Of a DNA stretch of 34,244 bases, positions 1-34,244 are shown piece by piece. How positions within the stretch are numbered: position 1 is the stretch's first letter; every line of letters begins with the position of its first letter. The translations under genes were made by a program, and so were the position numbers. Source of the DNA: Acidimicrobiales bacterium (lineage in GTDB: Bacteria > Actinomycetota > Acidimicrobiia > Acidimicrobiales > Ilumatobacteraceae); contig DASXAI010000158.1 in NCBI GenBank assembly GCA_036406775.1, positions 1 to 34,244 on the forward strand, read 5' to 3'. The notes beneath the pieces were generated by a model that was given only the letters and a program-made list of their open reading frames with translations, was not told the origin of the DNA and did no database searches.

Positions 1-2
1 CC

Positions 3-3000
3 GGCAACATCTACATCGCCCATCAGGGCGTCGGCGACCGGGTGACCGTCTTGGATCCGAGCCTGAGCCAGATCGCTGAGATCCCGATCACGAACCCGTT
101 CACCCCGGTCGTCAACGAGACGACTCGGCGTGTGTACTTCGCGCAGACGTTCGGTGGCGGCATCGAGGTCGTCGACGCCACGACGAACACGAGGATCACC
201 ACGGTGCCGACCTCCGGCACCTCGACGATCGCCGTCGACGTCGACGAGACCCGCAACCTCGTCTACGCCGTCGATCGGTTCAACAACACGTTGTCGATCA
301 TGGACGGCGCCACCAACACGATCATCAACACGGTCGCGACCGGTCAGAACCCGCGCGATATTGCGGTCGACGAAGCGCTGGACAAGGTCTATGTGACCAA
401 TACCGACTCGAACTCTGTCTACGTCTACCAGGGGAGCACGGGCACACTCCTGACAGGATTCTCGGCTCCGGGCGCGACCGGCGTGGCGATCAATGGCCAG
501 GACCATCGCGCCTACGTGACGAAGTCCGACGGCACCGTCTCAGTCGTCGACACGAAATACGACGACGTCGTAGACGTGTTGAGCGGCGGTTCACCCGGGC
601 AGCCGTGGGACGTCGTCACGAACGCGGCCGCGCACCGTGCGTACTACACGAGTCTCAGCCAAGCCGTCACCGTGCTCGACGACCCGCCGGCCCCGGCCTC
701 CCAGATCGTCGGCGTGCCGAACAGCCCGGTCGCCGAGAGTGCCTTCGACGCGGCCACGGCCGGCCAGACGGTGTCGACCATCGACTTCGACGACGGGCTG
801 GTCTCCGATGGCCAACCGGTCGCGACCGCGTACAGCTCGCGCGGCGTCGAGTTCAGCGGCATCGTCGGACGATCGACGACCAGCTTCACGTACTCGCCTC
901 CCATGGGTGTCTGGCAGGCGAACTTCGGCGTAGGCCCGCCGGCCCAGATCGTGCTCAATTTCACTCAGCCAGTAGCGAGCTTCGGCTTCTACGCCAACGA
1001 TCTCGAGGCGGACGCGCGGTTCCGGCTCGTGTTCACGGACGGCAGCGAGGGCGCGTACGGCGCCCGGCCGCTCGGCGGGGGTGCCAACGCGTCGACCTTC
1101 TACGGCTTCACGATGGCGACGAACTCGATCTCGCAGCTGCGTATCTCGACGGGCGACTACTTCATCCTCGATCACCTGAAGCTCGGCCGGGCGACGCCTA
1201 CGTTCGAGTTGAGCGTGACCAGTGCGGGCTCGGGCGCCGGCTCGGTGGCGTCGACGCCCACCGGCATCGACTGCGGAGCGACCTGTTCGGCGGCCTTCGC
1301 CGAGGGCACGTCGGTCACGCTGACCGCGGCCGCCAACCCGGGTTCGTTGTTCTCCGGATGGTCGGGCGCGTGCTCCGGCGTCGGGCCGTGCGCGGTGACG
1401 ATGACGGGGCAACGGTCGGTCACCGCCACCTTCGACCCGGCGCCGATCGGAATCTCCGGCACCGTCGCGAACTCCAACGGCGAGCCCGTCGGCGGGATCG
1501 AGGTCGACGCCCTCGACAGCGGCTTCTCGTTCGTCGCCTTCGCCATCACCGACGCCGCAGGCCGCTACTCGATCGTCGGTCTGCCCCCGGGCAGCTATCG
1601 GGTGCAGTTCTCGGACGTCTCGGCGACGCGTCTGTACTCGACCCAGTACTACAACGAGCAGTCGAGCCCGGCCTCGGCGAACGTCGTCGTCCTCGCCCCG
1701 GGTGCGGCGGTCACGGGCATCGACGCCGTGCTGGTCTCCACGTCGATCTCGGGAACGGTCACCGACGCGGCGGCGGGCGTGCCGCTCGCGGGCATCGAGG
1801 TGGACGCCTTCATGGATGGCTCCAGCGTGGGCTACGCGTTCACCGATGCCGCCGGTCACTACACGATCAGCGGCCTGTCGCCTGGGACGTTCCAGCTCGA
1901 ATTCCAGGACCCGCGGCCCGTCCGCGTGTACAGCCCACAGTTCTACAACGGGCAGGCCTCCGAAGGCTCGGCCACGCCGGTCGCGGTCGCGTCGGGTGAG
2001 CATCTGACGGGCTACGACGCCGCCCTGGTGATCACGTCGATCTCCGGGACCCTGACGAACACGAACGGAGATCCGGTCGAGGGCATCCAGGTCGACGCCC
2101 TCGACAACGGTGACTCGAGCGTGGGCTTCGGCGTCACGGATGCCGCCGGCCACTACACGATGAGCGGGTTGTCACCCGGTTCGTACCGTGTCCTGTTCAC
2201 CGACACGTCCCAACCGGCGCGGTACAGCCCGCAGTACTACCTCGGGCGCGCCACGTTCGCGTCGGCCAACCTGGTGACGGTTGCATCCGGTCAGGTGGTG
2301 ACCGGCATCGACGATGTCCTCTCCAGCGTCGTCGTCACCGGCACGGTGACCGACAGCAACGGCGTGCCGCTCGCCGGCATCGACGTGTCAGTGCAGGGAT
2401 CGTCGGGGTGGGCGGGTGGAGCCTCGACCGACAGCGCCGGCCACTACCGGATCGAGGGCCTGCCGGCGGGCCAGTTCCATGTCGCCTTCCATGATCCGAG
2501 CCTCGAATACACACCGGACCGCGCCTCGTCGCCGTTCACGTTGACACTGGGTGGCGCGCCCAAGCTCGTCGACATGCAGTTCCCGGCGGTCAACGGTCCC
2601 GATGGCGACGGCGTCCCGGCCCGGACCGAGAATGGAGCGCCGAACAACGGCGACGGAAACGCCGACGGCATCGCCGATGCGACACAAGCCAACGTGACGT
2701 CCCTCCCCGATGCCGGCAACGACGCCTATGTCACCATCGCGAGCCCCGCGGGCACCGCACTCGTCCAAGTCGATGCCCTCCCGCTCTCCCTGCCTGCGCC
2801 GGCGGGTGACTTTCCCGTGGGCCTGCTGGCCTTCCGGGTCGACGGCGTCACGCCAGGGGCCTCGGCTGCGGTCCAGGTATTCCTGCCGTCGGGGGCGGCT
2901 CCGAACGCGTTCTGGAAGTTCCAGCACGGCGCGTACAGCCAGTTCCCCGACGCGGCGGTCAACGGCAGTGTCGTGACGCTGAGCCTTCAGGACGGTGGTC

Positions 3001-5030
3001 CGTTCGACGCCGACGGCAGCGCCAACGGATCCATCGTCGATCCGATCGCCCTCGGCACCGTCACCACCGTCGCCACAACGACGTCGATGTCGTCGACGGT
3101 GAATCCCTCGGTGGCCGGCGATCCGGTGGTGCTCACCGCGACGGTCACGCCCGCGTCCGGCGCCACCTCCCCGAGCGGCACCGTCGTCTTCACCATCGAC
3201 GGGGTCGACCAGTCGCCCGCCGTGGGCGTCGTGAACGGTTCGGCCAGTCTCCCGCCGATCACCACCCTCGGCGTGGGCAACCACACGGTGACGGCGCGCT
3301 ACACGCCGGCCGACGGCGGCTTCCTGGCCAGCGACAGTCTCGCCGCGCCGTGGATCCAGTCGGTCGTGCCCGGGCCGCTGCATCATCTGGTCCTCGCGCC
3401 CGCGTCGGCGAGCGTGACGGCGGGCGTGTCACAGCAGTACTCCGCCGAAGGGTTCGACGCCCTGGGTAACGATCTCGGCGACAGGACCGCCGGCACGGTG
3501 TTCACGATCGCGCCCAATGGCTCCTGCGCCGCGAACTTGTGCTCGGCCACGACCACGGGCTCCCACACGGTGACGGGAACGGCCGGACCGGCGACAGGCA
3601 CGGCCACGCTCCTGGTCGTCGCCCCGACCGCTCCCGGGGCGCCGACCGTGACGTCGGTGACCCCGAGCCTGGGGCAGATCTCGGTCGCCTTCGCGCCCGG
3701 GTCCGACGGTGGATCGGCGATCACCGGGTACACGGCGAAGTGCACGTCGAGCAACGGTGGGGCGACGAGGTCGGTGAACGGCGCCGGGTCGCCCGTCGTG
3801 GTCACCGCGTTGACGAACACGAAGACCTACACCTGCACGGTCACCGCCAAGAACGCCGTCGGGACCGGGCCGGCATCGGCGCCCTCGGCGGCCGTGACGT
3901 TGCCGGTGGCGCCGGCCGCGCCCACCGTGACGTCGGTGACCCCGAGCCTGGGTCGCATCTCTGTCGAGTTCGCCGCGGGTCTCGATGGTGGTGCTCCCAT
4001 CACCGGGTTCACGGCGACGTGTGTCTCCAGCGACGGCGGCGTGACCAAGTCGACGACCGGCACCGGGTCGCCCATCGCGGTCGCCGGGCTGACGAACACG
4101 AAGACCTACACGTGCACGGTCACCGCCAAGAACGCCGTGGGAACGGGGCCGGCCTCGGCCCCGTCGGCCGCAGTCACGTTGCCGGTGGCGCCGGCGGCGC
4201 CCACCGTGACGTCGGTGATCCCGAGCCTGGGTCAGATCGTGCTGGCCTTCGTCGCCGGCTCCGATGGCGGCGCTCCCATCACCGGGTTCACGGCGACCTG
4301 TGTCTCCGGCGACGGCGGCGTGACCAAGTCGGCGACCGGCACCGGGTCGCCCATCGTGGTCACCGGGCTGACGAACACGAAGACCTACACGTGCACGGTC
4401 ACCGCCAAGAACGCCGTCGGGACCGGGCCAGCGTCGGCGCCGTCGGCCCCGGTCACGTTGCCGGTGGCGCCAGCGGCGCCCATCGTGACGTCGGTGACGC
4501 CGAGCCTGGGCCAGATCGTGGTGGCCTTCGTCGCCGGCTCCGACGGTGGATCGGCGATCACGGGGTACACGGCGAAGTGCACGTCGAGCGACGGTGGCAC
4601 GGCGAAGTCCGTCAACGGCACCGCGTCGCCCATCGCGATCACCGGGTTGACGAACACGAAGACCTACACCTGCACGGTCACCGCCAAGAACGCCGTCGGG
4701 ACCGGGCCCGCCTCGGCCCCGTCGGCTCCGGTCACGTTGCCGATGGCGCCGGCGGCGCCCACCGTGACGTCGGTGACCCCGGGCGTCGGTCAGATCGTGG
4801 TGGCCTTCGTTGCCGGCTCCGACGGCGGCGCTCCCATCACCGGCTACACCGCCAAGTGCACGTCGAGCAACGGTGGCACGGCGAAGTCCGTCAACGGCAC
4901 CGGGTCGCCCATCGTGGTCACCGGGCTGACGAACACGAAGACCTACACCTGCACGGTCACCGCCAAGAACGCCGTCGGGACCGGGCCCGCCTCGGCCCCG
5001 TCGGCGAGTGTGGTCGTGCCCAACGCCTGA
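3..5030 (+). CDS. Giant secreted/surface multidomain protein; the 5' end lies outside the window. Domains: YVTN-type beta-propeller repeats, InlB-B-like repeat, 4 carboxypeptidase-regulatory-like repeats, calcium-type D-rich linker, Ig-like domains, 5 FN3 domains.
   Basis: The track ORF is 42..5030, but the frame stays open back to nt 3 (GNIYIAHQGVGDRVTVLDP...) and continues the YVTN-like repeat pattern (VYVTN, YAVD, ...GQNPRDIAVD). GC3 is high throughout. Recognisable modules include GSGAGSVASTPTGIDCGATCSAAFAEGTSVTLTAAANPGSLFSGWSGAC (InlB-B-like), ISGTVxxxxGxPxxGIEVDA repeats, and TYTCTVTAKNAVGTGPAS FN3 units. No LPXTG or other anchor at the C-terminus (ends ...SVVVPNA). Confidence 0.85.
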   Translation, partial: GNIYIAHQGVGDRVTVLDPSLSQIAEIPITNPFTPVVNETTRRVYFAQTFGGGIEVVDATTNTRITTVPTSGTSTIAVDVDETRNLVYAVDRFNNTLSIMDGATNTIINTVATGQNPRDIAVDEALDKVYVTNTDSNSVYVYQGSTGTLLTGFSAPGATGVAINGQDHRAYVTKSDGTVSVVDTKYDDVVDVLSGGSPGQPWDVVTNAAAHRAYYTSLSQAVTVLDDPPAPASQIVGVPNSPVAESAFDAATAGQTVSTIDFDDGLVSDGQPVATAYSSRGVEFSGIVGRSTTSFTYSPPMGVWQANFGVGPPAQIVLNFTQPVASFGFYANDLEADARFRLVFTDGSEGAYGARPLGGGANASTFYGFTMATNSISQLRISTGDYFILDHLKLGRATPTFELSVTSAGSGAGSVASTPTGIDCGATCSAAFAEGTSVTLTAAANPGSLFSGWSGACSGVGPCAVTMTGQRSVTATFDPAPIGISGTVANSNGEPVGGIEVDALDSGFSFVAFAITDAAGRYSIVGLPPGSYRVQFSDVSATRLYSTQYYNEQSSPASANVVVLAPGAAVTGIDAVLVSTSISGTVTDAAAGVPLAGIEVDAFMDGSSVGYAFTDAAGHYTISGLSPGTFQLEFQDPRPVRVYSPQFYNGQASEGSATPVAVASGEHLTGYDAALVITSISGTLTNTNGDPVEGIQVDALDNGDSSVGFGVTDAAGHYTMSGLSPGSYRVLFTDTSQPARYSPQYYLGRATFASANLVTVASGQVVTGIDDVLSSVVVTGTVTDSNGVPLAGIDVSVQGSSGWAGGASTDSAGHYRIEGLPAGQFHVAFHDPSLEYTPDRASSPFTLTLGGAPKLVDMQFPAVNGPDGDGVPARTENGAPNNGDGNADGIADATQANVTSLPDAGNDAYVTIASPAGTALVQVDALPLSLPAPAGDFPVGLLAFRVDGVTPGASAAVQVFLPSGAAPNAFWKFQHGAYSQFPDAAVNGSVVTLSLQDGGPFDADGSANGSIVDPIALGTVTTVATTTSMSSTVNPSVAGDPVVLTATVTPASGATSPSGTVVFTIDGVDQSPAVGVVNGSASLPPITTLGVGNHTVTARYTPADGGFLASDSLAAPWIQSVVPGPLHHLVLAPASASVTAGVSQQYSAEGFDALGNDLGDRTAGTVFTIAPNGSCAANLCSATTTGSHTVTGTAGPATGTATLLVVAPTAPGAPTVTSVTPSLGQISVAFAPGSDGGSAITGYTAKCTSSNGGATRSVNGAGSPVVVTALTNTKTYTCTVTAKNAVGTGPASAPSAAVTLPVAPAAPTVTSVTPSLGRISVEFAAGLDGGAPITGFTATCVSSDGGVTKSTTGTGSPIAVAGLTNTKTYTCTVTAKNAVGTGPASAPSAAVTLPVAPAAPTVTSVIPSLGQIVLAFVAGSDGGAPITGFTATCVSGDGGVTKSATGTGSPIVVTGLTNTKTYTCTVTAKNAVGTGPASAPSAPVTLPVAPAAPIVTSVTPSLGQIVVAFVAGSDGGSAITGYTAKCTSSDGGTAKSVNGTASPIAITGLTNTKTYTCTVTAKNAVGTGPASAPSAPVTLPMAPAAPTVTSVTPGVGQIVVAFVAGSDGGAPITGYTAKCTSSNGGTAKSVNGTGSPIVVTGLTNTKTYTCTVTAKNAVGTGPASAPSASVVVPNA
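1452..2627 (+). repeat. Four tandem 294-bp (98-aa) diverged domain repeats of carboxypeptidase-regulatory/Cna-B-like type, inside the surface-protein gene
   Basis: Unit starts at 1452, 1746, 2040 and 2334 (ISGTVANSNGEPVGGIEVDAL / ISGTVTDAAAGVPLAGIEVDAF / ISGTLTNTNGDPVEGIQVDAL / VTGTVTDSNGVPLAGIDVSV). Each unit is followed by TDAAGxYxxxGLxPGxYxVxF. The spacing is exactly 294 nt. Confidence 0.6.
3621..5027 (+). repeat. Five tandem, near-identical 279-bp (93-aa) fibronectin type III coding repeats
   Basis: The string accgtgacgtcggtga (atcgtgacgtcggtga in unit 4) recurs at 3645, 3924, 4203, 4482 and 4761, exactly 279 nt apart. At protein level: PTVTSVTPSLGQI.VAF..GSDGG..ITGYTAKCTSS.GG..KSVNG.GSPI.VTGLTNTKTYTCTVTAKNAVGTGPASAPSA.VTLP, x5. 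Confidence 0.9.
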
Positions 5031-5075
5031 CCCCTCCGTCCGGGGCGCGGCAGGGAGCGATGGAGGAGCTGATCG

Positions 5076-5753
5076 TCAGGCGGTGACGCCACCGAGGCCC
5101 TGGCCGAGGAGCTTGGCGCCCAAGAGAAGGAGCACGATCATGACGATCACCGCGTTGTTGTCGGCCATGAACTCCTTCAGGTGGCCAAGTGCGCCGGCCG
5201 CCTTCGCCGGCGCCACGAGGTAGGCGAGCACGGGGCCGACGACGGTGACGGAGGCGATGGCGACGAACACCACGATCGCGATCGCATCGTCACTGGCGCT
5301 GAGGCCGGCCTGAGCGATGGTGGCGGCGGCGGCCGCCGTGAGCGCCAGGTTCTTGGGATTCAGCGCCGACAGGAGCACACCGAGGCCGGCCGAAGCCACC
5401 GGCGTGATTCGGTCGACCTTGGCCAGCCACGTCGGCGTCTGTGGTTCCTCGCCCTTGCGGGGTCGCGAGCGCCACTGCCGCCGCGCCATGACGAGGAACA
5501 GCACCCCCAGCGCAACCTGGAACCAGTTGACGCCATCCGAGCTGGCGCTGTCGGGATCATCGGCCCCGCCGGCCACGAGCAAGACGATCACGCTCACGAG
5601 CACCAGTCCGACCACCCACCCAAGGGCGAACGCAACACCGTTGGAGCGACCCTTCGGTGTGCCGAGCATCAAGATGACGGTGATGATCGGAAGCGGGCTC
5701 AGGGCCACTCCGATGGCCGAGGGCAGCAGATTGCCGATCGCTTGACCGAGCAT
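5076..5753 (-). CDS. GAP-family (SfLAP-like) integral membrane protein
   Basis: 225-aa ORF with about 6 hydrophobic segments. The N-terminus MLGQAIGNLLPSAIGVALSPLPIITVILMLGTPKGRSNG... resembles the family I recall as 'GAP family protein'. High GC3. Convergent with the surface-protein gene. Confidence 0.75.
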   Translation of the reverse strand: MLGQAIGNLLPSAIGVALSPLPIITVILMLGTPKGRSNGVAFALGWVVGLVLVSVIVLLVAGGADDPDSASSDGVNWFQVALGVLFLVMARRQWRSRPRKGEEPQTPTWLAKVDRITPVASAGLGVLLSALNPKNLALTAAAAATIAQAGLSASDDAIAIVVFVAIASVTVVGPVLAYLVAPAKAAGALGHLKEFMADNNAVIVMIVLLLLGAKLLGQGLGGVTA

Positions 5754-5759
5754 CGTGAC

Positions 5760-6773
5760 TCACCCTGGGTTCGTCAGGAGTTCGGACGCGCGCGGCAGTT
5801 CTGATCGCGAGCGGTCCACCAGCAGGGGTGCGGCCAGCCGTTGCGCGATCGCCCCTGGCGGGGTGTCGTCGGGCGCCTCGAGGGCGTGCAGGAACGTCTC
5901 GACGAGCGCCTCGGGCTGATCGTTCTGGAGGTAGTGGTTCGCGTCCGGGATGAAGTACAGCGTGTTGCGTCCCGCCTTCTTCATCATGTACTCGTTCCAG
6001 ACATAGCTGATGACCCGGGGCGGCGACACAGTGTCGTAGACGCCCCAGATGAACGTCGTCGGGACGTCCATCGCGGCGAGCGCCGTCAGCCAGGAGTCCT
6101 CGTCCCGCGATCGCTCCACGAGGTACTGGATCGTCTCATGGAGCACCTTCAGGCCCTCGCCGTGCGAGAAGATCGCGATGAGCGCTTCGATCTCGGGGTC
6201 CTCGGGGCCGCGTGGTGGTGTGTAGGTGGTTTGACCCATCCCGACCGCGAGCTGCTCCGGCGTCCCTTGGGCCAGCAAGGCCGGGCCCGTCTGCGGGTCG
6301 AGCATGAGCCGCTGGGCCTGGGTCAGGTTCGACATCGGCAGGAAGATGTTCCCGTTCGTGATGAAGAGGTGCTCCAGGTTCACCCGTGAGTCGCCGCTCG
6401 TCGTGTGGATCATCGCGACACTGGAACCACGGTCATGAGCGAGCATGATCATCGACTCGAGGCCCAGTACCTCAGCCACGTAGTGCTCGAGCACCTCGGC
6501 GTCACGCATGAGGCTGTATCCCCACCCCAGCGGCTTGTCAGAGAAGCCGAAACCCGGGAAGTCCATCGCGCAGACGCGGTAGCGGTCACTGAGTCGCTCC
6601 GCGACCTCGATCCAGTCGATGCTGCTGGTCGGAAAGCCGTGGACCAGCACGAGCGGCGGCGCCGCAGCGTCGCCGAGCTCGACGTGGAACACCTGCACCT
6701 CGGGCGCGTCCTCATGGCGTGGACTCCATGAGAAGTAACTCCCCTTGCTTCGCCATACGTCGGCACGGTTCAT
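5760..6773 (-). CDS. Alpha/beta-fold hydrolase with an Asp nucleophile (epoxide hydrolase/haloalkane dehalogenase-like)
   Basis: The track ORF is 5760..6929. I start it at Met53 (ATG at 6773, MNRADVWRSKG...), which is preceded by an AGGAGG Shine-Dalgarno. Motifs: HGFPTSSIDW (oxyanion region) and AHDRGSS (nucleophile elbow with Asp). Confidence 0.85.
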   Translation of the reverse strand: MNRADVWRSKGSYFSWSPRHEDAPEVQVFHVELGDAAAPPLVLVHGFPTSSIDWIEVAERLSDRYRVCAMDFPGFGFSDKPLGWGYSLMRDAEVLEHYVAEVLGLESMIMLAHDRGSSVAMIHTTSGDSRVNLEHLFITNGNIFLPMSNLTQAQRLMLDPQTGPALLAQGTPEQLAVGMGQTTYTPPRGPEDPEIEALIAIFSHGEGLKVLHETIQYLVERSRDEDSWLTALAAMDVPTTFIWGVYDTVSPPRVISYVWNEYMMKKAGRNTLYFIPDANHYLQNDQPEALVETFLHALEAPDDTPPGAIAQRLAAPLLVDRSRSELPRASELLTNPG

Positions 6774-6906
6774 GACAGTGATCCTCCTGGTTCGAAGACA
6801 GTGGGTGAGGAAACGCGTCGTCGGCGTCGTGAGGCCGCGCGCGAATTGGTTCGTGGACCCGCCTCCGCCTGCTTCCGCGCGTGGGCGACGACAGTCCGGA
6901 CGGCTG

Positions 6907-8460
6907 TCAGCCCCTCTGGATCTCCACATCGATCAGATGGGGGCCCGGCTCTCTCAGCGCTGCGCTCAGGTCGTTCATGAGCGCAGCCGAATCGGCCGGC
7001 CTCGTCGCGGGCACCCCCATCCCGCGGGCGAGCGCCACGAAGTCGATCGGGGGTGTGGAGATGTCGAGCAGTCCCAGCGCCCGTGGGCCGGGCGTCTCGA
7101 CGCCGACCCTCGAGAGCTCGAGCTCGAGGATCGCGTAGGCGTGGTTCGAGCAGATGATCGTCGTGACATCGAGGCCCTCGCGCGCTTGGGTCCAGAGCGA
7201 CTGGAGCGTGTACATCGCACTCCCATCGGCCTGGAGCGATATGACGGGCCGGTCCGGGCAGGCGACGGCCGCGCCGGTGGCGAGCGGCATGCCCTGGCCG
7301 ATCGCTCCGCCGCAGAGGGTCAGCCAGTCGTGACGGGGCGCACCGGCAGTCGCGTCCGGCGCCCACACCCCTGAGGTCTGGGCCTCGTCGGAGACGATCG
7401 CCCCCTCAGGCAGCAGCGCACCGAGGGCGGCCGCCAACGCCGGGCCGGTCAACGCTCCGGTCGGCGGCGCGGGACGGGACGACGGCGCGACCGGAGCGGC
7501 GTCCGGAGCGGCGCCGACGGCGTCGGCGAGCGCCTCGAGCGCACCGACCGGATCATCGCCGTCGCCGGCGAGGATGATCACCTCACAGTCGTCAGGGACG
7601 AGGTCGCTCGGCTTCCCCGGGTACGCGAAGAAGCTCACGGGCGCCCTGCAGTCCACCACGACGAGGCGACGGAGGCCGGCCAGCTGGGCCGATGCGAACT
7701 CGGCGAGGTACGAGAGCCGTTCGAGTGGTGGCAATCCGGCGCCGCGCTCGAGGCGGGCCGGGAATGTCTCGCCCAGCACCTTGGCGCCCGATCGAGCCGC
7801 CGCCCGGTGGGCCGCGACGAGGCCGCGCTCGCGCACGGCCCGCCCGCCGATGAGCACCGCGGCCGGTTCACCCGAACGGAGCGCCCGGGCCGCCATGTCG
7901 ACGATCTCCTCGGGGACGCGTCCCGCTTCTAGCGGCGGGACGGGTGCCGCCGGGACGCCGCCGTCGTCCCAGGAGACATCGGCGGGGAGCACCATCGTCG
8001 CGACCCGACCCGGAGCGGACCGCGCGGCCGACACGGCTTCTGCCGCGTCGCGGGGCAGCGCGGCGGTGGAGGCCGACGACCGGAACCAGGCGGAGACGTT
8101 GCGGGCGAGAGACTCGATGTCAGAGGTCAGCGGCGCGTCGTAGTGGCGGTGGTAGGTGGCGTGGTCACCGACGAGGTTGACGACCGGTGTCCGGGCCCGG
8201 CGGGCGTTGTGAAGGTTCGCAATGCCGTTGCCGAGCCCCGGCCCGAGATGCAGGAGCGTGGCGGCCGGGCGGTCGGCCATGCGGCCGTAGCCGTCGGCCG
8301 CGCCCGTGACTACACCCTCGAAGAGTCCCAGGACCGCACGCATCTCCGGGACCGCGTCGAGCTGGGCGACGAAATGCATCTCGGACGTGCCGGGATTCGC
8401 GAAGCACGTGTCGACGCCGCACGCCACGAGCGTTCGTATCAAGGCCTGCGCACCGTTCAT
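6907..8460 (-). CDS. Thiamine-pyrophosphate-binding enzyme (acetolactate synthase large-subunit-like)
   Basis: MNGAQALIRTLVACGVDTCFANPGTSEMHF...LHLGPGLGNGIANLHNARRARTPVVNLVGDHATYH is a typical TPP N-terminal pyrimidine-binding domain. The C-terminal GAIGQGMPLATGAA...DGSAMYTLQSLWT is a TPP-binding motif. Start taken at Met11 of the track ORF (ATG 8460), which has a GGAGGTG Shine-Dalgarno. Confidence 0.85.
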   Translation of the reverse strand: MNGAQALIRTLVACGVDTCFANPGTSEMHFVAQLDAVPEMRAVLGLFEGVVTGAADGYGRMADRPAATLLHLGPGLGNGIANLHNARRARTPVVNLVGDHATYHRHYDAPLTSDIESLARNVSAWFRSSASTAALPRDAAEAVSAARSAPGRVATMVLPADVSWDDGGVPAAPVPPLEAGRVPEEIVDMAARALRSGEPAAVLIGGRAVRERGLVAAHRAAARSGAKVLGETFPARLERGAGLPPLERLSYLAEFASAQLAGLRRLVVVDCRAPVSFFAYPGKPSDLVPDDCEVIILAGDGDDPVGALEALADAVGAAPDAAPVAPSSRPAPPTGALTGPALAAALGALLPEGAIVSDEAQTSGVWAPDATAGAPRHDWLTLCGGAIGQGMPLATGAAVACPDRPVISLQADGSAMYTLQSLWTQAREGLDVTTIICSNHAYAILELELSRVGVETPGPRALGLLDISTPPIDFVALARGMGVPATRPADSAALMNDLSAALREPGPHLIDVEIQRG

Positions 8461-8508
8461 ACGGTCACCTCCAAGTTGACGATGAGGCACAGCAGCTGAT
8501 TTCGGGCA

Positions 8509-10038
8509 TCATCCACGGGCGGCGGTGACACGAGTGACGTAGCCGTGGCGCTCGCCGCTCTCGGTGGCGACGTAGTAGACGGCATCCTGGCCTATGAAGA
8601 TTTGCCCCATCGACGGTCGGCTGCCCCTGACCCTGGTCCGAGCGAGCTCGCGGCCAGAGCGCAGATCGAGCACGACGAGGTCGAGGCGGCACGTCCGCTT
8701 CGTCGGGCAGGTGCGGTCGTCGGTGTAGAGCTGTCCGTCCCGGCTGTTCACGGCCATCCCAGCTGACGACCGGATCTCGTCGTTCTCCCACAGCTTCACG
8801 ACGGATGATCCTCCGTCGCACACCAGGTAACCAGCGACGCGACCGGTGGCTTGGTCCTGCACGGCCACGACACCCGACCGGTACGGATCGCCGGCCATCA
8901 TGAAGAAGTTCCACCCCACCTTGGCGCCGCTGAACGCGTCCGTGCTGGTGAGCGGACCTCCGGCGTCAGTGCCCTGGGCGAATACCCGCATCGGCGTCTG
9001 CGCCTGGGGGCTGGTGTTGCTGGCGAACACCACACCGTCGCCCACGAAGAGGTCCGAGCTCGCCATCGTGTCACCCGAGCCGGGCACCAGGTAGGTCTGG
9101 GTCCAGCTGGTGTCCTGTTCGAATGTCGTCGCCGTGACGAGGAAGCGCACGGATTGGGTCTTGCCGGGGAAGTACACGTACTCGCCGTCCTCGGCGTCGA
9201 CGATCACCATGCGCGCCGAGGCGATCGCCGTCGACGTCGTGGACGCCTTGATCGACAGGTCGTCGGGATCGACCCGCAGCAGCATCCCCGGAGCGTCGTC
9301 GCCGCCGCCCGATGACGCCCACCCCTTGAGGATCAGGTCGCCGTCCGTCGTTGCGACGATGCCGTTGTAGGTCGTCATCGTGTTGGGATTGCCGGATGCG
9401 TCGGGAGGAAGTGGCAGCGGTGTCGACGAGACCTCGGTGAACGTCGCCCGGTCGATCTTGTGCAGCACGCCGCGGACGACCGCGTACAGGTACCCGTTGG
9501 CGTTCACGAGGAGTCCGCCGGTGTAGTTGACGGCTGTGCCGCCGGTGAGGGGCAGCACGTCGACCGCCATCGTCTTGGCGTCGATCTGCGCCACATATGG
9601 CGTGACTCGTTTCGAGGCCGCCAGTGTGCGGGCCGTCAAGGTCGGGATTCGTGCCGGCGACGCACCCAGCATCAGCTCCGTGAACATGTCGAGCAGGTAG
9701 GGCGAGCCGCCGATGACGTAGAGCTTGCCGCCAGTGCCGACGTAGCCCCAGACCGGCTCCTGGGGGAGCCGCGCCGTCGCCGTGACCAGCCGGACCTGGT
9801 CGACGTTCGCCGGCAGCCCGGTCGGCGCGGCGTGCGTGCGCCACACGTCGCCGTGCTCGGTCGGCCACGGTGTCGCTGCGTACGCGGGTGACGGCGGCGG
9901 CGGAGCGAGCTCGGGATCACACCCGGAGCCCTTTCCCGCGGAGGTCATGGGATCTCCTGACGCTTGCGGCACCACGAAGGCGACGACGGCAAGGGTCACG
10001 GTCAGCAGGATTCCGGTCGCGGCGCGCGGCAAGGACAT
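8509..10038 (-). CDS. Secreted protein of unknown function (signal peptide, beta-rich/propeller-like)
   Basis: The track ORF is 8509..10149. I start it at Met38 (ATG 10038, MSLPRAATGILLTVTLAVVAFVVPQASG = signal peptide), with GGAGGAAAGG upstream. The longer version would have to translate through the palindromic operator candidate. I recognise no family. Confidence 0.7.
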   Translation of the reverse strand: MSLPRAATGILLTVTLAVVAFVVPQASGDPMTSAGKGSGCDPELAPPPPSPAYAATPWPTEHGDVWRTHAAPTGLPANVDQVRLVTATARLPQEPVWGYVGTGGKLYVIGGSPYLLDMFTELMLGASPARIPTLTARTLAASKRVTPYVAQIDAKTMAVDVLPLTGGTAVNYTGGLLVNANGYLYAVVRGVLHKIDRATFTEVSSTPLPLPPDASGNPNTMTTYNGIVATTDGDLILKGWASSGGGDDAPGMLLRVDPDDLSIKASTTSTAIASARMVIVDAEDGEYVYFPGKTQSVRFLVTATTFEQDTSWTQTYLVPGSGDTMASSDLFVGDGVVFASNTSPQAQTPMRVFAQGTDAGGPLTSTDAFSGAKVGWNFFMMAGDPYRSGVVAVQDQATGRVAGYLVCDGGSSVVKLWENDEIRSSAGMAVNSRDGQLYTDDRTCPTKRTCRLDLVVLDLRSGRELARTRVRGSRPSMGQIFIGQDAVYYVATESGERHGYVTRVTAARG

Positions 10039-10113
10039 CACGATCAGGGCCCCTTTCCTCCACTGCGGCGGCGTCAGCGCCGTCGAACGAAGATCACGGC
10101 CACCGTACGCCTT

Positions 10114-10131
10114 CTTGCACTCGAGTACAAG
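10114..10131. promoter_or_regulatory. Palindromic operator candidate (site 1), overlapping a putative minus-strand promoter of the secreted-protein gene
   Basis: CTTGCACTCGAGTACAAG is an 18-bp palindrome (16/18). Its core is 14/16 identical to site 2 at 10839..10854. On the minus strand, TTGTAC (10125-10130) -17 nt- TACGGT (10102-10107) forms a sigmaA-like promoter overlapping it. Confidence 0.5.
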
Positions 10132-10158
10132 AAAAATCTTGGGAGTCACCGCCGCCGG

Positions 10159-10764
10159 TCACGGCAGCAGCGGTCCTCCCGTCAGTCCGGCCGCGAGCCT
10201 GGACGGATGTGGCGCCGCCAGCAGGCAACGGGCGACGACGGCCAGCAGTGGCTCCTGGACCTCGCTCGAGGCCCAGAGCGTGAGGCCCAGGAAGACCATC
10301 GAGACGACCGTCGCGACCGCGGCACGAGCACCGAGGTCTTCGGGGGAGACACCACGCTCCTGGTGGACCAGCCAGATCGTCTCCTCGAGGATGACGCGCC
10401 GTTCGAAGGTGATCCGCCGGAGCGTCGGTTCGGTCAGCACGAGGCGCATTTGGCCCCGTACCAGAGTCGCAGCATCTGCCCCGATGAACTGGGCAAACTG
10501 CTCAAAAGTGGCCGCAATCGCGGCGACTGTCGAGGACGCCGGATCCTCCCCGAGCGGCCGCGCCCGAAGCGTGGCGCCGATCATTCCGGGCAGGATGTCA
10601 ACCGGCAGGAACAGGACCGCTTCCTTGGTCGGGAAGTAGTTGAAGAAGGTGCGCCGGGAGACGCCGGCGGCACGGGCGATGTCGTCAGTGCTGGTGGCCT
10701 CGTACCCCCGCTCCGTCATCAGCTGCAACGCCGCCCCGCGGATGGCGCGTTCGGTGGCCTGCAT
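10159..10764 (-). CDS. TetR/AcrR-family transcriptional regulator
   Basis: HTH signature: ERAIRGAALQLMTERGYEATSTDDIARAAGVSRRTFFNYFPTKE. The track ORF extends to a TTG at 10854, but that codon lies inside operator site 2. I therefore prefer Met31 (ATG 10764, 201 aa). The start is uncertain. Confidence 0.8.
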   Translation of the reverse strand: MQATERAIRGAALQLMTERGYEATSTDDIARAAGVSRRTFFNYFPTKEAVLFLPVDILPGMIGATLRARPLGEDPASSTVAAIAATFEQFAQFIGADAATLVRGQMRLVLTEPTLRRITFERRVILEETIWLVHQERGVSPEDLGARAAVATVVSMVFLGLTLWASSEVQEPLLAVVARCLLAAPHPSRLAAGLTGGPLLP

Positions 10765-10838
10765 TCGCGCGGCACGGCGCCCAACGCCTGCCGCTGCCGC
10801 TGACCGTCTTGGTCGCTGGGTCGGCTCGTCTGGGAATG

Positions 10839-10854
10839 GTGTACTCAAGTGCAA
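10839..10854. promoter_or_regulatory. Palindromic operator candidate (site 2), upstream of the TetR gene (possible autoregulation)
   Basis: GTGTACTCAAGTGCAA compared with the reverse complement of site 1, TTGTACTCGAGTGCAA: 14/16 identical. Both sites lie about 75-93 nt upstream of the preferred ATG of the downstream minus-strand gene. Confidence 0.45.
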
Positions 10855-11076
10855 TCAATGTAGCCGAGGGCGCCGCCCAAAATCGAGCCATGCGCATCCG
10901 CTCCCGAACGAGAAGTGCGCGGCCGACTTCCCCTACTCCGCCTGCAACTCGGCGACGAACGCCAGGGCGCACGGAACGGACGCTGAACGTTGTCGCGGCA
11001 AGACTTGTCCATGGTGGAGCGCAGCGCTCTCAGCACGAGCCGAAGGGGCGGTCAGCGGCAACAGACGCGGCCGCGT

Positions 11077-12084
11077 TCAGGCCGCCGAATGAGAGCGCTC
11101 GCGGCCATCAGGTCGCCCGATCCGCTCGTGAACGTGCGACGGCGAGGTCAGACAAGGAAACGATGCGAGCTCGTGCGACACGGCCAGGACGCGGCGGATG
11201 CTGGCATCGACCAAACGGACGTCGGCATCGAGCACTCGGAAGCGCGGAACGACACTCATCACGAGCCACCGCCAGCGGTCCTCGAAGCGGGTGATCCTCG
11301 GAAACGACTGAGTACGCACGGCTTCGCGGAGGCCTCGAGTCAGCGAGTAGAGGTAGAACGACGTGAAGTGCGACATCTCCTGGCGCACTCCTCGAACCTC
11401 GAACGTCGTCACAGACCCGATCGACAACAGTCGGGCGAACGAACACGAGAGGCGATCGAAGTTGGGTTGCACCACGGCGCGCTGCTCATGGCGCAGCAAC
11501 TCGACGTTGCCGGTCCAGATCAGGTCCGCCGCAGCGTGTCGAGCCCGCGTCGAGACAGTCGGCTGTTCGATCATTCGGCGCCCCTCGTCGATTGCTTCGA
11601 AGCCGGCGAGCACGGGTGCGTAGTGCGGAGCCCTCCCAAGTAGGGATCGAAGTCGTCCGATTCCGTCGTCGGCGGTGACGTATGCGAGATGAACCCAGAA
11701 GATGTCGTCGTAGATGGCGTTGTTCGTCATGCGGATCGTGTCGACGTCGTTCGCGAGCAGCTTTCTCCCGTGGCGCAGGCTGGTCGGGATGTCCACCAAG
11801 CCGTTGCGATCGGTGTGGATCCGGAAGGGAACGAGCGCCAGCCGGACATGGTGTGACGCGATCGCTGCCATCGCCGCCCACTTGAGGTATTTCGGCTGCT
11901 GTTGGTAGATCCAGGCGTAGTGCGACGAGATCGCCGCGTTGCGGTGGAACACGCAGCACTGGTCGCTGAGCAGTCCTTCGGCGACGGCCTTCCACCCCTC
12001 GATCGACTCCGGGCCGCCGCTTGAAGTGACCACAACGTCTGGCTCGAAGGCAGCTCCGCGGACGGAGTGAGGCAGTTGGCCCAT
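11077..12084 (-). CDS. Hypothetical protein (335 aa), no family recognised
   Basis: Start at Met12 of the track ORF (ATG 12084), with a GAAGGAGA Shine-Dalgarno. Coding-like composition, but GC is lower than the flanks. Contains HYAWIYQQQPKYLKWAAMAAIASHHV and FEDRWRWL motifs. Confidence 0.65.
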   Translation of the reverse strand: MGQLPHSVRGAAFEPDVVVTSSGGPESIEGWKAVAEGLLSDQCCVFHRNAAISSHYAWIYQQQPKYLKWAAMAAIASHHVRLALVPFRIHTDRNGLVDIPTSLRHGRKLLANDVDTIRMTNNAIYDDIFWVHLAYVTADDGIGRLRSLLGRAPHYAPVLAGFEAIDEGRRMIEQPTVSTRARHAAADLIWTGNVELLRHEQRAVVQPNFDRLSCSFARLLSIGSVTTFEVRGVRQEMSHFTSFYLYSLTRGLREAVRTQSFPRITRFEDRWRWLVMSVVPRFRVLDADVRLVDASIRRVLAVSHELASFPCLTSPSHVHERIGRPDGRERSHSAA

Positions 12085-12142
12085 CTCTGTCTCCTTCGGT
12101 GATCGGGATCGGACCACGCCAGCATCAGCTGCCTACGGATGG

Positions 12143-12218
12143 ATCGAATCCACCCGTCGCGTAGTCCGCGACCCGGATTCGGACCGACCTCGTGGACTAC
12201 GCGTGAGGTGGATTCGAT
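12143..12218. repeat. 76-bp imperfect inverted repeat in a divergent intergenic region
   Basis: Left arm atcgaatccacccgtcgcgtagtcc (12143-12167). Reverse complement of the right arm (12194-12218) is atcgaatccacctcacgcgtagtcc. The 12-nt and 9-nt blocks are perfect and flank a 4-nt mismatch. The spacer is 26 nt. Confidence 0.7.
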
Positions 12219-12275
12219 GCGAACGCCGTGGCGCGCACACTCGCGACCGGGTCAACAACCAAAGGAGGACACTCC

Positions 12276-12731
12276 ATGATTTACAGCTGGATCGTGAAGA
12301 GCAGGATCCGACAAAGCTTCGAACAGGTCAACGCCCACCAGTGGGACGATCTACTGGGATCGATCGCACCGGACGTCGATCACAGATTCCTCGGCGTACA
12401 CGCGGTCGGCGGGCAGCGCCACGACCGGGACACCCTCCGGCGATGGTTCGAGCGGCTCGGGCGAGTCTTGCCCAACCTCCACCTCACAGTGAACAACATC
12501 TGGGTCAAGGGCTGGCCGTGGAACACCACCGTGATCGTCCAATGGGATGGGACGGCAACGCTTCTCGATGGCGGCCCGTATCGCCAGCACGCTGTGCACC
12601 TGATCACGCTGAGGTGGGGCAAGATCCACGCACTCGACGTGTTCGAGGACTCTCAAGAGATCGCTCGGGCGCTCGAGGTGCAAGCCACCGCAGGACTCGT
12701 GGAAGCCGTCGCCGAGCCGATCGTGAGCTGA
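12276..12731 (+). CDS. NTF2/SnoaL-like (ketosteroid-isomerase-fold) protein
   Basis: ATG 12276 is preceded by AAAGGAGGAC. MIYSWIVKSRIRQSFEQVNAHQWDDLLGSIAPDVDHRF...ITLRWGKIHALDVFEDSQ is a typical SnoaL-like pattern, 151 aa. Confidence 0.75.
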   Translation: MIYSWIVKSRIRQSFEQVNAHQWDDLLGSIAPDVDHRFLGVHAVGGQRHDRDTLRRWFERLGRVLPNLHLTVNNIWVKGWPWNTTVIVQWDGTATLLDGGPYRQHAVHLITLRWGKIHALDVFEDSQEIARALEVQATAGLVEAVAEPIVS

Positions 12732-12743
12732 CCGGAGGACGTG

Positions 12744-13457
<714 letters not shown>

Positions 13458-13526
13458 TCGTATGCGGAGAAACTAGGTTACCGCACGGTCGTCGCTCCTC
13501 ACAACGTCGCGCCGGCCGTCTCCGAG

Positions 13527-14102
13527 ATGCCGTTGTTCCGTCGCCGCTCCGAACCCGACTCGCAGGTGGCCGAGCTCACCGGCCAGCTCGCGGCGCTGCG
13601 AGCCCGGCTGGATGCCATCGAGGAGGCGGCGACACGGCTGCCGCCGCCCCGCCCGATGGTCACGCCTCCAGCCACCGCGCCGCCAGCGCCCACGTCCCCG
13701 GGCACCACGCCGCCGCTCCCACCGCCGAGCGTCGACGCCCTGACGGCACCGCTGCGCCAGGCCCTCGACGAGTTGTCGGCCCGGTTCGACGCCGCCGAGC
13801 AGGAGCGGGTGGCCGACCGCGATCGCGTCGACACCCGCCTCACCGAGCTGTCGACCACGCTCACCGATCAGCTCCACGAGCTCTCTGGCGGCTTGCAGAC
13901 CCAGGAGGAGCGACTGGCCGCCTTCCGCGCCGAGCTGGAGGCCCTAGCCGCCGAGCCGCCGGGCGACGGGGCGACCGACCTCGACGAGCTCCGAGCCGGC
14001 CAGGCGCGGATCGCCAACGAGGTGGCCCGCCACGAGATCGCCTTCCACCAGGAGCTCGCCGCCCTGGCCGATCGCCTGGGCCGCCAGCGCCCGACCCGGT
14101 GA
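13527..14102 (+). CDS. Coiled-coil / proline-rich hypothetical protein
   Basis: 191-aa ORF with very high GC3. Heptad-like ELTGQLAALRARLDAIEEA and LAAFRAELEALAA segments flank a PPPRPMVTPPATAPPAPTSPGTTPPLPPP linker. No family recognised. Confidence 0.6.
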   Translation: MPLFRRRSEPDSQVAELTGQLAALRARLDAIEEAATRLPPPRPMVTPPATAPPAPTSPGTTPPLPPPSVDALTAPLRQALDELSARFDAAEQERVADRDRVDTRLTELSTTLTDQLHELSGGLQTQEERLAAFRAELEALAAEPPGDGATDLDELRAGQARIANEVARHEIAFHQELAALADRLGRQRPTR

Positions 14103-14108
14103 CCCGCC

Positions 14109-14158
14109 CGTTTCACGCCAGGAAATCCACGCCAGACGCAGCAAAACCAGCGTGAACG
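14109..14158 (+). repeat. Nested-hairpin intergenic element, copy A
   Basis: cgtttcacgccagg-AAAT-ccacgccagacgcagc-AAAA-ccagcgtgaacg. About 79% identical to copy B (32190-32240). Its core is about 85% identical to copy C (33673-33711). It starts 7 nt after the stop of 13527..14102. Confidence 0.7.
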
Positions 14159-14174
14159 CCCCTGCCCGCAGGCC

Positions 14175-14951
14175 TCACTGGGCTGCGGGCACAGGCGCGG
14201 CGCGGCGATAGACACCCAGCGCCAGCGTGTGGGCGACGATCAGGATGCCCGCGGCCCAAGCCAGGGCGGCCCAGACGTCGGGACCTGGGGTGCCGTCAGT
14301 GAGCAGCGAGCGCATGGTCTCGATGATGGGTGTCATCGGCTGGTGCTCGGCGAACCCTCGCAGCCATGGCGTCATGGAGTCCGTGGGGACGAACGAGGGG
14401 CTGATGAAGATCAGCAGCAAGAGGAGGTAGCTGAAGGCGCCGGCGCCTTCGACGGTCTTGGCCAGCAGGCCGAAGAACATGGCCAGCCAGGTGGTGGCCA
14501 GGATGAGGAGAACGAGGAGGCCCAGGAGGCAGAGCCAGGCGACGGGATTGCCCGTGGGACGGAAGCCGACGAGGAGCGCCACCGCGATCACGAGGAGGCA
14601 GGAGAAGAGATTCGAGAGCGTCGAGGACAGGGCCTGCCCACTGAGCACCGACGACGGCGTCACCGGCATGGTCCGGAAGCGGCTGATGATGCCTTGCTGG
14701 AGGTCCATGCTGAGGCGTACGGCGGCGTAGGCGATGCCGCTCGCCACCGTCATGACGATGACGCCGGGGGTGATGTAGTCGACGTACTTGATCGAGCCCG
14801 TCTGCTCCTCGAGGGCGCCGCCGAACACGTAGACGAACAGCAGCAAGATGGCGATCGGTGTCATGACGACCGTGATGATCGTGTCGACGCTGCGCGTGGT
14901 GTGGCGCAGGCTTCGTTTCGTCATGGTCCAGGTGTCAGTGAACGCTCGCAT
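14175..14951 (-). CDS. ABC-2-type transporter permease (DrrB-like)
   Basis: Six hydrophobic segments. Start at Met50 of the track ORF (ATG 14951, MRAFTDTWTMTKRSLRH...), with an AAGGAGGA Shine-Dalgarno. It overlaps the upstream ATPase stop by 17 nt, which suggests translational coupling. Confidence 0.85.
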   Translation of the reverse strand: MRAFTDTWTMTKRSLRHTTRSVDTIITVVMTPIAILLLFVYVFGGALEEQTGSIKYVDYITPGVIVMTVASGIAYAAVRLSMDLQQGIISRFRTMPVTPSSVLSGQALSSTLSNLFSCLLVIAVALLVGFRPTGNPVAWLCLLGLLVLLILATTWLAMFFGLLAKTVEGAGAFSYLLLLLIFISPSFVPTDSMTPWLRGFAEHQPMTPIIETMRSLLTDGTPGPDVWAALAWAAGILIVAHTLALGVYRRAAPVPAAQ

Positions 14952-15885
14952 ATCGGTCCTCCTTGTCGTCGTCGAGGAACTTGAAGAACACGTCGTCCAG
15001 CGTCGGCAGCTGACTGGAGAACGCGGTCGGCTCGATCCCGCTCTCCTTGAGCTGGATGAACATGTCGGCCATCTCCGCCACCGAACCGGTGGTCGCAACG
15101 ACCAGCTTCGAGTCGACCCGGTTGACGTCGTGTCGCGCGCCGAGCGCTCGCTGCGCCGCCGCCAGTTGGCCTTCCTCGCTGAACTCCAGTTCGACCCGCC
15201 CGGTTGGCAGCATGGCCTTCAGCTCCTCTGGCCTGCCCCTGGCCACGATGCCGCCGCCGTGGAGGATGGCGACCTGGTCGGCGAGACGGTCGGCCTCGTC
15301 GAGGTACTGGGTGGTCAGGAAGACCGTGGTCCCGTTGTCGACCAGTTGCCGGATCGTCAGCCACATGTCGGACCGGCTCTTGGGGTCGAGCCCGGTCGTC
15401 GGCTCGTCGAAGAAGATGATGGGTGCGTTGCCGACCAGGCTCATGGCGATGTCGAGCCGGCGTCGCATCCCGCCCGAAAAGGTCAGCAGGCGGCGGTCGG
15501 CGGCCGCTTGGAGATCGAACTTCTCCAGCAGGGCCGCCGCGGTCTGGTGGGGATCCGCGACGTGGCGTAGCTCGCCCATCAGCAAAAGGTTCTCCCGGGC
15601 GGTCAGCAGGTGGTCCACGGCGGCGAACTGTCCGGTCAGGCTGATCTGCTCGCGGACCTCGGCGGGATGCTCTGTCACGTCGAACCCGGCGACACGGGCC
15701 GTCCCGCCGTCGGCATTGATCAACGTGGTCAGGATGTTGATCGTGGTCGTCTTGCCCGAGCCGTTGCCTCCGAGCAGGGCGAAGACCGTGCCCCGTTCGA
15801 CGGTGAACGACACGTCGCGGAGCACCGGGACTTCCTTGTATCCCTTCACGAGGTTCCTCACCTCGATGGCGTTCGTGGTTTCCAT
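14935..15885 (-). CDS. ABC transporter ATP-binding protein (DrrA/daunorubicin-resistance-like)
   Basis: Walker A GGNGSGKTT, signature FSGGMRRRLD, Walker B IIFFDEPTTGLD, and a C-terminal DrrA-type domain. An AAGGAGG Shine-Dalgarno precedes ATG 15885. Confidence 0.92.
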   Translation of the reverse strand: METTNAIEVRNLVKGYKEVPVLRDVSFTVERGTVFALLGGNGSGKTTTINILTTLINADGGTARVAGFDVTEHPAEVREQISLTGQFAAVDHLLTARENLLLMGELRHVADPHQTAAALLEKFDLQAAADRRLLTFSGGMRRRLDIAMSLVGNAPIIFFDEPTTGLDPKSRSDMWLTIRQLVDNGTTVFLTTQYLDEADRLADQVAILHGGGIVARGRPEELKAMLPTGRVELEFSEEGQLAAAQRALGARHDVNRVDSKLVVATTGSVAEMADMFIQLKESGIEPTAFSSQLPTLDDVFFKFLDDDKEDRYASVH

Positions 15886-15906
15886 GGTTCTCAGGTGCCT
15901 CCTTGA

Positions 15907-16230
15907 TCAGAGCTTGAAGATCGACAGGTACGTGGCGCCGACGTCGGTTCGCAGCTCGGTGTGGACCGACCCCGCCGCCGCGGCGTACGCGTCACCGGGC
16001 CCGAGCACGTGACCTTGCGCGTGCAGCGTTCCGTCGATGACATAGACGAACTCGGGAAAGGCGTGGACGTGCGGGTCGGTGCAGTATCCCGGTTCGGCGG
16101 CAACGAGGACGACGTTGTACCCGTCGGCCGAGGCGATCAGCTTGGCCTTGGCGTCTCCCCGAGAGCCCCACGGTGCCCAACCGACGTCTGTCGCGTTGGC
16201 GATGTCCCAACCACTCAGCGAGTGCTCCAT
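15907..16230 (-). CDS. Cupin-domain protein
   Basis: GYCTDPHVHAFPEFVYVIDGTLHAQGHVLGPGDAYAAAAGSVH is a cupin motif 1/2 pattern. Start at Met6 (ATG 16230) with a GAGGAG Shine-Dalgarno. It ends 21 nt upstream of the ABC ATPase gene, so they are probably one operon. Confidence 0.8.
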   Translation of the reverse strand: MEHSLSGWDIANATDVGWAPWGSRGDAKAKLIASADGYNVVLVAAEPGYCTDPHVHAFPEFVYVIDGTLHAQGHVLGPGDAYAAAAGSVHTELRTDVGATYLSIFKL

Positions 16231-16306
16231 CCGACTCCTCTTCACGTTCAGGCGCAGCGCGATCGCGTCGAAGGGCAGTGTCGGATGGTTCCCTTTCGAA
16301 CTGCTG

Positions 16307-19300
16307 TCAGACGTCTGACACGGGCGCCGCGGCGCCGTACCGCACGATGACTTCGGTCGGTGTCAGTCGCTGGCCCCGCGCCAAGGCTTGGGAGTAGTCG
16401 CGCGCGCCGAGCGCGTCACGCAGCCTGGCCGCCAGCGTGTCGAGGGCTCGATCAGACTGCGGCGAGCGTTTCGGTGCGCTCATTCGCGCTCGGACGGCGG
16501 CGGCGGACCCGAGCAACTCGGCCGCGTCGCGATCGTCCCCAGAGGCGGCCGATGCCTCTGCCATACCCTCCAGCGCGTCGGCGATGGCGGACGGCTGCCC
16601 GAGATCGGTGGCCGTCCGCAACGCCCGCCGATGATGCACCAGCGCCCCGGCGACGCTGCCCTTGACGACGAGCGCCCGGCCCGCCTCCGTGAGCGCGGCG
16701 GCCAGGCCTTGGTTCCATCCGGTCGGCTCGAGGATGTCGATGGACTCTCCGATCAAGCCGAGCGCGTCGTCGACCCTGCCGACACGCAGCGCCGCCGCGG
16801 CGAGCTCCTTGAGGATCCAACCGACGAAGCACGGGTCGCCGGCGCGTTCGGCATGCCGGCGTGAACGTTCGAGCAACTCCACCGCGCCTGCTTCATCACC
16901 CTCGTCGGCACTCGTGACGGCGCGCCAGAGCAGACCCCACGCGAGGCCCCAGTCGTCGTTCCGGCTCGTGGCGAGGGCGATCGCCTCGTCCTGGCGGGTG
17001 GCCGCGGCGTCCAGATCCCCGAGCCACCGGTCGTTCATCCCGAGATAGACGAGCGCCACCACACTCTCCTCGGGTGTCCCGAGCTCGCGCCACGCCGTCA
17101 CCGCTCGCTGCAGCAGTGCTTGGGCCTCGACGACGTCGAGGACACCCACATGGATCCCGGTGAGCTCGAGCAGCCGCGCCTTCAAGGGCGCGTCGATCTC
17201 GACGACGTCAACGGCCCGTGTGAGCCATCGGACGGCTTCCGGGTTCTCACCTTCGAGGGCCCAATACCAACCGAGCGACGCCGCGAGCTCGGCTCCCAGG
17301 GCCCGGTCGCCACCGGACCAGCACCACTCGAGGGCAGCCCGCATGTTGGGCATCTGTCGGCGCAGGCGCGCGAGGGTCGGCTGTTGCTCCGGGCCGCGCA
17401 ACCTGGCGTCCGCTTCGGTCGCATGAGCCGTCACCCATCGAGCCATCCGATCGAACGTGGCGTCGCTATCGGCCGGCTGCTCCTCGAGCGCCGTTGCCGC
17501 GTACGCCCGCAACGAGTCGAGCATCCGGTAGCTGTCGTCGCCGTCGGCGACGACGAGCGAACGTCCGACCATCGAGGTGAGCAGGTCGAGCGGATCGGAG
17601 TCGAGTCCGTGACCGGCGACGACAGCGGCGGCCGGCAGGCTGAACCGTCCGGCGAAGACGCTTACGCGGCGAAAGAACGCTCGTTCATCGGCATCGAGGA
17701 GATCGATGCTCCACGCGATCGTGGCGCGGAGTGACTGCTGGCGGCGCTCGCCGGCTCGCCCAGGACGGCGGAGAACAGCGAACCGGTCGTCGAGCCGCTC
17801 GAGGATCGCGGGTGGCGACAGGACCGCGGTCCTGGCCGCCGCGAGCTCGATCGCCAGCGGCAGACCGTCGAGGCGGCGGCAGATGTCGGCGACGGCGGCG
17901 ACGTTCGACGGGTCGAGCTCGAAGCCGGGCCGAACCGCTCGTGCCCGCTCGACGAACAACGTGACAGCGTCGCTGTCGCGCACCTCCTCGAAGGGCGCGT
18001 CGTGGTAGGGCAGGCCAAGCGGTGGAACCGGCCACGCCACCTCGCCTGCGATGCCGAGCGCTTCGCGGCTGGTCGCGAGGATGTGCAGCGACGGGCAATC
18101 GCGGAGCAAACGGTGCGCCACCGACGCACACACGTCGAGGAGGTGCTCGCAGGTGTCGAGCACGAGGAGAGCGGCGCGATGACCAATGTGAAACGTCACG
18201 GCTTCGAGCGGATCCGGCCCCGACATCACGCCGAGGGCGCGAGCGACCTCGAGCGGAACGACGCTGGGGTCGGAGACGTCGCCGAGCTCCACCAACCACG
18301 CGGTACCGTGTTCCGCATCGGCGTGAGCGACGGCGAGCGCCAGCCGAGTCTTGCCCATCCCACCGGGTCCGGTGAGTGTGACCAGCCGATCGCGGCCCAC
18401 CGCGGCGCGCACACGCGCCACCTCATTCCCGCGGCCTACGAGGCGGGTCGTGGTCGCGGGCAAGGCCGCGCGCCGCGTGCCACGCGACGGTGAGGATCCT
18501 CCATCGGGCCCGTCGGCGATCCCGTGACGCGCGGCAGTCGGGGGCGGGGTCCAGTCGAGTTCGGAGCGTTGCTCCAGCACGGCGAGTCGCAGCGCCTGGA
18601 GCTCGCGACCCGGTTCGATGCCGAGCTCGTCGACCAGGTGCTGTCGGGCCTCGTCGAACGCGCGCAGCGCTTCCGCCTGCCGGCCCGAACGGTACAAGGC
18701 CAATACGAGCTGGGCCCGGAACCGCTCGCGGAGCGGGAAGTCGGCCACGAGCTGGCGCAGCAGCGCGACGGCGCTGTCGTGCTCGCCCAGGGCCAGACGG
18801 GCTTCGACCGTGTGCTCGAGTGCGGTGGCCCGCAGTTCGTAGAGCCGCTGGACCTCCGCGTCCACGAAGGGCTCGTAGGCGACGTCTTGAAACGGCTCGC
18901 CGCGCCACAGCGCGAGGGCGTCGCCGAGTTGGTCGAGTGCCGTTCGCGCCGACTCCCAGGCGGGCTGCTCGAGGCGTCGGCCGGCGGCGGCAACCGCCGC
19001 TTCGAACCGCGCCGCATCGATCGCTTCCGCCGGGACGTCGAGGACGTACCCGCCGCCGATCGTGCGCAGCGCGGGTGCCGGCCCGTCGGACGGCAGATCA
19101 AGTGCCTTGCGCAGGTACGAGATGTTCACCTGGAGCGCGTTGGCGGCGTTTCCCGGGAGGTCGTCGCGCCACAACTGCTCGATGAGGACGTCGGCGGCGA
19201 CGGCGTGCCCCGCATGGAGCAGCAGCGAGCTCAGGGCCGTCCGAGGCCGGCCCCGTCGTAGCGGCACCACGGCCCCGGCCCGGCGCACCTCCAGGGGACC

Positions 19301-19321
19301 GAGGACGGCGAACTCCAACAC
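16307..19321 (-). CDS. AfsR/SARP-family regulator: OmpR-type winged helix + BTAD + NB-ARC/STAND P-loop ATPase + TPR
   Basis: N-terminus LEFAVLGPLEVRRAG...ALQVNISYLRKAL, then a BTAD region (ALALWRGEPFQDVAYEPFVDAEVQRLYELR), a P-loop (LTGPGGMGKTRLA), and a TPR-like helical C-terminus. GTG start at 19321. Confidence 0.9.
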   Translation of the reverse strand: MLEFAVLGPLEVRRAGAVVPLRRGRPRTALSSLLLHAGHAVAADVLIEQLWRDDLPGNAANALQVNISYLRKALDLPSDGPAPALRTIGGGYVLDVPAEAIDAARFEAAVAAAGRRLEQPAWESARTALDQLGDALALWRGEPFQDVAYEPFVDAEVQRLYELRATALEHTVEARLALGEHDSAVALLRQLVADFPLRERFRAQLVLALYRSGRQAEALRAFDEARQHLVDELGIEPGRELQALRLAVLEQRSELDWTPPPTAARHGIADGPDGGSSPSRGTRRAALPATTTRLVGRGNEVARVRAAVGRDRLVTLTGPGGMGKTRLALAVAHADAEHGTAWLVELGDVSDPSVVPLEVARALGVMSGPDPLEAVTFHIGHRAALLVLDTCEHLLDVCASVAHRLLRDCPSLHILATSREALGIAGEVAWPVPPLGLPYHDAPFEEVRDSDAVTLFVERARAVRPGFELDPSNVAAVADICRRLDGLPLAIELAAARTAVLSPPAILERLDDRFAVLRRPGRAGERRQQSLRATIAWSIDLLDADERAFFRRVSVFAGRFSLPAAAVVAGHGLDSDPLDLLTSMVGRSLVVADGDDSYRMLDSLRAYAATALEEQPADSDATFDRMARWVTAHATEADARLRGPEQQPTLARLRRQMPNMRAALEWCWSGGDRALGAELAASLGWYWALEGENPEAVRWLTRAVDVVEIDAPLKARLLELTGIHVGVLDVVEAQALLQRAVTAWRELGTPEESVVALVYLGMNDRWLGDLDAAATRQDEAIALATSRNDDWGLAWGLLWRAVTSADEGDEAGAVELLERSRRHAERAGDPCFVGWILKELAAAALRVGRVDDALGLIGESIDILEPTGWNQGLAAALTEAGRALVVKGSVAGALVHHRRALRTATDLGQPSAIADALEGMAEASAASGDDRDAAELLGSAAAVRARMSAPKRSPQSDRALDTLAARLRDALGARDYSQALARGQRLTPTEVIVRYGAAAPVSDV

Positions 19322-19358
19322 CGGCGAGGCTACCGCCGCGACGGATGACCTTCGTGGG

Positions 19359-22300
19359 TCAGGCGTTCGCGGTCGTGGTGGTCGTGCTCTCCGCGGGTGC
19401 GGCCGTGACGGTGGTGCTGGTGGCGATCGACGCCGCCTGCGCCGCCAGTTGATAGGCCTGGTTGATCTTGGTCTGGTACGTGCCGAGGTCGCCGTTCTTC
19501 AAGGCCGTCTGGGCGTCGGCGTACGCCTGGTTGGCCTGCTGCAGGAGCTGCTCGATGTTGGGAACCGCACCGGGAGCCAACGTGGTGGCGGGCGGCGGTG
19601 AGGTCGAGGGACCGGGAGCGGCGGTCGTCGCCGGCGCCGTAGTCGTCGCGCCGTTGCCATCGCCGCTCGGCGTGGCCTCAGGCGGCGTGATGACGCCGCC
19701 GCCGACCACCGTGCCGAGATCGAGCTGCACGCCGAACGCTTGCTGCAGCGCGTCCTCGAGCGAGGCACCGAGGTAGCTCGACTGCCCGTACGTCAACGAC
19801 ACCTGCCGCACGACCGGCACCGCGGTCTGGCCGGTCGACTGGACGTACCACGTGCGGACGTACATGAGGTTGTTGCCGATCGGGAGGATCTGCTCGTCGC
19901 CGAACGTCACCCGCGAGCCAGCCTGGTCGATGAGCGTCAACTGTTGGGCGAACTGAGCCTTCATCTGCGAGTCGGCCAAGGACGGGCCCGGTGGCAACGG
20001 ATTGTTCAATCGATAGACGCGTAACTTCCCGTAGTCGGATGGATCGCTCGACACGGTCATGAACGCCGACAACGTCTTCAACGAGTCGTCGTCGGAGAAG
20101 GGAACGAAGGAACGCATCGAAACGAACTCGAGCTGGCTCGACCCCGGTTGCACCATCAGCGTGTAGTACGGCGGCACGCGCGACTCCCGGGTGCTGGGGA
20201 GAACCGCGCCGGGAACCACCGAATTGGCGGCGACGGCGGCGGCCCGCGACTCCTGCTCCTTCGGCGGGTTCTGCGCCACGTTCCAGGCGTCGCTGCGCTG
20301 GTAGAAGTCGCCCGGATCCTGGATGTGGTAGCGGCCCCACACGTTGGTCTGGACCCGGAACAGATCGTCGGGGTAGCGGAAGTGGGCCTTCAACTCGGCC
20401 GGCGCTTGGTCTCCCGGCGTGAACAGCTTGGGGAAGGCCTTCGACCAGGCCCGGACGAGCGGATCGCTCTGGTCGATCACATAGAACGTGACGTCTCCGT
20501 TGTAGGCATCGACGACGGCCTTGACCGAGTTGCGCACGTAGTTGAACCGGTGGTCGAGGCCACTGCCCGACGGCAACTGGTCGGTGTCGGCCCGCTGCGC
20601 GTACGGATACTGATCCGTGGTGGTGTAGCCGTCGATCACGAACTTGAGCTGCCCGTTCACGATCACCGGATACGGGTTGCTGTCGAAGTCGAGGAACGGC
20701 GCCAGCAGGTGGACACGGCTCCGCACGTCGCGCACGTAGAGGATGCGTGACTGGCCGGTGATGAGGCCCGAGCTGAAGAGGTTGATCTCACCGAAGCGAA
20801 GAGCGAAGGCGATGCGCCGGACGGTGGAGCCCATGCTGACGCCGCCGGTGCCCGTGTAGCTCACCTGCTGGTCCTGGCCCGATGCGCTGTAGGAGATCTC
20901 GCTGCGCTTGGTGGCGACGACGGCGTAGTCGCTCAGCTTCTCGCCGAAGTACACGGCCGGCTGCTCGAGGTACGGCGCCGTGTTCGACTGCGTCGTCGGG
21001 TCGAGGAAGTTCGGCTGGCCGGTGTTCGTTACCTGGCTGCCGGGCGCCAAGGCCACCCCGTAGCCGTGGGTGTAGGCGAGGTGCCGGTTCTCCCACGTGT
21101 TGCCGGGCAGGCCGGTGGGGTTCAGCTCTCGGGCGGCCAGCACCACCTGTTGCTCGCGGCCGTCGACCTGGTAGCGGTCGACGTCGAGCGAGTCGATCTG
21201 GTAGTAGCCGCGGAGCGCCTGGAGCTTCTGGTACGTGCTGGCCATCGCCTCGGTGTCGATGAGGCGGACGTTCTGCAACGTCTCCTGATTGGGCGCCAAT
21301 TCGGACGATTCGATCGGATCCTGTGTGTACAGGATCTCCTCCACGTTGCTGAGACCCATCGCCGCGCGCGTAGCCGCGATGTTGCGCTCGATGTAGGGCC
21401 GCTCCTTCGTCGACTCCGCCGGCTGCACCTGGAAGCGCTGGACGAAGGCGGGGTAGGCGGCTCCGGCCACGACGGCGACGAGCCCCCACAGGCCCACGGC
21501 GATCACCGGTAAGCGCCATCCGCGCTGCCACACGTTGATGATCAGCAGGACCGCGGCCAGCAAGGAGATGAGGAAGAGGAGGTTGATCGCCGGCAGTTGG
21601 GCGTTGACGTCGGTGTAGGTGGCGCCGTCGACGACGCCGCGAGTCGACGTCACGAGCTTGTAACGCTGGAGCCAGTACCCGGCCGCCTTCAACAGGGCGA
21701 GGATCGCCAGCAGGACGGACAGGTGCAGCTTCACCTGCGGGGTGACTCGCCGGCCCTGCACCTGTAGGCGGATCCCGCCGTTCAGGTAATGGGCCACCGC
21801 CGTGACGACGAGGATGATGACCAGCGCCGCAAACAGCCAGTCGACGATGAACGTCAGGAACGGCAGCTTGAAGACGTAGAACCCGATGTCGACGCCGAAC
21901 TCGGCGTCCTTCTGGCCGAACGACACGCTGTGGGTGAAGAGGAGCCAGTCCTTCCACTGGCTCGACACCGGGATACCGGCGACCAGTCCGAACAGCAGAC
22001 CGATGCTGATGCGGAAGAGCCAGGCCCGCCGGCCCACGATCTGCTGGTAGCGCTCGATGAACTGCTCCTCGGGCCCTGGGGCGCGGGTGCGGGGCGCCAG
22101 CCGGTCAGCGATCCAGAGGTTGAGGACCAGCAGCCCGGCGAACAGCACGGTGAAGATGGCGGCGAGGGCGATCTTGGCGCCGAGGACGCCCCAGAAGACG
22201 TCGGTCTGACCGAGGGCGTCGTACCAGAGCTCGTCGGTGTAGAAGCCGGCGATCCCCCGTGCTGACAGGAACAGCAGGACGACGAGGACGACGGCGGCGA

Positions 22301-22376
22301 TGAGGAGGATCCGCCCTCGGTTCGACAACCGGCGTCGGCGCCGCTTGCGCTGCGGCAGCTCCGAGGGCACTCGCAC
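19359..22376 (-). CDS. UPF0182-family polytopic membrane protein (Rv3193c-like)
   Basis: RKRRRRRLSNRGRILLIAAVVLVVLL, then FYTDELWYDALGQTDVFWGVLGAKI and multiple TM segments in the first ~300 aa, followed by a large extracytoplasmic domain. This layout is typical of UPF0182. The Thr/Pro/Ala-rich C-terminal tail is lineage-specific. Confidence 0.88.
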   Translation of the reverse strand: MRVPSELPQRKRRRRRLSNRGRILLIAAVVLVVLLFLSARGIAGFYTDELWYDALGQTDVFWGVLGAKIALAAIFTVLFAGLLVLNLWIADRLAPRTRAPGPEEQFIERYQQIVGRRAWLFRISIGLLFGLVAGIPVSSQWKDWLLFTHSVSFGQKDAEFGVDIGFYVFKLPFLTFIVDWLFAALVIILVVTAVAHYLNGGIRLQVQGRRVTPQVKLHLSVLLAILALLKAAGYWLQRYKLVTSTRGVVDGATYTDVNAQLPAINLLFLISLLAAVLLIINVWQRGWRLPVIAVGLWGLVAVVAGAAYPAFVQRFQVQPAESTKERPYIERNIAATRAAMGLSNVEEILYTQDPIESSELAPNQETLQNVRLIDTEAMASTYQKLQALRGYYQIDSLDVDRYQVDGREQQVVLAARELNPTGLPGNTWENRHLAYTHGYGVALAPGSQVTNTGQPNFLDPTTQSNTAPYLEQPAVYFGEKLSDYAVVATKRSEISYSASGQDQQVSYTGTGGVSMGSTVRRIAFALRFGEINLFSSGLITGQSRILYVRDVRSRVHLLAPFLDFDSNPYPVIVNGQLKFVIDGYTTTDQYPYAQRADTDQLPSGSGLDHRFNYVRNSVKAVVDAYNGDVTFYVIDQSDPLVRAWSKAFPKLFTPGDQAPAELKAHFRYPDDLFRVQTNVWGRYHIQDPGDFYQRSDAWNVAQNPPKEQESRAAAVAANSVVPGAVLPSTRESRVPPYYTLMVQPGSSQLEFVSMRSFVPFSDDDSLKTLSAFMTVSSDPSDYGKLRVYRLNNPLPPGPSLADSQMKAQFAQQLTLIDQAGSRVTFGDEQILPIGNNLMYVRTWYVQSTGQTAVPVVRQVSLTYGQSSYLGASLEDALQQAFGVQLDLGTVVGGGVITPPEATPSGDGNGATTTAPATTAAPGPSTSPPPATTLAPGAVPNIEQLLQQANQAYADAQTALKNGDLGTYQTKINQAYQLAAQAASIATSTTVTAAPAESTTTTTANA

Positions 22377-22387
22377 GGCGGGCGAGG

Positions 22388-24085
22388 CTAGCCCTCAGGT
22401 ACGGCGATTCCGCAGCGGCACCCCGGGTGCGCGGGCGCGTGGCAGTGGCCGGTCGGGAAGGGCTGACCAGCCAGAATGACGCCGGCCAACGCGTTGTCGT
22501 CGGCGTCGGGGCACATCGGCCCCTCAGGGTCGACGACCGAGCGGATGGGCGTGCCGGCGGCGAGGGCGTCGTACGCGCCGCGGCCGTGGGCGACGAGCAC
22601 GAGATGGGCGGCGATTTCGTCGGCGCGCTGCGTCCGCCACTCGCGGTAACCGGCCCGCAGCGTGGCACCGGCCTCGACGGCGTCACCGCCGGCGTCCTCG
22701 AGCGCTTTGGCCAGGCGCTCCCGTAACGGCACCACGAACTCGGCCGTGACATCGTCGAGCACCTGTTGCTGCACCTCGCTCGAGGGCACGTCCCGGTCCG
22801 GGCCGACCGAGGCGGCGCCGGCGAGGGCAGCCGCCCGCACATCGGCGGTGATGGCGGAGCGATAGCGCTCGGCGTGGTCGGCCTCGACGCCGACGAGGGC
22901 GTCGAGGTGGGCGACGTCGTCGGGCGTCTTGGCTCGGCGCAGGGCGTCGAGCACCTCGTTCTGCTCGTTGGTGAGGGCCCGCTTCAGGCTGCGGGCCATC
23001 GACCGTTGGATCGGGTCGAGGGCGCCGGCCCGGTCGACGAGGTAGGCCGCGTCGGGGTCGAGGGCTTCCAGCTCCGGCTCGGCCTCGGGCTCGATCTCCG
23101 TCTGCTCATCGCTTGTGTCGGGTTCCGGGGCGGTTTCCGCACCATCGGGCGCCACTGGCGTGGAGTGGGCGGTGGCCGGGCCGGCGGCGCGGAGCTTGGC
23201 GAAGAGATCGTCGACGCTGTCACGCTGATCCGGCTCGGCCGGGGCGTCGGAGTCGAGCTCGCCTGCATACGTGAGAGCCGGCCCCTCACCCAGGTGGATC
23301 GCCACCGCCGGCTCGCCCTCGCGTGTGTCGGGTTCTGGGGCGGTTTGCGCACCAACGGGCGCCACAGGCGGGAAATGGGGCACGGCTTCGGCGGCGTCGG
23401 CGGCGACGGCGGCCACGGCCTCGTCGACGGTCTCGACCTCGGAGGTGTCGGAGGGATCGGGGGCGGCGGCGCGCAGATCGGCGACGATGTCGTCGGCGGT
23501 GCGGCCGGCCTCTTCGAAGACGGCGATGAGCCGGTCGCGGTCGGCGCGCAGGCGAGCGAGCTGCGACCGTCCGAGGTCGCGGCGCCGGGCCAGGTCGGTG
23601 AGCATGCGATCCCGGACGGCCCGGGCCTCGGCCACCATCTGGCGACCCTCCTGCTTGGCCGCCTCGATCGCGGCGGCGCTGTCGGTGGCGGCTTCCTGGC
23701 GCATCCGGACGGCGTCGAGCGTCGCCTCTTCGCGCCGCTGCGTGGCCTCGTCCTGGGCCTCGCGCAGCAGCCGCTCGGCGCCCTCCTCGGCCTTGGCCTT
23801 CATCTGCGTGGCCGCCTCGCGCGCCGTCGACAGGACCCGCGCCGCCTCCTCGCCGAGGAGATCGGCCACCATGCCCTCGTCGAGCGCGGTGCCTTCGGAA
23901 CGTAGGGCCGCCAGCTCGTCGGCGAGCCGTGTGTTCTCGTCCTGCAACCGGCGCACCTCGCCGGCGAGGCGATCGAGCAACGACCGGACCTCGTCGCGGT
24001 CGTAACCGCGGCGGTGGATGCTGAAGTCGGCACCGGCGATCGACGCCGGCGACGTCGTGTCAACGCGCGACGGAGTCATGACCAT
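22388..24085 (-). CDS. DivIVA-domain protein with an acidic repeat linker and a phage Mu-F/SPP1-gp7-like C-terminal domain
   Basis: N-terminal DivIVA signature ADFSIHRRGYDRDEVRSLLDRLAGEVRRLQDEN plus a long coiled coil. The C-terminus ...RADEIAAH...MCPDADDNALAGVILAGQPFPTGHCHAPAHPGCRCGIAVPEG resembles the ...C..C..L.G....F....PP.HPNCRC ending of the Phage_Mu_F domain. Start is ATG 24085 or 24079. Confidence 0.8.
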   Translation of the reverse strand: MVMTPSRVDTTSPASIAGADFSIHRRGYDRDEVRSLLDRLAGEVRRLQDENTRLADELAALRSEGTALDEGMVADLLGEEAARVLSTAREAATQMKAKAEEGAERLLREAQDEATQRREEATLDAVRMRQEAATDSAAAIEAAKQEGRQMVAEARAVRDRMLTDLARRRDLGRSQLARLRADRDRLIAVFEEAGRTADDIVADLRAAAPDPSDTSEVETVDEAVAAVAADAAEAVPHFPPVAPVGAQTAPEPDTREGEPAVAIHLGEGPALTYAGELDSDAPAEPDQRDSVDDLFAKLRAAGPATAHSTPVAPDGAETAPEPDTSDEQTEIEPEAEPELEALDPDAAYLVDRAGALDPIQRSMARSLKRALTNEQNEVLDALRRAKTPDDVAHLDALVGVEADHAERYRSAITADVRAAALAGAASVGPDRDVPSSEVQQQVLDDVTAEFVVPLRERLAKALEDAGGDAVEAGATLRAGYREWRTQRADEIAAHLVLVAHGRGAYDALAAGTPIRSVVDPEGPMCPDADDNALAGVILAGQPFPTGHCHAPAHPGCRCGIAVPEG

Positions 24086-24127
24086 CGGGCCAGCGTAGGT
24101 GGCGGACCCAGTCGCCGAGTGGCATGG

Positions 24128-25273
24128 TCAGGCCGCTGGTTTGAACTCCGCTCCCGGCTGGCCGAGGTCGAGGGCGTTGCCCCCGAGCGACGCCAGCTCC
24201 TTCAGCGCGTCGTCGAGCGTGTTGACACCGACGACCTTGAGGTTGCTCCCCCGCGCCGCCGCCTCGGCCTCGGCCTGCTCGGACGCGGGCACGAGGAACA
24301 CCTTGGCGCCCGTGCGCATGACGGCGACGGTCTTCTGCTTCACCCCGCCGATCTCACCGACATTCCCCGTCGGCGTGATCGTGCCCGTGGCGGCGACCTT
24401 CACGCCGCCGCTCAGGTCGCCCGGCGTCAGCGCGTCGAGCAGGCCCAGCGTGAAGGCGAGGCCGGCCGACGGCCCGCCGATCTGCCCCGAGTCGATGTCG
24501 ACCTTGAACGGGAAGGAGAAGGTGATGCTGTCGGGCGGCGACGGGTTCGGGTAGAAGCCGACGATGGGCCGACCGTCGCTCGACTGCACCAGCTGCGACT
24601 GCACCGTGATCGGCTGCCCGTCACGCGTGATCGACAGCGTGATCGGATCGCCGACCTGCTTGCCGGTGAGGATCGCCGACAGGTCCGGGATCACGTTCAC
24701 GGGCGTGCCGTTGACGGCCGTGATGACGTCGTTCACCTTCAGCTTGTCGGACACCGGCGACGGCATGGTGCACGTGCCGTTGGCGTCGGTCTGCAGGCAC
24801 AGGCTCTGCACCACGACACCGCCGTGGTCGACCGTGACGGGGTACCCGAGATGCTTCAGGGCCACGTAGGCCGCGAAGTCCTTCGAGTACGACATCAGCC
24901 TGAGGTTTTCCTGGCGGTTCTCCGCCGGGGTCTGGCTCCCGAAGACCTGCTGCTCGGTGAAGACATCGACCTTCGACGGGTTGAGCTTCCCGACCAGCCA
25001 GCCGAGCGCCGTCAACCTCGGCAGGCCGACGGTGACGAACAGCACCTGGCCGTTGACCGGGAACGTCTTCACCCCGTCGATGGCGATGCGGGGACTGGTC
25101 GGGCGGGCGTCGCCCGGGGCATAGGCGACGAAGGGAACCGGGATGAACGAGGCGCCGATCACCGCGATGGAGATGAGGGCGGCCACGACCAACAGGGGGA
25201 TCCACCAGCGCCGCCGAGGCATGGCGGCCTGTGCCGGGGGCATCACAGGGGGCGGAGTTACCATCGTTGTCAC
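24128..25273 (-). CDS. PDZ domain + Lon-like S16 serine peptidase, membrane-anchored (YlbL/SepM/Rv3194c-like)
   Basis: N-terminal TM segment (RRRWWIPLLVVAALISIAVIGASF), a PDZ region (VNDVITAVNGTPV), and a Lon C-terminal proteolytic motif (GPSAGLAFTLGLLDAL...ATGTI...G.V..IGGV.QK). The start is ambiguous: GTG 25273, ATG 25264, 25243 or 25222. Confidence 0.88.
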   Translation of the reverse strand: MTTMVTPPPVMPPAQAAMPRRRWWIPLLVVAALISIAVIGASFIPVPFVAYAPGDARPTSPRIAIDGVKTFPVNGQVLFVTVGLPRLTALGWLVGKLNPSKVDVFTEQQVFGSQTPAENRQENLRLMSYSKDFAAYVALKHLGYPVTVDHGGVVVQSLCLQTDANGTCTMPSPVSDKLKVNDVITAVNGTPVNVIPDLSAILTGKQVGDPITLSITRDGQPITVQSQLVQSSDGRPIVGFYPNPSPPDSITFSFPFKVDIDSGQIGGPSAGLAFTLGLLDALTPGDLSGGVKVAATGTITPTGNVGEIGGVKQKTVAVMRTGAKVFLVPASEQAEAEAAARGSNLKVVGVNTLDDALKELASLGGNALDLGQPGAEFKPAA

Positions 25274-25594
25274 GTGTCGACCTCAGCGCTGACCATTTGG
25301 GCCTTGGTCGTGGCCGGAGCATCGGTGCTCCTGCTCGTCGCCGTCGACCACAGAAAGCCTGCCAGACGGCGTGCCGTCGCCAAGCGCGGGGTGCCCCTCC
25401 CCTGGCGCCCGCCCATGGTGCAGACCGTCGAGCAGCGGCCGGTGCGCCGCTACAAGCCGCCCCGCTGGTGGCAGCGGCTGGCGTCGATCACCGGAGCGGG
25501 GATCCTCGGCGTGGTGCTGGGCGCCGTGCTGGCCGTCGGTGTCGCCGCCGTTGTGGTCGGCCTGTTCCTCCTGCTCGACAACGCCGTCAAGTGA
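25274..25594 (+). CDS. Small two-TM membrane protein (106 aa)
   Basis: This is the in-frame C-terminal part of shadow ORF 24014..25594. From GTG 25274 it reads VSTSALTIWALVVAGASVLLLVAVDHRKPARRR...ITGAGILGVVLGAVLAVGVAAVVVGLFLLLDNAVK. GC3 is high and there are two clear hydrophobic helices. Confidence 0.5.
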   Translation: MSTSALTIWALVVAGASVLLLVAVDHRKPARRRAVAKRGVPLPWRPPMVQTVEQRPVRRYKPPRWWQRLASITGAGILGVVLGAVLAVGVAAVVVGLFLLLDNAVK

Positions 25595-26169
25595 GTCGGC
25601 GCCGGGACGTCGTCGTCGCCGGCCATCGGGGCGACGAGGCCACCGCCCGCGCCGGCCTGGCCGGCCCGGACGCCAAGGTCCGGGCCAGCGCCTTGGGCGC
25701 CCTCGACCGCATCGGCGTGCTCGACGACGCCACCCTGCTCCAGGCCACCGCTGACGCCGAGCCCCTGGTGCGGCGCCGTGCCGCTCACTTGACGGCCCGG
25801 CACCGCGCCGTGTCGCCCGGGCCGCTGCTCGACGACCCAGATCCGTCGGTCGTGGAGATGGCCGCTTTCGCCTGCGGCGAACAGGAGCGCGCCGATCCCG
25901 AGATCGTGGCCCGCCTCGCCGCGCTCGCCGTCGACCATCCCGATGCCCTCGTGCGGGAGGCCGCCGTCGCCGCCCTGGGCGCCATCGGCGACCCGGCCGG
26001 GCTGCCGGCCATCCTCGCCGCCACCCGGGACAAGCCGGCCATTCGCCGCCGCGCCGTGATCGCTCTTACGCCGTTCGACGGGCCGGAGGTCGACGAGGCG
26101 CAGGCCCGGGCCCGCCACGATCGCGACTGGCAGGTGCGCCAGGTCGCCGAGGACATCGACGACGCCTGA
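25591..26169 (+). CDS. HEAT-repeat protein
   Basis: GTG 25591 overlaps the preceding stop (GTGA). Repeated units: D..VRASALGALDRIG, EPLVRRRAAHL, DPSVVEMAAFACGE, DALVREAAVAALGAIGDPAGLPAIL, KPAIRRRAVIAL and DWQVRQVAE. The track ORF 25231.. upstream part is out-of-context shadow. Confidence 0.75.
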   Translation: MSRRRDVVVAGHRGDEATARAGLAGPDAKVRASALGALDRIGVLDDATLLQATADAEPLVRRRAAHLTARHRAVSPGPLLDDPDPSVVEMAAFACGEQERADPEIVARLAALAVDHPDALVREAAVAALGAIGDPAGLPAILAATRDKPAIRRRAVIALTPFDGPEVDEAQARARHDRDWQVRQVAEDIDDA

Positions 26170-26172
26170 AGG

Positions 26173-26619
26173 TCAGGCGCCGTAGCGGTAGACGGTCGAC
26201 TCGCGGGCTTTGAAGCCGAGCCGTTGGTAGAGCCGGTTGGCGGCTTGGCGTGAGGGGCGCGAGGTCAGGTCGACGGTGCGAGCGCCGTGTTCGTCGGCGG
26301 CATCGATGGCGGCCCGGTTGAGCGCCTCGCCGACGCCGTGGCCCCGGGCCGCGCTGTCGACGACGACGTCCTCGATCCAGGCCCGCATTCCGGTCGGCAG
26401 CCGGAACAGCACCAGCGTGAGGCTGCCGACGATGCGGCCCTCGACCCGAGCGACGAACAGCATGGTGGCCGGTGAATCGATGATCGCGCCCAGCTGCTCC
26501 TCCGTGAGCGGGGGCGCCGACGACGACAGCTGCGGCAGCAGTTCGCGCATCGCCGTCACCAGTTCGGGCGTGACCGCGGTGGCGACCTCGATCGCAGGCT
26601 CGGGCACGGCCGGCGACAC
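26173..26619 (-). CDS. GNAT-family N-acetyltransferase
   Basis: Acetyl-CoA-binding core: IEDVVVDSAARGHGVGEALNRAAIDAADEHGARTVDLTSRPSRQAANRLYQRLGF. Start taken at GTG 26619 (Val35 of the track ORF), just downstream of the VOC gene stop (26648). Confidence 0.8.
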   Translation of the reverse strand: MSPAVPEPAIEVATAVTPELVTAMRELLPQLSSSAPPLTEEQLGAIIDSPATMLFVARVEGRIVGSLTLVLFRLPTGMRAWIEDVVVDSAARGHGVGEALNRAAIDAADEHGARTVDLTSRPSRQAANRLYQRLGFKARESTVYRYGA

Positions 26620-26647
26620 TAGCGGCGGCTCGCGCGACCCACCGGGC

Positions 26648-27121
26648 CTAGCCCGAGCCGTATCGCGCCACCTCGGCGTCGAGATCGAGGCGCTGCGTGA
26701 CCGCACCGTGCTCGGCCTCACCCCACTGCTCCTTGGGCACGCTCCACATGACCTCGAACTCGATGCCGTCGGGATCCTTGGCGTACAAGCTCTTGGACAC
26801 CCCGTGGTCGGAAGCGCCCACCAGCGCGCCGGCCTCGCGGAGTCGAGCCCGCAGTGAGGCCAGGTCCTCGATCGTGGTCACCTCCCAGGCGATGTGGTAG
26901 AGGCCGACGAAACGGCCCTCGGTGGGCGGTCCGGCCTGGGCGCCGACGGTGAAGAAGGCGATGTCATGGTGGTTGTCCGACCCGGGCGCCCGGAGGAAGG
27001 CGTAGCGGCCGGCCTCGTCGACGCTGACGGGTTGGAAGCCGAGCACCTGCTCGTAGAACTGTGACGTTCGAGCGGCATCCCGCACGTACAGGACCGCGTG
27101 GTTCATGCGATTGATGGTCAC
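26648..27121 (-). CDS. VOC-family (glyoxalase/bleomycin-resistance/extradiol dioxygenase fold) protein
   Basis: MNHAVLYVRDAARTSQFYEQVLGF...YHIAWEV...HGVSKSLYAKDPDGIEFEV. GTG 27121 has an AGGAGAGG Shine-Dalgarno 7 nt upstream. ATG 27106 is the alternative start. Confidence 0.85.
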   Translation of the reverse strand: MTINRMNHAVLYVRDAARTSQFYEQVLGFQPVSVDEAGRYAFLRAPGSDNHHDIAFFTVGAQAGPPTEGRFVGLYHIAWEVTTIEDLASLRARLREAGALVGASDHGVSKSLYAKDPDGIEFEVMWSVPKEQWGEAEHGAVTQRLDLDAEVARYGSG

Positions 27122-27149
27122 GACCTGACCTCTCCTACTGTGCGTCGCC

Positions 27150-28016
27150 ATGGGGGACGACGACCTGCGTTCGGTGGCGCGTCGGTTGCGCGATCTGGTG
27201 GAACCGCTGGCCGCCAACGTGTACTTCGCTCCGGAGGCGGCTGCGGCCTACGAAGGCCTCGGCGTCAAGGGCTTCGGGCCCGGCTACTTCGCCAGCCGCG
27301 GCGGCTGCCTGGGCGACGTCCCCGGCGAGGTGGTCGCGGCCGCCTTCGGCGTGTTCAAGCCGACGTTGGTGAAGGAATGTATCGACGCCGCTCACCGTAG
27401 AGCCGACGCCACGGCCATGGTGGCCGCTCGCGAACAGGGCGCCGTCGCGAGTCTCACTCGGATCCTGGGAGCCGACGACGACGCCATGGCCGGCGTGCCG
27501 AGAGCCACGGAGCTCCTGCAGCGAGCGGCGACCGCGGCCCCGCCGGGCGAGGGCCGCGCCTTGTACTCGGGCCTCACCGCGCTCGGCTACCCGGGCACGC
27601 CGATCGGCGACCTCTGGCGAGCCTGCGATCTGGTGCGGGAGCACAGGGGCGACAGCCACATCATCGCGTGGGTCGGTCACGGCCTCGACCCGATCCAGGC
27701 CAACATCACCACCGAGTTGTGGTGGCGACTCCCGTTGCGCTCGTACGTCCGGACCCGTGGCTGGTCGGAGGACGAGATCGACGGCGCCGTCGAGCGGCTG
27801 CGGGAGCGAGGTCTCGTGGAGGATGAGACCTTCACGGTCGACGGCGAGGCGCTGCGGGCCGACGTCGAGCTGTGCACCGACCGCCAGGAGCGCCCCATCG
27901 TCGAGGCCCTCGGTGACGACGCCGAGCAGCTCCTCCGTCTGCTCACGCCGATGACCGATGCCGTCATCGCGACCAAGGGGTACCCACGCGATCCCCGCAC
28001 GCTCACTCGACCCTGA
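27150..28016 (+). CDS. Conserved helical protein of unknown function (resembles what I recall as the 'SCO6745 family')
   Basis: [62 protein letters not shown] matches the N-terminal pattern of that actinobacterial family as I remember it. High GC3. The last 14 nt overlap the convergent ADH gene. Confidence 0.7.
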
Positions 28017-29004
28017 GCACCGCCGCGCCGGTGACCCGCCCGTGGGCGAGGTCGGCCAGCGCCGTCGAGGCCTTGTCCAGCGGATAGGGCGTGGTGGTCG
28101 TCCGGATGGGGATGGTCGCCGCCAGGGCGAGCAGCTCCTCGCCGTCGCGGCGGGTGTTGGCGGTGACGCTGCGGAGCTGGCGCTCCTCGAACAGCTCGTC
28201 GGTGTATCGGAGGCGCGGGATGTCCGTGAGGTGGATGCCGGCGATGGCCAGCGTGCCGCCGCGGTCGAGGGCGCGCAACGCCACCGGGACGAGATCGCCC
28301 ACCGGCGCAAAGAGGACGGCCGAGTCGAGCGGCTCGGGGGGTGAGTCGTAGGCGTCGCCGGCCGAGGCGCAGCCGAGCTCGAGGGCGAGCCGGCGCGCCT
28401 CGTCACCCCGCGTCAGCACGTGGACCGTGGCGCCCTCGTGCAGGGCGACCTGGGCCGTGATGTGGGCCGAACCGCCGAAGCCGTAGATGCCGAGGCGGCC
28501 ACCGGGCGGCAGCAGCGATCGGCGCAGGGCCCGGTAGCCGATGATGCCGGCGCACAGGAGCGGAGCGGCGTGCTCGTCGTCGAAGACGTCGGGGAGGCGG
28601 TAGGCGTAGGCCTCCTCGATCACGGCGTACTCGGCGTAGCCGCCGTCGGCGTCCCAGCCCGTGAAGCCGGGCGCCACGCACAGGTTCTCGTCGCCGCGAC
28701 GGCAGAACCGGCAGACCCCGTCGGTGTGCCGCAGCCACGGGATGCCGATGCGCTCGCCGGTGCGGAACCGGTCGGCCCCGGGACCGCGGTCGTCCACGAC
28801 GCCGACCACCTCGTGTCCGAGGACCACGCCGGGCCGCTTCGGCGTCAGGTCGCCCTCGGCCAGGTGGAGGTCGGTACGGCACACGCCACACGCCGAGACC
28901 CGGACCCGGACCTCGCCCGGCCCGGGCGTCGGGACCGGGCGCTCGACGAGTTCGACCGGGCCGGTGTCGATCGGACCCGGCTGGGTGACGGCCCAGGCGC
29001 GCAC
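28003..29004 (-). CDS. Zinc-dependent alcohol dehydrogenase (MDR superfamily)
   Basis: Catalytic and structural zinc motifs: [33 protein letters not shown]. Rossmann motif [13 protein letters not shown] start at 29004. Confidence 0.92.
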
Positions 29005-29027
29005 CCCGCCAGGGTACGGTCAGGAAC

Positions 29028-30110
29028 GTGATCCTCGATTCGCTGGTCGTCGACGCCGGCGCCTTCGCCGAGCGGACGGGTTGGGTCGCCAAGCCCGAGG
29101 GCCTCTGCAAGGCCGAGATGTGCGTGCCGGCGCCCGGCGCCGATCGTGGCGACGGCACGTTGGACGTCGGCGTGGTAGCGGAGCGACTCCGGATGCCGCT
29201 CCTGCACGACGACACCTACGGCGTCTGGGCGCTGGGGCCGGAGTCCGGCGGCCGGGCGCTGGCGTCGGCCGAGGCCGCTGATCCCGAACTGATCACGGTC
29301 GACGGCAACCCGTTCAAGTTGTCGTCGCTCCACGGGCGCAAGGTGCTGCTCGTGGCGTGGGCCAGTTGGTGAGGCTGCCGCCTGAGCCTGCCCGGGTGGC
29401 AGGCACTGCACGCCGAGCTGTCGCCGCAAGGACTCACCGTCGTCACCGTCGCCCTCGACGTCAACCCTGACGACGCCCGGCCCTGGATCGCGGCGGCGGC
29501 ATTCACGCATCCGAGCCTCATCGACACGACCCACGTCACCGACGAGCTGTTCGGATTCATCAACGTGCCGATGGCGGTGTGGATCGACGAGCAGGGGATG
29601 CTGGTGCGGCCGGCCGAGCAAGCCGCCGTCGAGCGCAGCCCGCTGCGCGACGTCGAGATCCCCGACAACCTGCCGGACCGCCTGCACCAGATGCTGACGG
29701 AGGTCAAGCAGATCCACGACCCGTCAGACGACTATCGGTCCGCCCTCGTCGACTGGGTGACGAACGGCGCCGCCAGTCGCTTCGTGCTCACGCCCGACGA
29801 GGTCGTGGCCCGATCCGGTGACCGCCCGGTGGAGCACGCCCGCGCCGCCGCCGCCTTCGAGCTCGGCCAGCACCTGTGGCGCACGGTCGGCAACGACGCC
29901 GCCATTCCGTGGTGGCGGGAGGCGCATCGGCTGTTCCCCGACAACTGGACGTACAAGCGCCAGGCGTGGACGTTCGTCACCACGCCGCCGGGCGCCACCG
30001 AGCCCGACCTCATCCAGGGACCGAACGACGTGTACGAGGGCAACTGGCTCGACGACGTGCTCGCCGTCGGCGGAGGCGCCAACTACTACCGCCGCCCCGA
30101 CTTCAGCTAG
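29028..30110 (+). CDS. Candidate selenoprotein: ResA/TlpA-like thioredoxin-fold protein with in-frame UGA (Sec) at 29370-29372, motif W-A-S-W-U-G-C
   Basis: Track ORFs 29028..29372 and 29565..30110 share a frame. My translation of 29373-29564 shows no other stop. The TGA replaces the first redox Cys of the thioredoxin-fold motif (KVLLVAWASW*GCRLSLP...GLTVVTVALD). A SECIS-like hairpin follows. Confidence 0.7.
29386..29404 (+). promoter_or_regulatory. Candidate bacterial SECIS hairpin
   Basis: GCCUGCC-CGGGU-GGCAGGC: a perfect 7-bp stem with a 5-nt G-rich apical loop. The stem starts 13 nt after the UGA and the loop about 20 nt after it. Confidence 0.55.
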
Positions 30111-30141
30111 CTAGGGCGCCGGGCGAGGCCGACCTCAACGA

Positions 30142-30178
30142 GGCACGAAACTGCCCGCCTTCCGGGCAATTCCGTGCC
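30142..30178 (+). repeat. Nested-hairpin element, diverged copy D; possible terminator of the selenoprotein gene
   Basis: GGCACG-AAAC-TGCCCG ccttc CGGGCA-ATTC-CGTGCC. It has the same architecture as copies A-C and the same CGCC at the inner stem/loop junction. It lies 32 nt after the stop at 30110 and directly upstream of the -35 box. Confidence 0.5.
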
Positions 30179-30181
30179 CCC

Positions 30182-30210
30182 TTGCCTAGCGAACGTACGT
30201 TCGATATACT
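30182..30210 (+). promoter_or_regulatory. SigmaA-type promoter (TTGCCT-17-TATACT) with a perfect LexA/SOS box (CGAACGTACGTTCG, 30190-30203) in the spacer
   Basis: -35 TTGCCT at 30182-30187 and -10 TATACT at 30205-30210. A 14-bp perfect palindrome matches the Gram-positive/actinobacterial SOS-box core GAAC-N4-GTTC. GTG 30217 lies 6 nt after the -10, which implies a leaderless mRNA. Confidence 0.7.
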
Positions 30211-30216
30211 CGGGAC

Positions 30217-32226
30217 GTGCTGCGGTGGCGCACCGTCGAGGACGATCCGCAAGGGACGTTGTTCCGGGACGAGGAGCTGGTCGACCGGCATGTGGGCCGG
30301 GGCGAGTTCCGCGGCCTCGAGTTCTTCCACGTCCGCGCCCGGACTGTGATCAACCAGGTGCCGGCCTCGAGCCGCATGCCGTTCAGCCACACGATCAACG
30401 CCTACCGAGGTTGCAGCCATGCCTGTGTCTATTGCGTCCTCGGCGACACACCAGTGCTGATGGCGGACGGGACGGTGCGGCCGATCGTCGAGCTCGAGCC
30501 GGACGACGTAGTCGTCGGCACGGAACGCCACGGACGCTACCGCCGGTTCGTGCCGAGCCGCGTGTTGGATCGGTTCGCGAGCCGGCGAGAGGCCTATCGA
30601 GTGACGCTCGCCGACGGGACCGAGCTCGTCGCCAGCGGTGACCACCGTTTCCTTACCGGCCGGGGTTGGAAGCACGTCACAGGCGCAGAGCAGGGTGCCA
30701 GACGCCGACCCCACCTGACGTTGAACGATGAGCTCCTGGGCACGGGCGCCTTCGTTGCGCCGCCGGCCATCGACGCCGACTACCGACGCGGCTACCTGTC
30801 CGGAATGATCCGAGGCGACGGGCCCATCGGGCACTACGAGTACTCGTCGCGCCAGCGCCGAGACGTCTTCCACCGATTCCGTCTCGCCCTTGCTGACGAC
30901 GAAGCGTTGCTCCGCGCCCGAAACTACCTCGCGTCCTTTGGGGTGGAGACGGGCGAGTTCGCCTTCGGAGAAGGCAGTGAGACCCGCCGGCCGATGCGAG
31001 CGATCCGCTGCCAGAGCGCGGGCGCCGTGGCCAAGGTCGAGTCGCTCATCGCGTGGCCGGAGGCTCCGACCACGGCGTGGCGACGTGGATTCCTGGCCGG
31101 CATCTTCGACGCCGAGGGCAGCTACAGCCGCGGCATCCTGCGCATGTCGAACAAGGACCAGCGGATACTGGCCGAGATCGGGGGGTGCCTGATGTCGCTC
31201 GGCTTCCGCGTCGTGGTGGAGCCGGTACGTGCGAACGGCGTCTGCTGCCTACGTGTGCCCGGTGGGATCTGCGAACACATTCGCTTCTTCCACACCGTCG
31301 ATCCCGCCATCAGCCGAAAGCGCGCCATCGTCGGCCAGGCCATCAAGAACAAGGCCGACTTGCGGGTCAAGGCCGTCGAACCCGTCGGGCTCGAGCTTCC
31401 GATGTACGACATCACGACGACGACGGGTGACTTCATCGCCAACGGCGTGGTCAGCCACAACTGTTTCGCGCGGCCGACGCACGACTACCTGGGGTTCGGC
31501 ATCGGCGACGACTTCGACCGCAAGATCGTCGTGAAGGTCAACGCGGTCGAGCGCGTACGGGCCGAGCTGGCGTCGCCGCGGTGGGGTGGGCACGCCATCG
31601 CCATGGGCACCAACACCGACCCGTACCAGCGGGCCGAGGGCAAGTACCACCTGACGCAAGGCATCGTCGCCGCCCTCGGCGAGGCCGCCAACCCGTTCTC
31701 CATCCTCACCAAGTCGACGCTGATCCTGCGCGACCTCGATCTGTTGCAGGCGGCGGCCGTCCGCACCGACGTTCGCACCAGCTTCTCCATCGGCACCCTC
31801 GATCCCGACGTGTGGCGCCTCACCGAACCTGGCACGCCCCATCCCCGCCGACGCGTCGAGGCGGTGGCTCGACTGAACGAGGCCGGCATCCCGTGCGGCG
31901 TCCTCGTGGCGCCGGTGTTGCCCGGGCTGTCCGACCACGACGACCAACTGGCCGAAGTGGCGGAGGCCTGCGTCGACGCCGGGGCGACCTTCATCTCGGC
32001 GATGTACCTGCACCTGCGGCCCGGCGTGCGGGAGCACTGGATGCAGTGGATGCAGCGCGCCCTGCCCGATCGGGTGGCCGAGTACGAAGCGCGCTACGCG
32101 GGGCGCGCCTACCTCGGGTCGCGACAGCAGAAGGAGCTGGCGGCGCGGATGGACGGGATGGTGGCGGCGGCTCGACGCCGGGCCTCTCCCGTTTCACGCC
32201 AGAAAAACGACGCCCCACGTCGATAA
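30217..32226 (+). CDS. Radical SAM protein of the SplB/Rv2578c-like (DNA-repair-photolyase-like) family, interrupted by an intein
   Basis: Exteins: ...FSHTINAYRGCSHACVY | CFARPTHDYLGFGIGDDFDRKIVVKVNA...GTNTDPYQ...ILTKS. Joined, they restore the CxxxCxxC motif. The spliced product is predicted to be 326 aa. Confidence 0.9.
   Translation: MLRWRTVEDDPQGTLFRDEELVDRHVGRGEFRGLEFFHVRARTVINQVPASSRMPFSHTINAYRGCSHACVYCVLGDTPVLMADGTVRPIVELEPDDVVVGTERHGRYRRFVPSRVLDRFASRREAYRVTLADGTELVASGDHRFLTGRGWKHVTGAEQGARRRPHLTLNDELLGTGAFVAPPAIDADYRRGYLSGMIRGDGPIGHYEYSSRQRRDVFHRFRLALADDEALLRARNYLASFGVETGEFAFGEGSETRRPMRAIRCQSAGAVAKVESLIAWPEAPTTAWRRGFLAGIFDAEGSYSRGILRMSNKDQRILAEIGGCLMSLGFRVVVEPVRANGVCCLRVPGGICEHIRFFHTVDPAISRKRAIVGQAIKNKADLRVKAVEPVGLELPMYDITTTTGDFIANGVVSHNCFARPTHDYLGFGIGDDFDRKIVVKVNAVERVRAELASPRWGGHAIAMGTNTDPYQRAEGKYHLTQGIVAALGEAANPFSILTKSTLILRDLDLLQAAAVRTDVRTSFSIGTLDPDVWRLTEPGTPHPRRRVEAVARLNEAGIPCGVLVAPVLPGLSDHDDQLAEVAEACVDAGATFISAMYLHLRPGVREHWMQWMQRALPDRVAEYEARYAGRAYLGSRQQKELAARMDGMVAAARRRASPVSRQKNDAPRR
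30433..31461 (+). mobile_element. Intein (343 aa) with a LAGLIDADG homing-endonuclease domain
   Basis: Begins with Cys (CVLGDTPVLMADG, block A). Block B is LVASGDHRFLT. The two LAGLIDADG motifs are YLSGMIRGDG and FLAGIFDAEGS. It ends ...GDFIANGVVSHN, followed by the +1 Cys (CFARP). Confidence 0.9.
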
Positions 32227-32240
32227 ACCAGCGTGAAACG
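32190..32240 (+). repeat. Nested-hairpin element, copy B (contains the stop codon of the radical SAM gene)
   Basis: CGTTTCACGC cag AAAAA CGACG cccca CGTCG ATAAA cca GCGTGAAACG. It has a perfect 10-bp outer stem and a 5-bp inner stem. The TAA stop at 32224-32226 lies inside it. Confidence 0.75.
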
Positions 32241-32303
32241 GTGGGGCGAGGAGACCGGGCGCGACGAACCACTGGTCGACGGCACGCCGGTAGCGTGCTG
32301 GCG

Positions 32304-33179
32304 ATGGAGCACGTCCAGTGGTCCTCCCGTCCCACGCTGCACGATCCGTACCTGTTGGCCGCCTTCACGGGCTGGAACGACGCCGGCGACGCCGCCTCGT
32401 CGGCGATCCGGCACCTCATCGAGGTGTGGCGGGCCGAGAAGGTCGCCGCCATCGATCCGGAAGAGTTCTACGACTTCGGCACGACCCGGCCGCAGGTCCG
32501 CCTGGTCGACGGGCTCACCCGGGAGATCGTCTGGCCCACCAACGAACTGTGGGCGGCGTCGACCCCGGGCGGTGACGTCCTGCTCCTCGTCGGGGCCGAG
32601 CCCCAGCTGCGGTGGCGCACGTTCTGCGGCGAGATCACGGACATCGCCAAGGAGCAGCACGCCTCGCTGGTACTCACGCTGGGCGCCCTCCTCGCCGACG
32701 TCGTCCACTCCCGGCCGGTGTCGATGATCGGCACCGCCACCGACCAGGCTCTCATCGACCGTTTCCAACTGGCCCGCTCCCGCTACGAAGGACCCACCGG
32801 CATCCTCGGGGCGCTGAACGACGCCTGCAGCCGAGCCGGGCTCGCCTCGGCGTCGCTGTGGGCCGCCGTGCCCGCCTACGCACCCGGCATCGCGTCACCG
32901 AAGGCGGCGCTCGCCCTCGTCGAACGGGCGGCGGCCATCGTGGGGACACCGGCCGCGCCCGGTGCCCTCGATGCGGCGGTGACCGAGTACGAGACGGAGG
33001 TCGCCGAACTGGTCGCCAGTGACGACGATCTGGCCGGCTACGTGAGCCGGCTCGAGACCTACGCCGACGACGAGGATGAGGACGAGGAGGAACCGGCCGA
33101 CCCCGTCGCCGAGGACGCCACCGTGGAGCGGTTCGTGGAGGACGTCGAGCGCTTCCTGCGCGACCAGGGTCGGGACTGA
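32304..33179 (+). CDS. PAC2-family protein (proteasome-assembly-chaperone-2-like)
   Basis: MEHVQWSSRPTLHDPYLLAAFTGWNDAGDAASSAIRHL...EEFYDF...RP...GPTGILGAL...SLWAAVPAY, with an acidic C-terminal tail. This is the typical actinobacterial PAC2-family pattern. The portion of the track ORF upstream of 32304 is shadow overlapping the previous gene. Confidence 0.85.
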   Translation: MEHVQWSSRPTLHDPYLLAAFTGWNDAGDAASSAIRHLIEVWRAEKVAAIDPEEFYDFGTTRPQVRLVDGLTREIVWPTNELWAASTPGGDVLLLVGAEPQLRWRTFCGEITDIAKEQHASLVLTLGALLADVVHSRPVSMIGTATDQALIDRFQLARSRYEGPTGILGALNDACSRAGLASASLWAAVPAYAPGIASPKAALALVERAAAIVGTPAAPGALDAAVTEYETEVAELVASDDDLAGYVSRLETYADDEDEDEEEPADPVAEDATVERFVEDVERFLRDQGRD

Positions 33180-33182
33180 CGC

Positions 33183-33659
33183 ATGCCCGAAGTGGTGGCG
33201 ACCGCGTTGTGGCGCGTCACCGACGAGTTGCTCTTGGCCCTCGACGAGCGCTTCGGCGAGCCCGTCGACGCCTACCTGAACGGCGCGCAGGTGTGGTTGC
33301 GCGACGACGGGCCGGGCGGCGAAGTACTCGAGTGGCGGCTCCACCCCGTCGCCTCGTTCCGGCGGCCCGCCGGCGTCGACGCCCACGAGCTCCTCGCCAC
33401 CGTGGTCTACGCCCTGCGGACCGACACCGACCCGCCGGCCGCCATCGACACCCTGTGGGAAGGGCTCGAGGCGTTTCCGGCCTACGGCGACGAGCTCGAG
33501 CCGGCGCCGCTCGTGGCGGCGTGCACCGCCGTGCTCGGCATCGCGCCGGACGCCTACGGCGTCGTCAACCACGATCGCGTCGGCGACCAGTGGGAGCGGT
33601 CGTCCGGACAGACCTCGATCGTCGCCGAGTTGCGCGCCCAACTCGAAGGCGGCGCCTGA
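33183..33659 (+). CDS. Hypothetical protein (158 aa)
   Basis: The ATG is 4 nt after the PAC2 stop. High GC3. No family recognised. Confidence 0.6.
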   Translation: MPEVVATALWRVTDELLLALDERFGEPVDAYLNGAQVWLRDDGPGGEVLEWRLHPVASFRRPAGVDAHELLATVVYALRTDTDPPAAIDTLWEGLEAFPAYGDELEPAPLVAACTAVLGIAPDAYGVVNHDRVGDQWERSSGQTSIVAELRAQLEGGA

Positions 33660-33672
33660 CCCGGCCGCCGAT

Positions 33673-33711
33673 GTGACGGAAATGCACGCCACACACGTGC
33701 AAAACCGTCAC
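33673..33711 (+). repeat. Nested-hairpin element, copy C, between convergent genes
   Basis: GTGACGG-AAAT-GCACG ccacaca CGTGC-AAAA-CCGTCAC. The core GGAAATGCACGCCACACACGTGCAAAACC closely matches the copy A core GGAAATCCACGCCAGACGCAGCAAAACC. Confidence 0.75.
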
Positions 33712-33730
33712 GTCGCCGAAAGGGAGCGGC

Positions 33731-34244
33731 CTACTTCGGCGGAAGGTCGGGGCGCCAGACCGGCTGGCGCGGTGCGTCGAACGCCGTCTCCACCGGCTCC
33801 CCCTTGATGGCGGCGAAGGCCAGCGGCCCCCACCAGTCGACGCCCGCCGTCGGCCACGGGAGGGCGTCGGACGCGAACCAGCCCACGTCGGCCGTCTCGA
33901 GCGGGTGGGCCTGCAGCTCGCCGCCGAGGGCGCGGCAGTGGAAAACCACCATGTACATGCCGAAGCGGGTGAACCCGAGGCGCATGCCGTCGATGACCGC
34001 CAACACCCGCACCGGTTCGCACTGGATGCCGGTCTCCTCGGCCACCTCCTTCACCGCCACCTCGGCGGGCGAGTACCCGATGTCGGCCCATCCGGTCGGA
34101 TACAGCCACACCCCTGACTCGGCCCGCTTCACCAGCAGGATCTCGCCCCGGTCGTTGCCGACCACGGCGCCGATGGCGACCTTCGGCGTGACGTATCCCG
34201 GCACGCCTTCGCCGACCGACTCCATCCACTCCTGGATGAAGTGG
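33731..34244 (-). CDS. NUDIX hydrolase; the N-terminus continues beyond the right window edge
   Basis: Nudix box: GWADIGYSPAEVAVKEVAEETGI. The frame stays open upstream of the ATG at 34225 to the window end (..HFIQEW-MESVGEGVPGYVTPKV), consistent with the N-terminal extension domain found in some NUDIX proteins. Confidence 0.85.
   Translation of the reverse strand, partial: HFIQEWMESVGEGVPGYVTPKVAIGAVVGNDRGEILLVKRAESGVWLYPTGWADIGYSPAEVAVKEVAEETGIQCEPVRVLAVIDGMRLGFTRFGMYMVVFHCRALGGELQAHPLETADVGWFASDALPWPTAGVDWWGPLAFAAIKGEPVETAFDAPRQPVWRPDLPPK

Follow-up and report, generated by a model that had tools for sequence, protein, structure and literature searches.

The interval 29028-30110 on the forward strand of the window, the whole 34,244-nucleotide stretch of DNA analyzed here, very probably constitutes one gene, whose product is a selenoprotein of 360 residues and belongs to the catalogued family known as WAxxUGC or UGC-containing Prx/TlpA-like. 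Its single in-frame UGA codon falls in the column of the N-terminal redox Cys of a thioredoxin fold, and it is followed by a candidate bacterial SECIS hairpin that is preserved in the UGA-bearing relatives. The features assigned to this locus are the following:

29028-30110, forward strand: predicted selenoprotein coding sequence of 360 codons, one of them the Sec-UGA, opened by GTG and closed by TAG at 30108-30110.
29106-29123, forward strand: C27-x4-C32 pair on a beta-hairpin of the N-terminal domain, invariant and placed by means of the P0002 structure model.
29271-29612, forward strand: thioredoxin-fold (TlpA/ResA-like) domain, residues ~82-195, delimited by Pfam, PDB profile matches and Foldseek.
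29358-29378, forward strand: W-A-S-W-U-G-C active-site motif, residues 111-117, recognized by its invariance among the 37 aligned members.
29370-29372, forward strand: UGA codon, predicted Sec (U115), in a TGA/Cys column in relatives and on the first Cys of the 3kcm CxxC.
29386-29404, forward strand: putative bacterial SECIS hairpin, with the 5′ arm at 29386-29392, the loop at 29393-29397 and the 3′ arm at 29398-29404.
29670-30107, forward strand: C-terminal helical domain, residues ~215-360, modelled as helical at high confidence and bearing the invariant NWTYKR.
~29841-29945, forward strand: TPR-like helix pair, from a single TPR-like match (profile positions 276-310).

The translation of 29028-30110 revealed that the TGA at 29370-29372 is the sole internal stop of the interval, in the context KVLLVAWASW-[TGA]-GCRLSLPGWQ. 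At this codon, the mechanical ORF list breaks the gene into 29028-29372 and 29565-30110, which share a common frame, and the first in-frame start 3′ of the TGA is a GTG at 29565, 64 codons on. The original prediction had described both ORFs as lying in one frame with a single TGA between them and had found, in a by-eye translation of 29373-29564, no further stop; the full translation agrees on both points. The third codon positions have a coding-like GC content on both sides of the TGA (GC3 of 0.90 and 0.93, in a window of 69% GC). The proposal that a selenoprotein gene had been split at its Sec-UGA is supported by the family match, the alignment with solved structures, the interchange of Sec and Cys among relatives, the open frame after the codon and a hairpin linked to the TGA.

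The joined product, with U read as C, matched end to end the NCBIfam equivalog NF041054, "ResA-like WAxxUGC motif-containing protein" (WAxxUGC_long), with residues 2-357 aligned on model positions 2-352 of 354 and a score of 514.4 bits, where the curated cutoff is 300 (E = 1.7e-154). The motif that names this family is present as W111-A-S-W-[TGA]-G-C117, where U derives from the in-frame TGA, and no material difference was observed between NF041054 and the gene, which is an orthologue. The 'WAxxUGC' family name had previously been put forward; the family exists and the gene passes its threshold, and the homologues, whose inspection had been suggested as a check, carry Cys or Sec in the critical column. 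The Pfam models AhpC-TSA (PF00578) and Redoxin matched residues 82-191, the former with 43.5 bits over a gathering score of 26. Scores against the models of the better-known thioredoxin-fold families were far under their cutoffs, with 37.8 bits vs 170 for ResA, 40.7 vs 230 for TlpA, 31.2 vs 210 for StoA and 17.2 vs 359 for DsbE.

This family has been catalogued and published as a predicted selenoprotein, and the gene is an ordinary member of it and not a new one. The GOS survey of 2008 reported a predicted selenoprotein named "Prx-like (UGC-containing)", for which it counted 46 sequences with Sec and 855 homologues with Cys and which was commoner in non-marine samples (PMC2398784); this bias agrees with the recovery here of Acidimicrobiia MAGs from freshwater and soil. 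One Prx-like UXC sequence had been found in the 2005 Sargasso Sea data (PMC1088965), and a 2026 review lists the "UGC-containing TlpA family" as a predicted selenoprotein, with MDE0950781.1 as representative (PMC13188914). The published UGC families and the gene have alike the UGC motif with a TGA-encoded U, the PF00578 domain, and both Sec and Cys forms, and the published family is equated with NF041054 by its motif, Pfam domain and name. The literature search found neither a paper with the string "WAxxUGC" nor an experimental characterization of a member of the family.

The relatives of the gene were collected by a scan with one genome per species, which gave 78 loci, 76 of them aligning across the critical column. 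The codon in this column was TGA in 46 of these species-level genomes, TGC in 27 and TGT in three, and the surrounding context was otherwise invariant, WA[ST][WY]-x-GC. The TGA forms were found mainly in Acidimicrobiia and Ilumatobacteraceae MAGs, and also in two Chloroflexota genomes and one Binataceae genome, while the Cys forms include those of Frankia, Gordonia, Nocardioides and Rhodoferax-type Betaproteobacteria. Among database proteins, the full-length relatives (348-371 residues) are Cys forms with the motif WASWCGC, each a single polypeptide, and about 70 of the best 120 relatives are C-terminal fragments of 205-244 residues named "hypothetical protein". These fragments are Sec-type genes cut by gene callers.

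The frame downstream of the TGA was open for 223-254 codons in every contig-complete Sec-type locus, which equals the length of the C-terminal part of the Cys forms, and many of these Sec-type genes themselves terminate in TGA. The dN/dS ratio between the gene and one of its relatives (L001) was 0.24 downstream of the TGA and 0.16 upstream, and the 64 codons that follow the TGA up to the GTG at 29565 presented a median of 0.40 over 586 pairs; the only use made of these ratios was to establish an ω below 1 that differs little between the two sides of the TGA. Values of 0.2-0.5 are above those typical of enzymes, and a strong GC3 codon bias probably depresses dS. As judged from these alignments, the region after the TGA is under purifying selection. 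An in-frame UGA aligned with a Cys of homologues and coding conservation on both sides of it, by which a selenoprotein is tested, were both found.

Downstream of the UGA, the sequence GCCUGCC / CGGGU / GGCAGGC forms a perfect 7-bp stem with a 5-nt loop and a folding energy of -14.2 kcal/mol, which starts 13 nt after the UGA and whose loop starts 20 nt after it. These coordinates confirm the 7-bp hairpin and the apical loop at about 20 nt that had been recognized by eye. According to the criteria for bacterial SECIS elements, the apical loop has 3-9 nt, the upper stem 4-16 bp and a minimum free energy of -7.5 kcal/mol or lower, with a G in the first two loop positions and 16-37 nt from UGA to loop (PMC13188914), and the hairpin at 29386-29404, with its G at loop position 2, lies within all these limits. 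On its own, it is only suggestive. About 1.8% of the positions in the window precede such a 7-bp hairpin at 16-37 nt with a G in the first two loop positions, and the predicted fold of the 67-nt stretch around it is not more stable than that of its dinucleotide-shuffled versions (z = 0.43). The single-sequence minimum-energy fold had a different, non-conserved pairing and was dropped in favor of the alignment-supported hairpin. When the window and, with a permissive E-value, the segment 29300-29500 were compared with Rfam, no SECIS family and only chance-level matches came up, an outcome that is expected and uninformative given the poor coverage of bacterial SECIS elements in that database.

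The significance of the hairpin therefore comes from the comparison with relatives and not from single-sequence folding. This comparison set 47 Sec-type sequences (the 46 loci and the gene itself) against 30 Cys-type ones and revealed that the hairpin is kept in 47/47 of the former and degraded in the latter, with means of 6.3 and 1.7 contiguous pairs counted from the loop and energies of -11.7 and -5.3 kcal/mol, respectively (for the stem contrast, Mann-Whitney p ~1e-13, uncorrected for phylogeny). Since the hairpin overlaps the sequence encoding the conserved peptide L-P-(G/V)-W-Q, a control was restricted to sequences encoding L-P-x-W. Among these, the third base of the Leu codon, which forms the central G-C pair, was G in 47/47 Sec-type and in 3/12 Cys-type sequences (Fisher p = 1.8e-8, likewise without correction for phylogeny). 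A compensatory double change, TTG...CAA, converting C-G into U-A, was observed in two relatives (L019 and L042). RNAalifold applied to the Sec-type alignment returned a 6-bp core in which two pairs were changed on both sides; covariation is confined to two pairs because of the overlap with LPGWQ. Moreover, the 7-bp structure had 91.8% of its cells paired, against 26-64% when the partners were slid by 1-3 columns, and three pairs of the stem never vary and are uninformative either way. The Sec-type loops were CGGGU, CGUGU, AGGUU, GGUCU and AGUCU, with a G followed by G/U within the first positions. Taken from the alignments, these observations indicate that only the TGA forms preserve the hairpin at synonymous sites.

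The putative element resembles the E. coli fdhF-type SECIS and the bSECISearch consensus in being a stem-loop within the coding sequence just after the UGA, and it has in common with them a small loop with a G and then G/U, a spacing of 20 nt, an upper stem of 6-7 bp and an energy below -7.5 kcal/mol. Unlike the fdhF-type element, it is short and simple, and neither a conserved lower stem nor a bulged U was found.

Other explanations for the interrupted frame were weighed against these data. It is conceivable that the gene is a nonsense-mutated pseudogene, or that an assembly or sequencing error turned TGC into TGA in a Cys-type gene, considering that TGC/TGT homologues exist, that one base change separates TGC from TGA and that the Sec machinery was not seen in the window. 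However, the same TGA recurs across three phyla, in 46 species-level genomes that were assembled independently, the 223-254 downstream codons are open in all the contig-complete TGA loci and this region has a coding GC3 and the marks of purifying selection, and the hairpin is held at synonymous sites in the TGA forms only, so that this explanation was judged extremely improbable. Of the four outcomes that the original prediction had regarded as favoring a pseudogene, three were examined and none of these was observed: homologues do not all stop at the TGA (46 TGA loci against 30 Cys loci), the evolution downstream is not neutral, with an open frame and dN/dS <1, and no TGA-keeping orthologue has lost the hairpin.

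The locus might also comprise two genes, one for a 114-residue N-terminal protein ending at the TGA and another for an independently started C-terminal protein, as could be read from the ORF list that splits it and from the many C-terminal 'hypothetical proteins' of 205-244 residues in databases. This arrangement seems very unlikely: a start at the GTG 29565 would remove conserved strands of the thioredoxin fold and leave a truncated domain, the 64 codons preceding that start are under purifying selection by their median dN/dS, the active-site motif would be broken between W114 and G116, and the Cys-type relatives of 348-371 residues are single polypeptides. The same low odds can be given to near-cognate suppression or a reassigned code by which Trp, Gly or Cys would be inserted instead of Sec. 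Reassignment of UGA does occur in some bacteria, and the Sec machinery was not directly observed; nevertheless, TGA ends 13/18 confident genes of the window and many genes of the family, which implies a standard code, the recoding falls in the redox Cys column, a signature of Sec, and the TGA-linked hairpin fits the SelB-dependent bSECIS model. As for that machinery, selA, selB and selD were absent among the annotated genes of the window, whose sole tRNA is tRNA-Met and where tRNA-Sec was not found, nor did the flanks of L001-L060, the 60 relatives scanned for tRNAs, contain a tRNA-Sec. In another Acidimicrobiia lineage, selA, selB, selC and selD are reported in all 84 complete Actinomarina genomes (bioRxiv 10.64898/2026.04.03.716425).

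The selenoprotein reading was further explored by means of a structure model, the AlphaFold2 prediction of P0002, which is the closest full-length Cys homologue (63% identical). This model, with a mean pLDDT of 91 and a pTM of 0.89, is folded from residue 2 and consists of a beta-rich N-terminal domain, a thioredoxin fold and a helical C-terminal domain, with the active-site helix beginning at residue 116 and with C27 and C32 located on strands 25-28 and 31-33. These are the two N-terminal Cys that had already been pointed out. In the 37 aligned members, C27, C32, W111, A112, S113, C/U115, G116, C117 and R118 are invariant, as are H161-P162, N179-x-P181 and N306-W-T-Y-K-R311 in the family alignment. 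The PDB profile matches to ResA, TlpA and DsbE had E-values of 1e-14 to 1e-18, and in the alignment with the solved thioredoxin-family structure 3kcm, U115 takes the place of the first CxxC Cys, with a gap of one residue after it (WaswCG.Cr vs WATWCPPCR). This alignment bears out what had formerly been proposed, namely that the UGA occupies the position of the N-terminal redox Cys in the fold and that the spacing is U-x-C in place of CxxC. The best Foldseek match of the model was ResA (probability 1.00, TM-score ~0.75 normalized by the target, rmsd ~2 Å), and solved structures matched its central ~120 residues only; no full-length structural counterpart of the model was found in the PDB by Foldseek.

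In the context of the known thioredoxin-fold proteins, the central domain of the family has, like ResA, TlpA and CcmG(DsbE), a TlpA-type insertion in the thioredoxin fold, and shares with them the residues around the active site (W-A-[ST]-W-C...C-R) as well as the conserved Pro loop. In contrast with the CxxC of those proteins, the product presents U-G-C, which is one residue shorter, and it carries two additional domains, one N-terminal with C-x4-C (~80 residues) and the other C-terminal and helical (~160 residues). Hydropathy analysis found neither a hydrophobic N-terminus, with a maximal 19-residue Kyte-Doolittle mean of at most 1.08 in all 37 members, nor a transmembrane-like segment anywhere in them. 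The product is therefore predicted to be cytoplasmic, unlike the extracytoplasmic ResA, TlpA and CcmG, which differ from it in signal peptide or membrane anchor as well; it is most likely a soluble protein of the cytoplasm, so far as sequence can tell. Thus, of the initial description of the protein as ResA/TlpA-like, the fold stands, and membership in ResA or TlpA proper does not, in view of the missing CxxC, the missing membrane anchor and the scores below cutoff.

A Cys/Sec pair separated by one Gly, as in the UGC family, also occurs in Sep15/SELENOF, whose fold is thioredoxin-like; this may serve as an analogy; the order there is CGU, the reverse of UGC, and Sep15/SELENOF is an ER-resident eukaryotic protein with a SECIS in the 3′ UTR. 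Peroxiredoxins share with the product the PF00578 match, but the peroxidatic motif P-x-x-x-T-x-x-C/U (as defined in PMC13188914) is missing from it: V-A-W-A-S-W precedes U115, with no Thr at -3 and no Pro at -7. The absence of this motif argues against a classical Prx mechanism.

A mechanism can be proposed by extension of the established bacterial Sec pathway. With the UGA at 29370 in the A site, the hairpin would recruit SelB·GTP·Sec-tRNA(Sec), Sec would be inserted at the UGA and translation would go on. In the folded product, U115 would lie at the N-terminus of the active-site helix, in the position of the attacking Cys of CxxC proteins, with C117 two residues on. U115 may attack an oxidized substrate, and C117 could then resolve the intermediate by forming a U115-C117 selenenylsulfide, which would be re-reduced. 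On the basis of the motif and of the homologue model, the chemistry is most likely a thiol/selenol-disulfide exchange, and we infer that the U115/C117 cycle would serve either in thiol-disulfide exchange or in peroxide reduction.

It is a tentative and rather doubtful reading that the family is not a ResA-type reductase for cytochrome or copper-site maturation and instead a cytoplasmic three-domain selenoenzyme, in which the invariant C27-x4-C32 hairpin and the TPR-like C-terminal domain would serve the strained U-G-C selenenylsulfide center as its redox relay or its module for substrate recognition. If true, it would imply a substrate or a chemistry so far unassigned among thioredoxin-fold proteins.

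The neighborhood of the gene presents the order GNAT / HTH_67 / UGC gene / Rv2578c-type radical SAM / NUDIX. A functional link to these neighbors was considered and rejected, considering that the synteny is mostly within related Acidimicrobiia, and this order is not common to the distant Cys-type loci. One cluster of the neighborhood (L007:7601-8959) matched no family and probably represents a shadow ORF.

Nothing in these findings would be unexpected to selenoprotein specialists, and their main value lies in annotation, as standard gene callers cut such genes at the Sec codon and the joining of the two ORFs restores a conserved, predicted redox enzyme. The set of 47 Sec-type and 30 Cys-type sequences also provides natural evidence for a minimal bacterial SECIS of 6-7 bp within a conserved peptide. 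The U-x-C center, the predicted soluble three-domain architecture and the invariant second Cys pair make this family a reasonable target for biochemistry. Moreover, the presence of the gene, as read from its sequence and those of its relatives, indicates that the source organism, probably an actinobacterium of the Acidimicrobiia type, decodes selenocysteine.

The selenoprotein gene lies between two neighbours with family matches, and a further ORF stands at the left end of the window:

42-5030, forward strand: very large ORF, at least 1662 residues long and open on the left, where the window begins
28003-29004, reverse strand: zinc alcohol dehydrogenase (ADH) gene (TIGR02822, 527 bits)
30217-32226, forward strand: intein-interrupted gene for an Rv2578c-family radical SAM protein (NF038136, Pfam)

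Just 23 nt separate the start of the divergent ADH gene from the start codon of the selenoprotein at 29028, leaving scarcely any space for two promoters and their leaders. In most of the related loci with TGA at the redox Cys column (Sec-type), the immediate upstream neighbour is an HTH_67/SCO6745-family gene instead of ADH, and for this reason the ADH gene looks like a lineage-specific insertion beside the selenoprotein gene of the window. The radical SAM gene is the next one on the 3′ side; its product scored 673 bits against NF038136, slightly below the cutoff of 700, with Pfam matches to Radical_SAM, Intein_splicing and LAGLIDADG_3, the intein carrying a LAGLIDADG homing-endonuclease domain. 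The large ORF is made of repeated fibronectin-III, CarboxypepD_reg, SdrD-B and Ig-like domains, and its product is probably a cell-surface protein.

When TGA triplets were counted in any frame, four further ones in the window were found to precede a hairpin of bSECIS-like geometry with a perfect 7-bp stem (2275, 5168, 21286 and 25592, forward strand), a number equal to the chance expectation.

Two closely related homologous loci, L052 (6343-6402) and L049 (6337-6396), differ in length by one nucleotide about 45 nt past the TGA (GCGCGCTCGAGCTC in L052 versus GCGCGCTGAGCTC in L049), a difference that a frameshift error in the assembly of a long-read MAG may explain. The downstream dN of L049 against the window was unusually high.

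About 70 of the 120 best protein-database relatives were C-terminal fragments of 205-244 residues (P0001, P0007-P0012 and similar), labelled 'hypothetical protein' and devoid of Pfam domains; public gene calls are systematically mis-splitting Sec-type members of the family. Moreover, TGA-type members with the hairpin in the same position were found in Chloroflexota (Tepidiformaceae, Dehalococcoidia) and Binataceae (L055:822, L056:2113 and L068:6352), indicating that different phyla share the Sec form together with its SECIS, through either ancestry or transfer.

Follow-up and report, generated by a model that had tools for sequence, protein, structure and literature searches.

A predicted splicing-competent class-1 intein with a LAGLIDADG endonuclease inside the CX3CX2C motif of an Rv2578c-type radical SAM protein from an Acidimicrobiales bacterium

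The window analysed here, a 34,244-nucleotide stretch of DNA from an Acidimicrobiales bacterium, carries on its plus strand (30217-32226) a gene with a GTG start codon which encodes a precursor of 669 amino acids, followed by a stop codon, in which an Rv2578c-type radical SAM protein is interrupted by an intein. The N-extein (30217-30432, plus strand, residues 1-72) ends with C66-S-H-A-C70-V-Y72 and holds the first and second cluster cysteines (codons 30412-30414 and 30424-30426), Cys70 being position -3 counted from the intein. The whole intein (30433-31461, plus strand) comprises 343 amino acids, from Cys1 (TGC, 30433-30435) to Asn343 (AAC, 31459-31461), and corresponds to precursor residues 73-415; its open frame is uninterrupted by any stop over the 343 codons, and the boundaries given in the original prediction are exact to the base, from the Cys1 codon through the Asn codon. 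The C-extein (31462-32226, plus strand, residues 416-669 and the stop codon) opens with Cys416 (codon TGT, 31462-31464), which serves both as +1 nucleophile and as third cysteine of the CX3CX2C motif, and supplies the remainder of the radical SAM barrel. The junctions in the precursor read ...NAYRGCSHACVY/CVLGDTPVLMADG...GVVSHN/CFARPTHDY... (slashes mark the points of insertion), and four cysteines are located at the splice site, namely C66, C70 (-3), C73 (Cys1), and C416 (+1).

Three parts can be distinguished within the intein. The N-terminal splicing region (30433-30744, plus strand, intein residues 1-104) contains blocks A and B, the latter with S68-G-D-H71 (S68-x-x-H71) at 30634-30645. 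The LAGLIDADG homing-endonuclease domain (30745-31281, plus strand, intein residues 105-283; Pfam LAGLIDADG_3) contains motif 1, YLSGMIRGDG (30793-30822, intein residues 121-130, with the Asp129 codon at 30817-30819), and motif 2, FLAGIFDAEGS (31090-31122, intein residues 220-230, with the Glu228 codon at 31114-31116). The C-terminal part (31282-31461, plus strand, intein residues 284-343), which like the N-terminal region is kept in mini-inteins, contains blocks F and G (...MYD326ITTTTGDFIANGVVSH342N343), with His342-Asn343 followed by Cys+1. All of the motifs claimed originally (the N-terminal Cys, SGDH, the two LAGLIDADG motifs, the terminal HN, and the +1 Cys) are present. In an alignment of 52 homologues (mean column identity 46%), C1, H71, D129, E228, D326, H342, and N343 are invariant; the catalytic residues, whose loss the original prediction had taken as the sign of a degenerate insertion, are thus both present and conserved throughout the family. 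Block B carries Ser where Thr is more usual, and this substitution is probably tolerated, since S68 is nearly invariant in the same 52 homologues, which share no further conserved cysteine inside the intein. On the host side, C66 and C70 occur without exception in 56 intein-free homologues.

Among the family profiles, NCBIfam NF038136, which is entitled "intein-containing Rv2578c family radical SAM protein" and models exactly the architecture of the window protein, was by far the best-scoring family for the precursor (673.3 bits, E=3.5e-202), with a score 27 bits short of its curated cut-off of 700. The spliced extein had NF038135 (Rv2578c family radical SAM protein) as its top family, at 395.5 bits against a cut-off of 430, the next being PA0069 at 252 bits. 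Because these scores lie just below the curated NCBIfam cut-offs, the window protein is a somewhat divergent member of NF038136, and its host a divergent member of NF038135 or a close sister of that equivalog. The insertion point of NF038136 matches as well: the intein alone aligns to model positions 76-334, and the best stretch of the spliced extein (residues 73-305) begins at model position 335, directly past the intein block. TIGR01445 (intein_Nterm) and TIGR01443 (intein_Cterm) both exceeded their cut-offs, as did Pfam LAGLIDADG_3 (28.4 vs 22.5) and Pfam Radical_SAM (PF04055; 54.9 bits vs 29.5, spanning residues 439-580), and Pfam Intein_splicing was under its cut-off (25.1 vs 35.8). A database search with the intein matched 2330 proteins at E<=1e-5, and, judging by these matches, the identification of the insert as an intein is far beyond chance.

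The AlphaFold (AF2) model of the intein (pLDDT 95.4, pTM 0.90) had as its best Foldseek matches PI-PfuI (E=8e-16), the TliVMA intein, and PI-SceI, which share with it the two-domain arrangement of splicing and LAGLIDADG parts (E 8e-16 to 1e-12). The endonuclease domain resembles the free-standing endonuclease I-DmoI, on which it superposes with a target-normalised TM of 0.74-0.77 (about 0.75) and an rmsd of 3.3-4 A. These likenesses support a predicted fold composed of a splicing (HINT) domain and an I-DmoI-like pseudo-dimeric LAGLIDADG endonuclease. In sequence, however, the window intein is only 14-19% identical to PI-PfuI, PI-SceI, TliVMA, and I-DmoI, and with 343 amino acids it is shorter than the matched solved intein chains (361-537 residues); a PDB sequence search gave marginal matches alone for the intein and nothing meaningful for the spliced extein.

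For the host enzyme, which the original prediction had described as an SplB/Rv2578c-like radical SAM protein, this description agrees with NF038135 and NF038136 being the top families and with the predicted fold, as the nearest solved fold to the model of an intein-free orthologue was spore photoproduct lyase (TM about 0.6, E=1e-6; Foldseek). The results thus support a Rv2578c/COG1533 ("SplB-like") radical SAM protein, COG1533 being annotated as "DNA repair photolyase". SplB (PDB 4FHC and related entries) and the host are both radical SAM enzymes; they differ in that their identity is 18% and that the host has no PDB relative by sequence. The host scored 17.8-20.6 bits with TIGR04070 (spore photoproduct lyase; cut-off 400) and 17 bits with Pfam SPL (PF20903; cut-off 27), and from the structural model it would be SPL-like in fold only.

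Intein-free orthologues of 93% identity are contiguous over the junction (CSHACVY/CFARPTH), with no gap or overlap (alignment A1), and because they align contiguously through the insertion point the junction is a clean one. Their loci are syntenic with the window (ADH / 114-125 aa / 230 aa / rSAM / PAC2), and the flanking DNA differs from that of the empty site at synonymous positions only. The original expectations that the extein halves would join cleanly and that removal of the intein would recreate CSHACVYC are both borne out by these orthologues, with Cys+1 completing the CX3CX2C motif as C66-x3-C70-x2-C. Two of the orthologous loci, L001 and L002, were taken as intein-less candidate target alleles, and the site in L001 reads ...CACGCATGCGTCTAC/TGCTTTGCTCGGCCG.... 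Of the closest 120 extein homologues, 112 lack the intein, while in 7 others the same site is occupied by mini-inteins (142-164 aa) that differ in their deletion end-points; the mini-intein of locus L003 (164 aa) lacks exactly the endonuclease block 30745-31281. Full-length, mini, and empty alleles are all present in the Acidimicrobiia-like lineage of the window, and the empty and mini-intein alleles in sister lineages look like a homing cycle in progress. In comparison with L003, the splicing domain had a dN/dS of 0.18, and the exteins, at 0.09 to 0.10, are under strong purifying selection.

The same allele is widespread. Within the top 120 intein relatives, each one showing both junctions has CxxxCxx/C...SHN/C[FY]AR, and of 80 loci examined in other species, 77 have the same junctions within a single open frame around an intein of 339-352 aa. 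Same-site relatives were found in at least 590 species genomes, and the allele spans several phyla, among them Proteobacteria, Planctomycetota, Acidobacteriota, and Omnitrophota MAGs. Of the complete full-length inteins in the databases, the nearest is only 59% to 61% identical; apart from a single fragment of 93% identity (P0121), the databases contain no close full-length sister that would point to recent homing of the window copy. A close copy of the intein was absent from the phage and plasmid collections, in which the best matches were 27-35% identical and no vector was identified. The "radical SAM protein-like protein" of phage KX853510 was considered as the host of a parallel radical SAM intein and discarded, as this host protein lacks CX3CX2C and, by inspection of its sequence alone, looks like a SNF2-type helicase.

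Such a distribution bears on whether the endonuclease is still at work. A splicing intein whose endonuclease is no longer active in homing, that is, a fixed and immobile insert becoming a mini-intein, would fit with the deletion of this domain in close relatives, with the distance to the closest complete full-length relatives, and with the composition of the gene: the GC3 of the intein (0.85) is near that of the N-extein (0.875) and C-extein (0.89), so the intein is fully ameliorated, which indicates long residence. We nevertheless consider an immobile insert rather unlikely, because D129 and E228 along with many framework residues are invariant over the 52 diverged homologues, the I-DmoI-like domain is modelled at high confidence, the 343 codons are free of stops, and the spread over several phyla argues for ongoing horizontal movement.

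Upstream of the gene, a sigma-70-type promoter (30182-30210, plus strand) consists of TTGCCT, a 17-nt spacer, and TATACT, and it is the single promoter-like site within 29900-32500, for which shuffled sequence gave a mean of 0.1. As the -10 element ends 6 nt upstream of the GTG start, the mRNA is probably leaderless; the orthologous loci L001 and L003 have the same arrangement of -35, 17 nt, -10, 6-7 nt, and start. Inside the promoter spacer lies a LexA (SOS) box-like palindrome, CGAACGTACGTTCG (30190-30203, no strand assigned), which is the sole exact CGAAC-N4-GTTCG in the 34-kb window, the actinobacterial LexA consensus being TCGAAC-N4-GTTCGA. The palindrome is kept in the upstream regions of L001, L002, and L003, which are elsewhere divergent, and of 74 intein-bearing loci of other species, 48 have GAAC-N4-GTTC at the equivalent place; these make up 48 of a total of 55 palindromes of this kind in 305 kb. 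In M. tuberculosis, a LexA ChIP-seq site of the RecA-dependent class was reported at Rv2578c/Rv2579 (PMC3381160). The host gene in the source organism may thus be under LexA control, as we infer from the placement and conservation of the palindrome. A hairpin at about 30141-30178, in the gap that separates the upstream gene from the promoter, was also considered as a terminator and rejected, since its folding was no better than that of shuffled sequence (z = -1.2).

Taken together, the window very probably encodes a class-1 intein which is splicing-competent, carries an intact two-motif LAGLIDADG endonuclease, and separates Tyr72 from the third cysteine of CX3CX2C. In the source organism, the precursor would be expected to splice by standard intein chemistry, in which the Tyr72 carbonyl would be attacked by Cys73 (Cys1) in an N-S acyl shift, the N-extein would be moved onto Cys416 (+1) by trans-thioesterification, cyclisation of Asn415 would free the 343-aa intein, and an S-N shift would then form the native Tyr-Cys bond. 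The spliced product would be a 326-aa enzyme with C66-x3-C70-x2-C73, and it alone would have the cluster loop joined to the barrel. The two splice junctions sit side by side in inteins generally. The original statement that the unspliced protein is unable to bind the cluster is too firm, because the precursor keeps C66-x3-C70-x2-C73 with the Cys1 of the intein in third place. The freed intein, or the precursor itself, would be predicted to cleave alleles without the intein at the DNA encoding ...ACVY/CFARP..., and recombinational repair of the cut allele would copy the intein in. Under a LexA-boxed and probably leaderless promoter, the enzyme and the endonuclease would thus be expected to be made together upon DNA damage. 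The element is best regarded as a selfish insert, long resident and horizontally mobile, which may persist because the insertion site can neither be altered nor be imprecisely deleted by the host.

A conditional switch, in which the intein is gated by redox state, metal, or the cluster, would be a compatible addition to this selfish, mobile insert. Under oxidising conditions, a Cys70-Cys73 or Cys73-Cys416 disulfide would block splicing; alternatively, Zn/Fe or an Fe-S cluster bound to C66/C70/C73/C416 of the precursor would do so, and an oxygen-labile, SOS-induced enzyme would then mature only where its [4Fe-4S] cluster can survive. Cysteines occupy positions -3, 1, and +1 among the four at the splice site, and all of them are invariant, in line with such a switch. 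A precedent comes from Pyrococcus abyssi MoaA, itself a radical SAM enzyme, whose intein is reportedly inserted inside CX3CX2C as well. In that intein, whose host is described as an oxygen-sensitive enzyme, a native Cys-3/Cys1 disulfide stops the first splicing step until conditions become reducing (Callahan et al. 2011, reviewed in PMC3922620, PMC10663303), and a Cys1-Cys+1 disulfide governs the Pab PolII intein (PMC3922620). The redox control put forward in the original prediction is not a new idea, as a redox trap of this kind has been published for the intein of P. abyssi MoaA. The window protein shares with it the C(-3)-x-x-C1 spacing, and the two differ in that MoaA belongs to an archaeal host, another enzyme family, and an unrelated intein lineage. 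Conditional splicing has also been studied by experiment in the RecA and SufB inteins of actinobacteria. Against these points, the invariance of the splice-site cysteines is demanded by the host motif itself, and they are conserved for the cluster of the host and not necessarily for control; the intein conserves no additional cysteine; its absence from 112 of the 120 closest orthologues implies that any such control is dispensable; and the sequence does not tell regulation apart from a side effect of the landing site. We therefore hold the switch to be rather improbable. Its fuller form, in which a disulfide, metal, or Fe-S at C66/C70/C73/C416 would gate an SOS-induced radical SAM enzyme after translation, and in which co-expression of the endonuclease from a LexA-controlled promoter would time homing to RecA-dependent recombination, seems quite doubtful; were it true, oxidative stress or metal imbalance would hold splicing back, and reducing, iron-replete conditions would release it. 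Finally, a degenerate, non-splicing insertion that leaves the host gene effectively a pseudogene is highly improbable, since the NCBIfam scores slightly under the curated cut-offs are outweighed by the presence and invariance of all residues for the four splicing steps, the low extein dN/dS, the intact reading frame, and the conserved promoter and SOS box.

With regard to known systems, the insertion of this intein is already known, being catalogued and present in hundreds of bacterial species, and the original prediction is a correct but ordinary find. The catalogued SplB/NF038136 inteins share with the window copy the host family, the insertion point ...C-x-Y / C-F-A-R, and a LAGLIDADG architecture of about 340-350 aa, and named members of the NF038136 type such as P0223 of Micromonospora profundi have identical junction strings. 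The window copy differs from the complete catalogued full-length members in its identity of at most 59-61% and its 673 bits against 700. The mycobacterial RecA, DnaB, and SufB inteins, for which stress- and metal-sensitive splicing has been studied, are like that of the window in being actinobacterial, in having a Cys1 nucleophile, and in residing in DNA-repair or Fe-S-related hosts, RecA belonging to the SOS regulon like the Rv2578c host; they differ in their host proteins and insertion sites. To our knowledge, none of these three splits a cluster-ligand motif with the +1 nucleophile as a ligand. The belief that the insertion point was uncharacterised stands in part: the searched literature yielded no experimental study of an Rv2578c/SplB intein, but the site is catalogued in NCBIfam NF038136, and SplB (COG1533) is listed as an intein host, with 48 inteins in Actinobacteria, by Novikova et al. 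2016 (PMC4760082), a survey whose main text names the host protein and does not discuss a position inside CX3CX2C.

The discovery value is thus small, as the allele is common, is included in the NCBI annotation rules, and was counted in the main bioinformatic intein survey. Its value lies instead in a natural system in which Cys1, Cys+1, and the -3 Cys are, or replace, ligands of an oxygen-sensitive [4Fe-4S] cluster, and in which the host gene also appears to be wired to the DNA-damage response. The lineage around the window supplies full-length, mini-intein, and empty alleles of one gene for comparison, and to the example of P. abyssi MoaA this family adds a convenient second one with which to ask if an intein in a redox-sensitive enzyme acts as a sensor or is no more than a parasite.

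The precursor is encoded by one long open reading frame of 669 codons with a GTG start (30217..32226, + strand), whose translation reads ...NAYRGC66SHAC70VY72/C73VLGDTPVLMADG...GVVSH414N415/C416FARPTHDY.... The intein insert of 343 aa occupies 30433-31461 on the + strand, with the Cys1 codon at 30433-30435 and the Asn codon at 31459-31461; the interval originally predicted was the intein to the base, and the codon positions agreed. In the Pfam search of the precursor, Radical_SAM and LAGLIDADG_3 exceeded their cut-offs and Intein_splicing scored under its own, and the NCBIfam models intein_Nterm and intein_Cterm both exceeded theirs. In an alignment of 52 intein sequences with a mean column identity of 46%, Cys1, His71 (block B), Asp326 (block F) and His342-Asn343 (block G) were invariant (numbering from Cys1), as were Asp129 and Glu228, the closing acidic residues of the two LAGLIDADG motifs. 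The AlphaFold2 model built from this alignment had a pLDDT of 95.4 and a pTM of 0.90; its first Foldseek matches in the PDB were intein-encoded homing endonucleases, namely PI-PfuI (8e-16), the TliVMA intein and PI-SceI, and its central domain superposes on I-DmoI, a free-standing two-motif enzyme, with a TM score of about 0.75. In comparison with the orthologous locus L003, which carries a mini-intein, dN/dS was 0.18 in the splicing domain that both inteins share and 0.09 in the exteins, and the window intein is compositionally at home, since its GC3 of 0.85 is near that of the N-extein (0.875) and the C-extein (0.89). Judged from its sequence and predicted fold, the insert is a class-1 intein of canonical type in which a LAGLIDADG endonuclease is nested, and no feature looks degenerate.

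With the conceptually spliced extein as query, 7999 relatives were recovered, the nearest of which, P0001 and P0002 (316 aa, 93% identical), are without the insert and read CSHACVY/CFARPTH in the extein alignment, with no gap or overlap where the junction falls. The window and the locus encoding P0002 (L001) share the order of zinc ADH (-), an ORF of 114-125 aa, a gene of roughly 230 aa (appearing in the window as a 181-aa ORF only), radical SAM and PAC2, and the two proteins are therefore true orthologues. In the 45 nt flanking the insertion on each side, synonymous changes are the only differences from the empty site. A failure of the extein halves to align contiguously had been named beforehand as grounds for rejecting the intein; the halves aligned contiguously with the intein-free orthologues. 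Cys416, the Cys+1, is the third cysteine of CX3CX2C as proposed, its position being invariant together with C66 and C70 in 56 intein-free homologues. Overall, the exact coordinates, the clean junction and the invariant splicing residues confirmed the original observation and supported its interpretation in essentials.

By standard intein chemistry, Cys73 would undergo an N-S acyl shift at Tyr72, the acyl group would pass to Cys416, Asn415 would cyclise, and an S-N shift would restore the Tyr-Cys bond, giving an enzyme of 326 aa whose CX3CX2C loop is intact and joined to the barrel. The sequence does not bear out the claim that an unspliced precursor would be unable to bind the cluster, because the intein itself begins with Cys immediately ahead of the third ligand, and the precursor thus keeps C66-x3-C70-x2-C73 with the intein Cys1 in third place. 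The two splice junctions are adjacent in inteins generally. The C(-3)-x-x-C1 spacing of the window protein is that of the P. abyssi MoaA intein, in which a Cys-3/Cys1 disulfide blocks splicing until conditions become reducing (PMC3922620, PMC10663303). The proposed redox switch is a reasonable idea, but this precedent for it is already published, and the window intein is unlikely to be a genuine redox or metal gate.

The best family for the spliced protein was NF038135 (Rv2578c family), with 395 bits against a cut-off of 430, followed by PA0069, and a PDB sequence search with the spliced extein found no related solved structure. A model of an intein-free orthologue (pLDDT 85) was nearest to spore photoproduct lyase (TM about 0.6, 18% identity), and the spliced host fell far under the cut-offs of the SPL family models. 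The label "SplB-like" therefore holds for the fold, but not for membership or function.

The top whole-protein NCBIfam match was NF038136, "intein-containing Rv2578c family radical SAM protein" (E=3.5e-202, 673 bits), in which the intein fills model positions 76-334, agreeing with the window junctions; database proteins, for example from Micromonospora profundi, bear this name. Novikova et al. (2016, PMC4760082) name SplB (COG1533) as one of the more frequent intein hosts in bacteria and count 48 inteins in it, every one from Actinobacteria. The insertion point had been put forward as not known to be characterised; the allele is catalogued in these two sources, and the part that stands is that our literature search found no paper with an experiment on this intein or discussing its place in the cluster motif. 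The window intein is a further, moderately divergent example of an allele that is both catalogued and widespread.

With the intein alone as query, 2330 proteins were matched at E<=1e-5; of those that are complete, the best are 52-59% identical over the full length, and CxxxCxx/C...SHN/C[F/Y]AR junctions were found in every both-ended entry among the top 120 relatives. Among the 120 closest extein homologues, the intein was absent from 112, and 7 had mini-inteins of 142-164 aa in exactly the same position; the end-points of their internal deletions differ, and these appear to be independent endonuclease losses. Residues 105-283 of the window intein are precisely those missing from the L003 mini-intein (MAG GCA_046725105.1), and in P0005 the end of the endonuclease region, HFHTVDPAI..., is still present. 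Near-identical host genes are either empty or carry a mini-intein (L001, L003, P0003, P0004, P0005, P0009, P0024, P0065, P0115), and full-length, mini and empty alleles in such hosts are the expected stages of a homing cycle, i.e., invasion, fixation, endonuclease decay and loss. The predicted target of the endonuclease in the empty allele is the DNA encoding ACVY/CFARP, and after cleavage recombination would copy the intein in; constraint of this target by the cluster motif would account for the allele's persistence and wide host range. When one genome was scanned for each species, a relative of this intein turned up in at least 590 genomes. Among the best 80 were cultured Micromonospora, Geodermatophilus, Modestobacter, Blastococcus and Planosporangium, together with numerous MAGs of Solirubrobacterales and Acidimicrobiia and a small number labelled as Proteobacteria, Planctomycetota, Acidobacteriota or Omnitrophota; 77 of the 80 loci had the same junctions in a single open frame. 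Many database entries for the allele (P0125, P0145, P0151, P0223 and others, some NCBI-named) lack the N-extein or have out-of-frame tails, many being labelled "LAGLIDADG family homing endonuclease, partial", suggesting that automated gene calling often gives these genes a wrong start or cuts them short.

Related inteins were also seen in other hosts. On the Streptomyces sp. P9-2B-2 linear plasmid NZ_CP129127.1 (L085; record 81504-82508, ORF at locus 1327-3171), whose gene table lists no gene across the match, a LAGLIDADG intein 30% identical to ours interrupts a different three-Cys protein, ...WNPTTGCDRVSKGCDN/C...ICTHN/CYALTLAK (C-x6-C-x2-/C), again immediately ahead of the third Cys. There is a weak match of its C-extein to "radical SAM mobile pair protein A", and next to it lies a gene for a "three-Cys-motif partner protein TcmP". 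These positions suggest that the third Cys of cluster-type motifs is a recurrent target of this intein lineage. Virus Rctr197k (L084; KX853510.1, record 19211-22480) encodes a full-length, 27% identical intein (...QRY/C...TKN/C...) in a 1090-aa "radical SAM protein-like protein"; the host is without CX3CX2C and by eye resembles an SNF2-type helicase, and the annotation appears wrong.

Between radical SAM and PAC2, L003 (5539-7951) holds two genes missing from the window and L001, for an EACC1-domain protein (125 aa) and a caspase-like Peptidase_C14 protein (676 aa), which look like a small conflict or defence-type island. No phage- or plasmid-like genes adjoin the intein gene in the window, the remainder of which looks like ordinary actinobacterial chromosome; features were listed at 42-5030 (+), 16307-19321 (-), 19359-22376 (-), 22388-24085 (-) and 13384-13457 (-), and the contents include a 1662-aa surface-type protein with fn3, CarboxypepD_reg and SdrD_B repeats, a 1003-aa SARP/BTAD-AAA-TPR regulator, a UPF0182 protein, a DivIVA-domain protein and one tRNA.

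Directly 5' of the host gene lies the only promoter-like site of the region (TTGCCT-17-TATACT, 30182-30210, + strand), and its spacer contains a perfect LexA-box-like palindrome, CGAACGTACGTTCG (30190-30203), the only exact match in the window. Because the -10 element ends 6 nt ahead of the GTG, the sequence suggests a leaderless mRNA, and the transcript may be SOS-repressed. An imperfect inverted repeat, GGCACGAAACTGCCCG...CGGGCAATTCCGTGCC (30141-30178), between the stop codon of the preceding gene and the promoter, shows no folding advantage over shuffled sequence (z = -1.2) and has no T-tract. The palindrome and promoter layout are kept in L001, L002 and L003 despite unconserved surrounding sequence, and GAAC-N4-GTTC occurs at the same place in 48 of 74 intein-bearing genes at other species' loci; the 305 kb examined contained 55 palindromes of this kind in total, so that these 48 are nearly the full set. 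In M. tuberculosis, ChIP-seq places a LexA site of the RecA-dependent class in the Rv2578c/Rv2579 intergenic region (PMC3381160). Given this site and the conserved palindrome and layout, the host is very probably an SOS gene, which lends some support to its "DNA repair" label, and the endonuclease would therefore be co-induced by DNA damage. The remaining value of the finding is that it offers an attractive candidate system for conditional protein splicing in a probably SOS-controlled Fe-S enzyme.
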